Assembly (NCBI GenBank): GCA_963678065.2
Contig: CAXXVZ010000005.1
Coordinates: forward strand, 1,088,001 to 1,152,000
DNA from: Treponemataceae bacterium
GTDB taxonomy: Bacteria > Spirochaetota > Spirochaetia > Treponematales > Rectinemataceae
Length of the DNA: 64,000 nt
Direction of reading: 5' to 3'
Shown here: in pieces, positions 1-64,000 of the stretch
Layout: each line of letters starts with the position of its first letter
Numbering within the stretch: position 1 is the stretch's first letter
Position numbers and translations under genes: made by a program
Notes under the pieces: model-generated
What the model was told of the DNA's origin: nothing
Databases searched by the model: none
The model's input: the letters and a program-made list of their open reading frames with translations, nothing else

Positions 1-935
1 AAAGTCCCTTGAAAATGTTCATCATTCGCCATGCTCGCCCTGTTTTTAACTGTAATCCTGACAAGGTGTTGAGACGGGCCAAATTCTTAACCGACAGATT
101 GTAGGGGTTGCTCAACCAGACATATTTCGAACCTCTGAGTACCGTTTCCATCGTTGATTCTTCTTTCCGCACGTCGTTGACTGCTTCACCCAGAAGCTTC
201 ATGACATGAAACCGATCAAACGTGAGAGCAGCCTGGGGAAGATGCTCTTCGATCCCGGACATGAACGCCGGCGACATATCGGTACAGACCGTCCGTGATA
301 GCAGTTTTCGAGCCTCCATGGGCTTCCAGATGCTCTGTAAAGGCTTTTATAGTGGATGCATCCTTGCCTTCGGTCACATATATGGCTTTCCCTGTATCGA
401 GATCGGCCACAACGGTGATGTATGAGTGTCCGCGTTTGGCTGCTGTTTCGTCGATTCCGATTCGTGTGGTTTTCGATAAATCTTGTGTAGCCACGTCTTC
501 GGAAACATAATGGTCCATAATTCGCCACACTCGCGTATCGGTGGTAGCTGTCAGTCTGGAAACTGCCTTGACGCTCATTTCCTTGACCATGATCATCATG
601 AGGGCTTCGTACAGCAGGGTAAATCCCGATCCTTTACGCGCCCACGGGATATCAATCAGATGAACGCCATGCTCAGGACAGTCTATCCGCGGAACTCGTG
701 CATGCAGATAGGCTTCATGCTGGAAAAAATTGAGGTGACGCCATGTTTTGGGCATCGTATCGTAGGCTGTACCCTTGTAATCGCAGGAAAAACACGGGAA
801 ACGACTCCCGGGCTTGAACCCAAGCTGTATATCAAGCCGATGTTCTGTTGGTTTGAACTCTATGTTCTCAACAATCCAGGGTTCAGATAATCCAAGCGCA
901 AGGGCGAATAGTTCTACGTCTTTCATGCTGCTCAT
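1..935 (-). pseudogene. ISL3 transposase, frameshifted near 291
   Basis: ORF 216..935 loses homology after 'KTAITD'. Removing one G restores 'VCTDMSPAFMSGIEEHLPQAALTFDRFHVMK', the ISL3 DMS/DRFH motifs. Confidence 0.85.
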
Positions 936-979
936 CCTACCATGCTTCCTTGGTTACCCACACGATTCGTTGAAGAGCC
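1..979 (-). mobile_element. ISL3-family insertion sequence (left part; runs off window start)
   Basis: Minus strand begins GGCTCTTCAACGAATCGTGTGG at 979 (ISL3-type GGCTCT terminus), followed by a transposase with CxxC zinc finger, WRHL and GIDET motifs. AT-rich TAAAATAT flank at 980-987. Confidence 0.85.
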
Positions 980-985
980 TAAAAT

Positions 986-2123
986 ATGGCAAAGAAACTG
1001 GGTTTTGGATGTATGAGATTGCCGCTTCTGGACAAGGATGACCAGATGGCAGTCGACATGGAAACTTTCGACAAGCTTGTGGACACTTTTCTGGAAAAAG
1101 GCTTTTCCTATTTCGATACGGCTCTGACCTATCACGGCTTCAGGAGCGAGGAGTTCGTGCGAGAGGCTTTGGTCAAGCGCCATCGCAGAGATGAATTCAC
1201 CCTTGCAACAAAGCTTCCACCCCGGGTCCTGAAGGCCGCGGGGACCAAGAGAGAATATTCGGCGAGCAGCTCGAGAAATGCGGCGTCGAGTTCTTCGATT
1301 ATTACCTTCTTCACAACATCGGGCTCGGCCCCTATCAGCAGGCGCGCAAATATGACATGTTCGGCTTTGTGCAGAGAAAAAAGGAGGAAGGAAAGATCAA
1401 GAATGCCGGCATGTCCTTCCACGATACGCCGGAGCTGCTCGACGAGATACTGACCGCACATTCCGAGCTCGATTTTGTCCAGCTACAGATCAACTACATC
1501 GACTGGGAGAACCCCGGAATCCAGTCCAGAAGGTGCCACGAGGTCGCCAGGAAGCACAACATGCCGATCGTAGTCATGGAGCCCGCAAGGGCGGCAACCT
1601 CGCCCTGGTCCCCGCAAAGGCGGAAGAGCTGATGAAGGCGTACAATCCGGACGCATCCGTTCCGTCGTGGGCCATCAGGTTCGCCGCAAGTCAGGAAGGC
1701 GTCATGATGGTCTTGAGCGGCATGAACACCATGGAGCAGGTCCTCGACAACACTTCGCACATGGCGGACTTCAAGCCGCTCAATGAGGAAGAATACAGGA
1801 TAATTTCCCAAGTTGCCGACATCATCAATGCGGACACCGCGATTCCCTGCACGGCCTGCCAGTACTGCGTCGCCGGCTGCCCGAAGAAGATCGCGATCCC
1901 GGATTACTTCGCCCTCTACAACAGCGCGAAACGCGCTATAACCGACAATATTTCGAGTCAGTTCGTCTACTACCTGAACCTGACATCCACGCACGGCAGG
2001 GCCGGTGACTGCATCGGCTGCAAGAAGTGCGAGCAATCTTGTCCGCAGCATCTGAAGATCACGGAGTTCTTGAAGAATGTATCGGCGGCATTCGATAACG
2101 GGCCGGGATTGCCGACGAAATGA
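986..2123 (+). pseudogene. Aldo/keto reductase with C-terminal 4Fe-4S domain, two frameshifts (~1245, ~1585)
   Basis: LGFGCMRLP, YFDTA, FVQLQINY, MEP-KGG and CTACQYC...CIGCKKCEQSCPQ are spread over three frames (986..1453, 1357..1632, 1533..2123). Confidence 0.85.
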
Positions 2124-2152
2124 TGGGGAAGGTGCAGAAGGAGATGGGAGAA

Positions 2153-2335
2153 ATGGGAAATTTGATCGCCTATTATTCGCGCGAGGGAAACAACTATGTC
2201 GACGGCAGCATCGTGAATCTGCCCATCGGCAACACCGAAGTAGCCGCGAAGATGATCCAGAAACTGACAGACGGCGATACATTCCGAATCGATACCGTGG
2301 AGTACGATTTCTCCGGCAAGACCATCATTCCCTAC
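2153..2335 (+). pseudogene. Flavodoxin remnant (internally deleted and 3'-truncated)
   Basis: 'LIAYYSREG...GNTEVAAKMI...FRIDTV' is joined directly to 'EYDFSGKTIIP'. The GYPxWW segment and C-terminus are missing. Confidence 0.7.
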
Positions 2336-3430
2336 TTAATCCAGCAGATATGTCGCTATGCAGACAGGTGTCGGCACCTCGATTTCTGCAGCCTTGGCAA
2401 GCTTCCCGGACTCTGTATCAATACGGAAAGTTGTTACGTTATCGGAGTTCTGGTTTGCGACAAGCAGGAAGGTGCCGCTCGGATCGATCATAAAATCGCG
2501 AGGCGTCCTGCCTCCGGATGGCTCACATCCGACATCAGTTAAAAAGCCTGTTTCCCTATCGATTCGATAAACGATGATGCTGTCATGACCGCGATTGGAA
2601 GCGTACAGAAATCTACCATCCGGGGAAACCCGAATGGCGGCACACAGATTTACAATGTTGCATGTTTCGGGCAAGGCGGACACAATCTGCAGAATCATGA
2701 ACCGCCCATCGGCAGGCTGATAGCGCAAAACTTCAATGGTAGAATCCAGCTCATTGATCAGGTAACAGAATTTCCCGGAAGGATGAAATGCACAGTGCCG
2801 AGGTCCTGCGCCAGGCTTGATGAATGGCCCAATATTTTCAACGAGGTTCAGAGGTTTGCTCGCATCGCTGTCATACCTGTAGGTCACCAGCTTATCGATG
2901 CCCAAATCGCAGGCGAAGGCGTAACGCTGTTCCGGATCAAAGAACAAAGAATGCACATGAGGGCCGGTCTGGCGGTTTTTATTGATGCTTGTTCCCTGGT
3001 GCTGAATCAACTGCACCGCTTTCCCAAGCCTTCCGTCAGGCACTATTGGTAATACGCTGACACTGCCGCTCGAATAATTCGAGACAAGTACATGACGCCC
3101 TGATCCTGCAACGACGATATGGCAAGGATCCATGCCCTCTGAAGCCTGGCTGTTCAGCTTTTTCAGCAGTCGGGTATTGCGCTCGACAGAAAACGCGGTT
3201 ACCGCTCCCGATGGCTTGCCATTGTATTCCTGAAGCTCGTTGACGCAGTACAAACGCTCGCGCGCCGGATCACAGGCGATATACGATGGATTGGCGACAT
3301 CGGGAACCTTCTGCGTCAATACGAGAGAGCCGGACTCCAGATCCAGAGTGCAGGAATATATTCCCTCACCTTTCCCGCGATAGCTCGGCTCGGTATACGT
3401 TCCTATAAAAACTGCAACATGCTTCCCCAT
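2336..3430 (-). CDS. pgl: 6-phosphogluconolactonase-like beta-propeller lactonase
   Basis: FIGTYT, NPSY, GPHVH, GAGPRH, SNRGHDSI, TPRDF motifs. Confidence 0.88.
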   Translation of the reverse strand: MGKHVAVFIGTYTEPSYRGKGEGIYSCTLDLESGSLVLTQKVPDVANPSYIACDPARERLYCVNELQEYNGKPSGAVTAFSVERNTRLLKKLNSQASEGMDPCHIVVAGSGRHVLVSNYSSGSVSVLPIVPDGRLGKAVQLIQHQGTSINKNRQTGPHVHSLFFDPEQRYAFACDLGIDKLVTYRYDSDASKPLNLVENIGPFIKPGAGPRHCAFHPSGKFCYLINELDSTIEVLRYQPADGRFMILQIVSALPETCNIVNLCAAIRVSPDGRFLYASNRGHDSIIVYRIDRETGFLTDVGCEPSGGRTPRDFMIDPSGTFLLVANQNSDNVTTFRIDTESGKLAKAAEIEVPTPVCIATYLLD

Positions 3431-3501
3431 GAAGCCCCTCCATCAATCGCCGCCCGGCAGACGCTCAGAGAGAATATCTTCCAGCGGAAAAGGCACAAGA
3501 C

Positions 3502-4305
3502 TCAGGTCAGTACTTGTATCCCGGATGACTCGAGATGGCGCCGACAGGGGTCGGGAATGCCCGGGTCTGTCACGATGCCGGCAATGAGGGACAGGTCGGA
3601 ACAGATCGTGGCCGCGTGCGAGACGCCGAACTTCGAGGAGTCGGTGAGAATCCAGGCCTTCGCTCTGCACTCGACGCCGCGTTCCAGAATTGCGCGAGTC
3701 ACTTCTGCCCGCGCGATATCGTTCAACATGAAGCCGCCGGCAATCGTGAATCCGGAAACGCCGATAAAAGCCTTTGAAAATCCGATCGTTCGTATCGACT
3801 CGCAGACACTCGGGCCGACCAGACTTTCGCTTTCCTCCTGGTAGAGACCGCCCAGGACGATCACGCGGACCTTCGAGCCGCGGAACAAGCGGGCGATGAA
3901 AAGGTTGGTGGTTATCACCGTCAGCCCTTGCAGACCCTTAATCCGCTCGGCGAACATGGCGATGGCCGATCCCGCTTCCATGAGTATCGTGTCGCCCGGC
4001 TCGATCAAGGCCGCGGCCCTGAGTGCGATCGCCTGCTTTTCCGCGTAACGCAGGTGCATGCGGAAGGGGATATCGTCCCCTGTGTAGATGCGGGCTTCGC
4101 CGTGGAATCGCCGCACGACGCCCTGACGTTCGAGCTCATCGAGGCTCTTCCGGATCGATACTCCCGAGACATGGAACTCGGTGGCCAGGTCCGCGACCCG
4201 GCAGCTTCCCGCCTTGAACACCGCGTCCCGCACGGCGTTGACTATTTCTTTGTTTCCAAGCTTTCCGCGCGCCCTGGGCTTGCTCTTTTTTTCGCTGGTG
4301 CTCAT
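3502..4305 (-). CDS. DeoR/GlpR-family transcriptional regulator
   Basis: N-terminal HTH (VADLATEFHVSGVSIRKSLDELE) and DeoR sensor domain (EKQAIA, VITTN, DSSKFG). Confidence 0.9.
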   Translation of the reverse strand: MSTSEKKSKPRARGKLGNKEIVNAVRDAVFKAGSCRVADLATEFHVSGVSIRKSLDELERQGVVRRFHGEARIYTGDDIPFRMHLRYAEKQAIALRAAALIEPGDTILMEAGSAIAMFAERIKGLQGLTVITTNLFIARLFRGSKVRVIVLGGLYQEESESLVGPSVCESIRTIGFSKAFIGVSGFTIAGGFMLNDIARAEVTRAILERGVECRAKAWILTDSSKFGVSHAATICSDLSLIAGIVTDPGIPDPCRRHLESSGIQVLT

Positions 4306-4348
4306 TTAACCATCCGGATACGATACTCTGGAAAATGCCTTGGGCATG

Positions 4349-4834
4349 TCAAGCCTCGCGGGGCAGAACCGCCAGATGACGCCGGAGAGCCTCGATTACC
4401 ATGCGATGGTCCTCGTGATCGCGCAGGCCGGAAACAGTCGCCGTCCCCACGACTCCGACGGCGCGGATGCGTATAGGCACAGCCCCACCTGATGGCGCGT
4501 ACTCCGCTTTCGATAATCCATACTCCTCTTCTATCGACTTCCCCTTCTGCTTCAATGTTGTGGCTATATAGAAAGAACTCCTGTGGAAGCGATACACGAC
4601 CCGGTTCTTGCGCGCGATCCATTGATCGTTGTCCGGAGTACTGCCCGGCAGGGCGGCGTGAAACAGAGTCTGGCCATTCACGCTGATGTCTATAGCTATG
4701 GGAAGGGAATCGCGCCTGCCCGAAGCGACGAGGTCCTGGCCTATCTGCCAAGCCTCTTCGAAGCCAAAATGCGCGAACTGGAGTTCTTCGAACTCGGCAT
4801 CGATCTGAGCGATCGCGGCTTCGTAGTCTGTCAT
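4349..4834 (-). CDS. GlcG/HbpS-like haem-degrading domain protein (UPF0303-like)
   Basis: Start MTDYEAA overlaps the upstream stop (ATGA). Motifs WIARK, GGAVPI, VSGL..EDH. Confidence 0.8.
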   Translation of the reverse strand: MTDYEAAIAQIDAEFEELQFAHFGFEEAWQIGQDLVASGRRDSLPIAIDISVNGQTLFHAALPGSTPDNDQWIARKNRVVYRFHRSSFYIATTLKQKGKSIEEEYGLSKAEYAPSGGAVPIRIRAVGVVGTATVSGLRDHEDHRMVIEALRRHLAVLPREA

Positions 4835-5694
4835 GACAGTGCCTTCTCCAGGGCTTTCAGCATGACGTCCTTGTCCGGCTTGAGCCCTGTCCACATCGTG
4901 ATGTTGAGGGCCGCCTGGTTGATCAGCATCTGCATGCCGCTCTGCCACCGCGCGCCGCGCATGTCGGCTTCGTGGAGGAAGGGCGTGAAGGCCGGATTGG
5001 GGATGACATCCTGGACATACATATTCCCGGTGATGGTGTCGTAGTCTATATTCGGCTTGTCGCCGACATTGGGATAGAGGCCGATGGAGGTGGCATTGAC
5101 GAGAATGTCCGTGCCTGCGGGAATCCTGAAGGCATCCACCCAGGGCACATAATCGACAGCTACCTTGGTATTTTCTCTGAGGATTCCTACGAGGCTTTCG
5201 CCCAGGGCCATGTCCTTGGGAATGTTGACGATGGTCAGGTGGCGGGCGCCGGCCAGGGCCAGTTCGACGCATATGGCCCTGGCGGCGCCACCGGCTCCCA
5301 GCACCACCACATCCTTGCCTTTGGGGGCAACGCCCGCGTTTTCCAGGGCGATCATGAAGCCCTGGCCGTCCGTGTTTTCGCCCGTCAGCACTCCGTCGTC
5401 GTTGATGATGGTGTTCACCGCGCCGATCAGCCTGGCGCTCGGCGCCAGTGTGTCGATGTATTTCAGCGCCTCGATCTTGTGCGGGATGGTGCAGTTGATG
5501 CCCCTGAATTTCATGGCCTTCAGGCCGATAATGGCCTCGCCCAGCTTGCCCGGATCGACATCGATGGTCAGGAAGCGCCAGTTCTTCAGCCCCAGATCGC
5601 GGAAGGCGGCTTCCTGTATGACCACGCCGGGATTCTCGGCCGCCGGATGCCCGAAAACGCCGACTAGGTGATCTAAGTAATCTTGCTCGTGCAT
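4831..5694 (-). CDS. aroE: Shikimate/quinate dehydrogenase family protein
   Basis: GINCTIPHK, GAVNT, NTDGQG, LGAGGAARA, NATSIG motifs. Start MHEQDY has a GAGGAG RBS. Confidence 0.8.
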   Translation of the reverse strand: MHEQDYLDHLVGVFGHPAAENPGVVIQEAAFRDLGLKNWRFLTIDVDPGKLGEAIIGLKAMKFRGINCTIPHKIEALKYIDTLAPSARLIGAVNTIINDDGVLTGENTDGQGFMIALENAGVAPKGKDVVVLGAGGAARAICVELALAGARHLTIVNIPKDMALGESLVGILRENTKVAVDYVPWVDAFRIPAGTDILVNATSIGLYPNVGDKPNIDYDTITGNMYVQDVIPNPAFTPFLHEADMRGARWQSGMQMLINQAALNITMWTGLKPDKDVMLKALEKALS

Positions 5695-5753
5695 GCTTTT
5701 CTCCTCTTCGATGCCTCTGGATACATATGCCCGGCTTCGCTGGGCTATGCCGA

Positions 5754-7724
5754 TCAATGGCTGTTGGCAAAGTAAACGGCACCGATGGCCTGGGCAAACT
5801 GGGCGACGGTAAGCTCCGGATGCCGCTCAAGCTCCTTCATCAGGGCGGTATTGGCCATGCCGGTCCCGGCCACAATCAGGGAAATGTCGGGCTTGATGCC
5901 GCGTCCGCCCTCTGCCATCAAATCGAAACAGGTTGGATTCTTGACGAGCCGGCCGAAGAGGAATCGCTCATCCGTGCCCGGATCGAGGATGCGCTTTGTC
6001 TCGAGCAGCGTCACGGCCAGGAATTCGCCTATCTCGCGCCATATCCTGCGGTTCGTATCGTCGTTCTCGCGATCCGGCAGCATCATCATATGCTCGAGGA
6101 AAGGTTTTCGCTGATCGATGGGTTCGGTGGGAACGTACCAGCCCATGGAATCGCCCTCCGGAGTTCCAACGACGCCGCTGGCCGCGCGGCGCACGATATA
6201 TCCCTTGTCCTGCAGCTCGCGGAACAGGTCGGGGCGCTCGGCGGGGAAGTATTTCATGGCGAGCCTGAACACTCCGCTTTGACTGCAGTACTTCTGCAGG
6301 GTACCGGGCAAGCCCGTGTTGAAATTGTTGACGCTCCGCAGATCGTCGGGCTCATACCCCCGCTCCGGCCAGCTCCCGAGGTCGATGATGAAATTGTAGA
6401 CCTCCAGGGGGATATCCGGGATGGCTCCGGTCTCGGTCACCCAGCCAGTGCCGAGCTCGGTGCCAAGCGTGTGGGCGAATACCCCGTTGGCTACCTCATC
6501 GGCTTTGGGCGAAGCTTCGGCATTCCCCGAAGCCACGACTTCGGAGGAGGCCGCAATCTCGACCGCCGCGGTGAACGACGCCATTGGCCCGTCGTTGATG
6601 ATCCGCACGACTCCATCGGGCTTCACTCGGGTCTTGAGCCGCGTGTCGAGCTCGGTGAGTTCGGCGAAATCGGATTCGTAGTCCAGGCCTGGGTTGTTGC
6701 GTATCCCCCGGGTTTTGTACACCTCGCCGCCCACGATCTTGTTTCGGACGACGACATCGGGAAAACACAGGCCGATTCCGTCGAAGAGCAGGGGCCCACC
6801 CCGCCCCTCGCCCGAAGCCTCACCGGAGGCATCGTCGAATCCCTCGACCTTCAGGCTTTCCAGCGCCTTTGAAATCGCGGCATCATCCGCTTTCCTGTCC
6901 ATGGCAGCGGCGATCCGACCGAGTAATTCCTTCCGCCGCTCGTCCGTCATGGGTGTTCGATGGAGCCATAGCCGGGCCTGGAGCAGCCGAGTAAGGAGGA
7001 GAATCGGATCGACCAGCTGGCGGGACCGGAGGAAGCTCGCCGGGAACCAGTCGTATTCCTTGTAGTCGACGACCACGCCATCGTCCACCAGGACAGCCTT
7101 GATGTCCGTTCCCCCGACATCGATGCCGCAGAAGGCTTTGCCCTCGAGGCCGGCGGTGCAGCGCCTGAAGGCGGACAGGCTGTCGCCCTTCGGGCGAGGC
7201 TTCGCCACCAAAGGTGGCGGCTCGATCGCCGGCAGCTGCGACAGCGGGCTGATGTCGAAGCGAAACGGGGGCTCGCCCGGATGGACCGCCGCAATCATCC
7301 GGTCCAGCACGTTGATGGCCCGGCCATAGCCGCTCCGCTGACTGCGGGGCTCATCCACGCAGAATACTTCGTTCAGCCTTTGGGTCAGATCGACAAGCTC
7401 TCGGGAGGCCGGATCCACGAAGATAGTCATGGAGCGGGCGCCCATGCCCGACAGGATGTTGTAGATCTCGGCATGGACATACTCGTGGACGAAATTCCTT
7501 TCCTGAGCGGAACAGCGGCAAAGCCTGGGCAGCTTGAGTTCCCACGCCTTTTCGCCATCGGCGCCGAGGAGCTTGATGACGAGGACCATCCGGTCGCTCT
7601 CTTCTTCCGGGAGCGCGGCGAAGTGCGCGTGGACGCGGCTGATGTAGACCGGCTTCCCGGCCTCGGCGTCGGCGATCATCTCTCGAAGCGCAATGGCCTC
7701 CTTCCCGGCATTCCGTATACTCAT
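5754..7724 (-). CDS. Large ROK/ASKHA-fold protein with N-terminal extension, possible sugar kinase
   Basis: GIDVGGTDIK, IINDG, TLGTELGTG and terminal AIGAV motifs. About 190 aa of unassigned N-terminal sequence. Confidence 0.6.
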   Translation of the reverse strand: MSIRNAGKEAIALREMIADAEAGKPVYISRVHAHFAALPEEESDRMVLVIKLLGADGEKAWELKLPRLCRCSAQERNFVHEYVHAEIYNILSGMGARSMTIFVDPASRELVDLTQRLNEVFCVDEPRSQRSGYGRAINVLDRMIAAVHPGEPPFRFDISPLSQLPAIEPPPLVAKPRPKGDSLSAFRRCTAGLEGKAFCGIDVGGTDIKAVLVDDGVVVDYKEYDWFPASFLRSRQLVDPILLLTRLLQARLWLHRTPMTDERRKELLGRIAAAMDRKADDAAISKALESLKVEGFDDASGEASGEGRGGPLLFDGIGLCFPDVVVRNKIVGGEVYKTRGIRNNPGLDYESDFAELTELDTRLKTRVKPDGVVRIINDGPMASFTAAVEIAASSEVVASGNAEASPKADEVANGVFAHTLGTELGTGWVTETGAIPDIPLEVYNFIIDLGSWPERGYEPDDLRSVNNFNTGLPGTLQKYCSQSGVFRLAMKYFPAERPDLFRELQDKGYIVRRAASGVVGTPEGDSMGWYVPTEPIDQRKPFLEHMMMLPDRENDDTNRRIWREIGEFLAVTLLETKRILDPGTDERFLFGRLVKNPTCFDLMAEGGRGIKPDISLIVAGTGMANTALMKELERHPELTVAQFAQAIGAVYFANSH

Positions 7725-8644
7725 AGTCTATGCTCCCGGACGACCGCCAATCCTTCGGCTTCCAAGATGGCGTTGAGTTCCGACAGCTCCTCCCCGCCCA
7801 GCGGCACCATGTTCTGGAAAAATCCCTGGTCGCGGTTCATGAGCAGGTACTTGCTCTCCGCCAGGGGATTGAAGTTGATGAGTTCGACCCGCCCCCCGGG
7901 GTTACAGCTTCGGACGAACTGGGCGATGGCCCGGATGTTCGCGCTCAGGGCTGTCACCCGCGGGATCAAGGGTATCCTCGTCAGCAGGTCCCGCCTGAGA
8001 CTCGAAAGGCGCCTGTAGTTCTCCCGGATGAGCTCGTTGCCATGACCCGTATATTCCTTGTGCTGTTGCGAATCCGCGAGTTTCAGGTCGACGATGAACA
8101 GATCCGTGACGGGAAGAAATTCTTCCACGATATTCCAGGAACCCTGCAGGCAAGTCTCTATGGCCGTATGCACGCCCGCCGCCTTGCACTGCCGCAGGAT
8201 TTCCACGGCGAACTGGTGCTGGACCAGGGGGTCTCCCCCGGAGATGGTTATTCCCCCGCCCGATTGCGCGTAGAATGGCTGGTCGCGCAGCAGGGTAGCC
8301 ACGACATCTTCGCTCGACAGGCGCTGGCCGTCGAAGGAGAGGGCTGTCGTCGGGCAGGCTTGGACACAGAGGCCGCATTTCGTGCAGCGCTGGCGGTTGA
8401 TCCAGATGAAGGTTTCGCCTTCTTCGTCGGCCCATAAGGCATCGGCAGGGCAGACGCCAAGGCAGGCGCGGCAACGGATGCACTGGCGGGGAAAGTACCA
8501 CAGGTCGACGCTGTTTTCCTCACCCTCCGGATTGTGGCACCAGGCGCAGCGCAGGGCGCAGCCCTTCAGGAAGACCGTGGAGCGTATGCCGGGGCCATCG
8601 TGGATCGTGAAGCGCTTGATGTCGATGATATTCCCGTCCATCAT
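7721..8644 (-). CDS. Glycyl-radical enzyme activating enzyme (radical SAM with ferredoxin insert)
   Basis: HDGPGIR..FLKGCALRCAWCHNPE, two CxxCxxCxxxCP clusters, GGITISGGDP. Confidence 0.93.
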   Translation of the reverse strand: MMDGNIIDIKRFTIHDGPGIRSTVFLKGCALRCAWCHNPEGEENSVDLWYFPRQCIRCRACLGVCPADALWADEEGETFIWINRQRCTKCGLCVQACPTTALSFDGQRLSSEDVVATLLRDQPFYAQSGGGITISGGDPLVQHQFAVEILRQCKAAGVHTAIETCLQGSWNIVEEFLPVTDLFIVDLKLADSQQHKEYTGHGNELIRENYRRLSSLRRDLLTRIPLIPRVTALSANIRAIAQFVRSCNPGGRVELINFNPLAESKYLLMNRDQGFFQNMVPLGGEELSELNAILEAEGLAVVREHRL

Positions 8645-11151
8645 GTGTCCCCGTAGCTCGTCCGCGCGATTATCTCATCCTGGAGATCGTTGGCCAGCTC
8701 GACGAAATAGGCGGTGTAGCCGGCCACCCGCACCGTGAGGCTTCGCCATTCTTCCGGATGGGCCTTGGCGGCGAGGAGGTCCTCCTTGCGCACCACGTTG
8801 AACTGGACATGGTTGATGTGGAGCTGGACGAAGGTCCGCAAGAGGCTCGCGAATTTGCCGATGCCCTCCTCGGTGCGGAAAAATTCCGGAAGGAATTTCA
8901 TGTTCAGCAGGGTGCCGTTGCTGCCGTCCGCGGCATCGATCCGGGAAACCGAGCGGAGCAGGGCCGTCGGGCCGGCGCGGTCGCGGCCGTACATCGCCGA
9001 CATGCCTCCGTCGGCCAGGGGATCCTTGGCCTTGCGCCCATCGAGCGAAGCGCCCACGTTCTGCCCCATGGGGACGTGGGCAGAGACGGTGTAGAGCCCC
9101 GAATGGTAGATGCCGCCGCGGGCGTTAGTGTAGGCGCTAAGCTTCTTGGCGAAATAATCCACCCACTTCGCCGCGATGGCGTCGACCCACTCGATGTCGT
9201 TGCCGTATTTCGGGACCTTGTTGATGACCCGCTGGCGCAGGGCCTCAGCGCCGTCGTAATTGTTCCTGATCGCGGCGAGCAAGTCATCGGCGCGCAGGCT
9301 CTTGTCCTCGTACACGCACCTCTTCGCCACCGCCAGGCAGTCCGCGACATTGGCCACCTGGATGGCCTGGATGCCCGACAGATTGTATTTGGCTCCGCCC
9401 GCGGTGACATCGAGGGCTTTTTCGGCGCAGCCGTCGATCACCGACGAGAGGAAGGGCGAAGGCAGGAGCTCGGCATGGAGACGGTCCACAAAATCGCAGG
9501 CCACGATCATGCGCTCCACGAAATGATCCATCTGGCGCCGGAAGGCGTCTTCCAGCTGCGCGTAGGTCCCGTAATCGCCGAAGGAACCCAGATCGAGGCC
9601 CATTTTCTTGCCTGAGAGGAGACATACCCCGTTGTTGAGGGTCAATTCCAGGGCCTTGACCATGTTGAACATGGCGGCGTCGCTCCAGCCGAGGCTGTTT
9701 CCCTGGGAGGTCAGCTCCACGCAGCCGACGATGGCGTAGTCCATGGCGTCGTCGTGGGAGAGCCCTCTCGCCTCGAGCGCCGGGATGATGCTCTCGTCGT
9801 TGAAAATCTGTGGCATGCCAGAGCCGAGGCCGATGACTCTGGCGCATTCCCGGACGAATTCCCCGGAAGACTGGCTGGACAGGCGGGCGGAAAGGTTGGG
9901 CTGGGGGAGGCCGATCTCTTCCTGGGCCTTGAGGAAGAGAAAGGAGAGTTCGTTCGAAGCGTCGACGCCGTCCCGGGTCAGCCCTCCACAGGCGAGGTTG
10001 AAGCCGATGGGGAAGCCGGCGAAGTACCGGGCGCTGCTCGAGCTGCGCAGGTAGACGATCTGGTTGAACTTGAGCCAGAGCGCCTCGATGATCTCCAATG
10101 CCCCGGACCGATCGAGGACGCCTGCCGCGATGTCCCTTTCGTAATAGGGAAGGAGGTACTGGTCCGCCCTGCCGGGCGAGAACGAGGAGGCGTTCGATTC
10201 GAGCTGCAGGAGCACGAAGAGGAACCAGAGCGACTGGATCGCGTCGTGGAAGGAGACGGCCGGCTGCTGTGCAAGCCTTTCGCAGCGGGCGGCCACAGCC
10301 TTCAGATTCTCCCTTTCGTCGGCCGACCCCGCGCTGTCCGCCATCTCGGCGGCCCTGCCTGCGTACCGGCGCATGAAGTCCATGGCCCCTTCGAGCACGA
10401 TGATCGCGCCCCGGTAGAAATTGACGGCTGGGGTCGCGGCCCCAGCCGCGGCGCAAGCCGAAGCCTCGGGGGAGGTGCCCCGCGGCGCGCCCTGCGATGC
10501 TTCCGGTGACGCGCCCTGTGAGACGACCTGCGACGCGCTCTGCGCTGCTTCCGGCGAGACGGCTTGCGACACGCTACGCATGCGCGAGAGCATGTCGTCC
10601 CGGATCCCCTTGGGCCCGAGCGCCAACCAGCGGGCGACGTCGGGGCAGATATGGCCTTGGGCATGGTCGGTCTGGTTAATCTTGACGACCTTGCCGATGG
10701 CGCCGATTTCCTCGCCGATCGCTTCCTTCACCTTGTCCTCGAGCGACTTTCCTTTCCAGAAGGGCAGAATCTCGCGGCGGAAGGTTTCGATATCCTCGGG
10801 TCGGACATTGAACTTGTCCTGGGGTCGGTTCGGCAGCTTCTCGATCTCGTCGTCGACCCAGGAGATGCCCGCGTCGGGTGAAACCACGCCGGCCCTGACA
10901 CCGGCCGTCCGGTTGCCAACCACCAGTTCGAGAGGATCGATCCTGATTCGGATGGCCCGCATGGCCTGGGCCAGGGATTCTGCCCGCTGGATAGTGCGCG
11001 GCTTGTCGGGATTCTGGCGATAATACTCGGTGACGATTTTCGCCTGTTCCACGGAGAGATAGCGCGGCTCATCCAGCATGCGCTGCTTGAGCGCCATGAT
11101 CCTCTGGCTGCTCTTCAGTTCGCGGATGCGTAGGATCGTCGCGGTTTCCAT
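8641..11151 (-). CDS. pflD: Glycyl radical enzyme, PflD-like
   Basis: NQTDHAQGH, ESNASS, SSARYFAGFP, GCVE and C-terminal VRVAGY match my recollection of E. coli PflD. Confidence 0.8.
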   Translation of the reverse strand: METATILRIRELKSSQRIMALKQRMLDEPRYLSVEQAKIVTEYYRQNPDKPRTIQRAESLAQAMRAIRIRIDPLELVVGNRTAGVRAGVVSPDAGISWVDDEIEKLPNRPQDKFNVRPEDIETFRREILPFWKGKSLEDKVKEAIGEEIGAIGKVVKINQTDHAQGHICPDVARWLALGPKGIRDDMLSRMRSVSQAVSPEAAQSASQVVSQGASPEASQGAPRGTSPEASACAAAGAATPAVNFYRGAIIVLEGAMDFMRRYAGRAAEMADSAGSADERENLKAVAARCERLAQQPAVSFHDAIQSLWFLFVLLQLESNASSFSPGRADQYLLPYYERDIAAGVLDRSGALEIIEALWLKFNQIVYLRSSSSARYFAGFPIGFNLACGGLTRDGVDASNELSFLFLKAQEEIGLPQPNLSARLSSQSSGEFVRECARVIGLGSGMPQIFNDESIIPALEARGLSHDDAMDYAIVGCVELTSQGNSLGWSDAAMFNMVKALELTLNNGVCLLSGKKMGLDLGSFGDYGTYAQLEDAFRRQMDHFVERMIVACDFVDRLHAELLPSPFLSSVIDGCAEKALDVTAGGAKYNLSGIQAIQVANVADCLAVAKRCVYEDKSLRADDLLAAIRNNYDGAEALRQRVINKVPKYGNDIEWVDAIAAKWVDYFAKKLSAYTNARGGIYHSGLYTVSAHVPMGQNVGASLDGRKAKDPLADGGMSAMYGRDRAGPTALLRSVSRIDAADGSNGTLLNMKFLPEFFRTEEGIGKFASLLRTFVQLHINHVQFNVVRKEDLLAAKAHPEEWRSLTVRVAGYTAYFVELANDLQDEIIARTSYGDT

Positions 11152-11217
11152 ATGACAGCTCCTTCCTTTACGGGTCGCTTGCACGGATTCAGGCCGCCGA
11201 TGTCTCGACGCTCGGCA

Positions 11218-12180
11218 TCAGACGAATTCCCGTCTGCGCTTGTTGCCGAAACAATCCAGCCAGATGATGGCCACGATGACCGCGCCCTTGAGCAGAACTT
11301 GATAATAGGAGGTGATGTTCAGCATGTTCATGACATTGTCCAGCAAACCGAACACCAGCAAGCCCAAGGCCGATTGGGGGATGCCTCCGATGCCGCCCGC
11401 GAAGGATGTGCCGCCGACGACGACGCCGCAGTTGACGACCAGGGCGGTCGTCTCGCCGTAGACCGGGGAGCCGGTATTCAGTTTGGAGGACAGCAACACC
11501 CCGGCCAGGGCGGCGGCGATCCCGCTGATCACGAACCCTATCCATTTCGTGCGGATGACGTCGATGCCCGAATACAGGGCGACGTCGTAGTCGCCGCCGA
11601 TCGCGTAGAGGTTGCGGCCGAACTGCGTATACCGCATGAGCCAATAGCAGATCCCGAGACAGACCAGCATGATCAATACGAGGTTCGGCATTCCGTAGAC
11701 ATCGCCGTTGCCGATCATCATGAAATCGGGATTCTTGGCGGGTATCGGATGGGCGTCGGTGAGCTGCTGGGCGATGCCCGTCAACAGCAAGCCTATGCCC
11801 AGGGTGATGATGAAGGGTTCCGTCTTCTGCTTGACGACGAGGAAGCCATTGATGAATCCCACGATGGCGCCGAAGATGACTCCGACCAGGATGGCGAGTC
11901 CCATGGGCATGACATCGAGCAACTTGATGGTGAGGATGCCGGAGACGACCATGGTGCCGCCTATCGAAAGGTCGCAGCCGCCCGAGATGACCGTGAAGGT
12001 CACTCCGAAGGCCAGGATGAGGAGGATGGACGTCGAATTGAGCATGTCCAGGAGATTGTAGGCCGTGTAGAAGTTGGACTTGGAGAAGAGCATGCCGGCC
12101 AGCATCACCAGAATGGCGATGAAGGCCTTCTGCTTCGTCATTATCTTGTAGAGCCTCGCTCCGATTCCTGATTTTTTCAT
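11218..12180 (-). CDS. Sugar ABC transporter permease (RbsC-like)
   Basis: Start MKKSG. GGCDLSIG, GRNLYAIGG, VVGGTSFAGG motifs; multiple TM segments. Confidence 0.9.
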   Translation of the reverse strand: MKKSGIGARLYKIMTKQKAFIAILVMLAGMLFSKSNFYTAYNLLDMLNSTSILLILAFGVTFTVISGGCDLSIGGTMVVSGILTIKLLDVMPMGLAILVGVIFGAIVGFINGFLVVKQKTEPFIITLGIGLLLTGIAQQLTDAHPIPAKNPDFMMIGNGDVYGMPNLVLIMLVCLGICYWLMRYTQFGRNLYAIGGDYDVALYSGIDVIRTKWIGFVISGIAAALAGVLLSSKLNTGSPVYGETTALVVNCGVVVGGTSFAGGIGGIPQSALGLLVFGLLDNVMNMLNITSYYQVLLKGAVIVAIIWLDCFGNKRRREFV

Positions 12181-12191
12181 GGCAGCTTCTC

Positions 12192-13166
12192 CTACGCTTG
12201 CTTGCGGTTGTCGAGCCAGATGGCGAAGACCAGGATCGCGCCCTTGACTGCATATTGCATGTACGACGAAACACCCAGCAGGTCCAGGCAGTTGGACATG
12301 AGGATGACCAAAAGGACGCCCATCACCGTGCGCAGGACTGAGCCCTTCCCGCCCTTCAGGGTCGTGCCTCCCACGACGACGGAGAGGATGGCATTGGTCT
12401 CGTAGCCTGCGCCGATGACCGGGGCGGCCGTCGTTATGCGCGAAAAGAGCACGATCGCTCCCACGCCCGCCATGAAGCCGCAGATGGTGTAGATCACGAC
12501 TATGGCGCGCGACACCTGCACGCCGGCGAGGCGGGCGGCCGTCTTGTTGCCGCCCGTCAGGCACATGGCGCGGCCTTCGGAGGTCTTGGTCTGGAAAACC
12601 CAGAGCGCGGCGAGGCAAACAAGGAAGATCACGAAGGACACGGACAGGAACCCCACGTTCCCCCCGCCGATCGCCTCGAAGATCGACTTGCTCTTCGATA
12701 TGTCCCAGAAATGCATGGTGGAGCCGTGGCTGTAGAGCAGGGCTATCGCCGAGTAGACCGTGCTCATGCCGAAGGTGATGAAAAGGGCTTCGGCCTGGGT
12801 CAGGGCGCCCGAACTCAGTATCAGGACACTGTTCAGGACACCGCAGACCGCCCCGATCGCCAGTCCGATCAGCAGTGCCGGCATCTGGCCGAGGGGCTGG
12901 ATGAGGGAAATCGTCACCACCGCCACCAGGTTGATCGTTCCGGCCACTGACAGGTCGATGAAACCGCCGATGATCACGAAGGTCATGCCGAGTGACACCA
13001 TGATCAAGGGCCCGAACTGGCGCATGATGTTCACCAGGTTCGCCCCGGACATGAACTTGGGCTCGACGATCGCCGTGATCGCCACAAGGGCGACGATCAT
13101 CACCAGGACAAGGTAATCCCTCAGGATGGCGCTGCCGGTTTTTATGACAGTATTTTTCTCCTGCAT
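12192..13166 (-). CDS. Sugar ABC transporter permease (RbsC-like)
   Basis: GGFIDLSV, AARLAGV, VVGGTTLKGGKG motifs. Confidence 0.9.
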   Translation of the reverse strand: MQEKNTVIKTGSAILRDYLVLVMIVALVAITAIVEPKFMSGANLVNIMRQFGPLIMVSLGMTFVIIGGFIDLSVAGTINLVAVVTISLIQPLGQMPALLIGLAIGAVCGVLNSVLILSSGALTQAEALFITFGMSTVYSAIALLYSHGSTMHFWDISKSKSIFEAIGGGNVGFLSVSFVIFLVCLAALWVFQTKTSEGRAMCLTGGNKTAARLAGVQVSRAIVVIYTICGFMAGVGAIVLFSRITTAAPVIGAGYETNAILSVVVGGTTLKGGKGSVLRTVMGVLLVILMSNCLDLLGVSSYMQYAVKGAILVFAIWLDNRKQA

Positions 13167-13168
13167 GA

Positions 13169-14668
13169 TTATTCACATCCTCCAGGCATCCCCAACGCGG
13201 CGCCCATTATCGCGTCGGCCTTCGTCGTTTGGGGATCGAATTCTCCGGTAATCCGGCCTTCGAAAATAGTCAGCACGCGGTTGCTCATATTCAAAACCTC
13301 GGGGAGCTCGGAGGAGATGAGGATGATCGCCCCGCCCCGCTCCGCGATATCTTTCATGAGCATATAGATTTCGTACTTGGCGCCGACGTCGATCCCCTTC
13401 GTGGGTTCGTCCATGATGAAAATGCTGGGGGAAATTTCCAGCCAGCGCCCGACGATGCATTTCTGTTGATTCCCGCCCGAAAGGTTGCCGACGGCGACCT
13501 TGGTCGAGGGGGTCTTGATGGCGAGGGCTTTGACCTGCCTCGCCCCGATGCCCTTCTCGAGGGACTTCCGGATAAAGCCGAATTTCGAGAAGTTCGAGAT
13601 GCTCGCCATGGAAATGTTGGATTCCACGGAAAACGGCAGGACGAGGCCCTGGAGTTTCCGGTCTTCCGGAATGAAACCGAAGCCCGCGTTCTTGGCGTCC
13701 CTGGGATTCCGTATGGTGATGTGCTTGCCTTCGATCAGGACCTTGTGTCCCCTGACCTTGTCGGCGCCGAACAGCGCGCGGACGATCTCGGTCCGGCCAG
13801 CCCCCACCAATCCCACGAGGCCCAGTATCTCGCCTTTCTTGAGGGTGAAGGAGATGTCGTGCAACTTGTGCGTATTGATGGAACGGACCTCCATCAGAGT
13901 ATCTCCGACGGAGCGCGGACGCTCCGGATACTCGTTCTCGATCGTCCGTCCGATCATCATCGTGATCAGATCGTTTCGCGTGAATTCGACCACCGGCTTC
14001 GTGTCGATGACATGGCCGTCGCGCATGACGCTGACGATGTCGCAGAACTCGAAGATCTCGTCCAGCTTGTGGCTGATATAGATGATGGAGATTCCCTGCT
14101 CTTTCAGTTGGTGGATTATCTTGACCAGCTCGCACATCTCCTCGCCCGTCAGGCTGCTCGAGGGCTCATCCATGATGATGAGTTTGGACTTGAAGGAGAG
14201 CGCCTTGGCGATCTCCACCATCTGCTTTTCCGAGACGCTCAGCTCGGACACCATTTTGGTCGTGCTCACCTTGCTGCCGATGCTCGCAAGGAGCTCCCTG
14301 GCCTTGGCGTGGGTGCCGCGCATGCCCTTCATTTCCTTGAAGCGGCCCAGAAAGACGTTCTCGCCTACGCTCATCGTGTTGACGAGATTGAGTTCCTGGT
14401 AGATTATCGCGAGTCCGCTCTGCATGGACTCCTGCGGCGTCGTGCGCTCGATGGTCTGGCCGTCGAAAACCACAGTACCTGAGTCCTTCTGGTAGACGCC
14501 GGACAGGATCTTCATCAAGGTCGACTTGCCCGCCCCGTTCTCGCCGACGATGCCGTGCACCATGCCCCGCCTGACCTCAATGGACACCTTGTCCAATGCC
14601 CGAACGCCCGGGAAGGATTTGCAGACATCCTTGATAGCTAGTATTACTTCTGACCCTACGGTATCCAT
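13169..14668 (-). CDS. Sugar ABC transporter ATP-binding protein (two-domain, RbsA-like)
   Basis: GENGAGKST, MDEPS, LSGGNQQK, DEPTKGIDVGAK. Confidence 0.95.
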   Translation of the reverse strand: MDTVGSEVILAIKDVCKSFPGVRALDKVSIEVRRGMVHGIVGENGAGKSTLMKILSGVYQKDSGTVVFDGQTIERTTPQESMQSGLAIIYQELNLVNTMSVGENVFLGRFKEMKGMRGTHAKARELLASIGSKVSTTKMVSELSVSEKQMVEIAKALSFKSKLIIMDEPSSSLTGEEMCELVKIIHQLKEQGISIIYISHKLDEIFEFCDIVSVMRDGHVIDTKPVVEFTRNDLITMMIGRTIENEYPERPRSVGDTLMEVRSINTHKLHDISFTLKKGEILGLVGLVGAGRTEIVRALFGADKVRGHKVLIEGKHITIRNPRDAKNAGFGFIPEDRKLQGLVLPFSVESNISMASISNFSKFGFIRKSLEKGIGARQVKALAIKTPSTKVAVGNLSGGNQQKCIVGRWLEISPSIFIMDEPTKGIDVGAKYEIYMLMKDIAERGGAIILISSELPEVLNMSNRVLTIFEGRITGEFDPQTTKADAIMGAALGMPGGCE

Positions 14669-14689
14669 CGCTTAACCTCGATTGGCTTA

Positions 14690-14730
14690 ATAAAAATCGG
14701 CTCGTTCCGCTTGAGGGCGAAACGAGCCCT
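14690..14730 (-). terminator. Intergenic stem-loop after the binding-protein gene
   Basis: Minus strand GGCTCGTTTCGC..GCGGAACGAGCC followed by ATTTTT. Confidence 0.55.
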
Positions 14731-14751
14731 TTACATTTGCCTAACCTGATC

Positions 14752-15696
14752 TCACCACTCGGGCATGTCGAATTCGCCTGAATCGATCAGGGCCTTGTCG
14801 ACGACAGTCAGCGGGACGAAGTTGACGGGCTCGACCTTCTTGCCGGCCACTACGGCCTTGGCAAGCTCGAGGTCCTTCTTGGCCATGACGGTGAAGTCCT
14901 GGGCTATGCTGACGGACTGCTCGCCGCTCTGCACCTGGACATAGCCGGCGCGGTTGCCGTCGACGCCGACGATGAACAGACCGGTAATTCCGGCGGCCTT
15001 GGCTGCCTGGAGAACGCCCGTGGCGCCGTTGTCCCAATGGCAGAACACGCCCTGGATGTCTTTGCCGTACTTGACGATCATGTTCTCCATGATGGTCAGG
15101 GCTTCGGAGGTGGACCACTGGGTGCAGGCCTTGTAGTCGATGACCTGGATCTTCGAGCCCTTGATCGCGGCGTTGAATCCGTCGTGGCGCTTGATCTGGG
15201 CGTCGTGGCCGGCCTGGCCGCCGATCTCGACGATCTTCGCTCCGTTCGGGAACTTCTTGATGAAGGCCGCGGCAGCCTGCTGGCCCGCCATGGTGTCGTT
15301 GACGCCGGCGTAGAAGTCGCGGAACTTCTGGTTCGCCGCGGCCAAGTCCGACGAGAACATGCCGACGATGATGCCCGCCTGCTTGGCCTTCATGAGGCTG
15401 GGGACGATCGCGTTGATGTCGTTCGGGTTGAGAAAGATGACCTTGAACTTCTGCGCGATGCAGTTCGTGACGATCTGGGACTCGGCCTGGGTGTCGCCCT
15501 TGGCGTCGAAGGTGTACATGTCGAAACCGTACTCAGCTCCGTACTTCAGGAACTGCTTCGACGAGAAAGCCTGCGACTCGTTGGCCATGTTGGAAATGAT
15601 GAACGCCGCCTTTAACTTGGCCTGAGCGCTCACTCCGGAAACCACCGCGACCAGCAGCACGAGAGCGATGACCAACGCCTTTTTCATTCTTACCAT
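14752..15696 (-). CDS. Sugar ABC transporter periplasmic binding protein
   Basis: Signal peptide MKKALVIALVLL..SAQ and periplasmic binding protein type 1 motifs (RHDGF, IVGVDG). Confidence 0.9.
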   Translation of the reverse strand: MVRMKKALVIALVLLVAVVSGVSAQAKLKAAFIISNMANESQAFSSKQFLKYGAEYGFDMYTFDAKGDTQAESQIVTNCIAQKFKVIFLNPNDINAIVPSLMKAKQAGIIVGMFSSDLAAANQKFRDFYAGVNDTMAGQQAAAAFIKKFPNGAKIVEIGGQAGHDAQIKRHDGFNAAIKGSKIQVIDYKACTQWSTSEALTIMENMIVKYGKDIQGVFCHWDNGATGVLQAAKAAGITGLFIVGVDGNRAGYVQVQSGEQSVSIAQDFTVMAKKDLELAKAVVAGKKVEPVNFVPLTVVDKALIDSGEFDMPEW

Positions 15697-15977
15697 TCTG
15701 AACCTCCTCTCACAGCGTGAAATATCATACAGTGAGTTTTAGAACTCACATGTAAGCGAAAATTCGACATCCAGAAATTTCAAAAATTGTAAATTTAATT
15801 TCATTCGAATCATAATTAGTATCGAATGAAGCATACGATGGGGACCTATCTGTGGTTAAATCTCGTGGCTTACAGGACATACGCCCCTCCAAATCTTCAC
15901 TAAAGTCATGATACAGCACTTTGGGAAGTTGAAAAGGGCGAAAACTGCACGAAGAGGAGGACAAAACTGAACAACGA

Positions 15978-16793
15978 TCAAGTAGCCTGGTATTTCCTGC
16001 GGAACTGGCTCGGGGTGAGCGAGGTTATGCTCTTGAAGAGATGGCTGAAGTATTTCGCGTCCTCGAATCCGAGAATGTCGGCTATCTCCTCCATGGAGGC
16101 CGATTTGATGAGAAGCAGATGCTTCGCTTTCTCGATGCGCACGGCGTTGCGGTAGCGCATCGGCGTGGTGCCGAGGTGCTTCCTGAAGAGGCGGGAAAGG
16201 TAGGAAGGAGTGACGTAGGCCACATTCGCGAGCGTCTCCACGTCGAACGCTTCGGTGCAGTGCTCGTCGATATAGGCGCGGCAGCGGTCGAGGGCGGCGC
16301 ACTTCGACGGGCCGACGAGCATGAGCTTCTGCTCGATGAAGAGGAGGATCGACCTGAGCAGGTGCTCCTCGAGCTCGAGGAAGTGCTCTCCACGCCGAAC
16401 GTGGTTCCTGTGGGCGCTCTGGCAGAGCCAGCCGAGTTCTCCGTCGTCATCGCTGAGCTTGAAGGAAAACGGGAGCGTGGCCTTGGAGCCGAGTTCGAGC
16501 CAGAGGCAGACGATCTCCTGGCGACTCGTCGCGTCGAGTATCTCCCGGTGTATTACTCCAGGGGGATAGGCCACCAGGTCGAAGAGTGCGACACCGAGAG
16601 TCTCCCCCCCTGTCGCGACGCTCGCCTTGCCCTCGATGAAATAGATGAGCTCGAGGTAAGGGTGGGAGTGATCCTTCAGATTCCATATCTTGCTCTGCCC
16701 GTCGAAGCGCTCGCAAAACTTCAAAGATATGGACCCCTCCCTGGCCTCCCTCAAAAAGTGTAACACCTCTTTCTTCGCGGCATCGGTCAGCAT
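15978..16793 (-). CDS. AraC-family regulator with cupin domain
   Basis: HSHPYLEL cupin motif; C-terminal YLSRLFRK...GFEDAKYFSHLFK..TPSQFR. Confidence 0.92.
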   Translation of the reverse strand: MLTDAAKKEVLHFLREAREGSISLKFCERFDGQSKIWNLKDHSHPYLELIYFIEGKASVATGGETLGVALFDLVAYPPGVIHREILDATSRQEIVCLWLELGSKATLPFSFKLSDDDGELGWLCQSAHRNHVRRGEHFLELEEHLLRSILLFIEQKLMLVGPSKCAALDRCRAYIDEHCTEAFDVETLANVAYVTPSYLSRLFRKHLGTTPMRYRNAVRIEKAKHLLLIKSASMEEIADILGFEDAKYFSHLFKSITSLTPSQFRRKYQAT

Positions 16794-16966
16794 GTACGTG
16801 GCCCCTCGGGAGAAGGTCTATCCCGGCTCGCATGCCCAGTCCCCTGCGCATGCCAGTATTCAATATCGGCAATTCAGGAGCGTATATTGAAATCAATCGA
16901 TCGAGCCTTCATTGACGCCTTTTTTTACGCTTTCTTCGGCGCCGCCGACGATGAGTGAAGCATAAT

Positions 16967-17016
16967 AATTTCATATGAAATTTTACATTGACTAAATGTA
17001 ACTATCGAGCTATATT
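16967..17016 (+). promoter_or_regulatory. Sigma70-type promoter with two operator-like palindromes
   Basis: TTGACT(16988)-17 nt-TATATT(17011). Perfect palindrome AATTTCATATGAAATT at 16967-16982. TTACATT-N5-AATGTAA overlaps the -35. Confidence 0.7.
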
Positions 17017-17023
17017 CAGCCCG

Positions 17024-17953
17024 ATGATATTCGATATCCAGAGATTCTCCACGCACGACGGGCCAGGGATCCGGACGGTAGTCTTTTTCAAGGGCTGCCC
17101 GCTGGCCTGCGCCTGGTGCGAGAACCCGGAGAGCCAGTCGTTCAGGCCGGAATTGCTCTACACACGATCCCGCTGCGTCGGCTGCGGCTCTTGCGTCGTG
17201 GCGGCCAAGGGTGGAGCAGTAGATTTGGATCCGGCCGGCGGAATCCTCATCGACCGCAGCCTCGAACCTCCGCCCGAGCTAGGGAATGTCTGTCCGGCCC
17301 TGGCCCTGAGAATCGCCGGGAGGGAAACCGGCGCGGGCGAAATCATGGCCGAGGTCTTTAAGGACAGAAGCTTCTTCGCCAAATCGGGCGGCGGGCTCAC
17401 GCTCTCCGGCGGCGAACCGCTCGCTCAGCTCGATTTCGCCATGACTCTCCTCGAGGCCGCGCTGGCCGAGGGGATCGACATCGCCATCGAGAGCTGCCTC
17501 TCGGTCCGCAGGTCGGCCGTCGAGCGGGCCGCGGCCCTGCCGCTTCACTGGCTTACCGATCTCAAGCACACCGACGCCGCGGCTTTCCGCGCCGGAACAG
17601 GCGGCGACGTCGCCATTCCGCTCGCAAATCTGGAATACCTTGCGAGCCTCGGCGCCGACCTCACCATCCGCGTGCCCGTAATCCCCGGCTTCAACGACGA
17701 CGAAGTCTCGATGGCCGGGATTCTCAAGTTCGTCGCCGGGCTCCCGCCACCGCCCGGGGGATCGGCCTACGACCGGGCCTCCGGTCGGCGCCGTGTGGAC
17801 CTGTTGCCCTACCACGATCTCGCCGCCGGCAAGTACGCCGCTCTGGGTCGAAGCTACGCCTTCCCCCCGGGGACGAAGGTGGAGGGCGCACACATGAAAG
17901 ACTACGCCGAGCATGGACGATCACTCGGCCTTGAAATTTCCATCGGAGGATGA
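17024..17953 (+). CDS. Glycyl-radical enzyme activating enzyme
   Basis: IFDIQRFSTHDGPGIRTVVFFKGCPLACAWCENPE, SGGEP, LLPYH. Confidence 0.93.
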   Translation: MIFDIQRFSTHDGPGIRTVVFFKGCPLACAWCENPESQSFRPELLYTRSRCVGCGSCVVAAKGGAVDLDPAGGILIDRSLEPPPELGNVCPALALRIAGRETGAGEIMAEVFKDRSFFAKSGGGLTLSGGEPLAQLDFAMTLLEAALAEGIDIAIESCLSVRRSAVERAAALPLHWLTDLKHTDAAAFRAGTGGDVAIPLANLEYLASLGADLTIRVPVIPGFNDDEVSMAGILKFVAGLPPPPGGSAYDRASGRRRVDLLPYHDLAAGKYAALGRSYAFPPGTKVEGAHMKDYAEHGRSLGLEISIGG

Positions 17954-17954
17954 A

Positions 17955-20342
17955 ATGAACAGTCGCCTCGAGCATCTCAAGGATGAGATTCTCTCAGCAG
18001 AACCGCGGCTCTGCGTCGAGAGGGCGCGGATATATACCCGCGTATACCGGGAGAGCGAGAGCCTCCCCATCGCGAGGAAGCGGGCGCTCGCCCTCCGCGC
18101 GACGCTCGAGGAGAGCGGCATCTACATAAACGACGGCGAGCTCATCGTCGGCAACACCGCCTCGCGGGCCAGATCAGCCGCGATCTTTCCCGAGTACGCC
18201 GTCGCCTGGATCTTCAAGGAGATCGACGGCATCGACGACAGACCCGCCGAGTCCTACGGAGCCACGGACGAAATGAAGGCCGAGATCGTTGAGCTCTGTT
18301 CCTGGTGGAAGGGCAGGACCCTGCAGGACAGGGCCGAAGCCAACTTCAGCCCCGTCCTCGAGGCCATCAACGAGTCGGGTATCGTCCACGCCGAGGGAAA
18401 CATGACCGCCGGCGACGGACACATCGCGGCCAACATGGGCCGTGTCCTCGAGCTCGGTATCGGCGGCTACGCGGCCTATGTCCGGCGCATGAACGACGCC
18501 CTCGACCTCGTCGGCTACGAGGACCTCAAGAAGCGCCAGCTCTACCTCGCCATGCTCGACTCGCTCGCCGGCCTCTCGACCTGGATCCGCCGCTACGAAG
18601 CCCTCGCCCGTGACCAGGCCACGGCCTGCACAAACCCCATCCGCAAGACCGAACTCGAGGAGATCACCCTGACCTGCTCAGGCATAGCTGAGGATGCCCC
18701 GACCAGCTTCCGCCAGGCCCTCCAGCTCACCTGCTTCATCCAGCTGGCCCTCCAGATCGAGTCGAACGGCCACTCACTCTCCCTCGGGCGGATGGACCAG
18801 TACCTCTATGACTTCTACCGAAAAGACGCCCAGTCGGGGCTCATCACTCCCGAGCAAGCCAAGGAACTCCTCTCCTGCACCTGGCTCAAGCTCCTCGCCG
18901 TCAAGAAAGTGCGCTCCTGGTCCCACACCCGCTTCTCCGCGGGCGGCCCTCTTTATCAGAACGTGACGATCGGCGGCGTCACCCGGGACGGGAGGGACGC
19001 GGTCAACGAACTTTCCCACCTGATTCTAGAATCGGTGGGCGACATGAAGCTGACCCAGCCCAACCTCTCTGTCCGCTACCACAGAGGCATGAGCGACGAG
19101 TTCCTAAAGGCTGCCATCGAGGTCATCAAGCGCGGTTTCGGGATGCCCGCCTTCAACAACGACGAAGTGGTCATCCCCGGCATGCGGAAGCTCGGCGTGA
19201 GTCTCGAGGACGCCCGCGACTACTCGGCCATCGGCTGCATCGAGGTGGCCGTACCCGGCAAATGGGGCTATCGCACGACGGGCATGAGCTTCCTCAACCT
19301 GATGCGGGTCTTCCTCGCCACGATCAACGATGGAAAGGACACGAAAACCGGCCAGACCTTCCACGGCGGCACGGGATCCCTCGAGTCCTTCAGGAGCTTC
19401 GACGAGCTGATGGCCGCCTGGAAGGACCAGCTCGCCTACTACGCGAAGGCCTCGGTCGGGATCGACACAGCCATCGACACAGCCCTCGAGGAGCTCGTGC
19501 CCGATATCCTCTGCTCGACCTTCACCGACGACTGCATCGCCCGCGGCAAGCACATCAAGGAAGGCGGAGCGGTCTACGACTACGTTTCCGGCCTCCAAGT
19601 CGGGATCGCGAATCTCGGGAACTCCCTGGCCGCCGTCAAGAAATTCGTCTTCGAGGAGCGCTCCGTCACGCCGAAGGAGCTTCACGACGCGCTCGCGTCG
19701 GACTTCGCCGACGCAAGCGGAGAACTTCTCCGCTTGCGCCTCCTCAACCAGGCGCCGAAGTACGGCAACGACGATGACTACGTCGACTCCCTCGTCGTCG
19801 AGGCCTATGGCGCCTACGTCGGAGAGATGGCCAAGTACCACAACACCCGGTACGGGCGCGGGCCCATCGGCGGAGGTTACTACCCCGGGACCTCCAGCAT
19901 CTCGGCCAACGTCCCCTCCGGCTCGGTCGTGCCGGCTACGCCGGACGGACGCCACGCCTGGACTCCCCTCGCGGAGGGCTGCTCGCCTACGCAGGGCACG
20001 GATACCCGCGGGCCCACCGCCGTCTTCAAATCGATAACGAAGCTCCCCACGATGGACATCTTCGGGGGCGTCCTCCTCAACCAGAAGCTCACGCCCCAGA
20101 TGCTCTCAGGCGACGGGCAGAGGGACAAGCTCATCGCCCTCCTCCGAACCTTCTTCGACGATTTCACCGGCTGGCACGTGCAGTACAACATCGTCTCGCG
20201 CGAGACCCTCCTCGACGCCAAGAAGAACCCCGCGAAGCATCGAGACCTCGTCGTCAGGGTCGCCGGCTACTCGGCCTATTTCAACGACTTGGCCGCCGAG
20301 ACGCAGGACGATATCATAGCCAGGACCGAACAGGAGCTCTGA
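17955..20342 (+). CDS. ybiW: Glycyl radical enzyme, YbiW/PflF-like
   Basis: AEGNMT.GD.H, QIESNGHS, PLYQNVTIGG, GCIE, GKWGYR.TGMSF, VRVAGYSA match my recollection of E. coli YbiW. Confidence 0.82.
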   Translation: MNSRLEHLKDEILSAEPRLCVERARIYTRVYRESESLPIARKRALALRATLEESGIYINDGELIVGNTASRARSAAIFPEYAVAWIFKEIDGIDDRPAESYGATDEMKAEIVELCSWWKGRTLQDRAEANFSPVLEAINESGIVHAEGNMTAGDGHIAANMGRVLELGIGGYAAYVRRMNDALDLVGYEDLKKRQLYLAMLDSLAGLSTWIRRYEALARDQATACTNPIRKTELEEITLTCSGIAEDAPTSFRQALQLTCFIQLALQIESNGHSLSLGRMDQYLYDFYRKDAQSGLITPEQAKELLSCTWLKLLAVKKVRSWSHTRFSAGGPLYQNVTIGGVTRDGRDAVNELSHLILESVGDMKLTQPNLSVRYHRGMSDEFLKAAIEVIKRGFGMPAFNNDEVVIPGMRKLGVSLEDARDYSAIGCIEVAVPGKWGYRTTGMSFLNLMRVFLATINDGKDTKTGQTFHGGTGSLESFRSFDELMAAWKDQLAYYAKASVGIDTAIDTALEELVPDILCSTFTDDCIARGKHIKEGGAVYDYVSGLQVGIANLGNSLAAVKKFVFEERSVTPKELHDALASDFADASGELLRLRLLNQAPKYGNDDDYVDSLVVEAYGAYVGEMAKYHNTRYGRGPIGGGYYPGTSSISANVPSGSVVPATPDGRHAWTPLAEGCSPTQGTDTRGPTAVFKSITKLPTMDIFGGVLLNQKLTPQMLSGDGQRDKLIALLRTFFDDFTGWHVQYNIVSRETLLDAKKNPAKHRDLVVRVAGYSAYFNDLAAETQDDIIARTEQEL

Positions 20343-21322
20343 TGGCGATGGCGGAGAGAAGGTACAGGATAGGCGTCGACCTCGGGGGAACGAAGCTCGC
20401 GGTCGGCGTCGTGGACTCTAAAGGGAGAATCGTCGGCGAGGCCGTGACCTACGACCACAAATGCCTGGCCGAGGAAGCGGTGCTGGACTGCATGGAGCGG
20501 AACATCGACGCGGCCCTGTCCAAGGCGGGATCCAGCCGCGCTGAAGTGAAGGGCGTCGGCGTCCTCTTCCCCGGCCACATACGCTGGCCCGAAGGCGTGA
20601 CCCTCACCACCTCGAACCTGCCCGGTTTCAAGGGCTTTCCCTTGCGCGAGAGGATGGAGGCGCGGCTTGGGATTCCCTGCCTGGCCGACAACGACGCAAA
20701 CGCTCAAGGCCTCGGCGAGTACCGCTACGGGGCGGGAATCGGCCTCGACCCGCTCGTCTTCCTGACCGTGTCCACCGGCATAGGCGGCGGCATCGTCATC
20801 GACGGCAAACTGTACCGCGGATTCACCGGGACGGCTGGCGAGTTCGGTCACATGATCGTCGACGCCTCCGGAGGCGGACGATGCACCTGCGGGAACCGCG
20901 GCTGCCTCATGGGCGTCGCTTCAGGCATCGCCCTACCCGAAACAGCCAGGCGCCTGGCCGACCGCCTCGAGCGCGAAGGCGCCTGCACCGATCTGCCGGG
21001 CGACTGCGACGATTTCTCCGGGCTCGACGGAGCCACGCTCGCCGCGGGTTGCGCCGACGGGAACGAGCTTTGCCGGGCAGTGGTGGAGGAATACGCGCGA
21101 TACATCGGCATAGGCATGTACAATGTTTTCCAGGTCCTCAATCCCCAAGGCATCGTCCTCGGCGGCGGCCTCCTGAATCTCCCCGATTTCTTCTTCGATA
21201 CGGCGGTCGCGACCTGCTACGATCTCGCGGGCCCGATGATGTACGACCGCGTGGTGATCAAGCGGGGCCTTCTCGGCGGCGCGGCGGCGGTCATCGGGGC
21301 AGCTGCCCTATTCGAAGCATGA
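20342..21322 (+). CDS. ROK-family sugar kinase
   Basis: GVDLGGTK, DNDANA, STGIGGG, GEFGH, CTCGNRGC motifs. Confidence 0.92.
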   Translation: MAMAERRYRIGVDLGGTKLAVGVVDSKGRIVGEAVTYDHKCLAEEAVLDCMERNIDAALSKAGSSRAEVKGVGVLFPGHIRWPEGVTLTTSNLPGFKGFPLRERMEARLGIPCLADNDANAQGLGEYRYGAGIGLDPLVFLTVSTGIGGGIVIDGKLYRGFTGTAGEFGHMIVDASGGGRCTCGNRGCLMGVASGIALPETARRLADRLEREGACTDLPGDCDDFSGLDGATLAAGCADGNELCRAVVEEYARYIGIGMYNVFQVLNPQGIVLGGGLLNLPDFFFDTAVATCYDLAGPMMYDRVVIKRGLLGGAAAVIGAAALFEA

Positions 21323-21333
21323 GAAAGTGAAAC

Positions 21334-21373
21334 ATGGGCCCTGCTGGACTTGAACCAGCGACCTGCGGATTAT
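21334..21373 (-). repeat. 3' fragment of tRNA-Ile(CAU), att-like scar 1
   Basis: Minus strand ATAATCCGCAGGTCGCTGGTTCAAGTCCAGCAGGGCCCA covers the T-arm and acceptor end. 38/40 identical to 29929-29968. Confidence 0.85.
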
Positions 21374-21486
21374 ACGATCCGGTAGATGCCCGTTACCTGT
21401 ATACATTGGGAGAAGCTGCATCCCTTGATCCCTGAACGCGTATTTCATGACCGCAAGGCAAGCCGGCAAACATCATCGCGTTTCCC

Positions 21487-22467
21487 TCATTGCCAGGGTA
21501 TGATCTGGCAATGAGGGAAAGACGGTGAGTTCGCGATCGTTTGAATGACGTACTTCGTCAGCGCGGCGTCGTCGACATCGATGGCGAAACGATGCGGGCC
21601 GCCGACCGGATCGAAATCGATGCTCGTCACCCCATAGGCCTCGTCGCCGTCGAGGCCTATGTCTATCCTGCAGGATTTGAAGCTGAATAGACCAGGGTCG
21701 TAAAAATAAGCGATCGGAAAGGCGTCGTGGAAGTAGCCGGCGCAGTAGTCCTGGCCGTACAGCTCAGCCTTGAACCGCATGAAGCCCAGGACGCTTTCGT
21801 GGATGTCCCTGACAAGAGGCGAATCGGAGGCCGCCCAGGGAGCGAGATCCTGCGGAAGCACCTTGCGCTTCTTGGTGACATCGAGTCCAAAGACCCTGAC
21901 CGGCAGGCCTGAACCGAATATAATCGCGGCTGCCATCGGATCGACCCAGATGTTGAATTCGGCCAAGCCGTGCAGGCCCCTGACCTCTCGGGAACCGCCC
22001 ATCATGACGATCTCCTCGATCTTCGAGACGATCGCCGGCTCCTTCGCCAAGGCCATCCCGAGGTTCGTGAGAGGGCCTATGGCGACTATCGTCAGAGGCG
22101 CGGGTGCTTCGGCGAGAGTCTTCAGGATCAGGTCGACGGAATCGATTTTCGGCGCGTCCTCAGGCCTTACGACCTTCTCCTCAGCCGCCCTGTCCCACAC
22201 TTCGAATTTTATCTTCGACCGCGGATCGAGGGGCATCGCCGAACTCCAGGCATGGGGGATGGAGGACATTCCGATCCGCGACAGAAATCCGTGCAGATTG
22301 CGGCTCGCCCTTTCCGGTGAGACATTCCCCCCTACCGGCGTGATAGCGGCGATTTCCAGTCCAGGGATGGACATGGCGAGGATGAGGGCGAGAACATCGT
22401 CGGCGTCGGCCTTCGGTGATCCGAAGGCGATATCGGTGTCGATGAGGATGGATCTCCGTGCGTTCAT
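21487..22467 (-). CDS. Nucleoside hydrolase (IU-NH family)
   Basis: ILIDTD...DADD, IGPLTN, MMGG, AEFNIWVDP, HD motifs. Start MNARR. Confidence 0.9.
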   Translation of the reverse strand: MNARRSILIDTDIAFGSPKADADDVLALILAMSIPGLEIAAITPVGGNVSPERASRNLHGFLSRIGMSSIPHAWSSAMPLDPRSKIKFEVWDRAAEEKVVRPEDAPKIDSVDLILKTLAEAPAPLTIVAIGPLTNLGMALAKEPAIVSKIEEIVMMGGSREVRGLHGLAEFNIWVDPMAAAIIFGSGLPVRVFGLDVTKKRKVLPQDLAPWAASDSPLVRDIHESVLGFMRFKAELYGQDYCAGYFHDAFPIAYFYDPGLFSFKSCRIDIGLDGDEAYGVTSIDFDPVGGPHRFAIDVDDAALTKYVIQTIANSPSFPHCQIIPWQ

Positions 22468-22610
22468 AGAGGCTCTCCCGAAACGAGAACTATCCCCGAA
22501 GGGCCGCGCCTGGATGCCGTCTTGGGACGACGCCGCGGCAATGTCCGGGGTGCGGCCCGGCAGCGCCCGAGGCGTCGTCGCGCCGGTCCCCAGACGCATA
22601 TCGCTCCGAC

Positions 22611-23891
22611 CTACTCGTTCAGCAGCTTGTCGATCGCCTTCTGGGCATCGGAGAACACGCTGTCTATGTTCTGGCCGTTGACCCACACCGCGTCGAGGGC
22701 GGACTTGACGACATTGATCGCTTCATTATAGCCGGGATTCGTCGGGCGCCCATCGGCGAAGGCCATCTGGTCGATCGCCACCTTGAACTGCGGCAGCGCG
22801 GCGTATATGGCCTTCATTGTCGGAGAGTCGATAGCGCTTTTGCGGCTCGGCATGTATCCCGTTTTGGAGCTCGTGAACACAGTCTGTTCGGTCGCCGTCG
22901 CCCACTTGAGGAATTCCCAGGCCGCGTCCTTTTCCTGCTTTGTTCCCTTGCTGGAGATCAGGATATTTGAGCCTCCCACCGAGGTTCCATAGTTCGCGAA
23001 CTTCGGCATGAAGGCCGTGTTCACCGTGAAGCCGGCGTTTTTGCCCATGCCCATGAAGGTCGTGATCCCCGCCGTCGAGTAGAACCACATGGCCGCCCTC
23101 TGGTTCGTGACATCCGACATGATCTTGGCGGAATCGGCGCTCGCCATGACCCGGATGTAGCCCGCATCCTTGAGATCCCTCCAGAACTTCACCGCGTCGC
23201 GGGACGCCTTCGTGTTGATGTTGGTGGTCTTCTCATCGTCGCTTAGTATGGAGGTCCCGGCCTCGAGGAGAATTACCTCCATAAACCAGGGATCGCTCGC
23301 CAGGGTGAGTCCGTAGGCGCCGGTCTTCTCCTTGATGGTCTTGCAGTAGCGGGCCAGATCATCCCAGGTCTTCGGCCCCGCAGGGTCTAGGCCGGCCTGC
23401 TTGAGGAGGGTCGTGTTCATGTACAGGATGAGGTTTGAGGACATGAAGGGCAGCCCGTAGAGCTTGCCGTTGTACTTGCAGCTCTTGAGGAAGGAGGGCT
23501 GGAAATCGCCGACATCCAGCTTGTCGGCGGCGACACGGGCGTCGAGGGGTTCCATGAGGCCGCTCATGGCCATCATGCTGGTCACGCCCACGTCCAGCAC
23601 GAAGATGTTGGGCGGATTGCCGGCGATGGTGGCGGCCTGCACCTTCTGCAGAACATCCGAATATCCTCCCTGCGTGGACCCGGTGACATGGATTCCCTTC
23701 TGCTTTCCCACGGTCTCGTTGAAATTCTTGATCAGGGTCTCGTTGGTTTCCTGAACCACGCCTGAATATGCGTACCAGTAATTGAGCTCTATGGGCTTGG
23801 CTTGCGCCGCCAGGGTCTGAGCCCCCAAGAGCGCCAGGGCGATAGCGGCCAGGAAAACCCCAGCGCCGCGAATCTCAAGACTCCTTGCCAT
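22611..23891 (-). CDS. ABC transporter binding protein (UgpB/CUT1-like)
   Basis: Signal peptide, GKLYGLPF, PKTWDDL, AWEFLKW. Confidence 0.88.
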   Translation of the reverse strand: MARSLEIRGAGVFLAAIALALLGAQTLAAQAKPIELNYWYAYSGVVQETNETLIKNFNETVGKQKGIHVTGSTQGGYSDVLQKVQAATIAGNPPNIFVLDVGVTSMMAMSGLMEPLDARVAADKLDVGDFQPSFLKSCKYNGKLYGLPFMSSNLILYMNTTLLKQAGLDPAGPKTWDDLARYCKTIKEKTGAYGLTLASDPWFMEVILLEAGTSILSDDEKTTNINTKASRDAVKFWRDLKDAGYIRVMASADSAKIMSDVTNQRAAMWFYSTAGITTFMGMGKNAGFTVNTAFMPKFANYGTSVGGSNILISSKGTKQEKDAAWEFLKWATATEQTVFTSSKTGYMPSRKSAIDSPTMKAIYAALPQFKVAIDQMAFADGRPTNPGYNEAINVVKSALDAVWVNGQNIDSVFSDAQKAIDKLLNE

Positions 23892-23911
23892 ATCCGACTC
23901 CTTTAGTAGAG

Positions 23912-24748
23912 CTATTTTTCACCCATATAGGTGAAGGCTTTCGTTATCCTTTGCTGAGCGATGAGGTAGATGAGCAAGACGGGGACGATCAAGATAAGAT
24001 TGCCGGCCATCACGACGTTGTAGGGTATGGATATTCCGCTATCCAGCAACTTCAGCGAGGCTACACCCACGGGAAGCGTGCGAACGGCCTCGCTTGTCGT
24101 GAGCACGAGGGGCCAGAAGTAATCGTTCCAGGTGCCGATGAAGGTGATGAGGCCGAGGGCCGAAATCGTGGGCATCGCTATCGGGATCATGATGCGTAAG
24201 ATGATGGAGAGTTCCGAAGCCTTGTCCATGCGAGCCGCTTCGAGGATTTCCTCCGGCACCTGCCTGAACGTCTGCCTGAGCATGAAGATCCCGAAGGCGC
24301 TCGCCGCCTGCGGCAAAATGAGGGACGCGTAGTGGTTGATGAGGCCGAAGCGGTTCATCAGCAGAAACACGGGCAGAAAGACCAGCTGCGGCGGGATCAT
24401 CACCGAGGCCAAGGTGAGCCCGAAAAAGATGCCGCTGCCCTTGAAGCTGTATCGGGCGAAGGCGTAGGCCGCCGGCACGACCGTGAAGACTTGGCAGAGG
24501 ATGATGGACCCCGAGACGAGAATGCTGTTCCAGAGGTATTTCCAGAAGGGGAAGGCGCCGAAGGCCACCGCGAAGTTATCCCAGCTGGGATGGGCCGTCC
24601 AGAAGGTCGGCGGGAACTGGAGCATCTCCCCCTTCGATTTGATAGCCGTCAGGGCCATCCAGTAGAAAGGGACGAAGTACACGAGGAAAATCAGGAGGGA
24701 AACGAGGAGTCGGCCCGTCAGCGAGGCCGCGCGTCGCGATCGTATCAT
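23912..24748 (-). CDS. CUT1 ABC permease (UgpE-like)
   Basis: EAARMD loop, WNDYFWPL. Confidence 0.9.
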   Translation of the reverse strand: MIRSRRAASLTGRLLVSLLIFLVYFVPFYWMALTAIKSKGEMLQFPPTFWTAHPSWDNFAVAFGAFPFWKYLWNSILVSGSIILCQVFTVVPAAYAFARYSFKGSGIFFGLTLASVMIPPQLVFLPVFLLMNRFGLINHYASLILPQAASAFGIFMLRQTFRQVPEEILEAARMDKASELSIILRIMIPIAMPTISALGLITFIGTWNDYFWPLVLTTSEAVRTLPVGVASLKLLDSGISIPYNVVMAGNLILIVPVLLIYLIAQQRITKAFTYMGEK

Positions 24749-24757
24749 CGCCGCCCC

Positions 24758-25624
24758 CTATCGGTAATGGACCCTGCGGTCCAGAACCATGAAATACGCG
24801 ATGGTGAACAGCCCAATGAACAGCATCATGACGACGCCCACGGCCGAGGCGTACCCTATCTTGAAGAACTGGAAACCATTCTGGTAAATGTAGTAGACGA
24901 AGGTGTTCGTCGAGTTGGACGGTCCCCCCTGGGTCATCAGGGCCACGGTCTCGAAAGCCTTGAGGGAGGCGATCATGTTCGTGAGAGCGAGGAAGAAAAG
25001 CGTGGGGGAGATCATCGGCAAGGTGATCGAGCGAAACACCGAAAAAGGTTTGGCCTTGTCGAGCTCGGCGGCTTCATAGAGGTACTCCGGAATAGCCTGG
25101 AGGGCCGAGGCCAGGATCAGCGTGTTGAACCCGAGACCTTTCCACACCGACACGACAACCAGGGAGGTGAGCGCCACGCGGCTGTCGGAGAGCCAATCGA
25201 CGGGTTTGATCCCGAATAGGCCGAGGATGAAGTTCAGCAGTCCATAGTCTAGATCCATGAACCAGAGCCAGATGAGGGAGACCGACACCAGGGAAATGAT
25301 ATAGGGGGCGAAGATCGAAGCCCGGAGGAAGCCGTTGAGCGCCGTCTTCTTTCTGAGAAAGAGAGCGACCGCCAGGGAGATGACGATCGAGAGGAGGACA
25401 CTCAACGCCATGTAGTAGAGGGAGTTGGAGAAAACCTTGCCGAATTCCTTGCTTGAGAGAAGATCCGCGTAATTCTTGAGTCCTATAAAGATCTTCGGAC
25501 CGAGCATGTTCCATTTGAAAAAGCTCAGGTAAAGCATGTAGATGATGGGGTAGAGGGCGAAGATCGCGAAAATGGTCATGGCGGGGGCGATCATAACGTA
25601 GGGTCTGGCCTTGAGGGCTTTCAT
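24758..25624 (-). CDS. CUT1 ABC permease (UgpA-like)
   Basis: Start MKALKA. LYEAAELD, TQGGP motifs. Confidence 0.9.
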   Translation of the reverse strand: MKALKARPYVMIAPAMTIFAIFALYPIIYMLYLSFFKWNMLGPKIFIGLKNYADLLSSKEFGKVFSNSLYYMALSVLLSIVISLAVALFLRKKTALNGFLRASIFAPYIISLVSVSLIWLWFMDLDYGLLNFILGLFGIKPVDWLSDSRVALTSLVVVSVWKGLGFNTLILASALQAIPEYLYEAAELDKAKPFSVFRSITLPMISPTLFFLALTNMIASLKAFETVALMTQGGPSNSTNTFVYYIYQNGFQFFKIGYASAVGVVMMLFIGLFTIAYFMVLDRRVHYR

Positions 25625-26676
25625 CGGTTCCCCCCCGGAGCCGGGCTTTCCATGCTGTTTCCATCGCCATCGAAGGAAAAGAGATCCTTCTTGTCCACAT
25701 AGATGAATACCGGCCCGTAGGGGATCCTGCGATTCTCGTACAGCTTCACCTGAGCCTTCCACCCGGGACCGTTGACCTGATAGAGCACCTCGGATCCCAG
25801 CATCTCGTGGGTGACAAGCTCGCCGGGGAAAACGGAGGCCCCCGAAGGCACCGCGGACCGATCCACGGTGATCCTGGCCTTTTCAGGCCTAAAGCCAATG
25901 TGGCGAGACCCGGGCGAAAGCGCGGAGGTCGCCGGATCCGCGTCGATGATGTTCATCGGGGGCGTCCCGATGAATCTCGCGCTGAAGACATTCGCGGGTT
26001 TGGCGTATAGTTCCTCCGGGGTGGCTTCCTGGCGGATCTTGCCTTTTTCAAGCAGGATCACCTTCGTCCCCAGCGACATCGCCTCCACCTGGTCGTGCGT
26101 CACGTAGACGAAAGTGCTTCCGAGCCTCCGGTACAGCTCGATCAGGTCCTTCCTCAGCTGGCCTCGAAGCTTCGCGTCGAGGTTCGAGAGCGGCTCGTCC
26201 ATAAGAAAAATCCGCGGCTGCTTGACCATGGCGCGCGCCAGGGCGACACGCTGGCGCTGCCCGCCCGACAGGAATTGAGGCTTTTTCTTCAAATATTCGC
26301 CGAGGCCGACAAGCTCCGCGATTTCGGCGATACGCCTGTCCCTTTCCTTTTTCGCTATGCCGTTATTTTTGAGGCCGTACTCGATGTTTTCCCTCACCGT
26401 CATCGTCGGGTAGAGGGCGTAATTCTGGAAAACCATGGCGATGCCCCGGTCGCCAGGCGGGACCTCGCGCATGCTGGCGCCATCGATGAGGACTTCCCCG
26501 GCCGATGCCGTCTCGAGTCCGGCGATCAGCCTGAGAATGGTGGATTTGCCGCAGCCGGAAGGGCCAAGGAGGACAGTGAAGCCTCCATTTTCCATACGGA
26601 GGTCGAGGTTTTCGAGGACCTTCTCGGAGCCGTAGCTTTTATGAATTCCGCGCAACTCGATCATTGGAGTACTCAT
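25621..26676 (-). CDS. ABC ATP-binding protein (UgpC/MalK-like)
   Basis: GPSGCGKST, VFQNYALYP, LSGGQRQR, DEPLSNLDAKLR. Confidence 0.95.
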   Translation of the reverse strand: MSTPMIELRGIHKSYGSEKVLENLDLRMENGGFTVLLGPSGCGKSTILRLIAGLETASAGEVLIDGASMREVPPGDRGIAMVFQNYALYPTMTVRENIEYGLKNNGIAKKERDRRIAEIAELVGLGEYLKKKPQFLSGGQRQRVALARAMVKQPRIFLMDEPLSNLDAKLRGQLRKDLIELYRRLGSTFVYVTHDQVEAMSLGTKVILLEKGKIRQEATPEELYAKPANVFSARFIGTPPMNIIDADPATSALSPGSRHIGFRPEKARITVDRSAVPSGASVFPGELVTHEMLGSEVLYQVNGPGWKAQVKLYENRRIPYGPVFIYVDKKDLFSFDGDGNSMESPAPGGNR

Positions 26677-26758
26677 GCAACCTGCTCCCGCCCCGCCGGG
26701 ACGCTCGCGCTCCGGCAAGATAAACTAATCTTCCACATCCGGGCATCAATCCCGGTAG

Positions 26759-27646
26759 TCAGGCATAGTTCGCGAAAAAGACGATGACATTCTTCTTTGC
26801 GACATCGGGAATATAGTGGAAGAAGGCAAACGGCTTGACGTATCGGTAGCTTCCGTCCTTCCTTTTGTCCTTCCACGCCTCGTAGAGCTTGTCGCTTCCC
26901 TCGCTCCCCACGAGAAAATCGAACCGCATGTTCTGGACGATGACGGCGACCTTGTCGTTCTTGACGACCCTCGCGAGGAGGCTCGCTTCCTCCAGTTCCT
27001 TGTTCCGCCGCGCTATCTCGGCAGGATCGGTCAGATGCTGGATCTTGTGGTTCTCACAGTAGGAAAGCCCGAGTTGGTAATTCATCAGATCCCGCGAATC
27101 GGGAGAGGATATGGTCGGCGCTATGGCCCGAGGCGTATATTTTCCATTCACCAGGTAGTCGTAGGCGACGAAGCCGCCCATCGAGCGGCCCACGATGGAA
27201 AAACGTTCGGCATCCACGTCGGAATTGGCCTTGTAGTATTCAATGAGAAAGTCGATATCGGCCACGGATCGTTCAACAATTTGCAAGATGGAGTACCTTC
27301 CGGGCTCGTTCCTCTCGCCATGGGCCAAGGCGTCCGGAGCGACGACGAAATACCCTTTGTCCGCGAGCCGCATGGCGAAGTTCGCCATCCTCTCCTTGAA
27401 GGAGCCGTAGCCGTGGGTCATGAATACGAGGGGCTTGCCTTTGGGCGAACCGACGCAGTATTCTAGGACAGGGATGTCGCCTACGCGCTTCTTTTCGCGG
27501 GTGGCCTTGCTTACTAGGTTCTGGTAGACGCGTTTCAGCGGAGTAAGGTGAAGAAGCTCATAAAGCAGTGTAAGAATCGCCGTAAAATACATCTGTCCTT
27601 TCGCGATTTTCCTGATTGATGGGTCGGCCAACTTTATTTTGTTCAT
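26759..27646 (-). CDS. Alpha/beta hydrolase
   Basis: HGYGS oxyanion motif, GRSMGG nucleophile elbow. Start MNKIK. Confidence 0.8.
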   Translation of the reverse strand: MNKIKLADPSIRKIAKGQMYFTAILTLLYELLHLTPLKRVYQNLVSKATREKKRVGDIPVLEYCVGSPKGKPLVFMTHGYGSFKERMANFAMRLADKGYFVVAPDALAHGERNEPGRYSILQIVERSVADIDFLIEYYKANSDVDAERFSIVGRSMGGFVAYDYLVNGKYTPRAIAPTISSPDSRDLMNYQLGLSYCENHKIQHLTDPAEIARRNKELEEASLLARVVKNDKVAVIVQNMRFDFLVGSEGSDKLYEAWKDKRKDGSYRYVKPFAFFHYIPDVAKKNVIVFFANYA

Positions 27647-28494
27647 GCCGTAAATCCTTCGAAGATGATGGAATCGTATTTTGCCAAAAGTCGAACGGAA
27701 TCCTCTGGCCTCTTGACGGTCCAAACCGCCACCATGGCGCCGAGGGTCATGCAGATTCGCAGAGGCAGGCCGGCGTCTTCGAAACGGTAGGAAATAAAAT
27801 GCGGCCTCGATGTATAGTTGTACAGAAGCCATGAAAGCATTCTTCGCCTAATAAGGGGGATGGATGCGGCGCCTTCTTTCCCAAGGGCGCGTTTGTAGGT
27901 TTCGAAACCAAGGGCAAGCTGCCCGCGCATCACCTTCGGGCGGTTATTCTTGAACCAGGAAAGAACATTCGCGTCGAAGCTTTCCACCAGATAATCGCCT
28001 TCATATCCGTCGAGAAGCCGGGACGCGGCCTCGCACAGAGGGCGGACATCGGCGCTTCCGGGGAGCCCTGTCTTGAATTCGATGAGCAGCGGCACGCTGC
28101 CGTCAACAAGAGATAGCAACTCCCTCAAGGTGGGGATTTTATGATCGGTCGACAGAAGAGAAAGAGCCTTGAGCTCCGCGAGCGACAGGGCTTCGACCTT
28201 CCGCGCGTCGCCGCACATGCGGGCGAGCGTGTCATCGTGGAATACCACGACTTCTCCGTCGCTCGTGAGATGGATATCCAACTCAATCCCGTACCCCATG
28301 TCCCTCGCCACGCCGAAGGCCGCGAGCGAGTTTTCGGGGACCTCGGTCTTGTTATCGAACATGCCTCGATGAGCATACTTGCGGCCCTTTAGAAGAACTC
28401 GCATTTCGGGGGTTGGCGAGGCTGGCCAGAGCATCCATAACAAGAGAGCCACGACAAGTACAATCACGGCAAGCACGACAGCGATCGATATCAT
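27643..28494 (-). CDS. Glycerophosphodiester phosphodiesterase, N-terminally anchored
   Basis: AHRG, PENSLAAF, ELDIHLT.DG..VVFHD, IEFK; N-terminal TM helix. Confidence 0.92.
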   Translation of the reverse strand: MISIAVVLAVIVLVVALLLWMLWPASPTPEMRVLLKGRKYAHRGMFDNKTEVPENSLAAFGVARDMGYGIELDIHLTSDGEVVVFHDDTLARMCGDARKVEALSLAELKALSLLSTDHKIPTLRELLSLVDGSVPLLIEFKTGLPGSADVRPLCEAASRLLDGYEGDYLVESFDANVLSWFKNNRPKVMRGQLALGFETYKRALGKEGAASIPLIRRRMLSWLLYNYTSRPHFISYRFEDAGLPLRICMTLGAMVAVWTVKRPEDSVRLLAKYDSIIFEGFTA

Positions 28495-28564
28495 CGATGC
28501 GAACCCCTCTCTCGACTCCAGAATTGTTGAATTATTGATCTAGATTTGAAGGCTGTCAAGAAAA

Positions 28565-28722
28565 AACTAAAATGTTTTAGTTAATTATCCATTTAATTAG
28601 TGACATTCCATTCATTAATTTAGCTATTTATTAATATTTCATCTATTTCAATAGAATATTGAGCATTATTCTCACAAACCAAACTTAACATTGACAAATC
28701 GTTAAGTTCGGTTTAGTATACT
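28565..28722. promoter_or_regulatory. Divergent promoter region with operator-like inverted repeats
   Basis: AACTAAAA-TG-TTTTAGTT (28565-28582). AAACCAAACTTAAC..GTTAAGTTCGGTTT (28676-28714) flanks TTGACA (28691). TAGTAT/TATACT at 28714-28722. Confidence 0.6.
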
Positions 28723-28730
28723 CTTACATT

Positions 28731-29765
28731 ATGGCAGCAACGATTCGTCAGATAGCGGACTTGGCTGGCATCTCTCCAGCCGCCGTCTCCTTCGTCCTCA
28801 ACAACAAGCCGGGCGTCGGGCAGAAAACGCGCGACAAGGTTCTCGCGATCGCCGCCAAGCTCGGCTACGAGCAGAAAAAACCGAGGCAGCCGCCCTCAGC
28901 GCGCACACGCGCGGTCCGCATGCTCTACATCGCCAAGCAGGGCCACGTCACCTACCAGGCTCACCGCATCTTCATCTCCGAATACATCGCCGGCCTCGAG
29001 GAGGAGGCCAAGGCGGAGAACTATCGCGTCGAGATCCAGATAATGGAAGGATTCGATCCGCAAAAGGTGCTGCAGGCCATCAACACCGATATGGTGGACG
29101 GCGCGGTCGTACTCGGATCGGCGCTGGATGACGATAATCTCGAATTTTTCACGGAGGTGTCGGTGCCGATAGTCGTCGTTTACACCTACCGCCCATGGCT
29201 CGATCTGGACTTCGTCGACATGAACAACGAGTCCTCGGTGTGTGCCGCGCTGGAATACCTCCACGGCGCCGGGCATCGCCGCATAGGCCTCGTGAAGAGC
29301 CTGATCGAAACGAGGAATTTCCGGTTGCGCGAGCATGCTTTCATGGAGACGATGGATCGCCTGGGATTGCCCGTAGCCGCCTCCGACTGCTTCGCGATCG
29401 ACCCGACCTTCGACAAGGGAAGGCAGGACATGACGAAGTTGCTCGCCAACGCCGGGGACCTGCCCAGCGCCTTGTTCTGCGTCAACGACTTCATCGCATA
29501 CGGCTGCATCCAAGCCTTGAAGGACGTCGGCAAGAGCATCCCCGATGACGTTTCGATTGTCGGCTTCGACAACCTCCCCTCTGACGAGTTCATGGAGCCA
29601 TGCCTCAGCTCCGTGAAGGTCTCCAATCGCTCGATCGGGCGGCGCGCCATGCGGCTCCTCCTCGACCGTATCGCCGATCCGGGACGGCCCTCCGAAAAGG
29701 TATCCATCAGCGGTGAATTGATCGTGCGCAAAAGCATTCGCGCGATCTCGGCCTCTGTAGAATGA
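28731..29765 (+). CDS. LacI-family transcriptional regulator
   Basis: TIRQIADLAGISPAAVSFVLN HTH, IPDDVSIVGFD. Confidence 0.95.
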   Translation: MAATIRQIADLAGISPAAVSFVLNNKPGVGQKTRDKVLAIAAKLGYEQKKPRQPPSARTRAVRMLYIAKQGHVTYQAHRIFISEYIAGLEEEAKAENYRVEIQIMEGFDPQKVLQAINTDMVDGAVVLGSALDDDNLEFFTEVSVPIVVVYTYRPWLDLDFVDMNNESSVCAALEYLHGAGHRRIGLVKSLIETRNFRLREHAFMETMDRLGLPVAASDCFAIDPTFDKGRQDMTKLLANAGDLPSALFCVNDFIAYGCIQALKDVGKSIPDDVSIVGFDNLPSDEFMEPCLSSVKVSNRSIGRRAMRLLLDRIADPGRPSEKVSISGELIVRKSIRAISASVE

Positions 29766-29928
29766 TCCATATGCCTCGCTACAGCGTCGTGAGCGGCATG
29801 AACATGGACAGGGTGACTCGATCGACGGTCGCTTGTCTTCTCTGTTATTCAATAAATGGATATTCCACAAGAGGTTCATCAAATTTTAAGAGATGATTGT
29901 AGTTTATTTCCCTAAAATACCTTAGGAA

Positions 29929-29971
29929 ATGGGCCCTGCTGGACTTGAACCAGCGACCGACGGATTATGAG
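29929..29971 (-). repeat. 3' half of tRNA-Ile(CAU), att-like scar 2
   Basis: Minus strand CTCATAATCCGTCGGTCGCTGGTTCAAGTCCAGCAGGGCCCA runs from anticodon loop (CAT) to acceptor. The 5' half is absent. Confidence 0.85.
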
Positions 29972-30382
29972 ACAGAAATTTTACATATCACACTGTGTCT
30001 CTGTATGCCAAGATAATATGCAACTCTTTTCCTGTCAATATCATAGCGTATCATAATATGTTAATATATTTTTTATAATGCTGTCATTTATCTCATACTT
30101 CTATCTCATCCTGATTTCCCGGAAAATTGTAGCTATGAATAAATATGTCTATATTATAAATAGAAATGATTCACCATCCGAGAGCGTTGCATAGCTGTAT
30201 TTGTAGCTATACTTCTTGCCCATGAAAATATGTAACTTCTATTTGGATATGAAGTTACCAATTCCCTAGTTACAATGCGCCGGGAAATCAAGTCTCATAC
30301 GAGAATGTTTATTACAAGTCCGAATTGATAGATTTCGATTTCCACACAAAGCTACTAATTATTATCAACTACTTCCTTCGTT

Positions 30383-30457
30383 TTATCCGAAATTCAGATA
30401 CACGAAATTAGACGCTATCGGGACCGTCATACCCTTCGGCTCGATACTCGAAATTCA
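30383..30457. repeat. Partial copy of the module-boundary repeat
   Basis: TTATCCGAAATTCAG.TACACG.AATTAG....ATCGGG...CCCTTCGGCTCGATAC.CGAAATTCA matches 32117-32192. Confidence 0.75.
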
Positions 30458-30858
30458 TCTACTCGGCAGCTCTTCAAGGCCTCGGCAGACTGTCACGGCC
30501 TCGATGAGCACGCCTCTCCAGCTTGGAAGGCCGGGGTAATAGGCCGACTGCCTCCTAAGCAGTAGGTCATCCCCAAGGGACATCGAACCGCAGTTGCCGA
30601 GATGAAAAGCAGCAGCCCGCAAAGGTACTGCTCGCATCGACCAACCAGGCCCCGCCGCGAACCCGCGACGTAGGCGCTGTGCGCGATGATCGCGCTTGCG
30701 CGTAAGTTCCGGGTTCGCGCATGTCCTCGCGAATAGAAGGCGCGCCAGGACGGCGCGGCCTCGAAGATAGAGCCGCCCGCCCCGCGACTACTGTCGCGAA
30801 GGGGCGGGCGAGGATTGAGGGGCGAATTTAGAGGGGGTCTGACCCCCAGGGCGCGTCA

Positions 30859-31269
30859 TCAGGGGGTTTCACGCCAACGAGTAACAACCCACTTACCTGC
30901 GATCAATGAGATGTCTAGAGTAGCCCACACTCCTATCCCCGCCTGAAGTATATCCTTGCTGTTCTGATCCCTTATAACGAAGGAATAGCGCATATGGATA
31001 ACTCCCGACTTGAAGACATTTGAAAAAACGAACACAGGGAAGATAGTCAGCGCCTTAACCCCTTGCTTCCCATTACTGACTGAGAGAATCGAGTGATATA
31101 TATCATCTTGAATATACTCACTCCTTGGCAATGCTACAGCAGAATCGGAGAGGAATGTCTGCCTCACGGCTTGAATAGTCTTCAACGAAGACAGGTAGCA
31201 GAAGCCGATATAGACGACCACAAGAGCTAGAGCACAGACTGCCATGACCTTAAATGTACTCCTTCTCAT
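30859..31269 (-). CDS. Putative immunity protein 4 (N-terminal signal/TM)
   Basis: Directly downstream of the amidase toxin tip, GAGGTG RBS, hydrophobic N-terminus, low GC. Confidence 0.6.
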   Translation of the reverse strand: MRRSTFKVMAVCALALVVVYIGFCYLSSLKTIQAVRQTFLSDSAVALPRSEYIQDDIYHSILSVSNGKQGVKALTIFPVFVFSNVFKSGVIHMRYSFVIRDQNSKDILQAGIGVWATLDISLIAGKWVVTRWRETP

Positions 31270-31281
31270 GTTGTTATCACC

Positions 31282-31941
31282 TCACGGGTATACCGATGAT
31301 ATGTGAAAGAATATCAACGCATTATCGCCGCCAGAAAGTCCAGTGATTGGTTGATCGTGACGAGATACTGTATGAGCGGAATACGAAACCACTCCATTAT
31401 CTACAGAGGTGACAACTCCAAAGTGATGAACAGTTGCTCCTTCATCACGAGACCATCCGACCAGATCTCCTGGTTGAGTAGGAGTACCCGCAGCCGTATT
31501 CAATAATCCAGGTGAGCTCTCTAGGTAATTAGCAAGCCCGCCAGCTGTTGCCCAGGCGCTTGTGAAAGATCCATTGAAGCGACCAAGAATATCATACGAT
31601 CCGCTAGTAAAGTTCCAATCCGAATTCCGTGGAAGGCCGCCAGCGGCTAGACACTGTGATGCAAAGTTGGCGCAATCGCCACTACCTCGGACAGCGTTCA
31701 CGACTGAAGCGACTCCGCGACTCAAATCATATGCAGGATTAGAACTCAGGTCATACGTGTGCGCATAATCAACAGCGGCTGATCTATCATATACAGCATA
31801 GGATGCACCAGAAGTGTCAGCAGTTATCGTTGAGTATGCTTCGCTTATTGCTTGGGTAGCTTCAGCACTACCGCTGTAATGGTTTAGTGCCTCGTAGAAG
31901 GCTTCCGCATCCAACCCGGACGGATCCGTGAAGGATAGAGG
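31282..31941 (-). pseudogene. Orphan Rhs C-terminus 4: putative amidase (Amidase_6-like) toxin
   Basis: In-frame 'PLSFTDPSGL' junction at the 5' end. YDRSAAVDYA, DCANFASQCL..GG, HHFG, YSAHT motifs. Confidence 0.75.
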
Positions 31942-32116
31942 TCTCTCCCTATTTCCCGATATTGCCTATAGATAAGCCCTGTCCCGCGTGCGTGCTTTAT
32001 GGTTCAGGTCCGCTGTCAGAGATCGCTCACAAGGGTCACTGCTTCCCTTCCGGTTCGTATGATATATCGCCGTGTCCCTGCCCACAAGGGCAGGGAGGTA
32101 GAAGTCCCGTCGCTTG

Positions 32117-32280
32117 TTATCCGAAATTCAGGTACACGTAATTAGCCACAATCGGGTCTGCCTTCCCCTTCGGCTCGATACACGAAATTCATAGGCATGG
32201 AGTCAAGCATTCGGATGGGTGTCTTCCCATAGCCACGGGGCTGCGCGACTACTGTCGCGATGCCCCGCGGCAGTTCTTCA
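32117..32280. repeat. Module-boundary structured repeat, copy A
   Basis: About 140 nt similar to 41130-41270 and 47451-47590. Confidence 0.85.
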
Positions 32281-32353
32281 GCCGTACCATCAAAAACACC
32301 GCGCAACAAAAAAGCAGTTCACGCTGATTCGGATCTTTTCTTGCCTCGGATAC

Positions 32354-32400
32354 ACAAAGGCCGCCCCAGCATACACTGAAGCGGCCTTTGTCTTTTTTTT
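32354..32400 (+). terminator. Intrinsic terminator
   Basis: ACAAAGGCCGC-loop-GCGGCCTTTGT followed by CTTTTTTTT. Confidence 0.8.
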
Positions 32401-32403
32401 CTT

Positions 32404-32465
32404 GCCTAACCTTAAAGTTGAGCTGCAACGCGACACGCGTTGTCAGCTCGAACTTGGCGTTAGGC
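32404..32465 (-). other. Integron-type attC site
   Basis: Minus strand GCCTAAC-GCCAA-GTTCGAGC-TGACAACGCG-TGT-CGCGTTGCA-GCTCAAC-TTTAAG-GTTAGGC: R'', L'', L', R' boxes with two unpaired bases. Confidence 0.85.
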
Positions 32466-32494
32466 TTAGGTATCAGACTCTAAAGGCGTGTCTA

Positions 32495-33019
32495 TCAATA
32501 ATCCTTATAAATCACCTTCAGCATTTTCTTCTCTACATCAAACCAAAGCGAAACATAAGTCTCAGTGACATACGATTTCCCTGTTCCTTTCTCCTTAGCA
32601 AAAAATGAGAGACTAAGCGGAAATTCAATGACTTCATGACTAAGGCCAACGATTTCATCATCAGTTGGAACAACGATATCATATAAGACTTGCCCTATAT
32701 TCCCAAGAATCTTTTTCCCTGTAACAAGTCCCCAGATAGTACGTCTGCAACTATTTTCTGAATAAACATAATAGTATTCGACAACATTCTCTTCTTTTTT
32801 TACATTTGGATTGTACAATTTTGTATCTCTGAATTTGACAGCGATATATGGTTCCCCGAACACCATTGGTATTTGATTAGTATCTTTAGCTCTCAATCCA
32901 AAGTTCATTGGGAACTTGGGTAAATTATCAATTTCTTTGGGATTGAATTCCTGTGAATACACCACCCCCAGGGAAATTGAAATAAGTAGGACAATAAATG
33001 CTAAAAGAGTTCTTGCCAT
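32495..33019 (-). CDS. Putative periplasmic immunity protein 3
   Basis: Overlaps the toxin tip stop, signal peptide MARTLLAFIVLLISISLGVVYSQ, very low GC. Confidence 0.65.
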   Translation of the reverse strand: MARTLLAFIVLLISISLGVVYSQEFNPKEIDNLPKFPMNFGLRAKDTNQIPMVFGEPYIAVKFRDTKLYNPNVKKEENVVEYYYVYSENSCRRTIWGLVTGKKILGNIGQVLYDIVVPTDDEIVGLSHEVIEFPLSLSFFAKEKGTGKSYVTETYVSLWFDVEKKMLKVIYKDY

Positions 33020-33585
33020 ATGATGTATCCTTGACTGGCTGGATTCCTATTACCGCTGAAGGGCGTATAAGTTTTATTGACTACCCCGGACTCAGCATTT
33101 GGCGCGGTCTGTCTCGGATCTTTATTGTGAATTGCTTCCCATGTCGTACCGGGAGCAGAGGCATCCACGATCTGTTTTGTTACTTCATCGCCTATCTGCC
33201 CTACGCCGTAGTTAACATGATCATTTGGCTTTTCATATGAGTAAAAATTCAAAACACCTGCATCACCTTGTCTGTTTGTATTTACATCCTTAAATTTTCC
33301 AACAAAATTCGAGTTTGCCATACCATTTGCAGTTAGGCGGTCAACGTCTGCTCCCATGGCCCTAAGTGAACCTATACCTACACCACTACAATCAGCTTTT
33401 GTTGTTGTGGTTCCCGAGCCATACTCTACGCCAACATATTCTCTAATCTTTTCCGCAAACTGCAAATTTAGGTCTGTGGGGCTTCTTAGTGAATTTGTAT
33501 CCCGATCATAGAATTCATCGCCGTACAGCTGAGCACCTTCAATCTCCCGCAACCCTGTCGGATCTGTGGACTTTACTGGATTCTC
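33001..33585 (-). pseudogene. Orphan Rhs C-terminus 3: NlpC/P60-like (papain-fold) toxin
   Basis: 'NPVKSTDPTGL' junction. Y.G..Y, DCSG and downstream HV catalytic-like motifs. Confidence 0.6.
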
Positions 33586-33793
33586 GCCCCGCTGTTTTTC
33601 TTCTCCACGAGCCACCTCCCCGGTTTCGGTTTTTTTGGTCTCAGCGAGCGAGGCATAGAGCAGATACAGCCACAGCGCCTCGGTGAAGGTCTGCAGCCAC
33701 CTCCGGAGAAACCCTTCCACTACGAGCAGTTCCACAGTCAGCTTGACGTGCTGCTGTGGCAGGAGAAGGGGCGCGCACCGCATGAAAGAGATT

Positions 33794-34795
33794 CTATCCT
33801 GGCCGACCTTCCGGGACAAGGCGGGCGAGCCTTTTGATATAGTCCCTGTCCACCTCCGCATAGATCGCCTGCTCCCTCGGGTGGTAGCGCCGATAGATCC
33901 GCTTAAGGTTCTCCGTCACGACGTGCGTGTACCGCGCCGTCGTCTCGACTCCTGCGTGACCCAAGAGTTCCTGGATCTGGCGCACGCTCACGCCGCGGCT
34001 TAAAAGATGGGTCGCGGTGGCATGCCGGACCGAGTGGGCCGACAGGGTCGGGTCGTCCATACCGAAGCGCCGCAGGAGGGTTCGGAAACGCTCACTCACA
34101 CTCGCTGGCCTCACATGGCTCCCTGTCCTCGGTCCGCAGGTCCCCGTGAATATCCAGGCCTGCGGATCATGGGCGCGGTTCCCGAGGTACAGAAGCAGCA
34201 CATCCCGCGCGACCTCCGAGATCGGCACGAGCCTGTCCTTGTCACCCTTGCCCCGCACGCGCATGATCCGGCGCTCGAAGTCCACGTCGCCCACCGTAAG
34301 GCCCGCAACTTCGCCCACACGAAGGCCAGCCGCGTACACGAGCTCGAAGAGCGCGCGATCCCGCAATCCCTGCGTCGTCGTCGTATCGAGCTCGTCAAGA
34401 AAGCGCTGCATCTCCGTTTCTGTGAACGCGCGGCGGCGTACAGACTCCGGGGGGAGCGGATCACCCAGTTGCCCGGCGGGGTTGTCGTCGATAAGCCCTG
34501 AGCGGTACAGACAGGCGTACAGAAGCCGTACCATCCCGAAGCGACTATTGACCGTCGTGTGCTTAAGCCGTTCTCCCGTCGTCTTCGACAGTCGCGCCGC
34601 GAGATCCTCGCGGTAGCCAAGGAGCTGCGCCGGCGTGACCTGACGTATATCGCCTATCGCGTGCTCTTCGGTCCAGCGGTAATACCCTATGATCGTAGCA
34701 CGCGCGTGGGCCATGTAGCACGCGCCGATCCGCCTGGCCACGAGGTCCTCGCTCACCAGGTGCAGTCCCAAAGCTTGTACGGCCTCGCCAGTCAC
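33794..34795 (-). CDS. Tyrosine recombinase (XerC/D-like), catalytically complete
   Basis: GLRVGE, GKGDKDR, HSVRH, LLGH, TARY. Confidence 0.93.
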   Translation of the reverse strand: MTGEAVQALGLHLVSEDLVARRIGACYMAHARATIIGYYRWTEEHAIGDIRQVTPAQLLGYREDLAARLSKTTGERLKHTTVNSRFGMVRLLYACLYRSGLIDDNPAGQLGDPLPPESVRRRAFTETEMQRFLDELDTTTTQGLRDRALFELVYAAGLRVGEVAGLTVGDVDFERRIMRVRGKGDKDRLVPISEVARDVLLLYLGNRAHDPQAWIFTGTCGPRTGSHVRPASVSERFRTLLRRFGMDDPTLSAHSVRHATATHLLSRGVSVRQIQELLGHAGVETTARYTHVVTENLKRIYRRYHPREQAIYAEVDRDYIKRLARLVPEGRPG

Positions 34796-35826
34796 GATCG
34801 GAACTCCCAGCTTCCGCGCGGGTGCGCCGCGTCCACCGCCGCGCGCAGGCTCTCCTTGCTCCGCCGCAGGTAGGTCTGTGTGCTGCCTAAGTTCCGAAAC
34901 CCGACCAAGATTTGCACGTGCCGAAGGTCGCAGCCTGACTCGACCAGGTGCGCCCCCAGGCTCGTCCGAAAGCCGTAGCTTGTGATCATCGGCAATCCCT
35001 CACTCGCACAGGTCTCGGCCAAAACCTCGTTGATCACCTGAGTCAGCCTCCCGTGCCCCGCGCCGAAGAGCGTGTGCGCATACCTCCGCTCGTACTCGTG
35101 AAACACAAGTTTCCGTCGCGGCAGATACTCCTTGAGCACCCCCGCCGCGTAGCTCGTCAGGAAGGCCGTCCGTCCCTGCCCCGAGCGCCCGCTCCGAACC
35201 CACACTGTCCGCTCGCGAAGATCAAGGTCAGCCGGTTCGAGCGCGGCCGCCTCACTCGCGTGCAAGCCCGCAGCGTACATGAGTTCCGCCGCCACGTGCA
35301 CCCGATAGGTCTTTACCACCTTCCACCACGGCCGCACCTCATCGAAGCGCGACAGGGCCGCAAGGAGTCTCGCCATCTCCTCGACCGTCAGCGCATTCTC
35401 CGACAGATGCTCTCCCACCCGCACCCGACGGATCTCGCGGAAGGGATTCGTCCGTATCGTCCCCGTCTTCACGAGGTAGTCGAAGAACCGCCTGGCCGCT
35501 TTCAGATGGTTGTTGATCGTCCCCGCGTTGTACGGCCGCCCTGTCGCTGCTGTCATCGTCGACAGCTTCACCTGGTAGCGCAGAGCCTCAGCAAGCCCTA
35601 CCTCCGCAACCTCGAGTTCCTCCGCTTCCAGCCATGAGCCGACGGTCCGCGCAAGCGTGCGTATCGACTCGTAACCCTGATCAGTTACCTTCGGCTGTTC
35701 TTCAGCGAGAAAGGCTTCGATCTGCGCCGAAAGCCGTACGGAGTATATGCCATCCACGTTCGCCTCTCTTCCCCGCCGGAATTGCGCGACCAGATTGGTA
35801 ATTCCTTGTCGCGCCAGGGGCAACAC
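34792..35826 (-). CDS. Tyrosine recombinase-like protein with degenerate active site
   Basis: GLHASE, GRSGQGR, YGFR, LVGF, TQTY; SAM-like N-terminal region. Confidence 0.85.
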   Translation of the reverse strand: MLPLARQGITNLVAQFRRGREANVDGIYSVRLSAQIEAFLAEEQPKVTDQGYESIRTLARTVGSWLEAEELEVAEVGLAEALRYQVKLSTMTAATGRPYNAGTINNHLKAARRFFDYLVKTGTIRTNPFREIRRVRVGEHLSENALTVEEMARLLAALSRFDEVRPWWKVVKTYRVHVAAELMYAAGLHASEAAALEPADLDLRERTVWVRSGRSGQGRTAFLTSYAAGVLKEYLPRRKLVFHEYERRYAHTLFGAGHGRLTQVINEVLAETCASEGLPMITSYGFRTSLGAHLVESGCDLRHVQILVGFRNLGSTQTYLRRSKESLRAAVDAAHPRGSWEFRS

Positions 35827-36306
35827 TCGCTATCGGTAGTCAGTGCCCAGTTCTGCCCAGACTGACCAGATTTATGCCGTTGATCCGGAGAGTCGTTCTG
35901 CCATCGCCTCAGGACTCGGAATCATCGACAGATCCACCGCCCCAATCTCCGCGTCCTCGCGAAGCCGGTAATAGGCTCGCGAGCGTTCCGAGCCCCCTCG
36001 CGCAATCGACACGTAGTCGTACTCGACGAGCTGCCGCAGACTCTGCTTGATCCATGTATGCCCCAGCCCGGTCAGCTCCCGTACCTGCCGCTGCGTGAAG
36101 CTCACCTCTTCAGCCCGTAAGTGCTGCGCTCTCGCCTCGCGGCCCACCCACGTACGCAACTCGCCGTACAGTGTGTAGCGTAATCTAGAAATACCCGAAA
36201 AGATCAAACTGGAATGGACAGAAAAATCGTCAGAATTCCCCATAAAAATCGTGGGGAGGAAGTGGCGATGAAAACCCTGTAGGATTTATCCAGCAGGGAG
36301 GAGGGA

Positions 36307-37779
36307 ATGCTCCACATGAACCAGATTGATCACGTCAAAGATTTGCAAAGGCAGGGCTATGGTCCCTGCGAGATCGCTGAACGGCTGGGAATCGATCGAA
36401 AAACAACAGCGAAGTATATGAAGCAGGAGGACTTCAACGCCTCTACCGAAGTGCCCCGCGAGCTTCCCTCGAAACTTGATCGATGGAAGCCAACCATCGA
36501 TCAATGGCTTGCCGAAGACCTGAAGATGCGTTTCAAGCAGCGCCATAGGGCCATGAGGATCCATACAAGGCTTCTGGAAGAACACCCCGACGACTACGAC
36601 TGCTCATATCCTTTGGTCCAGCGCTATGTCAAACGGCGGAAAGCGGCCAGGAAAGAAGCGGAGGGGTTTCTTGAGCTCGTCTGGTCGAAAGGCGAGGCGC
36701 AGGCCGATTTCGGAGAGGCAGAACTGATCGAGGCCGGCGTTCGAAGGACCGTCAAATACCTGACCTTGACCTTTCCCTTCAGCAATGCGGGCTTTACGCA
36801 GTGTTTCAGCGGCGAGACGGCCGAATGTGTTTCCCAGGGGCTCAAAGATATATTCAGCCACATAGGTGGCGTTCCCGCCAGGATCGTGTTCGACAACGCA
36901 ACGGGCGTAGGCAGACGGGTCCGCGACCGTGTCACCTTGAGCCAGCTTTTCCTTCGGTTCAAATGCCACTATGGCTTTGCGGTCAGCTTCTGCAACCCTG
37001 CTTCAGGCCATGAGAAAGGGAATGTCGAAAACAAGATCGGCTATGCGAGAAGGAACTTCTTCGTTCCTCTGCCGGTTGTGGACAGCCTCGAGTCTTGGAA
37101 CAAGGAATTGCTCGAAAAAGCGGCGAAAGATCATGACCGATCGCATTACAAGAAAAATCAGAATATTGCCGAGTTGTTCGAAGAGGAGCGGCAGTCTTTA
37201 GGGCTTTTGCCGGTGCGAAGCTTCATCGTCGAGCGTTTCGAGCGAGTATCCACGGATGGCTACGGAAAGTTCTGCATTGACGGAAAGCATTGGTATTCAA
37301 GCGCTCCCGAATGCGGGAACAGCGAAGTGACCGTAGGGCTCAAGGCGCATGAACTCGTCGTGTACCGCAGCGAAGGAACCCCGTTGTGTGTCCACCGAAG
37401 AGTCTATGGCGACGAGCGGAGCGACAGCTGCGATTACCGAACAAGCCTTGAAACCCTCATGAAGAAGCCTGGCGCATGGATCAATAGCGCCTTTAGGGCA
37501 GGCGTTGACGATACCATACGAGTCGCGATGGACGAACTCTCAAAGCCTGATCTGCGCAATGTGCTGAAAGTCCTGGTGAAAAGCAGTACGACCTTTGGGT
37601 TCGACGTCGCCATGACCTCGCTTGAGGAAGCGATTGCCCGAGGCCGGCTGGACAGTTTCAGCCTTAGCGCGGTTGCTTCCAGGGTCGCCTTTGATGGGCT
37701 TCACGGCATTCCCTCCGAGGGACCCGACCTCGGAGCCTACGATCGCGCCCTCATGAGCAACTCGGAGACCGTGTCATGA
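36307..37779 (+). CDS. istA: IS21 transposase
   Basis: N-terminal HTH, AQADFG, FDN, EKGNVE DDE motifs. Confidence 0.95.
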   Translation: MLHMNQIDHVKDLQRQGYGPCEIAERLGIDRKTTAKYMKQEDFNASTEVPRELPSKLDRWKPTIDQWLAEDLKMRFKQRHRAMRIHTRLLEEHPDDYDCSYPLVQRYVKRRKAARKEAEGFLELVWSKGEAQADFGEAELIEAGVRRTVKYLTLTFPFSNAGFTQCFSGETAECVSQGLKDIFSHIGGVPARIVFDNATGVGRRVRDRVTLSQLFLRFKCHYGFAVSFCNPASGHEKGNVENKIGYARRNFFVPLPVVDSLESWNKELLEKAAKDHDRSHYKKNQNIAELFEEERQSLGLLPVRSFIVERFERVSTDGYGKFCIDGKHWYSSAPECGNSEVTVGLKAHELVVYRSEGTPLCVHRRVYGDERSDSCDYRTSLETLMKKPGAWINSAFRAGVDDTIRVAMDELSKPDLRNVLKVLVKSSTTFGFDVAMTSLEEAIARGRLDSFSLSAVASRVAFDGLHGIPSEGPDLGAYDRALMSNSETVS

Positions 37780-38555
37780 GAAAAGCGCGTGTCAATCGTG
37801 CCGAACTGCGCAGCGAAATCTCCGTACTGCTGCGCAAGATGGCCTTCAGCCAGACCGCGGTAAAGATCTGCGAGGAAGAGGCCAAGGCACCCCAGGAAGA
37901 GTTTCTCCTGAAGATCCTGAAGCGAGAGATGGCTAACCGCGACGATGTCCGCAGGGCACGATTCCTTCATGAAGCGGCCTTCCCCGTCTACAAAACCTTC
38001 GAGGGCTTTGATTTCTCCTGCGTGAAGCTGCCGCCGGCGCTTTCGAAACAGGAAATGATGACCACCCAGTTCGTCGCCGAGAAGAAAAACTTGGTGCTTT
38101 ACGGCCCCGTTGGAACTGGAAAGACACATCTTGCCACAGCCCTTGGCGTCACCGCGTGCTCTCGCACCTTCCGTACCAGGTTCTTTACCGCTGCAGAGCT
38201 GGTGGTAAGGCTTTCCGAAGCCCTTAAGGAAGGCTCGCTTGAGCGGCTTGTTATGTCCATCGCTCGGGCTGATCTCTTGATCATAGACGAATGGGGCTAT
38301 GTCCCCGTCGACCGGCAAGGAGCCCAGCTCCTGTTCAGGATAATTTCCGATTCCTATGAGCGCCGAAGCGTTATTCTCACGACCAATCTTGAATTCTCCA
38401 AATGGGGGACAATCTTCACGGACGATCAGATGGCTGCCGCCATGATCGACAGGCTTGCCCACCATGGTCACATTATTCTCTTCGAAGGTGAAAGCTACCG
38501 GATGAAACACGCACTCATGCGGCAGAAAGGCCAGGCACAATTACCCACCGGCTGA
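37776..38555 (+). CDS. istB: IS21 helper ATPase
   Basis: GPVGTGKTHLA, LLIIDEWGY, TTNL.FSKW, DRLAHH. Confidence 0.95.
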   Translation: MRKARVNRAELRSEISVLLRKMAFSQTAVKICEEEAKAPQEEFLLKILKREMANRDDVRRARFLHEAAFPVYKTFEGFDFSCVKLPPALSKQEMMTTQFVAEKKNLVLYGPVGTGKTHLATALGVTACSRTFRTRFFTAAELVVRLSEALKEGSLERLVMSIARADLLIIDEWGYVPVDRQGAQLLFRIISDSYERRSVILTTNLEFSKWGTIFTDDQMAAAMIDRLAHHGHIILFEGESYRMKHALMRQKGQAQLPTG

Positions 38556-40046
38556 TGGGTGTTTTTGTACGATTTTTTCGGGTATTTCGCCTTGACGAAA
38601 CACAGTACAGCCCCACCGCCCCCGCGGGTAGCTCCCGTACCGTCGAGCTCATCACCCCCTCCACCATGATCGTGTACGCTACCCGGTAGTCCTCCAGGTC
38701 GCAGCGGATGAAGCTCACTGCCCCCTCACGCTCCTCACGCTTCTGGTACTGCCTCAGAAAGCACACGCTCGCGATCAGATCCAGAAACCGGTCATGGTCG
38801 CGGCGGCTCCGCATGAGACTCGTCGGAAACCCCAGGTGCACCGCAAAGTCGTTCACGATCGCCACCTTCCGCACCAGCCGCTGCGCCGCCTGGTGCGCCC
38901 GTATGATCCGCTCCGTCTCTCCGCGCCCAGTCCGCAAGCGTTCCAGCGAATACTTCTGCCGCTGCGCCTCGTGGATCCGCGCAGTCTGGATCTTCGACTC
39001 GTCCGCGTTCACCACGAAGCACCGGCTCGCGTTCTCCGGATTCACCGCATGGCTCGTCCCCGACAGCACGCTCGACACCACCACCGGCGTCCTGACCACC
39101 CGGCTCTGCATCGTCCCCGTCTCCGGGTCCTTCATCGTCACCAGCCTCGACAGCTCCTTGCCCGACAGCATCTCCCGGATCTGGTGCTCCACCACCTCCC
39201 CGTGCACCGCTTCTCCCAGAATCAGAAACTTGTGGCTCAGGTCCTCGATGTAGTTCAGTGCCTGGTCCGACAGGCTCGTCACCGCCACCACCTCCTCGGG
39301 CGGCATAAGCTTCCGCACCGTCTCCACGAGATAGCTCTTTCCCGCCGCGGACTGCGACAGAATCAAGACCGAGATCGGATCGTCCAGCTTCCGGCTCGAC
39401 GCGCACAGGTACAGAAGCTGCTTATTCAGGTCCTCTCCCACGTAGCCCAACGCGCTGAGATCCTCCACGATCCGCTCAAACAGGCGCGGGTCGCGCAACA
39501 GCGACAGCCCCAGCTCGCGGTCGGCCGCGCTCATCGGGACGCCCGCCTTCGTATTTCCCCGCCGCAGGGCCTCGTCGCGCTCGCACTCGAGATTCTCAAG
39601 GATCAGCACGAGGTCCTTCTGTGCCCGCGCGAGCTCCCACCCGAAGCTCCGCGCCACCGCCTGCGCAAAGCCGCCCCTCGCCTTCGCCGCGTACAGGTCC
39701 ACCGTGTCGTAGTAGCTCATCATCCCTGCACTCGCCCGGATCGCCACCTTCAGGCTCGTCACAAACAGCTGCCTGACCCCGCCTATGCGGTACGTCATCG
39801 CCCCCACACGGAACACATGGAACAGCCCATCCCGCTCGACGTGCAGCTCCGGTCCATCCGTCTCGTCCATGAAGCCGGCCGCTTCGCCCGGTCTCGCCTC
39901 CTCCTCTGCTGCCCCTGCCGGGGGCGACTCCGGGGGAACTGCGTCACCTTCGGTGACGACCTTCCCCGCGGAGTTGGGGGGAAGAAACGCGGCCCCAGGA
40001 AGGGACTCATCAGCGACCGCGAGTACCCGCTCGCTCTGGTCTCCCC

Positions 40047-40331
40047 TCATACCGCACCACGCCGCCCGGAGCGCCGCTCCCGGTCAAAGCTCTTCTTCGC
40101 CTCGTGCACATAGCTGTTCACCTGCCCATACGCCGAGCGAAAGGCGTGCAGGTTCACCACCGCCCGCTTCCCCCAAAACTCACCCTGCGCCCGCCCAAGC
40201 CCCTCTCCCCGGAAGCTCATTCGACAGGCCAGCGATTCCGACACCGGAATGCAGCTCACCTCCTCCAGCGTACACCCTGCCATGATCAGATACGCCGCTT
40301 CGTACAGATCCGTTACCTCCGCAGTTTCCAT
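40047..40331 (-). CDS. Small conserved element protein (~94 aa; possibly DUF5659-like)
   Basis: AAGGAGG RBS before METAEVTDLYEAAYL. Stop overlaps the ATPase start. Duplicated at 46369..46653. Confidence 0.65.
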   Translation of the reverse strand: METAEVTDLYEAAYLIMAGCTLEEVSCIPVSESLACRMSFRGEGLGRAQGEFWGKRAVVNLHAFRSAYGQVNSYVHEAKKSFDRERRSGRRGAV

Positions 40332-40494
40332 CCCCCGCCTCCTTTTTGCGGGCAATCTCGTCATCTCCCTGTCCTGTATGCTATCCTGTCTTCGCGTCAT
40401 GACGAGGTTCCCTCGTTGTGTCCTCGCCCGTTTCCCCGAAGCATCCACCACGACCTCAGGGGAAACGGGCTCCTTTGTACCTGACATAAAACCA

Positions 40495-40569
40495 TGTCAA
40501 GTACTATTATTGGTTTTGAGTATTATACATCATGTATTATATCGTCAAGCGGTAGGGTATACTTTTTCT
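40495..40569. promoter_or_regulatory. Divergent control region of the element
   Basis: AT-rich. Palindrome ATACAT-C-ATGTAT (40525-40537). TATACT at 40558 just before the HTH start. Confidence 0.55.
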
Positions 40570-40977
40570 ATGCCACAGCGACCGAAATATATTCTGCCGG
40601 ATATCTCCGAATCCTCTCACAATGTCGGTCAAAATATTGCCGCACTGCGCAAAAAAAAAGGACTCAGCCAAAAAGAACTGGCTCTGAAAATCGGCATCAC
40701 CCAGGCCTTGCTTTCACACTATGAAACCGCCCGTCTGAGTATTCCCGTCGAGGTTGTCATTCAGATTTCCATTTCGTTGAACGTACACGCGGATGTGATA
40801 TTGGGAATCGGAGCATCGGCACCGCTCGACGATGACTCGCCAAGCCGCAGAATTGTGCAGCGGGCGAAACTGATCGAGCGTCTTCCCGCCTTCGACCAGA
40901 AAGCCCTGCTCAAAACCATCGACAATGCGTTGAAAGGCGCCGGCATCACAACGGAAGATCCAAAAGTCTCTCACTGA
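40570..40977 (+). CDS. XRE-family HTH repressor
   Basis: IAALRKKKGLSQKELALKIGITQALLSHYET. Confidence 0.9.
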   Translation: MPQRPKYILPDISESSHNVGQNIAALRKKKGLSQKELALKIGITQALLSHYETARLSIPVEVVIQISISLNVHADVILGIGASAPLDDDSPSRRIVQRAKLIERLPAFDQKALLKTIDNALKGAGITTEDPKVSH

Positions 40978-41054
40978 CTGATGCTTCTGCTCCCTGCCCT
41001 CGACGACGGCACCATCAAACACAGTCTCCCGACTGCGCCTAATTCTCGGTTGGC

Positions 41055-41270
41055 GGGTCGCGCCGCCTCACGCTGCGCGTGGAGTGGCGCTCCCCCAAAT
41101 CCGCTTTCGCGGACTTCGCCAACCTACGCATTAGCCACAATCGGGTCTGCCACTCCTTTCGGCTCGATACACGAAATTCACAAGTATGGAGTCACGCATT
41201 CGGATATTTGTCTTCCCATAGCCAAGGGGCTGCGCGTCGAAGACGCGATGCCACGCGGCAGTTCTTCAGC
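41055..41270. repeat. Module-boundary structured repeat, copy B
   Basis: Homologous to 47377-47590 and 32141-32280; hairpins conserved despite sequence change. Confidence 0.85.
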
Positions 41271-41332
41271 TTGCCATTCACGCCTTGAAACAGGCTCGCA
41301 GCCGAACTCGGATCTTTTCTTGCCTCGGATAC

Positions 41333-41378
41333 ACAAAGGCCGCCTCAGCATACACTGAAGCGGCCTTTGTCTTTTTTT
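41333..41378 (+). terminator. Intrinsic terminator
   Basis: Same hairpin and T-tract as 32354-32400. Confidence 0.8.
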
Positions 41379-41381
41379 CTT

Positions 41382-41444
41382 GCCTAACCTTCCGCTTAAA
41401 CGGCGAGGGCTTTTGGCCCGAGTCCGGTTGAAGCCGCGTTAGGC
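41382..41444 (-). other. Integron-type attC-like site
   Basis: Minus strand GCCTAAC-GCGG-CTTCAACC...GTTTAAG-CGGAAG-GTTAGGC. The immunity gene's TAA lies inside R''. First spacer is 1 nt short of canonical. Confidence 0.72.
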
Positions 41445-41708
41445 TTTGGGGTCAGGCCCCAAGGGGGCTTCTTTACGAAAAATGCTCAAATCCGACTTCA
41501 TTTGCCTAAGGAGAAAACTGCATGCCTCAGCCTCTGAGGAGAATTGCTTAATGTCTTTTTTTTGCCCTCGTTCAAAGAAGTATATCTCCCAACATCCACC
41601 TTCCTCGATTAGGCATGTTCGATCTTCGCGAAATAGCTTGTTGAATGAATACCACGAACTCGGTACATTCAGTTGGTTCAATTCTCGTTCGAGCTCTTTT
41701 ATATTCAT
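41439..41708 (-). CDS. Putative cytoplasmic immunity protein 2
   Basis: ATGA overlap with the TNT-like tip. WEIYFFERG..F.SE.EAC pattern. Confidence 0.7.
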   Translation of the reverse strand: MNIKELERELNQLNVPSSWYSFNKLFREDRTCLIEEGGCWEIYFFERGQKKDIKQFSSEAEACSFLLRQMKSDLSIFRKEAPLGPDPKA

Positions 41709-42346
41709 TTCAACACCTCGACCAATTTAGCATCGATAAGGCTTCCCAAAGTGCTACGGAACATGTATTGAATACCACCACCGGCACTTCCATAATATGG
41801 CCCGGCAATACCAGCTTTTACTTCTAGATCGATCTTCGATCTATATGCAGTGTATTCACCAGAGTTCCATGGGGGTAATGCTCTTTCTTCTTTTGGAGTC
41901 CCTATCGGAGAAGCATATGAACCACGTGGATTCCCATATCTATCAAACGTCGAACCTGCGGGTAGGGTTGTTTCCCATGAAGCGCCAAACAGAAAGCCAT
42001 CAAACAAAGGATAGCAGACGTCTTCGACCAATGCTGGCGGTGGCGGCAATATCCCGGCTGTATTTAGCCCACCATATAGCCCAGTTACAACTGCAACAGC
42101 GGCGGTGGCAATATTATTAGTTGCACTAGTTACTACGTTTTTAGCAAGCTTCGCAGCCGATTCAAGCGAATTTATTATATTGCTAACAACATTTTCAGCA
42201 TCCGGCGGATCGCTCGAAGGAACAATATTCCCGGTACCAAGTCCTGATATTAGGCTGCTATCGGACGTCTCGCCCGTTGATTCGAACCGTTTCAGATCCC
42301 CCATCCCTGCCAACCCCGTGGGATCCGTGAACTTTACTGGATTCTC
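41705..42346 (-). pseudogene. Orphan Rhs C-terminus 2: TNT/DUF4237-like NAD glycohydrolase toxin
   Basis: 'NPVKFTDPTGL' junction. LP.G..FDRYG...GSY.SP.GTP..ERALP...P.YG..GGG.QY signature. Confidence 0.85.
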
Positions 42347-42554
42347 GCCCCGCTGTTTTTCTTCTCCACGAGCCACCTCCCCGGTTTCGGTTTTTTTGGT
42401 CTCAGCGAGCGAGGCATAGAGCAGATACAGCCACAGCGCCTCGGTGAAGGTCTGCAGCCACCTCCGGAGAAACCCTTCCACTACGAGCAGTTCCACAGTC
42501 AGCTTGACGTGCTGCTGTGGCAGGAGAAGGGGCGCGCACCGCATGAAAGAGATT

Positions 42555-43556
42555 CTATCCTGGCCGACCTTCCGGGACAAGGCGGGCGAGCCTTTTGATA
42601 TAGTCCCTGTCCACCTCCGCATAGATCGCCTGCTCCCTCGGGTGGTAGCGCCGATAGATCCGCTTAAGGTTCTCCGTCACGACGTGCGTGTACCGCGCCG
42701 TCGTCTCGACTCCTGCGTGACCCAAGAGTTCCTGGATCTGGCGCACGCTCACGCCGCGGCTTAAAAGATGGGTCGCGGTGGCATGCCGGACCGAGTGGGC
42801 CGACAGGGTCGGGTCGTCCATACCGAAGCGCCGCAGGAGGGTTCGGAAACGCTCACTCACACTCGCTGGCCTCACATGGCTCCCTGTCCTCGGTCCGCAG
42901 GTCCCCGTGAATATCCAGGCCTGCGGATCATGGGCGCGGTTCCCGAGGTACAGAAGCAGCACATCCCGCGCGACCTCCGAGATCGGCACGAGCCTGTCCT
43001 TGTCACCCTTGCCCCGCACGCGCATGATCCGGCGCTCGAAGTCCACGTCGCCCACCGTAAGGCCCGCAACTTCGCCCACACGAAGGCCAGCCGCGTACAC
43101 GAGCTCGAAGAGCGCGCGATCCCGCAATCCCTGCGTCGTCGTCGTATCGAGCTCGTCAAGAAAGCGCTGCATCTCCGTTTCTGTGAACGCGCGGCGGCGT
43201 ACAGACTCCGGGGGGAGCGGATCACCCAGTTGCCCGGCGGGGTTGTCGTCGATAAGCCCTGAGCGGTACAGACAGGCGTACAGAAGCCGTACCATCCCGA
43301 AGCGACTATTGACCGTCGTGTGCTTAAGCCGTTCTCCCGTCGTCTTCGACAGTCGCGCCGCGAGATCCTCGCGGTAGCCAAGGAGCTGCGCCGGCGTGAC
43401 CTGACGTATATCGCCTATCGCGTGCTCTTCGGTCCAGCGGTAATACCCTATGATCGTAGCACGCGCGTGGGCCATGTAGCACGCGCCGATCCGCCTGGCC
43501 ACGAGGTCCTCGCTCACCAGGTGCAGTCCCAAAGCTTGTACGGCCTCGCCAGTCAC
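42555..43556 (-). CDS. Tyrosine recombinase (XerC/D-like), catalytically complete
   Basis: Same protein sequence as 33794..34795. Confidence 0.93.
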   Translation of the reverse strand: MTGEAVQALGLHLVSEDLVARRIGACYMAHARATIIGYYRWTEEHAIGDIRQVTPAQLLGYREDLAARLSKTTGERLKHTTVNSRFGMVRLLYACLYRSGLIDDNPAGQLGDPLPPESVRRRAFTETEMQRFLDELDTTTTQGLRDRALFELVYAAGLRVGEVAGLTVGDVDFERRIMRVRGKGDKDRLVPISEVARDVLLLYLGNRAHDPQAWIFTGTCGPRTGSHVRPASVSERFRTLLRRFGMDDPTLSAHSVRHATATHLLSRGVSVRQIQELLGHAGVETTARYTHVVTENLKRIYRRYHPREQAIYAEVDRDYIKRLARLVPEGRPG

Positions 43557-44587
43557 GATCGGAACTCCCAGCTTCCGCGCGGGTGCGCCGCGTCCACCGC
43601 CGCGCGCAGGCTCTCCTTGCTCCGCCGCAGGTAGGTCTGTGTGCTGCCTAAGTTCCGAAACCCGACCAAGATTTGCACGTGCCGAAGGTCGCAGCCTGAC
43701 TCGACCAGGTGCGCCCCCAGGCTCGTCCGAAAGCCGTAGCTCGTGATCATCGGCAATCCCTCACTCGCACAGGTCTCGGCCAAAACCTCGTTGATCACCT
43801 GAGTCAGCCTCCCGTGCCCCGCGCCGAAGAGCGTGTGCGCGTACCCCCGCTCGTAGCCCCTGAACACAACCTCACGCCGGCAGAGATACTCCTTGAGCAC
43901 CCCCGCCGCGTAGCTCGTCAGGAATGCCGTCCGCCCCTGCCCCGAGCGCCCGCTCCGAACCCACACCGTCCGCTCGCGAAGATCAAGGTCAGCCGGTTCG
44001 AGCGCAGCCGCCTCACTCGCGTGCAAGCCCGCAGCGTACATGAGTTCCGCCGCCACGTGCACCCGATAGGTCTTTACCACCTTCCACCACGGCCGCACCT
44101 CATCGAAGCGCGACAGGGCCGCAAGGAGTCTCGCCATCTCCTCGACCGTCAGCGCATTCTCCGACAGATGCTCTCCCACCCGCACCCGACGGATCTCGCG
44201 GAAGGGATTCGTCCGTATCGTCCCCGTCTTCACGAGGTAGTCGAAGAACCGCCTGGCCGCTTTCAGATGGTTGTTGATCGTCCCCGCGTTGTACGGCCGC
44301 CCTGTCGCTGCTGTCATCGTCGACAGCTTCACCTGGTAGCGCAGAGCCTCAGCAAGCCCTACCTCCGCAACCTCGAGTTCCTCCGCTTCCAGCCATGAGC
44401 CGACGGTCCGCGCAAGCGTGCGTATCGACTCGTAACCCTGATCAGTTACCTTCGGCTGTTCTTCAGCGAGAAAGGCTTCGATCTGCGCCGAAAGCCGTAC
44501 GGAGTATATGCCATCCACGTTCGCCTCTCTTCCCCGCCGGAATTGCGCGACCAGATTGGTAATTCCTTGTCGCGCCAGGGGCAACAC
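43553..44587 (-). CDS. Tyrosine recombinase-like protein with degenerate active site
   Basis: Near-identical to 34792..35826. Confidence 0.85.
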   Translation of the reverse strand: MLPLARQGITNLVAQFRRGREANVDGIYSVRLSAQIEAFLAEEQPKVTDQGYESIRTLARTVGSWLEAEELEVAEVGLAEALRYQVKLSTMTAATGRPYNAGTINNHLKAARRFFDYLVKTGTIRTNPFREIRRVRVGEHLSENALTVEEMARLLAALSRFDEVRPWWKVVKTYRVHVAAELMYAAGLHASEAAALEPADLDLRERTVWVRSGRSGQGRTAFLTSYAAGVLKEYLCRREVVFRGYERGYAHTLFGAGHGRLTQVINEVLAETCASEGLPMITSYGFRTSLGAHLVESGCDLRHVQILVGFRNLGSTQTYLRRSKESLRAAVDAAHPRGSWEFRS

Positions 44588-44632
44588 TCGCTATCGGTAG
44601 TCAGTGCCCAGTTCTGCCCAGACTGACCAGAT

Positions 44633-46372
44633 TTATGCCGTTGATCCGGAGAGTCGTTCTGCCATCGCCTCAGGACTCGGAATCATCGACAGATCCACCG
44701 CCCCAATCTCCGCGTCCTCGCGAAGCCGGTAATAGGCTCGCGAGCGTTCCGAGCCCCCTCGCGCAATCGACACGTAGTCGTACTCGACGAGCTGCCGCAG
44801 ACTCTGCTTGATCCATGTATGCCCCAGCCCGGTCAGCTCCCGTACCTGCCGCTGCGTGAAGCTCACCTCTTCAGCCCGTAAGTGCTGCGCTCTCGCCTCA
44901 CGGCCCACCCAGGTCCGAAGCTCGCCATACAGCCCCACCGCCCCCGCGGGTAGCTCCCGCACCGTGCTCGCAAGCACCCCCTCCACCATGATCGTGTACG
45001 CGATCCGGTAGTCCTCCAGGTCGCAGCGGATGAAGCTCACTGCCCCCTCACGCTCCTCGTGCTTCTGGTACTGCCTCAGAAAGCACACGCTCGCGATCAG
45101 GTCCAGAAACCGGTCGTGGTCCCGCCGGCTCCGCATGAGACTCGTCGGAAACCCCAGGTGCACCGCAAAGTCGTTCACGATCGCCACCTTCCGCACCAGC
45201 CGCTGCGCCGCCTGGTGCGCCCGTATGATCCGCTCCGTCTCTCCGCGGCCTGCCCGCAAGCGTTCCAGCGAATACTTCTGCCGCTGCGCCTCGTGGATCC
45301 GCGCAGTCTGACCTCTCGACTCGTCCGCGTTCACCACAAAGCACCGACTCGCGTTCTCCGGATTCACCGCGTGGCTCGTTCCCGACAGCACGCTCGACAC
45401 CACCACCGGCGTCCTGACCACCCGGCTCTGCATCGTCCCCGTCTCCGGGTCCTTCATCGTCACCAGCCTCGACAGCTCCTTGCCCGACAGCATCTCCCGG
45501 ATCTGGTGCTCCACCACCTCCCCGTGCACCGCTTCTCCCAGAATCAGAAACTTGTGGCTCAGGTCCTCGATGTAGTTCAGTGCCTGGTCCGACAGGCTCG
45601 TCACCGCCACCACCTCCTCGGGCGGCATAAGCTTCCGCACCGTCTCCACGAGATAGCTCTTTCCCGCCGCGGACTGCGACAGAATCAAGACCGAGATCGG
45701 ATCGTCCAGCTTCCGGCTCGACGCGCACAGGTACAGAAGCTGCTTATTCAGGTCCTCTCCCACGTAGCCCAACGCGCTGAGATCCTCCACGATCCGCTCA
45801 AACAGGCGCGGGTCGCGCAACAGCGACAGCCCCAGCTCGCGGTCGGCCGCGCTCATCGGGACGCCCGCCTTCGTATTTCCCCGCCGCAGGGCCTCGTCGC
45901 GCTCGCACTCGAGATTCTCAAGGATCAGCACGAGGTCCTTCTGTGCCCGCGCGAGCTCCCACCCGAAGCTCCGCGCCACCGCCTGCGCAAAGCCGCCCCT
46001 CGCCTTCGCCGCGTACAGGTCCACCGTGTCGTAGTAGCTCATCATCCCTGCACTCGCCCGGATCGCCACCTTCAGGCTCGTCACAAACAGCTGCCTGACC
46101 CCGCCTATGCGGTACGTCATCGCCCCCACACGGAACACATGGAACAGCCCATCCCGCTCGACGTGCAGCTCCGGTCCATCCGTCTCGTCCATGAAGCCGG
46201 CCGCTTCGCCCGGTCTCGGCTCCTCCTCTTTTGCCCCTGCCGGGGGCGACTCCGGGGGAACGTCGTCACCTTCGGTGACTGCGTTCCCCGCGGAGTGGGG
46301 GGGAAGAAACGCGGCCCCAGGAAGGGACTCATCAGCGACCGCGAGTACCCGCTCGCTCTGGTCTCCCCTCAT
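44633..46372 (-). CDS. P-loop ATPase related to the C-terminal part of mobile-element primase/helicases
   Basis: Walker A-like SQSAAGKS, SRKL..P, SRC...DES..QT..IH..QR, C-terminal winged-helix-like segment. No zinc-finger or toprim domain visible. Confidence 0.7.
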   Translation of the reverse strand: MRGDQSERVLAVADESLPGAAFLPPHSAGNAVTEGDDVPPESPPAGAKEEEPRPGEAAGFMDETDGPELHVERDGLFHVFRVGAMTYRIGGVRQLFVTSLKVAIRASAGMMSYYDTVDLYAAKARGGFAQAVARSFGWELARAQKDLVLILENLECERDEALRRGNTKAGVPMSAADRELGLSLLRDPRLFERIVEDLSALGYVGEDLNKQLLYLCASSRKLDDPISVLILSQSAAGKSYLVETVRKLMPPEEVVAVTSLSDQALNYIEDLSHKFLILGEAVHGEVVEHQIREMLSGKELSRLVTMKDPETGTMQSRVVRTPVVVSSVLSGTSHAVNPENASRCFVVNADESRGQTARIHEAQRQKYSLERLRAGRGETERIIRAHQAAQRLVRKVAIVNDFAVHLGFPTSLMRSRRDHDRFLDLIASVCFLRQYQKHEEREGAVSFIRCDLEDYRIAYTIMVEGVLASTVRELPAGAVGLYGELRTWVGREARAQHLRAEEVSFTQRQVRELTGLGHTWIKQSLRQLVEYDYVSIARGGSERSRAYYRLREDAEIGAVDLSMIPSPEAMAERLSGSTA

Positions 46373-46653
46373 ACCGCACCACGCCGCCCGGAGCGCCGCT
46401 CCCGGTCAAAGCTCTTCTTCGCCTCATGCACATAGCTGTTCACCTGCCCATACGCCGAGCGAAACGCACTCAGGTTCACCACCGCCCGCTTCCCCCAAAA
46501 CTCACCCTGCGCCCGTCCAAGCCCCTCTCCCCGGAAGCTCATTCGACAGGCCAGCGATTCCGACACCGGAATGCACCGCACCTCCTCCAGCGTACACCCT
46601 GCCATGATCAGATACGCCGCTTCGTACAGATCCGTTACCTCCGCAGTTTCCAT
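46369..46653 (-). CDS. Small conserved element protein
   Basis: Copy of 40047..40331. Confidence 0.65.
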   Translation of the reverse strand: METAEVTDLYEAAYLIMAGCTLEEVRCIPVSESLACRMSFRGEGLGRAQGEFWGKRAVVNLSAFRSAYGQVNSYVHEAKKSFDRERRSGRRGAV

Positions 46654-46891
46654 CCCCCGCCTCCTTTTTGCGGGGAATCTCGTCATCGTCCTGTCCTGTA
46701 TGCTATCCTGTCTTTGCGTCATGACGAGGTTCCCTCGTTGTGTCCTCGCCCGTTTCCCCGAAGCATCCACCACGACCTCAGGGGAAACGGGCTCCTTTGT
46801 ACCTGACATACAACCATGTCAAGTACTATTATTGGTTTTGAGTATTATACATCATGTATTATATCGTCAAGCGGTAGGATATACTTTTTCT

Positions 46892-47299
46892 ATGCCACAG
46901 CGACCGAAATATATTCTGCCGGATATCTCCGAATCCTCTCACAATGTCGGTCAAAATATTGCCGCACTGCGCAAAAAAAAAGGACTCAGCCAAAAAGAAC
47001 TGGCTCTGAAAATCGGCATCACCCAGGCCTTGCTTTCACACTATGAAACCGCCCGTCTGAGTATTCCCGTCGAGGTTGTCATTCAGATTTCCATTTCGTT
47101 GAACGTACACGCGGATGTGATATTGGGAATCGGAGCATCGGCACCGCTCGACGATGACTCGCCAAGCCGCAGAATTGTACAGCGGGCGAAACTGATCGAA
47201 CGTCTTCCCGCCTTCGACCAGAAAGCCCTGCTCAAAACCATCGACAATGCGTTGAAAGGCGCCGGCATCACAACGGAAGATCCAAAAGTCTCTCACTGA
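46892..47299 (+). CDS. XRE-family HTH repressor
   Basis: Same protein as 40570..40977. Confidence 0.9.
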   Translation: MPQRPKYILPDISESSHNVGQNIAALRKKKGLSQKELALKIGITQALLSHYETARLSIPVEVVIQISISLNVHADVILGIGASAPLDDDSPSRRIVQRAKLIERLPAFDQKALLKTIDNALKGAGITTEDPKVSH

Positions 47300-47376
47300 C
47301 TGATGCTTCTGCTCCCTGCCCTCGACGATGGCACCATCAAACACAGTCGCCCGACTGCGCCTAATTCTCGGTTGGC

Positions 47377-47590
47377 GGGGAGCGCCGTCCCAAGCCGTGC
47401 TTGGGAGAGCGCTCCCCCAAATCCGCTTTCGCGGACTTCGCCAACCTACGCATTAGACGCTATCGGGTCTGCCTTCCCCTTCGGCTCAATACTCGAAATT
47501 CACAAGTATGGAGTCAAGCATGCGGATGGTTGTCTTCCCATAGCCAAGGGGCTGCGCGACTACTGTCGCGATGCCCCGCGGCAGCTCTTC
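47377..47590. repeat. Module-boundary structured repeat, copy C
   Basis: Homologous to copies A and B. Confidence 0.85.
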
Positions 47591-47662
47591 TCACCCCAGA
47601 TTCCCACGATTCCATAGCCACCGTGACGAAGGTACGGCATGCAGGAGCATATAAATAAAAAC

Positions 47663-48271
47663 TCAACCAGTCAGTGTTTTTTCAAAATTTACACCAGTTA
47701 TTTTTTTCTTCTGAATAGCCTTTTTTAGTTTTTCACTTACATAAAGGCCAGACGTAATCTTCCAAAGACTGTGATGTGCAGGCTTATGGAAAACACTGAA
47801 TTTTTCAACCTTATCTATAGAAAAGCACGGTTTCATAATCCGATCGGTACCTCGGACATACATTGTTTTTTGCACATCGATAACATCAAGCATTTTTGAG
47901 AATCGTAAAATAAAGTATATGCGCTGTTCTCCCCCACCATTTATTTTTGCTCTTATCCAATTAATTCCTTCATTACCAGATAAGTTTTCTTCAATGACAA
48001 CCTTTAGCCTCTCAGAAAATAAGGGCCAAGCCAAACTATTCGGTAAATAGTCGATCCATAGTTCTTTGATTTCTGAAAGGTCAGAGGACCTAATAAGCCC
48101 ATCTCCCTCTTTCGTCAATTTCACCAATGAAAACTCAAATGGCATTTCAGAAACACCATCGATCTCTGAAATCAACTCATGTGCCAACCGAGTTCCTTCT
48201 GGTGCAAACGCACTTGCTACTGGCGTGGAATCTGCACCACCAAATAGATAGTAATTCATCATTGCCACCAA
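47663..48271 (-). CDS. Putative immunity protein 1 (Imm11/DUF1629-like)
   Basis: Overlaps the rhs stop. DYL.N...PLFSERLK..I and LYVSEKLK..I...ITGV.F patterns; low GC. Confidence 0.7.
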   Translation of the reverse strand: MVAMMNYYLFGGADSTPVASAFAPEGTRLAHELISEIDGVSEMPFEFSLVKLTKEGDGLIRSSDLSEIKELWIDYLPNSLAWPLFSERLKVVIEENLSGNEGINWIRAKINGGGEQRIYFILRFSKMLDVIDVQKTMYVRGTDRIMKPCFSIDKVEKFSVFHKPAHHSLWKITSGLYVSEKLKKAIQKKKITGVNFEKTLTG

Positions 48272-51200
48272 GCTTTTCTTAACATCCCAGGGTTTTCTAT
48301 AACTGGAGTCTTTACATATTGGTTGAACAATTCAAGGAACTTTGCCTGACTAGTTCCGGCGCCAACCGCTGCATCTTGCATACCCTGTTGAACAAAATCA
48401 TGATAGGCATCTGGATGTCGGCCTAAATGAGGCATCAACTCTTTGTTCCATGCTTCATCCAGCTTCAGTCCAAATTTCTCTGCAATATCTTCCATTTGTT
48501 GGGTAAACTTAGAGTTTTTATTAGTTGCAAAGTGATGAAGTTGTTCTTCGTAAATTAAGCAATAATCATTCAATAAATTGGCAACATTATTTCCATATAG
48601 CAGTCTCAGTACAGAATCGCTAGCATTGTTCATCCCCTGCAGGAGAGAACCGACTGCTTTTGCTACATCTTCAATAACCTCCCTTCTTCCTTCTGCTCTT
48701 TCTGCTTTCTCAAATTCCTTGACCCTATTTTCAGAATCCCCACTCGAAGCACTCAATTTGCCATTATTATCAGATAAAATGTGCCCGCCATGGTGATCAT
48801 CATCTACTTCATGAGCTAGTCCCGAGGGATCTGTGAACGAGAGCGGATTGTTGCCACAGTAGACGAACCAGTTGCCCCCATCCCTGACCGGGTCCTCAGA
48901 GTAGAACCTCCCCGCCACACAATCATAGTACCGCGCATTGAAGTAGTACAGTCCCGTCGCGTCTCGCTCCTTCCCCGTGTACGACACATCCTGACTCCCG
49001 TCGTACCCGTTGTAGTTCGTCACCGTCGAGCCACCCCACACCGCATAGTCGATCTTCGCCTTCACCGTCCCCGCCGTGTCCGTGACTGCCCTCCGCGATC
49101 CCAGGTTGTCCTGCCACACGTACTCTAGCCGCTCCGTGTTCCCCACGTAGTCCTTCACGTACCGTCCGACTTCCATACCCCCAAGCCGCACGTTCACCTG
49201 CGCCGTCTTCCACGTGCTCCCCTCCATCCTCTCCTTCAGCAGTATCTCGTTCCCCTCGTACACGTACAGCGTCGTCGTCACCGCTCCCGTCGTCGACGTC
49301 TCATCTTTCCGATACCGCAGCCCGTCCGGGTAGTACCGATAGCTGTCCGTCTGCGTTCCACCTGCGTTCCTCGCCAGGTCTCCCATACCCTCCAGCCGCC
49401 CGTACACGTCCCACGTAAGGCTCGCGTACCGGTTCTGCACACCCGTCACCCACCCCCGACTCGCGTCGTCCGTCACGGCTTGCGAACTCGGATGCGTGAT
49501 GTTCCGTAGGAGCATGCTGTTCACTCCCGACACCGGCGCATAGCCATAGCTCGCCGGATCTGTCCCCGTCGACTGTGTCAGGTTCCCGATCGCGTCGTAG
49601 CCGTAGCTTGTTCCCCCTCCCGTCGACAGGCGGTTCATCCCGTCGTACCCGTAGCTCACCCCGTCCCGCCCCGTCACGTTCCCCATCCGATCGTACGTGT
49701 AGCTCCCGTCGCACAGGCTCCCCGGATTGTCCACCGAACTCATTCGCAGCCACGTGTCGTACCCGTACACCGCCGTTCCCCCCGACGTCCCGTACGATAC
49801 CGCCGTCCGTCCTCCCCAGAACGACAGTCCTGTCCGCCCTAGCAGGTTCGACGAACTGTCCGACACCGACAGCGTGTTCGTGTTCCCGCCATACCCTGTT
49901 CCGCCGAAGTACGGTGTCGCATAGTTCACGGCCTTCGCGTACCCACCAAACCCCGTCACCGTCACACTCGCCGGATTGTTCGCCAGGTCGTAGGTCCTCA
50001 CTACCGTCGCCGTCTTCGACCCCGCCTGAGTCGGGACGGTCCGACTCTCTTTGGCCGGTATCCCGTTCACCCCGTATTCCCACGCCACCGTCTGGCTCGG
50101 CGTCGATTCACCCCCTCGCTGCTCAGCCACCGTGGCCGGACCATACTGGCAGTACGCGCTTGTCACTACGAGCGTCGCGGGCTGCGGGCTCCTCGTCGAC
50201 GCTGTCGTCCTCGTCCGCTCCATCCCCGCCTTATTGTACGTGTAACTCACTGTGTCGCCGTTCAGCTCCGTCGCGACACGCACCCGTCCGTCCGGGTAGT
50301 ACGTGTTCGACTTACTCCCCCGCCCCATAGGGTAGCTTTCCGTCTGCAGCCGTCCCGCACGCGTGTACACGTACGTGTACGCTTCCCCGTTCGGCATCGT
50401 CTTCGACGTCACCTGTCCCGTAAAATTATAAGCGTACGACGTCGTCCGGCTGTTCCCTCCCCCGTTCGTCCCGTCCCACTGGATCTCCGAGCTTGTCCGT
50501 CCCAGCCAGTCTTTCTGCGTCCTCGTCCTCGTGTACGTCGACCCATCCCGGTACCTGTCCACCGTCACCGTGTTCTGGCTGTCGTCGTAGGCCGTCGCCA
50601 CCATCGTCACCTGTGAGCCGGAGCTCGGCCCCGACTGCACCTGCACAGGCCGCCCCAGCACATCGTAGCTGTAGCTCGTCACAAGTTGCGTCGAAAGACC
50701 TGCGTCCAGATACACCGTCTCGCTCTTCACGAGCGATGGCATCGCCATATCCCACGTCTTCACCACCTTCCCGATCGCCACCTCTCCTGACCCCGTGTAT
50801 GTCGCGTCCCTGCTCGCCGTATCCGGCTTGTACGGTATCTCCTGCAGAAGCCGTCCGTAGAAATCGTACCGCGATTCGGTGCGGAATCCTTTCCCGTCCG
50901 TCGCCGTCGACCACAGTCCATTCGTGTCCTGCCCATACTCGTACCGCCCGAGTGTCGTCTCTGTCCCGCTCACCACCCGTGACTTCTTCGTCACTCGTCC
51001 CAGTCCATCACACTCGAGCTTACTCGTCGCTGCGGGATACTTCGTCCCGTCGATTGCGGTCCCCTGTGAATCCGTGACGACCGTCCCTTCCTGCAGCCGT
51101 CGTCCCGCAAGGTCATAATCATACGTGGTGACGACACGATCATTCGTTCCGATGTTCGCCCCCAGCTCCTTCGTCTGTGTCGTCACGAACGAGCTCTTCC

Positions 51201-53805
51201 ACCCGCTCCCGTAGCTGAACGAGGTCGTCGTCGTACTTGAGTCCCCCCAGGGCTCCGTCACGCTCGCAAGCGTATTCGTCGAGCTGTTCCACGCACTCGT
51301 CACCGTCTTGGTGTTGGCCGTCCCGTTCGCATAGTATTCAAGATCTTTCGTCTCGAGCAGCTTCAGGTCTGATTGGTATTTCCGGTATGTCTTGAAGCAC
51401 GATCCTGAAGCCTGCTCGACCGCCTCTCCCGCTATGATCCCGAAGCCTTTCACCAGGTTGTCCGTGAAGTTGTTCGTCGATGTGTACGGATTGTCCCAGA
51501 AGGTGGTGTCAGACGTAAGCGTATTGAGGTAGGCCGTGTATGTACTTCCCGCAAGGCTGTTCTGCGTCCGCGTCCGCCGCCCATCGCTGTCGTACGAATG
51601 CGTCAGCGTGTACCGCGATGTACCGGAATCCCCGATGTAGACATATTCGTACTGCGTGCGATAGCTCCCAAGTAACGAGGAAGTCGGGGTGAATGAGCGC
51701 CCTGTTTTCGTATAGAAGTCACTTGAGTTCTTGTACGTGATATCCGTTCCCACGCCAAGGTATTCTCTGTCAGGCGCACTACCAGCATGGGAAAACTGTA
51801 CTTCGCGCTTTGTTATCGCCGTCTCACTACCACTAACCCGGTACGTCGCAATCGTCGTCTTCGACGGAAAGATATCCCACGCCGTTGGGCATCCTGTCGT
51901 CGAACGCTGATAATCCGAAGATGTGAACGCAGATTGTCCATACGTCGATTCATAGCTGTAATAGTCTTTCGCGTACTCCGTCGATCCGGACTGTTCCTTG
52001 CGGATGACGTTCGTCACCTTCGGTTTGTTTTCATAGTATCGATCCCAAAATTCATTTCTATCTCCTGGCGGATCGACGTCATTGGAATGATAGTACGTAT
52101 TATACCCATTCGGATGGAACGAAATCCCGAACGTATATTTCGAGTACCCTTTCCCCGGCGATTGCACTTCGATGTAGTCCCCTGTCACTCCCGAACTCAG
52201 CGAGTACCCGTAGGTCGTCGAACGCAACACCGTGCTGTACGTCGACTCGTTCGACAGGCTCGGCGTGAACGAGGTGATGGTCTGCGTGATCGGCACCGTT
52301 CCCAGTTCATCGATCGCAATGATCCGCCCCGACGAGTCGAGTGTCTTCCGCTGCAGAAACAGATCCCCCGGATTCAGCGTCGTCCCGTTCGTGGTCGACG
52401 ACAGGATGTACACGATCTTTGTCTGACCATTCGATCCCGCGTAGCTGTAAATCTTCACCGCACGTCCGTCCGTGTGGTCCATCAGCGTCAAGGTCGTCCC
52501 CGAGTAGCTGAACGTGACGCCGTTCACCAGGGACGGATCCCAGATCTTCGACACATACCCCGATCCCGTGAACTCTGCCTCTCGTCCGTCCGGATAGAAG
52601 AGCCGCGCAGACGTCGCCTTGTAGTTGTACCAATACGTCGTAATGGGATCATCGTCTCGCGGTTGGTATGTACTCCATGAAACCAATTCATATATGGTAA
52701 AGCGACCTGTGTACCCTACTTCCGGAATCCGTACCGTCAGGGTTGTACCGGATTTCCGTATGATGTACCGATCGGTTTGAATATCGGTATCCGATGCCCA
52801 GCTTCTCCAGCCATTCATCACATTTGACAAGTCAAAGACTGTCCCGTTGGGGATCATCAATTTCAACGTATCGTAGCTGCCATAGGTACAGAATGGTAAA
52901 TCGTAGCTCCACCCTTTCGCGTACTCATACGGGCTGTTGTTTTTGGGGCTGACACAGGTGATACCCGACGAATTTATACCACTCGTTAACGTTTGGACAT
53001 ACAATGAATATACGTAGTCCGAATTAAAACTCGACTCGAGACCGAATCCGATCCCCCGTGCGGGAATGTCCACCTCGGTGCTGTCCATGAGGAGCGTCCC
53101 GAAGTACGGGTCCACCCGCTCACTCCTCGATCCTCCCAAGCCCACGAGCGTTCCCGCTTCATTGACTCTGCTGAATGATAATCCAGTCTGATAATAGCTG
53201 AAGTGCTCGATGGATGCCGTAATGGTGTGCGTAACCATGTCCTGGCTCAGCTTCGGCACAACCTCCCACCGCTTCACGCTTTCATTGTACCAGAACACCT
53301 GGATCTGGCTCTCCGGCATCCCCTCTGGACAGGTGTACGGCAGCGTCAGCCTCGCAGGCTTCGTGAACCGCAGCTTCTCAGGCCCAAACTCCCACACCGG
53401 ACCCGTGATCCCCATCCCGTCGATCTGTCCGTTCCGCCCTGCCGCCGGTCCTCCTACCTGCCTCACCGTCATCGCCAGTCCCCGGTTCCCCAGTCCCTGC
53501 CCCGTCTTCGCAAACGTACTCGCCGCCACACGCCCGCCCGACTTCCCCGACTGCCTGACCGTCGCCACCGACAGGTCCACCGCCTCTGAATCGAACTCGA
53601 TCTGTCCCGCCCCCGTGCCGAAGCTGAACGTGTGCCGTCCCTTCACGAGCGGCGTGTACGAGTCCGTCCCGTCCGTTCCCCGTTCGATCCGGTACGCGCC
53701 TCCGGCAGTCGCCGCTTCCGGCGCCCGTGTCTGTGCCCATGCGCCCATGGCAGCGCAGGCGAACACGATGCAGGCTCTCAGCTTCTTCCTCGCGGGCTTG
53801 TTCAT
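48259..53805 (-). CDS. rhs: Rhs/YD-repeat polymorphic toxin with signal peptide, ZU5-like domain and AHH nuclease tip
   Basis: YD repeats; core YTGKERDATGLYYFNARYYD...GRF.SEDP...Y..NNPLSFTDPSGL; tip HHFAT..N....H.GRHP..YH. Confidence 0.92.
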   Translation of the reverse strand: MNKPARKKLRACIVFACAAMGAWAQTRAPEAATAGGAYRIERGTDGTDSYTPLVKGRHTFSFGTGAGQIEFDSEAVDLSVATVRQSGKSGGRVAASTFAKTGQGLGNRGLAMTVRQVGGPAAGRNGQIDGMGITGPVWEFGPEKLRFTKPARLTLPYTCPEGMPESQIQVFWYNESVKRWEVVPKLSQDMVTHTITASIEHFSYYQTGLSFSRVNEAGTLVGLGGSRSERVDPYFGTLLMDSTEVDIPARGIGFGLESSFNSDYVYSLYVQTLTSGINSSGITCVSPKNNSPYEYAKGWSYDLPFCTYGSYDTLKLMIPNGTVFDLSNVMNGWRSWASDTDIQTDRYIIRKSGTTLTVRIPEVGYTGRFTIYELVSWSTYQPRDDDPITTYWYNYKATSARLFYPDGREAEFTGSGYVSKIWDPSLVNGVTFSYSGTTLTLMDHTDGRAVKIYSYAGSNGQTKIVYILSSTTNGTTLNPGDLFLQRKTLDSSGRIIAIDELGTVPITQTITSFTPSLSNESTYSTVLRSTTYGYSLSSGVTGDYIEVQSPGKGYSKYTFGISFHPNGYNTYYHSNDVDPPGDRNEFWDRYYENKPKVTNVIRKEQSGSTEYAKDYYSYESTYGQSAFTSSDYQRSTTGCPTAWDIFPSKTTIATYRVSGSETAITKREVQFSHAGSAPDREYLGVGTDITYKNSSDFYTKTGRSFTPTSSLLGSYRTQYEYVYIGDSGTSRYTLTHSYDSDGRRTRTQNSLAGSTYTAYLNTLTSDTTFWDNPYTSTNNFTDNLVKGFGIIAGEAVEQASGSCFKTYRKYQSDLKLLETKDLEYYANGTANTKTVTSAWNSSTNTLASVTEPWGDSSTTTTSFSYGSGWKSSFVTTQTKELGANIGTNDRVVTTYDYDLAGRRLQEGTVVTDSQGTAIDGTKYPAATSKLECDGLGRVTKKSRVVSGTETTLGRYEYGQDTNGLWSTATDGKGFRTESRYDFYGRLLQEIPYKPDTASRDATYTGSGEVAIGKVVKTWDMAMPSLVKSETVYLDAGLSTQLVTSYSYDVLGRPVQVQSGPSSGSQVTMVATAYDDSQNTVTVDRYRDGSTYTRTRTQKDWLGRTSSEIQWDGTNGGGNSRTTSYAYNFTGQVTSKTMPNGEAYTYVYTRAGRLQTESYPMGRGSKSNTYYPDGRVRVATELNGDTVSYTYNKAGMERTRTTASTRSPQPATLVVTSAYCQYGPATVAEQRGGESTPSQTVAWEYGVNGIPAKESRTVPTQAGSKTATVVRTYDLANNPASVTVTGFGGYAKAVNYATPYFGGTGYGGNTNTLSVSDSSSNLLGRTGLSFWGGRTAVSYGTSGGTAVYGYDTWLRMSSVDNPGSLCDGSYTYDRMGNVTGRDGVSYGYDGMNRLSTGGGTSYGYDAIGNLTQSTGTDPASYGYAPVSGVNSMLLRNITHPSSQAVTDDASRGWVTGVQNRYASLTWDVYGRLEGMGDLARNAGGTQTDSYRYYPDGLRYRKDETSTTGAVTTTLYVYEGNEILLKERMEGSTWKTAQVNVRLGGMEVGRYVKDYVGNTERLEYVWQDNLGSRRAVTDTAGTVKAKIDYAVWGGSTVTNYNGYDGSQDVSYTGKERDATGLYYFNARYYDCVAGRFYSEDPVRDGGNWFVYCGNNPLSFTDPSGLAHEVDDDHHGGHILSDNNGKLSASSGDSENRVKEFEKAERAEGRREVIEDVAKAVGSLLQGMNNASDSVLRLLYGNNVANLLNDYCLIYEEQLHHFATNKNSKFTQQMEDIAEKFGLKLDEAWNKELMPHLGRHPDAYHDFVQQGMQDAAVGAGTSQAKFLELFNQYVKTPVIENPGMLRKAWWQ

Positions 53806-53863
53806 ACCTTCTCTCCTTAGAGACTCTCTCGATGGGGGTGCTTGATTAGAATAATTATTATTG

Positions 53864-53891
53864 AGTATAAACCAACTTACTGGGCAGTCAA
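53864..53891 (-). promoter_or_regulatory. Putative rhs promoter
   Basis: Minus strand TTGACT-16 nt-TATACT. AAGGAG-type RBS region before the ATG. Confidence 0.55.
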
Positions 53892-53892
53892 G

Positions 53893-54594
53893 TCAGTTTT
53901 GTGTATCATCATTCGATTTTGTCAACACAAGCTCAATATCTGCACAGCGACGTTCGATATCCGGGTCATAGCGCAGTGACAAGTAGGCCTTGAGATGTGT
54001 GAACGCGTCCTGTGGTTTCTGGAGCTGGTACTGGTAGAGATCGGCCAGGAAGAGATGCACGTAGGGCTCGTTGTACCCACCGGAGAGCAGGGCCTGCAGT
54101 ATGGTGACAGCCCGTGCCGTGTCACCCATACGGAATGTCAGAACAGCGTCGAGATACCGTGCCGAGGGATCGTCAGGGATCAGGCGGAGCGCCCGGTCGA
54201 TGCAGGAGCGGGCGGACGACCAGTGGCGTTGCCCCAGTTCTGCCTCGGCCTCTGCGAGCACCTGTTCCGCCGAGATCATCTTCACATACAGGACAAACGT
54301 CGCATCCGAATAGTTCAGGGAGATATGAACATCTTCATGGTTGGTCTTATGGAACACCAGTTCATAGGTCCCGAATTCGAACTCCGGGATGGCGAATCGG
54401 CCATTGATATCCGTGCGCACCCGGATGGTTCCCGCGATGGAGATCTCCACATCGGCAACCGGTCGGTTGTCATGATCATAGACCATACCCAGCAAGGTCG
54501 GTGCCGATGGCGTGGACTCCATTTTCTGTTGTGTTGCGCACGATGCAAACGCGAGGACAACACCTATCCACAAAACTGCTTTCATATGATGCAT
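53893..54594 (-). CDS. Lipoprotein with carboxypeptidase-regulatory-like and TPR domains
   Basis: Lipobox FASC, GMVYD..RPV..V.I..TDINGRF, helical TPR-like C-terminus. Confidence 0.7.
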   Translation of the reverse strand: MHHMKAVLWIGVVLAFASCATQQKMESTPSAPTLLGMVYDHDNRPVADVEISIAGTIRVRTDINGRFAIPEFEFGTYELVFHKTNHEDVHISLNYSDATFVLYVKMISAEQVLAEAEAELGQRHWSSARSCIDRALRLIPDDPSARYLDAVLTFRMGDTARAVTILQALLSGGYNEPYVHLFLADLYQYQLQKPQDAFTHLKAYLSLRYDPDIERRCADIELVLTKSNDDTQN

Positions 54595-54598
54595 GTAA

Positions 54599-55087
54599 TC
54601 ACCTCTTCAATACTCGTGTCCGCGTGCCCTGGATCTCGAGGATGCAGGAACCGTTGTCTGAACTCGTCAACCGAACGTCTCCTTCCGGGACTCCATCCGT
54701 TCGAGCTTTCAGTACGCCGCCAGTCCGTTCGTCCTTGAAAAAGAGTCGAGCTACCCCATCTGAATCTTCGACCGTCCCGACATACCGTAGCCACGGTGCG
54801 TCGATCACGGGCTGTGGCGCCACGGTGGTAGGCGGTTTCGTCAGGGGGGCACGAAGTTTGGGGGGATCCAGTTGTTTCGCAAATGCGTGCACAAGCATAC
54901 GAGGATCGGGCAGCGGTGGGGAGAGTGGGATAGTCGATACTGTTTCCGGTTGTGCCGTGGTTGTAGCCGCTCCTGCCTGTCGGCTCTGTGCGCGCGCCAT
55001 GTCGCGTATCCGCTCGGGCGCGAATATGAAGGCAAGGATGGAGAGCAGCAAGGCAAGGCTTCCTGCAATGATGCTATTTCGTTTCAT
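54599..55087 (-). CDS. T2SS-associated membrane protein (GspC/PilP-like)
   Basis: N-terminal TM, Pro-rich linker, LRYVGTV beta domain; lies within the operon. Confidence 0.45.
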   Translation of the reverse strand: MKRNSIIAGSLALLLSILAFIFAPERIRDMARAQSRQAGAATTTAQPETVSTIPLSPPLPDPRMLVHAFAKQLDPPKLRAPLTKPPTTVAPQPVIDAPWLRYVGTVEDSDGVARLFFKDERTGGVLKARTDGVPEGDVRLTSSDNGSCILEIQGTRTRVLKR

Positions 55088-55583
55088 ACTTCATCCCGAT
55101 GACAGCATCAAGTGTACCACTCGTCGAAGCGACCAGTCGGACCGACTGTATGGAAAGACCATCCGGACGGTTCGAAAGATCAGAAAGGAATCCTAAGACC
55201 GCCACAGCGGGACCGGTAGCCTCACACTCGAGAAGTGGCTCTCCTTTATTCGTTACCGTCCGGAACCCGCGGAGGGCCATGCCCCGCTCGGCAGAAAGGG
55301 TCCGAACACGAAGCCCGATATCCGAAAAACGTAGGTCGGATTTTTCCGAGTGCACGGTCGGTGTGGAAGGGAGCAGTGCCGTCAATGCGGCAATCCGCTC
55401 CTGTATCCTGCGCATATCGTCGTCACGAGGTATCTGAAACGCCGCCATCATTCGGCTATAGCGCGCGATGGATGTTTCGATGTCAAAAACTCGTTCACCC
55501 GCGCGGACCAGCAGGATGGCTGCCAGCGTCATTCCAAGGATACGCACAGCGAGCAGGCCGATTCGTTTCTCATGTTCCTGCAT
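55074..55583 (-). CDS. T2SS GspM/PilO-like protein
   Basis: TM, coiled coil and ferredoxin-like end; follows the GspL-like gene. Confidence 0.5.
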   Translation of the reverse strand: MQEHEKRIGLLAVRILGMTLAAILLVRAGERVFDIETSIARYSRMMAAFQIPRDDDMRRIQERIAALTALLPSTPTVHSEKSDLRFSDIGLRVRTLSAERGMALRGFRTVTNKGEPLLECEATGPAVAVLGFLSDLSNRPDGLSIQSVRLVASTSGTLDAVIGMKYETK

Positions 55584-56700
55584 GGGTGTATCTCCCGGAA
55601 ATCACGAATCGTTCCGATCGCGCGTCAAGCCGTGCGGATGAATGCAGGACCAGGTGCGAAAACTGTTTGGAACTCTCCAATGCTGCGAGAACCGAGAGTG
55701 AATCGATGCCTTCGGCCTCGAACCGGAACTCCGAACCGGTTACCTCCAGCGTGGTCATGCGGCAGTTCTCTCCAAAGGCCGGCGCAATCGCCGCGATGAG
55801 TTCATACGGAGATGGTTCAGCCGTTTTCCGCGTCTGCGCATAGCGGGATTCCAGTTCCTGCAATGCCGTGCGAGCGTGTTTCGCTCGATCCTGCGCCTGA
55901 CGAGCAAGTTCATACTGGCGTTTGCGTGCGTCGCGATCCTGCTGCCGTAACGCGCCATACCGCAGTACAGCCCCGATACACAAAGCGGCGCATACCCAGG
56001 GAATGGCCGCGACCATGATTCGCACGGCGGTTCGTGTCCGCGAAGGGGGTATCTGAAACACTGCCATGGCATTCGCGTCCCACGGTCGCATTCGGTCGGC
56101 AAGCAGGGAGACGGTGCAGGGGATGCGCGCCGACGCGACCAGATCCCGCATTCCGGACACTTCGGCGCGCATGTCATCGGCAAGGACTATCTGTATCGTC
56201 TCACATCCCTCGGACAGGTCCTCAAGCGCCTGTACCCCCCTCTTCCGATCCGGTTCTACAGGATAGGCGTGCAATGAGACGACACGTCCTGCTTCGAACA
56301 CGGCACCTTCGAACGAACGGAGTGACCAGAGCGCACAGAGGGTCCTTTTTCTGGTGGGACACACGCGAGCGAGGATCGAAGCCGACACGAGAAGGGGACG
56401 GTCCCCCGCCAGAGCCCGACAGGCATCGAGCTGCTCGCGTTTCATGACGACGACAGCCCGGCGCCGTTTGTCAAAACCCGGGAGCGAAGCATACACGGTA
56501 TCCTCGGGATCTCCGGGATAGAGCGCCCGCAGGCGATACTGCATCGTCAGGGCGAGCTCGTCGTCCCGTAAGGGAGGAAGATCCAGCAGCATGAGCTCGT
56601 ACTCGGATCCGGACAGCATGACGGCGTCACCGGATACCCTGCCCGGAGAGATAGCCAGGGGAGTCACCATGCCGCGTTCGTAGCACGAAAGTGTGTTCAC
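55570..56700 (-). CDS. T2SS GspL/PilN-like protein
   Basis: Cytoplasmic domain, TM, coiled coil, C-terminal 'LESSKQFS.L...ERFVISG'. Confidence 0.55.
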   Translation of the reverse strand: MNTLSCYERGMVTPLAISPGRVSGDAVMLSGSEYELMLLDLPPLRDDELALTMQYRLRALYPGDPEDTVYASLPGFDKRRRAVVVMKREQLDACRALAGDRPLLVSASILARVCPTRKRTLCALWSLRSFEGAVFEAGRVVSLHAYPVEPDRKRGVQALEDLSEGCETIQIVLADDMRAEVSGMRDLVASARIPCTVSLLADRMRPWDANAMAVFQIPPSRTRTAVRIMVAAIPWVCAALCIGAVLRYGALRQQDRDARKRQYELARQAQDRAKHARTALQELESRYAQTRKTAEPSPYELIAAIAPAFGENCRMTTLEVTGSEFRFEAEGIDSLSVLAALESSKQFSHLVLHSSARLDARSERFVISGRYTHAGT

Positions 56701-57716
56701 GGTTCGAATCTCCGTTCAATCACGCGAAACTGCGGTTGTGCGTGCAAGCCATGCGAAAAGTCCGTTGGATTATATGGCAATCGGGCTACAATGAGGGTAC
56801 ACCGTTCATCCTGCAATGTCGCGGTCACGTCCCAGAAGGCGGTCGTGGTTCCGATGTACTGCAGTAGCGTGTGCCGTTCGGAAACTCCAAGCGCGGCCGC
56901 GATATCCGCTCGGGACATCTCGGCGTACCGGCGCAGTTCCAGCAATCGGGCGGTCTTCCGTGCCGGATTCTCAATGGCATACTCCGGATACGCCACAAGT
57001 TCCCCAAGAATGTACGGATCTACAAAGTGAATATTGAACCAGGGTTCGGTATTGATCACGGGAAATACGCGTGCAGCATCCTCGCCCAGATAGGTGGCAT
57101 ACTCCTCGTCAAGAAGGATCCTCTTTTCCGTCAGAAGGCTCTGTATCCTTGTGTGGAACGCTTGTGCTCCATACGCGGATCCCGAGAGCGACGCATACAA
57201 GGATCGAAGGACGAACTCATCGGTCAGATTTATGTTTGCCCATCCATACGTGGTGCAATACGGACGGGCTGACTCCCGAAAGAATGCCATGTACGGCTCA
57301 AGTGTGGGTGACAAGCCCGAATCGACCCGGAACTGCTGGAGTTCCGCTGCGGTGACCCCTGGCTTGAGCAAGGAGGAAAATGCAGTCTTCTCCAGAAGAT
57401 TTTTTCTGATATAGTTGAGATTCAACCGACTGGAGATATCGGTGATCTTCACGCGTATCCCGTCGTGTTCCCCTGTGGTGCAGTACTCCTGAACCGGATC
57501 TCCCGCCCAGTCAGACTCAGGCGTCGGGTCATCGGAAAGACGCGCGACAACGGTCATGGCTTCCGTGTAGAGTCGGGTTTTCCTCGCTTCCCGATCGGCG
57601 CTTCTGCGGACAGAAGAGCGTGACACCTCCAGGTAGCCTGATACCCCCATAAGGGCGGCCGCAAGGATCAGCAGCATCACCAGAACCCGTGGGGCTATCG
57701 ATCCGGAGCTGTCCAT
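56697..57716 (-). CDS. gspK: T2SS minor pseudopilin GspK-like
   Basis: G|SI hydrophobic N-terminus, ITDISSRLNLN, NIN motifs. Confidence 0.7.
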   Translation of the reverse strand: MDSSGSIAPRVLVMLLILAAALMGVSGYLEVSRSSVRRSADREARKTRLYTEAMTVVARLSDDPTPESDWAGDPVQEYCTTGEHDGIRVKITDISSRLNLNYIRKNLLEKTAFSSLLKPGVTAAELQQFRVDSGLSPTLEPYMAFFRESARPYCTTYGWANINLTDEFVLRSLYASLSGSAYGAQAFHTRIQSLLTEKRILLDEEYATYLGEDAARVFPVINTEPWFNIHFVDPYILGELVAYPEYAIENPARKTARLLELRRYAEMSRADIAAALGVSERHTLLQYIGTTTAFWDVTATLQDERCTLIVARLPYNPTDFSHGLHAQPQFRVIERRFEP

Positions 57717-58261
57717 CAGTCATCCACCATCACCGGAATCGACCCGAACGATGCGATCGTACGATATTCCTTCCCCGCTATCCGGTACATCACCATCACG
57801 GCACGTATCCTTTGAGAGCTCTCGGGGAGCGGTTTCACCGATTCCAGCCGTACTCCATCGATCGTGACATGCTCGGACGAAGAGGCAATGGAAAGCGCAT
57901 CCCCTCCATTCGCCATTTCGAGAGTCAACGGCCCCGTCCCTTCATAGTATGGAAGCCGATAGACCCCATTCCCCGTTTCGAGGGTGACATCCCGAACCCA
58001 ATACGGGATGCGTATTCTGCCGACAAACCGACGCAGGGCGTCATCGGTTTGTACGAGTCGCGATGCGTATGATGCGGCGCGCCTGGTGGGTTCAGACGCG
58101 TGCAAGCCCGCCACCGTGACTGAATACGATGCCGCTCCGATGACCGCAAGAATGGCGAGGGCGGCGATAACCTCAAGGGTCGTCGAACCGTCTTCAGAAC
58201 GACTTTTCGTGTAGATCCCGGAGCACTGCCTCGTTGCGATCCTGCACCATGCGCTCAGCAT
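57716..58261 (-). CDS. Minor pseudopilin (GspJ-like)
   Basis: G|STTLEVIAALAIL prepilin motif; start uncertain. Confidence 0.65.
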   Translation of the reverse strand: MLSAWCRIATRQCSGIYTKSRSEDGSTTLEVIAALAILAVIGAASYSVTVAGLHASEPTRRAASYASRLVQTDDALRRFVGRIRIPYWVRDVTLETGNGVYRLPYYEGTGPLTLEMANGGDALSIASSSEHVTIDGVRLESVKPLPESSQRIRAVMVMYRIAGKEYRTIASFGSIPVMVDD

Positions 58262-58490
58262 GCGCGCGAAGACGGATTGACGACTGTGACGCGATTCCGA
58301 TACCGGCGGCGATGGTTCCGGCGAGGAGGGCGGCGAGAAAAACCGTAACAATCGCGTCGACCAGCACATATCCGTCAGTCTTCCCAGGTCGTGATATCGG
58401 CGTTGATTCCGTCACCGCCTTCTTTCCCGTCCGCTCCGAAACTTCGGAGACTGAATGGCTGGCTGTTTTTTCCGGGCATCTGGTATTCAT
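58194..58490 (-). CDS. Small minor pseudopilin (GspI-like)
   Basis: G|YVLVDAIVTVFLAALL; true start uncertain. Confidence 0.5.
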   Translation of the reverse strand: MNTRCPEKTASHSVSEVSERTGKKAVTESTPISRPGKTDGYVLVDAIVTVFLAALLAGTIAAGIGIASQSSIRLRAHAERMVQDRNEAVLRDLHEKSF

Positions 58491-58830
58491 AGGGATTCCC
58501 CCAGGGATCGCGTGGCGCTTTCTTGGTCAGATAGGGACCGCTCCATCCTGCAGGGACTGATTCGCCCGCGGGGCGCTCCCACAATGCTCCCAGCCCCTGA
58601 CTTTGGGTTGGATACTGTCCGCAATCGATGTAGTAGCCATCAAGCGCCAGCGAGAAGGTTTCCAGCTGGCTTCTGGCGGCGACAACCTTTGCCTTGTCGA
58701 GATAGCGGAATGCCATGAACCCTACGCTCGCGGTCAAAATGAGAATGATGCCAATCACCACAAGTGTTTCAACGAATGTCCAGCCGCCTTCGGGATGATC
58801 ATCGATGAAACGATTTTTTCTCCTAACCAT
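58375..58830 (-). CDS. gspG: T2SS major pseudopilin
   Basis: G|WTFVE, D.G.YPT..QGL.AL, W.GPYL....DPWGNPY.Y, S.GADG.EGG.G.NADI. Confidence 0.93.
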   Translation of the reverse strand: MVRRKNRFIDDHPEGGWTFVETLVVIGIILILTASVGFMAFRYLDKAKVVAARSQLETFSLALDGYYIDCGQYPTQSQGLGALWERPAGESVPAGWSGPYLTKKAPRDPWGNPYEYQMPGKNSQPFSLRSFGADGKEGGDGINADITTWED

Positions 58831-58853
58831 GAACAGACTCTCCTTACCGTAGC

Positions 58854-60062
58854 TCACTGCAGTACCGATCCATACAGAGAAAACAAGGGCACGATGAACG
58901 ACATGACCAGCCACAAGACAATTCCTCCCACCAGAACGATGAGCACCGGTTCCACGAGCGACATGGCCCGGTCGCTCATCCGATCGACGTCGGCCTGAAA
59001 GTAAATCCGGATCTGCGCGAAGACTGCGCGGGTATGACCGGACCGTTCCCCTGCGGCAACCCAGTGAGTAACATAGCGCGGGAGCTCATTCCGCCCCGAA
59101 CAGGCTCGGGACAAGGAGTCTCCCTTCATGATCGCGTCTTTGATAGCGATGACCGCTTCGCGATAAGCGGTATTGCCAATCACCGCCGACGCTTCTTCCA
59201 GGGCCCGTTCAAGGGGAATCCCTGCGGAAACCAGGATTTCCATGGCGAAGGCGAAGTTCATCGTTTCATAGGATTTCATGACGGTTCCGATTCCGGGAAT
59301 CCTGAGAATCGCACCGTCGACAAACCGAGCGAATGGTACCGTAGTTGCACGAATCCGCAGGCTGACCGGAATGCCGACAAGGAGCGCCGCAAGACCGATC
59401 GAAGACCACCGCAGGGTCGCCGCAATGCCGCGGGCATTCGTCTGCAGTTTCTGTGCGGCTTCTCCGCCGATTTGTTGAAAGATCTCGTACAAGCGCGGAA
59501 GAAGAAAGAAGGAGATACCGAGCAGCCCTCCCGCCGCGAGAACCAACACGAAGATCGGATACGTCAATGCGCCGACTATGTGATCCCGAATCTTTTTCCG
59601 TTGGGACAAGTATTCCGAAAGGCGGGGAAACATTTTTTCCACCGAACCCACCGTGTCCCCGACCGAGATCATCCCGCGATACATCGGCGGGAACGATTCG
59701 CCGCAGGATCGCATCGCGGATACAAAGCTTTCCCCCTTCTGGATCGGTTCCAGCAAGTCGGTAACCAGACGCGCAAGCTGCCCGGCTCCGACAATCCCCT
59801 TTTCCATCTCCAGCGCGTCTTTCAGGGTGAGACCTGAACTTAAGAGCATCGATGTCAGGTCCGTGAACTCTTGAATCGTCTCATGGGAATACCGACGGGT
59901 TCGGGTGGTCCTGATAGTACCTGCGGATACCTCGGATAGGGAAACAAGGAACCAGTCTCCGGTGGAGAAACTCCGCGCCGCTTCCTCGTCCGTTTCGGCA
60001 TTTCTGAGGATGCTTTTGCGCTGCCCCGAGGCATTCGTGACCACACATCGATAGGTAGGCAT
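58854..60062 (-). CDS. gspF: T2SS inner-membrane platform protein
   Basis: ALTYP, GERSG, LVEP motifs; three TM segments. Confidence 0.9.
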   Translation of the reverse strand: MPTYRCVVTNASGQRKSILRNAETDEEAARSFSTGDWFLVSLSEVSAGTIRTTRTRRYSHETIQEFTDLTSMLLSSGLTLKDALEMEKGIVGAGQLARLVTDLLEPIQKGESFVSAMRSCGESFPPMYRGMISVGDTVGSVEKMFPRLSEYLSQRKKIRDHIVGALTYPIFVLVLAAGGLLGISFFLLPRLYEIFQQIGGEAAQKLQTNARGIAATLRWSSIGLAALLVGIPVSLRIRATTVPFARFVDGAILRIPGIGTVMKSYETMNFAFAMEILVSAGIPLERALEEASAVIGNTAYREAVIAIKDAIMKGDSLSRACSGRNELPRYVTHWVAAGERSGHTRAVFAQIRIYFQADVDRMSDRAMSLVEPVLIVLVGGIVLWLVMSFIVPLFSLYGSVLQ

Positions 60063-61549
60063 CAGAGGCTCACTTCGTGCATCAGTTCATCGAGTGTCGT
60101 TGTGCCGTTTCGGACTTTCTCCACGCCATCGCGGGCAAGGACTGTACATCCATGCGTACGGACATGGGCCGAGATATCGGCCGCGGGCGCCCTCGCGGTA
60201 ATCAACTCTTCAAGGATCGGATCCATGGTAAAGATCTCGGACAGCACGGTTCTGCCCAGGTACCCGGTTCCTCCACAGCGGGAGCACCCCCGTGCATCCG
60301 CGACCGTGGTATCGTCGATGCCATACCGCGTGAGGATCCTCTGTTCCGCCTCTGTCGGAAGGCGATGAATCGCGCATGCCGGGCACAGTTTCCGTACGAG
60401 TCGCTGGGCTGTCGCTCCGCGAAGGACCGACGCGATGAGATAGGGCTCGATACCCATATTGGCGAGTCGGGATATGACCGCCACGCTGTCATTCGTATGC
60501 AGTGTCGACAACACGAGATGACCGGTCAGGGCAGCCCGGACCGCGAGCTCCGCTGTCGGCGAATCGCGGATTTCTCCAACCATGATGACATTGGGATCTT
60601 GCCGCAGCACGCGGCGAAGAATGGAATCAAATGACAGTCCGATCATGTCGTTGGTCTGGATTTGATTGACGCCATCGATGGTATATTCCACGGGATCTTC
60701 GATCGTGATGATTTTTAATCCCTCAGCGCAGATTTCCCGCACCATGGCGTTGAGCGTGGTGGTTTTTCCGCTTCCTGTCGGCCCTGTGACAAGAATGAGC
60801 CCATGCTGGATCGTCAAAAACTTTCGGAGCGTCGTGCAGTCGGACTCGGAAAATCCAAGCTGGTCCAGACCCAGCGGTTTTTTCTTTCGGTTGAACAATC
60901 GCAAGACAATCGATTCACCATGGATGGTTGGAATGATGGACACGCGCAGATCGACGGTATCATCCCCGATCTCGACCGTCATGCGGCCGTCTTGAGGAAG
61001 CCGCCGTTCCATGATGTTGAGGTTCGCCATAATCTTGATTCGGGACGCCACGGCAGGGAAACGACCCCGATCGAGAGTTTTGACCGTCTTCAATACCCCG
61101 TCGATGCGGTACCGGATCCGGATTCCCCCTTCCTGGGCTTCCATGTGGATATCGGAGGCCCCACACCGGATTCCTTCGATGCACAGGCTGTTGACCAGAT
61201 TCACGATCGGGGCATCGTTTGCGAGCCTGTCGAGCAGGAGCCGCTCGTCATCGCTGTCAGGATTTTTCGCGGATATCGAATCGGATTCTGAAGCCCGCGT
61301 ACCGAGGTGCGCGGCCAACTCCATCCGGTCTATCTCATGGAACCGGAGGGTCTTGCCATCGTGGAATTTTTGTAAGGATTCCCGAATCGACGGGGAGGTC
61401 GATTCGGTGACGCCGATATCGACAGCCTCCGGATCTTCGTTCAGCTTGAGTACACCGTGTGCTTCACAATACTCCTCGGGATATTGCTGTTTCCCCGCCG
61501 GGATCGGCGCGTAGGAAGCGATCGGGACCCGATCCGGGGCGACGGTCAT
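60062..61549 (-). CDS. gspE: T2SS assembly ATPase
   Basis: ASDIH, RLPQDGR, GPTGSGKTTT, RQDPNVIMVGEIRD, GHLVLSTLHTND, tetracysteine motif. Start MTVAPD. Confidence 0.95.
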   Translation of the reverse strand: MTVAPDRVPIASYAPIPAGKQQYPEEYCEAHGVLKLNEDPEAVDIGVTESTSPSIRESLQKFHDGKTLRFHEIDRMELAAHLGTRASESDSISAKNPDSDDERLLLDRLANDAPIVNLVNSLCIEGIRCGASDIHMEAQEGGIRIRYRIDGVLKTVKTLDRGRFPAVASRIKIMANLNIMERRLPQDGRMTVEIGDDTVDLRVSIIPTIHGESIVLRLFNRKKKPLGLDQLGFSESDCTTLRKFLTIQHGLILVTGPTGSGKTTTLNAMVREICAEGLKIITIEDPVEYTIDGVNQIQTNDMIGLSFDSILRRVLRQDPNVIMVGEIRDSPTAELAVRAALTGHLVLSTLHTNDSVAVISRLANMGIEPYLIASVLRGATAQRLVRKLCPACAIHRLPTEAEQRILTRYGIDDTTVADARGCSRCGGTGYLGRTVLSEIFTMDPILEELITARAPAADISAHVRTHGCTVLARDGVEKVRNGTTTLDELMHEVSL

Positions 61550-63747
61550 CGGACAAATCCTTCCACGAACGAGCGATAATACGATTCCATGCGCCTGCCG
61601 GCAGTTCGCACATCGAGATCGTCGCCAAAGGTAACATGCGGAACGATATAGAGAACCATCTCCGTATTCTCTTCTGTCTCGGTGTGGCTGCGGAACAGAA
61701 GCCCCAATAGGGGAATATCGCCGAGGATCGGCACTTTGGAACTCGTGACATCCTTGCTCTTCTGAAGGAGTCCACCGATGATCACCGGTTTCCCCGACAT
61801 CGTCCTGACATTCGTCGTCACAACTTTCTCTGATGTCGGAGGCGGATTCCCTGTCGTGCTCGATGTGTCGGCCCCGCGTTTGGACACCGTCGCGTGGACT
61901 TGCATCGTCACCATCCCATCCCCGGAGACCCATCCATTGATACCGAGAATGAGTCCCGACGTTATTTCTCGCGTGACCCCAGTATATTTTTGTTTTCCGG
62001 TATCGGGGTCGATCTCGATTTCGCGGTATCGGAAGGTGTCGGTATTCTGGAACTTGGTTTCCTGCCCGGAAAGCCCATTCAGTGTCGTATCGGCGAAGAC
62101 ATTGGCGAGATTGTTCGAGAGGCTCGCATTCAGGCTGAGGGCGAATTGGTAGCCAAACTGGGCGACAACGTCAAACGACAATGACAGGAGTTTGGAAAGA
62201 TCTCCGGAAAAGGAAATTCCGGGAGTACTGGACGATGGCCCGAACTCGGCCTTCGATCGGGAAAAGTCCGATCCCTTGCCCTTTTGGTATTGGACGACAA
62301 GCAATTCATAGCGGATCTGCGGCTTTGGCCGGTCGATGAGTTCTATCTCGCGAAGGAATATCTTTCGTTTGTCCTCGGATCCGATATAAAAGAGTAAAGA
62401 GGGCGAACCACTTTCGACAATATCTTCCCTGACAACGGATGGGGGCAGGTTTTTCAAAAGCTCTTCTGTCTTGATGTATTTCAGGCGTACCGGATAGCCA
62501 TCCGTCTTCCGATCGGCAATGCCGATGAAAGAAGCTATATCCTGCCTGCCGGATTCCGATACAAGGGCGATAAACCCATTCCCGTCAGGAAGCAGCACCG
62601 GCGCGATCGGCAAAAGCTTGGGCGGGATGAGCGGGACGATATCCCGTGCCTTGAAGTATTTTATGTCGAATCGCTGGTAGGAAAGTCCATAGAGTGGACG
62701 ATCGACCTGTCGTATGAAACCGAGAATCGGGCCAAGTTCTTCATCGCTGCCGGTCAGAATGATGGAATTGGTCGTGCGGTCAAGACGAGCCATGGTGCCC
62801 GAACTCATATCCGTAGGCAGCAGGTTGAGTACATCCTGCGCCACAAGATAGGAGAGAGAGACGACAATCGATTGCCGGTACTTTCTGAGAATGTCCTTTT
62901 TCTGAACCTCGAAGAGGTAATACACGCCATCGGAAACCAGGTAGTCCGAATTCCCGTGCTCCAGAATGAGTCGGAGCAGCTGGTCGAAGCTCTTGTCCGA
63001 AAAATAGATATTCTCCACAACGAGATCGATCCGGTTCAGGAGGGCGTATTCTTTCCCGGCCTTTGCGAACAATTCTACGAGAACATCGAGGAATCGTCCT
63101 TTGTCGAGGTTGATGGCATACGTATCGCCAGTTCGGGTGATGCTTGGCTTCTTGGCAGCCGACGCATAGGGATCCATGGGATTGACCGGTATTCTGCGGA
63201 TATAAAAGAAGTTCCCGTCCGATTCGAGCCGATAGTCGGCCAGTTTCTTGGTGAGGACATCGAGTGCTTTTTCCGGAGTGAGGCTTTCCACGTTGACGGA
63301 CAAGGTCATCTGAGGGAGGGGATCGAACAGGATGGTCTTTCCGATGGCCCTCGCAAGAGCGCGCACAAGATACTGGATGTCGACATCATCCGCCTTGAGT
63401 ATGACCGTATTCTTGTTTTTATCGAAGGAACTCTGGATTTTCGTGACGTAACAGGTGTTCCCGGTTCGGGTATAGTACAGCTTGTAGGTTGCTAAAAACG
63501 ATGCGAGGGATTGCTCGAAGTCGGCTTCAGTGAAATAGAATGAAGCGGAACCGGTCACTGTTTCATCCGGTACGATCGATACGCCGGAGGCCTCGGACAG
63601 GACTAAAAGGATGTCGACGATGGGTTGGCTCTTGAACTCCATCCGCTTCATCCGTTGCGCCGAGGCACCGGGAACGAGAACACCACAGAACAGGACTATG
63701 ATCACGCAGAGCAATCCGGCGCTGCGTCTCGCGGTATTACGACGCAT
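61546..63747 (-). CDS. gspD: Secretin
   Basis: Signal peptide, N domains, IDRPKPQI, C-terminal KVPILGDIPLLGLLFRS....E....I.P. Confidence 0.9.
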   Translation of the reverse strand: MRRNTARRSAGLLCVIIVLFCGVLVPGASAQRMKRMEFKSQPIVDILLVLSEASGVSIVPDETVTGSASFYFTEADFEQSLASFLATYKLYYTRTGNTCYVTKIQSSFDKNKNTVILKADDVDIQYLVRALARAIGKTILFDPLPQMTLSVNVESLTPEKALDVLTKKLADYRLESDGNFFYIRRIPVNPMDPYASAAKKPSITRTGDTYAINLDKGRFLDVLVELFAKAGKEYALLNRIDLVVENIYFSDKSFDQLLRLILEHGNSDYLVSDGVYYLFEVQKKDILRKYRQSIVVSLSYLVAQDVLNLLPTDMSSGTMARLDRTTNSIILTGSDEELGPILGFIRQVDRPLYGLSYQRFDIKYFKARDIVPLIPPKLLPIAPVLLPDGNGFIALVSESGRQDIASFIGIADRKTDGYPVRLKYIKTEELLKNLPPSVVREDIVESGSPSLLFYIGSEDKRKIFLREIELIDRPKPQIRYELLVVQYQKGKGSDFSRSKAEFGPSSSTPGISFSGDLSKLLSLSFDVVAQFGYQFALSLNASLSNNLANVFADTTLNGLSGQETKFQNTDTFRYREIEIDPDTGKQKYTGVTREITSGLILGINGWVSGDGMVTMQVHATVSKRGADTSSTTGNPPPTSEKVVTTNVRTMSGKPVIIGGLLQKSKDVTSSKVPILGDIPLLGLLFRSHTETEENTEMVLYIVPHVTFGDDLDVRTAGRRMESYYRSFVEGFVR

Positions 63748-64000
63748 TTCCGATAATCCTGAGAGCGGCGACACAGCATCCGCCCACCGTAAGAAACGGA
63801 GCGAAGGGAATCCTGTCGTCAGCGCCTTTGTGCATGATCATGCCGGACAGGCACGCGAACAAAAGCCCGCAGCAGGCCGCACAGGCACTAGCGACAAAAA
63901 AGTAGCGAGGCCCGGTATACATTCCGAGAAACGCCGCATATTTTACATCCCCGAATCCCATCCCGCCCGTCAGGTTCCGGATGATGAGAAACAAAAGGAA
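63737..64000 (-). CDS. Prepilin peptidase (3' part)
   Basis: GMGFGDVK and IPFAPFL motifs. Confidence 0.88.
   Translation of the reverse strand, partial: FLLFLIIRNLTGGMGFGDVKYAAFLGMYTGPRYFFVASACAACCGLLFACLSGMIMHKGADDRIPFAPFLTVGGCCVAALRIIGNAS

Follow-up and report, generated by a model that had tools for sequence, protein, structure and literature searches.

Closed integron attC sites behind toxin-immunity pairs in recombinase-bearing Rhs-tip elements of a Rectinemataceae genome

In a stretch of 64,000 nucleotides (hereafter the window) from a Treponemataceae bacterium (genome G000; contig CAXXVZ010000005.1, positions 1,088,001 to 1,152,000), two displaced Rhs toxin-immunity pairs end in an integron attC site. 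Sites of the same anatomy occupy the corresponding position in related elements of other spirochaete genomes, and nearly all of them are in closed form. This pattern suggests that the integron enzyme may help to reshuffle toxin-tip weapons. Tentatively, and at somewhat less than an even chance, we favour the reading that attC has been built into Rhs-tip elements and may be used by the host IntI for exchange from element to element, providing these with a second excision register.

Site A (32404..32465, minus strand, 62 bp) lies 29 nt downstream of the Imm3 stop codon, while the stop codon of Imm2 falls inside the R'' box of site B (41382..41444, minus strand, 63 bp). The top strand of both sites is the minus strand, as it is for the toxin genes. 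Both are in closed form, the R boxes of each reading GCCTAAC (R'') and GTTAGGC (R') in agreement with RYYYAAC/GTTRRRY. Site A exhibits a 5-nt left spacer, an 8-nt L'' box with one extra base and a 6-nt right spacer; a second extra base is located six pairs beyond the first, and the L boxes pair at 7/7 positions. The extrahelical bases are likewise present in site B, whose left spacer measures 4 nt and whose L boxes contain one mismatch. Folding of site A is exceptionally stable (z -6.7; 0/200 shuffles equally stable), that of site B less so (z -1.4; 16/200). Due to its short spacer, its L mismatch and its weak folding we consider site B somewhat degenerate. A covariance model (R2) trained on 23 attC sites from arrays, taken from related genomes and from two class 1 integrons but not from the window, assigns 31.9 bits to site A (E 3e-5) and 23.6 bits to site B (E 0.004), the E-values being rough. 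These are the sole R2 matches with E<1 in the 64-kb window, and both are on the expected strand. An earlier model without base pairs (R1) matched neither site and was superseded by R2. By box layout and covariance score, sites A and B are confirmed as real attC sites. The original prediction, made from the letters of the window, had named both of them, had placed the Imm2 stop within R'' and had noted that Imm1 and Imm4 have no attC; all of this holds, a detector scan of the window finding no site behind either of the latter two genes. A search for relatives of site A among plasmids found none.

The bodies of A and B are unalike outside the boxes, while the stretches beyond R' (32329..32413 and 41308..41391) agree in 83 of 85 columns. 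As anticipated, the transition is sharp and located at R': the shared identity begins 3 nt inside the site, ahead of G|TT. Both stretches carry the same GC-rich hairpin, which on the plus strand leads into a run of T and is thus terminator-like and directed toward attC; a promoter and terminator scan returned nothing above chance. Adjacent to the constant stretch of A is a conserved non-coding segment (32117..32328) repeated at 41130-41307, at 47452-47590 and partly at 30383-30458. At 41000-41330 and in the copies of this region, the HTH gene is separated from attC by some 350 nt of non-coding DNA that is conserved, rich in hairpins and terminator-like at its plus-strand end. It has no match in Rfam, which over the window produced 0 matches at gathering score and 9 weak chance matches below threshold, and may represent an RNA or an origin.

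The locus which harbours the two sites is arranged on the minus strand as follows. Type II secretion genes are succeeded by a full-length Rhs gene (48259..53805; 1848 aa, TIGR03696 match) with an AHH nuclease tip after the motif NPLSFTDPSG, by Imm1 (47663..48271) of the Imm11 family according to Pfam, and by the conserved segment. The first element core (42555..47299) comprises an HTH repressor gene on the plus strand, orf146, orf579 and two tyrosine recombinases (42555-44587), and leads to displaced tip 2 (41705..42346; 213 aa, TNT-family domain), Imm2 (41439..41708; 89 aa) and site B. After the segment, the second core (35872..40977) contains the HTH repressor gene on the plus strand, orf146 and a split orf579, and is continued by a pair of Xer-like tyrosine recombinases (33794..35826) without the IntI insertion. 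Adjoining these are displaced tip 3 (33001..33585; 194 aa counted from its NP..TDPTG boundary), Imm3 (32495..33019; 174 aa, with a signal-peptide-like N terminus), which overlaps the stop of tip 3, and site A. A further copy of the segment precedes displaced tip 4 (Amidase_6) and Imm4 (30859..31947). Neither Imm2 nor Imm3 matches a family, and their immunity roles, like that of Imm4, are predicted from position. Tip 3 has no family hit; its DCSG motif suggests an NlpC/P60-like hydrolase. The two cores are 97-100% identical, orf579 of the second being split by an IS21-family element (36172-38604). An identical copy of this insertion is located at C5:796684-799116, and the joined, IS21-free form of orf579, for which the intact first core can account, is present in contigs of four sequencing runs.

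With a TIGR03696 core and three displaced tips beginning at NP..DPxG, the locus is an Rhs displaced-tip locus. Since the two cores agree up to the motif encoding NP..TDPxG, as do the two full Rhs genes of G000, the element probably integrates at this boundary and brings a tip together with its immunity gene. The upstream recombinase of the pair lacks the catalytic Arg and His, and the local recombinases score far under the TIGR02249 cut-off. Without the IntI-specific insertion they are not likely to use attC as a substrate, which speaks against the earlier proposal that the element's own enzymes exchange cassettes there. The orf579 product has homology with the C-terminal portion of CHC2/toprim primase-helicases from plasmids, and a search for relatives in phages found none. 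The element is widespread, accounting for 804 proteins among 8000 candidates and occurring in 28/401 genomes of a phylum sample and 19/401 of a class sample; collection scans with single proteins returned few loci (1, 5 and 0).

The original prediction had stated that IntI is absent, which is true of the window and not of the genome. G000 encodes an intact IntI at C3:97196-98137 (TIGR02249, 450.6 bits), on another contig than A and B and accompanied by its own array, whose attC sites measure 106-138 bp. The distant IntI which had been invoked thus exists, and in the family sample of Rectinemataceae IntI is present in 39/69 genomes. With IntI elsewhere and local recombinases that are not IntI, A and B do not form part of a complete integron. 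Neither do they constitute a CALIN, the two sites being 8.9 kb apart compared with a default of 4 kb (PMC4889954); they would cluster only under a 10-kb setting. A third site, C (G000:C5:1158471-1158530), is located outside the window, after an Imm26 gene identified by Pfam match. Its triplet is a compensated AAT/ATT with pairing kept, and altogether 3/5 toxin-immunity pairs of G000 end in attC. Sites A and C sit in decayed, coreless elements. The second full-length Rhs gene (L009:2384-8960, corresponding to G000:C5:1152383-1158959), to which site C belongs, is 91% identical to that of the window, is divergent from it and carries a different tip, Imm26, site C and a coreless element remnant. 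A pattern search recovered only A and C among the 69 family genomes; on viral contigs it gave 21 loci, for the most part ordinary cassette arrays that contain no tips; a scan with a g267-type site pattern gave 0 matches.

Element flanks were fetched from other genomes and tips listed via the DPxG motif. Seven duplicate or spurious rows were removed and two modules added, so that 42 modules were scanned up to 1.5 kb past the tip, five of these segments being shorter than 1.2 kb. Raw detector matches amount to 22/42 modules versus 4/420 shuffles. Matches in G599 and G135, both AT-rich with a TTT triplet, were dropped and counted as negative. Outside G000, credible sites are present in 17/37 modules, distributed over 8/18 other spirochaete genomes; these counts combine the matches of detectors 2 and 3, whose rules were adjusted after seeing these sites. 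The first two detectors overlooked site B or those of genus g267, and the looser detector has a background of 3 hits in 2.8 Mb, about 1 per Mb. The enrichment of attC after immunity genes expected for homologous elements is accordingly observed. As 22/42 modules are without a credible site, the element evidently functions without attC. Applied with default filters to 72 loci, R2 found the C-type sites of G280 and G016 and, weakly, that of G884. It missed the G-type sites of g267 because its training set is almost wholly C-type, and independent confirmation by R2 outside G000 is therefore limited to the G280 and G016 sites. Seventeen of 21 sites lie at most 30 nt from the nearest upstream stop codon, six of them with the stop inside the R box, and 14/21 are inverted relative to the adjoining immunity gene. 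IntI is encoded in 8/8 site-bearing genomes outside G000, the match in G1007 containing an internal stop. Nine of the 10 genomes without sites gave no IntI, while G135 has IntI yet no credible site. This co-occurrence is confounded by lineage, as the positives all belong to one class and several negatives are incomplete.

The sites of the elements differ in kind from those of arrays. Among 56 consecutive array cases, R'' is a perfect complement of the R' that follows in 6, and of the 5' end of its own cassette in 55. In the element sites, perfect pairing of R'' with its own R' is found in 21/23, which corresponds to the closed form of an excised circle; the detector favours R pairing, and a lower threshold brought in just one imperfect candidate. 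Eight different R'' heptamers remain fully paired, changes of the first base to A or C included. The triplets of the elements are GTT in 16, ATT in 4 and CTT in 3 cases (7/23 non-GTT), those of array sites GTT in 80/80. Since GC-rich arrays of viral contigs (loci selected by pattern) often contain closed GCCTAAC..GTTAGGC, sites A and B alone prove little, and it is the eight paired heptamers that carry the case. According to PMC2811028, IntI1 tolerates a changed first triplet base only if both partners share it; hence the non-GTT element sites should not be able to cycle through attI. Which extra base is found goes with the lineage of the host, for element sites as for array sites: in families f1 and f3 it is C in the element sites and in 75/80 array sites, in f92 and f72 it is G in 19/19 site rows and in the credible array sites, of which there are only six. 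Extra bases and unpaired spacers are kept over about a dozen unrelated bodies. In length, the element sites (58-87 bp) contrast with the host array sites (106-138 bp).

The modules also lack the marks of an inserted cassette. Between DPxG and the site, an upstream GTTRRRY boundary on the coding strand is absent from the modules of tip 2 and tip 3, immunity genes included; R'' complements its own R' instead. A tblastx comparison of 31 tip-immunity modules with 30 integron-region loci gave no match, so that the predicted occurrence of the same tips and immunity genes in cassette arrays is not borne out. No element opened at attC was found within an array. Taken together, the closed form, the inversions, the non-GTT triplets, the missing upstream boundary and the missing array tips speak against the idea of the original prediction that the element sites stem from array cassettes joined to a single constant site.

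Site B belongs to the same body family as a G016 site, and across genera the bodies are better conserved than their flanks (B versus G016, C versus G280), the same bodies recurring behind unrelated cargo. In genus g267, three bodies occur with unrelated immunity genes on one side and a single common segment on the other. Bodies of the same family agree here to 95%, the adjoining 40 nt toward the immunity gene to 53%; on the segment side the agreement is 71-78% regardless of the body. The predicted crossover box thus coincides with a sharp junction in both site orientations, at R' for A and B and on the immunity side in g267. The non-crossover edge is likewise a junction, as the three g267 bodies ahead of one shared segment show. 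In the contigs of four sequencing runs, no A-B excision distinguishable from shared sequence was found. Runs X1 and X3, which may be of the source sample, have the A and B modules unchanged. In run X6, two contigs show at 41400 the base that would pair, and there is no coverage over Imm2 and tip 2 or over Imm3. One contig joins 32392 to 41374, which is explicable by shared sequence and is not taken as recombination. As a separate observation, the first site is followed in G280 (L040:1271-1332) and G016 (L046, about 6130-6180), at a distance of about 120 nt, by another attC or attC core of opposite orientation, with a hairpin between the two.

On the reading we favour, an element circle with tip, immunity gene and attC would enter Rhs at NP..DPxG by means of its own recombinase pair, leaving attC intact and unopened inside the element. 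Host IntI, acting in trans, could then recombine attC with attC between element copies. IntI is described to excise between two attC sites in direct repeat (PMC5027507), and such excision would hold in either orientation of the sites to the genes. In a tandem array, attC-attC excision would free one core together with the downstream displaced tip, whereas excision in the DPxG register would release the tip that had arrived with the element. The second register might therefore re-couple silent tips and their immunity genes to a mobile core, which could return them to an expressed position or carry them to another cell. Exchange would be limited to element sites and would not involve attI, and a closed pool with common R boxes would retain perfect pairing after exchange. 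This reading is favoured by the frequency of sites in modules (17/37 and, in G000, 3/5, against 4/420 shuffles), by the presence of IntI in 8/8 site-bearing and 0/9 site-free genomes (G135 aside), and by the host-matched extra bases, the paired heptamers, the sharp junctions and the proximity to stop codons. It is weakened by the lack of any observed product, by the lineage confounding, by the degeneracy of B, the coreless state of A and C and the 22/42 siteless modules. Furthermore, IntI bottom-strand exchange alone does not explain the junction at the non-crossover edge, and no element has been seen opened at attC in an array.

Several other readings deserve consideration. One that we regard as unlikely takes the whole element for a self-integrating giant cassette, in which the Xer-like pair would target Rhs and host IntI would excise the other register; the attC sites would form a private, domesticated pool, with the changed first base insulating some of them from attI. 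If so, integrons would drive the turnover of polymorphic toxins outside any array and re-arm silent tips. Unlikely too, in our judgement, is that the sites are relics of tip-immunity modules which were once cassette circles, were captured via DPxG or by homology with attC unopened, and no longer use it. This would account for the closed form, the tight coupling to stop codons, both orientations, the host-like extra bases, the degeneration of B and the non-GTT triplets. It agrees poorly with bodies that are better conserved than their flanks across genera and recur behind unrelated cargos, with changes that are compensated rather than decayed (21/23 perfect), and with sampled arrays that contain no homologue of tip or immunity gene.

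Improbable as well is that the hairpin has been co-opted for another task, be it as the 3' end of the toxin-immunity RNA, as a single-strand origin of the primase-helicase or as a site of the element recombinases. Both orientations, the drifting first triplet base, the opposed sites around a hairpin in G280 and G016 and the hairpin-rich segment past R' would fit such a role. It would not predict extra bases and unpaired spacers to persist over about a dozen unrelated bodies, nor the failure to find sites in IntI-free genomes whose elements share the core; the recombinase pair lacks the IntI insertion, and attC is reported not to terminate transcription (PMC8876359). We consider it very doubtful that IntI inserts cassettes of the integron pool at a constant G|TTAGGC and thereby supplies tips and immunity genes. 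Unrelated bodies ahead of a sequence shared from R' and an IntI in the genome are what such insertion would produce, and, given the closed GCCTAAC..GTTAGGC sites of GC-rich viral-contig arrays, A and B by themselves could have arisen in this way. Yet among the cassettes of family arrays only 7/79 start with TTAGGC, arrays are closed in 6/56 cases, and the absence of an upstream cassette boundary and of array tips, the inverted and non-GTT sites and the size mismatch to host arrays (106-138 bp against 58-87 bp) all stand against it.

The element sites resemble the attC of integrons (PMC5027507, PMC2811028) in their R and L boxes, the extrahelical bases 6 bp apart and the unpaired spacers. Further likenesses are the size of 58-87 bp, the stop codon in or adjoining the R box and the score from a model trained on arrays. 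They differ in that there is no array, no recognised attI and no adjacent intI, in their closed form, in the compensated non-GTT triplets (7/23) and in being inverted to the preceding gene in two thirds of cases. According to PMC4889954, half of the CALIN occur in genomes with IntI, 431 single attC are left unexplained, and isolated attC are commonly dismissed as potential false positives. Our sites are comparable to such CALIN and single attC in having no neighbouring integrase and an IntI elsewhere in the genome; unlike CALIN, they are 9 kb apart with a whole integrative element between them, and recur at one fixed position of the element. As for Rhs, the displacement model of PMC2935791 invokes homologous or illegitimate recombination via a circle inserting at the core boundary, and an integrase is stated there as not known with Rhs. 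Our locus conforms to this C-terminal displacement in showing a full-length Rhs followed by displaced tip-immunity pairs, but differs from the model in that each tip sits on a recombinase-bearing element, many with attC. T6SS effector-immunity arrays of V. cholerae have been likened to integrons, with no evidence of an integrase (PMC5361080).

Further counterparts are the XerC/CHC2-toprim primase/HTH elements beside CdiA or Rhs, exemplified by the Enterobacter CdiA locus NZ_CP074172, which are likewise in tandem and have the same gene order: toxin, immunity gene, HTH gene on the other strand, primase-helicase, Xer-like recombinase, next tip. Our element deviates in having two recombinases and a shorter helicase-like protein, and the Enterobacter locus has no attC. 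A literature search confined largely to the main texts of open-access papers gave no publication that connects attC with toxin-immunity pairs and no description of this element family. The sites bear on how Rhs tips are circularised, moved and displaced. If IntI does use them, they would give attC and IntI a role outside arrays, would explain some of the isolated attC discarded as false positives and would represent natural attC altered at the base where cleavage takes place. As relics, too, they would show attC attached at the stop codon of a gene outside any cassette, a matter of interest for the genesis of cassettes.

We would like to add some observations on other mobile DNA and cargo. In the window, 3' fragments of a tRNA-Met(CAT) gene at 29930-29971 and 21335-21373 match the full tRNA at G000:C5:1160444-1160517, 42.5 kb away, and the region of the secretion and Rhs genes together with a sugar-transport block at 21.3-29.9 kb look like islands stacked at tRNA-Met(CAT). 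The G016 site is about 430 nt from a tRNA-Met(CAT). An attC ending in GTTGCAC directly precedes a 327-aa tyrosine recombinase at G000:C3:854377-854488 and 2358751-2358877 as well as in L139-L141 and L154; G000 has three copies of this arrangement, which is probably another mobile element targeting attC. Pairs resembling type II toxin-antitoxin systems, named by sequence resemblance, are frequent extra cargo (L040, L041, L044, L131, L128, L009) and adjoin the HTH gene or the recombinases. At 30109-30292 of the window, 184 bp identical to copies at C5 786780 and 842886, and skipped in the contig of one run, constitute a small non-autonomous mobile element. Finally, two pairs of glycyl-radical enzyme and activase are encoded amid sugar transport genes at 7721-11184 and 16988-20342.

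Follow-up and report, generated by a model that had tools for sequence, protein, structure and literature searches.

Integrative elements can insert in a gene and supply a replacement for its 3' end, as exemplified by SXT in prfC and by Mx8 with intP/intX. In the R64 shufflon, the C-termini of PilV are exchanged by the Rci/sfx system, in which a tyrosine recombinase inverts a fixed set of segments. Since the description of C-terminal displacement in 2009, it has been an open question by what route rhs and cdiA genes gain a new tip yet keep the old one with its immunity gene. For orphan-tip arrays and C-terminal displacement, the available portions of four papers invoke homologous or homology-facilitated illegitimate recombination and propose a circular intermediate (PMC2935791; PMC4927057; PMC5727410; PMC5361080). 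Integrases beside orphan tips receive only passing, untested remarks in the portions of the literature covered.

The locus described here lies in a window of 64,000 nucleotides, the whole stretch of DNA that was analysed, within a genome of 5.27 Mb. The features of an Rhs polymorphic toxin locus are present, namely the TIGR03696 Rhs core, DPxG, variable tips (AHH, TNT, Amidase_6) and Imm11/Imm26 immunity genes. The array is arranged in the order rhs, tip 1, immunity gene, element, tip 2, immunity gene, element, tip 3, immunity gene, mini-element and tip 4 (Table 1). Its repeating unit consists of a tip, an immunity gene and an element body; the units are linked to recombinase genes and join at a fixed boundary and a short core, with the reading frame preserved. 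Each full element harbors an HTH gene, a PF27228 helicase-like gene and two tyrosine recombinase genes. A second rhs copy, located just beyond the window in the opposite orientation, is followed by a different tip, an Imm26 gene and the same left-end module. From sequence comparison, the motif at the joints is likely to be the attachment core at which small integrative elements, by means of a tyrosine recombinase, exchange the toxic tip of rhs.

Table 1. Features of the rhs array, with positions in the window.
Feature	Position	Strand	Details
rhs1 with tip 1 (AHH nuclease), 1848 aa	48259..53805	-	Rhs_assc_core at residues 1587-1663
J1 (attL-like), proposed 11-bp core TTCACAGATCC	48827..48837	-	exchange point between 48838 and 48837
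Immunity gene 1 (Imm11)	47663..48271	-	
Conserved left-end module	47400..47590	-	copy or remnant after each of five immunity genes
HTH_3 (XRE-type) regulator, divergent	46571..47299	+	domain at residues 130-183; later true start probable
orf146	46369..46809	-	conserved in related elements; no family match
579-aa PF27228 P-loop protein	44633..46372	-	
Tyrosine recombinase xer1	43553..44587	-	PF00589; degenerate catalytic positions
Tyrosine recombinase xer2	42555..43556	-	PF00589; canonical R-K-H-R-H-Y
J2 (attR-like)	42321..42346	-	arm GAGAATCCAGTAAAG at 42346-42332, then core TTCACGGATCC at 42331-42321
Displaced tip 2 (TNT-family domain) and small probable immunity gene (41439-41708)	41439..42331	-	
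Element 2, 97-99% identical to element 1	33571..41391	-	PF27228 gene split by IS21 copy (36172-38605)
J3	33560..33585	-	element arm at 33585-33571, then core TCCACAGATCC at 33570-33560
Displaced tip 3 (no family match) and probable immunity gene (32495-33019)	32495..33570	-	
Gene-less mini-element, ~480 bp	31933..32413	-	left-end module and ~110-bp right-end module ending GGGAGAGACC
J4	31922..31947	-	arm GAGAGACCTCTATCC, then core TTCACGGATCC
Displaced tip 4 (Amidase_6) and probable immunity gene (30859-31269)	30859..31932	-	left-end remnant behind, 30383-30458

Several additional features accompany the array. Following the tip and Imm26 gene of the second rhs copy (L001:8470-10500), the left-end module is succeeded by a ParE-type toxin gene, a transposase-like ORF and a tRNA-like sequence, and the element body and older tip are gone. 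The IS21-family insertion in the helicase-like gene of element 2 is identical to a copy at C5:796684-799116, and the low-GC stretch at 29900-30300, probably a miniature insertion element, contains a 24-bp inverted repeat (30112-30135/30267-30290) and a 184-bp segment identical to C5 786780 and 842886. In sequencing run X7, additional loose ends at 44937 and 46879 suggest further insertions in the sample. Between the two divergent rhs genes lies a type II secretion-like cluster (54599-63774, minus strand, and L001:1738-2208) whose translations, examined by eye, include a secretin, an ATPase, an F-type membrane protein and a pilin-like protein; both Rhs proteins begin with a signal-peptide-like N-terminal stretch and may be exported by this cluster. 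The right ends of the two full elements (42332-42622 and 33571-33861, minus strand) contain an open frame of ~95 codons that continues in frame into the displaced tip. The displaced tips might be translated behind this element-encoded leader, and similar open leaders are present in L060 and L064. An Rfam scan of 29.5-49.5 kb yields no match at gathering level.

The junction pattern TYCACRGATCCSWCNGG has four exact matches in the window, all on the minus strand (31916-31932, 33554-33570, 42315-42331 and 48821-48837), and no extra match appears at two or fewer mismatches. Shuffled windows contain on average 0.75 matches at this tolerance and 2 of 100 shuffles reached four, a figure that is not an independent test since the pattern was built from the same four sites. 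Throughout the genome, the exact 17-mer pattern is found only at these sites. All four junctions translate in frame as xTDPxGL, and the GGATC coordinates given for them in the original prediction (48827, 42321, 33560 and 31922) are all correct. A fifth junction, J5, belongs to the second rhs copy (L001:7373, outside the window) and reads GCCACGGATCCCACCGG, departing from the consensus at the first base. Across J1-J5, the directly repeated core is 11 bp long and imperfect, with one fixed start base. The element-side sequence GAGAATCCAGTAAAG, predicted to be fixed, is present at two of the three element-side junctions (J2 and J3), but the arm in front of J4 is GAGAGACCTCTATCC, which forms the right end in a related type of element.

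The position of the exchange point is revealed by the pattern of differences around the junctions, with offsets counted from the G of the Asp codon and -1 denoting the base just before it. Over ~2,920 bp upstream, the two rhs genes show 4 mismatches, after which the next differences are at -6, -5 and -1; for J2 and J3, the 1,300 bp upstream are free of mismatches and the first differences are at -5 and -1. The rhs side and the element side differ at -8 and share only the G at -7. In run X1, a groundwater metagenome, a contig with 8 differences in 470 nt from the element ends exactly at 42332, which corresponds to -7; given a depth of just 4.5, the contig may end there by chance, an unlikely coincidence at this base. 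On the basis of these comparisons and this contig end, alignment places the exchange point 6 nt ahead of the Asp codon, at the boundary of -7 and -6, with the shared G as its margin of uncertainty. A unitig branch lies at 48838, next to J1. The mapped base is also the start of the consensus in the original prediction, and the att core is therefore likely to be the first 11 bases of that consensus, the xTDP codons. The longest exact in-register match between any rhs-side and any element-side junction is 12 bp, an identity too short for RecA.

These results retain one part of the original prediction and displace another. The exchange point does fall within rhs codons, at a fixed base and with the frame kept, but it is not inside DPxGL, given that the mapped edge precedes the Asp codon and that the x-G-L codons vary freely by tip. 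Nor is DPxGL the general target, as some relatives join between RF and VTPDT and others at the first D-P-I-G motif or at non-Rhs toxin motifs. 

Synonymous-site usage was compared between element junctions and control rhs sites. The 15 junctions, five from this genome and ten from other loci, are those at which the element carries almost no rhs fragment; L189 and L088 were left out as their sequence ends at the junction. The controls comprise 47 sites of rhs type, one per genome, in genomes that belong to the same order and lack any xer2 profile match at E<=1e-75. They were picked by the pattern Y-x-x-N-N-P, are mostly of lower GC and may hide unassembled elements; two element carriers (L210, L224) were excluded, and L205 has no usable flank, such that 47 of 48 were used. 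GAT encodes Asp at 11/15 junctions and 33/47 controls, GATC is present at 10/15 and 33/47, and GGR encodes Gly at 14/15 and 42/47 (p=1 for each). In contrast, CACRGA is found at 10/15 junctions versus 5/47 controls (p=5e-5), or 5/10 versus 5/47 when this genome is excluded (p=0.01), and a third-position C at codon -2 (Tyr/Phe/His/Ser/Ala) at 12/15 versus 13/39 (p=0.003), with all p-values overstated as 5 of the 15 junctions come from one genome, the tips are related and their GC is unlike that of the controls. Taken alone, neither Thr ACR (11/11 versus 14/21, p=0.07) nor Leu TTR (10/11 versus 7/10, p=0.3) is significant. The enrichment of CACRGA is suggestive of a synonymous-site constraint beside the exchange point.

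The original prediction, which proposed such a comparison with element-free rhs genes, is thus supported as to a constraint, which CACRGA suggests, and fails in where it was expected, as GAT, GATC and GGR occur at the control rate. The pattern that it describes, with Asp always GAT and a GATC palindrome preserved, also fails to extend to L057, the closest related element, which has GAC; L058 has GAT without GATC. The palindrome was rejected as a conserved feature and reflects ordinary codon usage. Symmetric cores seen by eye (AATCC...GGRTT around a spacer from -6 to +2; ATCCR-N10-YRGAT) are not claimed, with GGR and Leu TTR at control levels. A family pattern search detects only this genome and one match with 1 mismatch among 69 genomes, and no match in viral contigs.

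The two recombinases of the element differ in their catalytic residues. In xer2 all six are intact, and in xer1 four are changed (R>H, K>R, H>Y, H>F), with the second Arg and the Tyr retained. Three of these residues are lost in the closest relative, L057, and the other 23 aligned homologs are canonical; the xer1 copy here may be decaying. As a separate observation, the catalytic loss in xer1 (43553-44587 and 34792-35826) is limited to the lineage without the usual right-end module at J2/J3, and in this lineage, represented here and by L057, catalysis by one recombinase is possible. The recombinases score 125 and 188 bits in the XerC/XerD equivalog models (cut-offs ~330), which sets them apart from the chromosomal XerC/XerD-dif system, and 48 and 88 bits in the integron integrase model TIGR02249 (cut-off 265), which, judged on the integrase, sets them apart from the IntI type. 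Alignment of xer2 against viral sequences yields matches at 25-35% identity. The PF27228 protein is homologous to the C-terminal part of enterobacterial CHC2/Toprim primase fusions (36% identity) and the primase part is absent; it has no match in 50,697 phage records, and its alignment has none in the PDB. Relaxase, type IV secretion and virion genes are not found among the scanned element ORFs.

The nearest named relatives of the element are Treponemataceae/Spirochaetes MAGs, a kinship that marks the host as a spirochaete, and a genome scan with a single protein detects 5 loci. PF27228 protein matches are present in 29 of 401 Spirochaetota genomes, often as tandem copies 7-16 kb apart, and in 37 plasmid-database records. 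Among 34 metagenomic xer2 loci with a complete gene end, a tally that omits L062 and L083 (which run off the contig) and L066, L080, L094 and L095, 24 have a DPxG-type motif within 1.3 kb; of the remaining 10, several lie on contigs that stop short, and the tips of L075, L078 and L093 seem to belong to other families. The right-end module of the mini-element is also found in elements from other metagenomes, and the ~110-bp J4-type module ending GAGAGACC recurs in L057-L061, L071, L082 and L189. In six of the closest elements of this type, the tip frame is open for just 8-18 codons upstream of Asp, and therefore no rhs core fragment is carried. Motifs within this module (31950-32060, minus strand; L057, L059, L061, L071, L082, L189) include a TTGACA-like sequence, CACGCACGC and CTATAT, which are candidates for arm-type binding sites or for an outward-facing promoter that would serve the displaced immunity gene. 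A sigma-70 promoter scan of 31850-33900 finds 4 sites against 2.8 expected, none of them within the module.

The codon motif at the join varies across subfamilies and the design is constant, with a sharp boundary followed by a core of 11-18 bp. The core common to rhs and element in G268 is 18 bp long, follows RF at V-T-P-D-T-V and lies 90 bp upstream of DPxG. In Paraburkholderia, an fha gene and both element ends share CAGACTGCGAT to the right of a sharp boundary, and in G061 a shared core lies to the right of a sharp boundary in a large non-Rhs protein. The match in G458, which is inverted, covers 33-37 bp across N-P-I-K-Y-T-D-P-D-G. Targets have shifted during evolution, as Treponema-like loci show a comparable element end linked to various rhs motifs. 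Homologous recombination probably also reshuffles the arrays of relatives, because many have an open frame of 45-150 codons with rhs core sequence after xer2 and because the copies in G345 are identical through DPSGH.

Further arrangements are seen in individual loci. The element junction and the rhs/orphan sites are in inverted orientation in L187-L188 (G458) and L053-L054 (G216), which would allow shufflon-like switching of tips by inversion. The same element type is followed by non-Rhs tips with their own conserved junction motifs in L075, L077, L078, L091, L093, L037-L039 (G281) and L046-L047 (G061). Tandem HTH-primase-XerC-like elements lie behind cdiA/fha and rhs in an Enterobacter plasmid (L253), Paraburkholderia (L254) and E. 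coli (L255-L262); gene-by-gene annotation reveals SymE in the E. coli elements and a DinJ/RelE-type pair in the Enterobacter element. A tblastn search of the window for SymE gives no match.

An HTH-SymE-primase-XerC-like element is present behind rhs in 55 of 5426 E. coli genomes. Its recombinase shares 31% identity with that of the element described here and represents a distant subfamily. In the 8 regions examined, the boundary lies at the first D-P-I-G motif. Two strains share the tip RKCSSSR, joined at the same base; one has it on rhs and the other has it behind the element. In all 14 distinct tips, the core codons CCG ATA GGG are invariant, and the later invariant residues that have a codon choice, including all of DPxGL, vary synonymously. 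By this comparison, the E. coli codons are the clearest evidence that DNA, and not only protein, is conserved at such a join. The MP1/R12 pair of strains differs by one unit, whose end is not mappable.

In the most likely mechanism, the element would form a circle whose right end is linked to a tip. The predicted-active xer2, with xer1 probably serving here as a non-cleaving partner, would recombine the tip-joined end with the matching rhs codons; the new tip would thereby continue the rhs reading frame, and the former tip with its immunity gene would end up behind the element. The ~11 bp to the right of the boundary (YYCACRGATCC, codons x-T-D-P) would most likely constitute the strand-exchange or overlap region and the start of the right arm, with identity strongest at the 3' side and mismatches tolerated at the first two bases. 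These two bases vary (T/G/C and T/C/A), which is unusual for a homology-dependent overlap and counts against reading the motif as an attachment core. The array would arise by repeated insertion followed by decay, and the element would be replicated by its helicase-like protein and have a route between cells. No excised circle or empty-site joint is detected in four public runs, for which contigs, which drop rare forms, were searched. The only extra joint at J1 in these runs is the second rhs copy, and the depth of the element is ~2x that of the tip, as expected for two chromosomal copies; runs X5, X7 and X8 possibly come from the same source as this organism and are not independent. A circular 8.8-kb Shigella record carries the end of an upstream element; it was rejected as proof of excision at an att site, and repeat collapse or homologous recombination fits better. 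Small circular plasmid records from Lonsdalea and Leptospira are ambiguous as to excision.

The elements could insert site-specifically with the overlap on the other side of the boundary. In this unlikely arrangement, 6-8 bp at ~-13 to -7 (P-L-S / P-V-K codons) would be exchanged without homology, as in the coupling sequences of Tn916 and CTnDOT, and xTDP would be a binding arm only. Such an overlap is consistent with GAGAGACC-type elements, in which the 7 bases after the conserved end vary but retain a P-[LV]-x pattern as if derived from rhs, and with L088, where 6 bases separate GAGAGACC from TTCAC, compared with 7 at J4. However, the 7 bases left of the boundary are unmixed in this genome, with GCTCTCG on both rhs genes and AGTAAAG on both elements, and the rhs-side and element-side flanks are unmixed in the 8 E. 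coli regions. In addition, G268, Paraburkholderia and E. coli all have the identical core to the right of the boundary. 

RecA-dependent or homology-facilitated illegitimate recombination with gene conversion between paralogs is a distinctly doubtful explanation, in which the recombinase and helicase genes are passengers and the motif is kept as the protein sequence DPxG. Conversion has occurred, as indicated by the near-identical rhs copies and near-identical elements, the long core fragments after xer2 in many relatives fit such exchanges, and GAT, GGR and TTR remain at control levels; this is also the published model for rhs arrays in the available portions of PMC2935791 and PMC5361080. Illegitimate joins should scatter, yet J2, J3, J4, the run X1 contig and 8 GAGAGACC-type loci join in the same register with at most 12 bp of exact identity, and protein conservation cannot explain invariant CCG ATA GGG beside free synonymous variation. 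A core centred on a preserved GATC palindrome inside DPxGL is highly improbable. While GATCC is present at all 5 junctions of the genome and at the loose end from run X1, GATC is no more frequent than in controls, GAT is already the codon for Asp before Pro in 4034 of 6588 cases in the long ORFs of this genome, L057 has GAC, and the mapped edge is upstream of Asp. 

If the motif is indeed an attachment core, it would explain how bacteria build long arrays of spare tips. We lean towards a widespread, undescribed class of 5-9 kb elements, consisting of HTH, primase/helicase and one or two XerC-like recombinase genes, that would trade polymorphic-toxin warheads in Spirochaetota and Proteobacteria, including commensal E. 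coli. Each subfamily would have its att site in conserved codons of the carrier (Rhs xTDP, DPIG or VTPDT; FHA/CdiA; large Leptospira-type proteins), and some lineages may have one active recombinase. Such elements would provide the missing enzymatic mechanism for many orphan-tip arrays. With a mapped att site, a candidate enzyme and commensal E. coli carriers (MP1, R12), the question of tip acquisition becomes testable, and a frame-preserving recombinase with coding sequence as its target is of interest as a tool for domain swapping. The full-text literature searched, to which most subscription journals and supplements are external, contains no description of the element or att site, and the available portions of PMC6287321, PMC13183296, PMC2935973 and PMC11278526 hold nothing further on either.

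The locus shares attributes with several known systems. Similar to SXT/prfC and Mx8, the att site is inside codons and the frame is kept. In those elements the replacement restores or trims the same protein, whereas here the tip is exchanged for another toxin domain that comes with an immunity gene of its own, and the element shows no relaxase, conjugation or capsid genes. The R64 shufflon likewise combines a tyrosine recombinase with short codon-overlapping sites and a change of C-terminus. In contrast with the shufflon, the junctions are in direct orientation (4/4 in the window on the minus strand), each unit brings recombinase(s) and a helicase-like gene of its own, and the source of new tips appears to be external, although G458 and G216 do have inverted arrangements. 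Integrons and, in the available portion of PMC3482391, XerC/D-adjacent polyimmunity loci also grow by sequential insertions that push older units downstream. Unlike integrons, the elements are below the integron-integrase cut-off, carry one recombinase set per unit and insert inside the toxin gene. In layout, the locus also resembles the rhs/cdiA orphan-tip arrays, in which, as far as the available portions of those papers describe, a full-length carrier with tip and immunity gene is followed by displaced tip-immunity pairs; unlike the models published in those portions, each tip here travels with a recombinase-helicase element and joins at one base.
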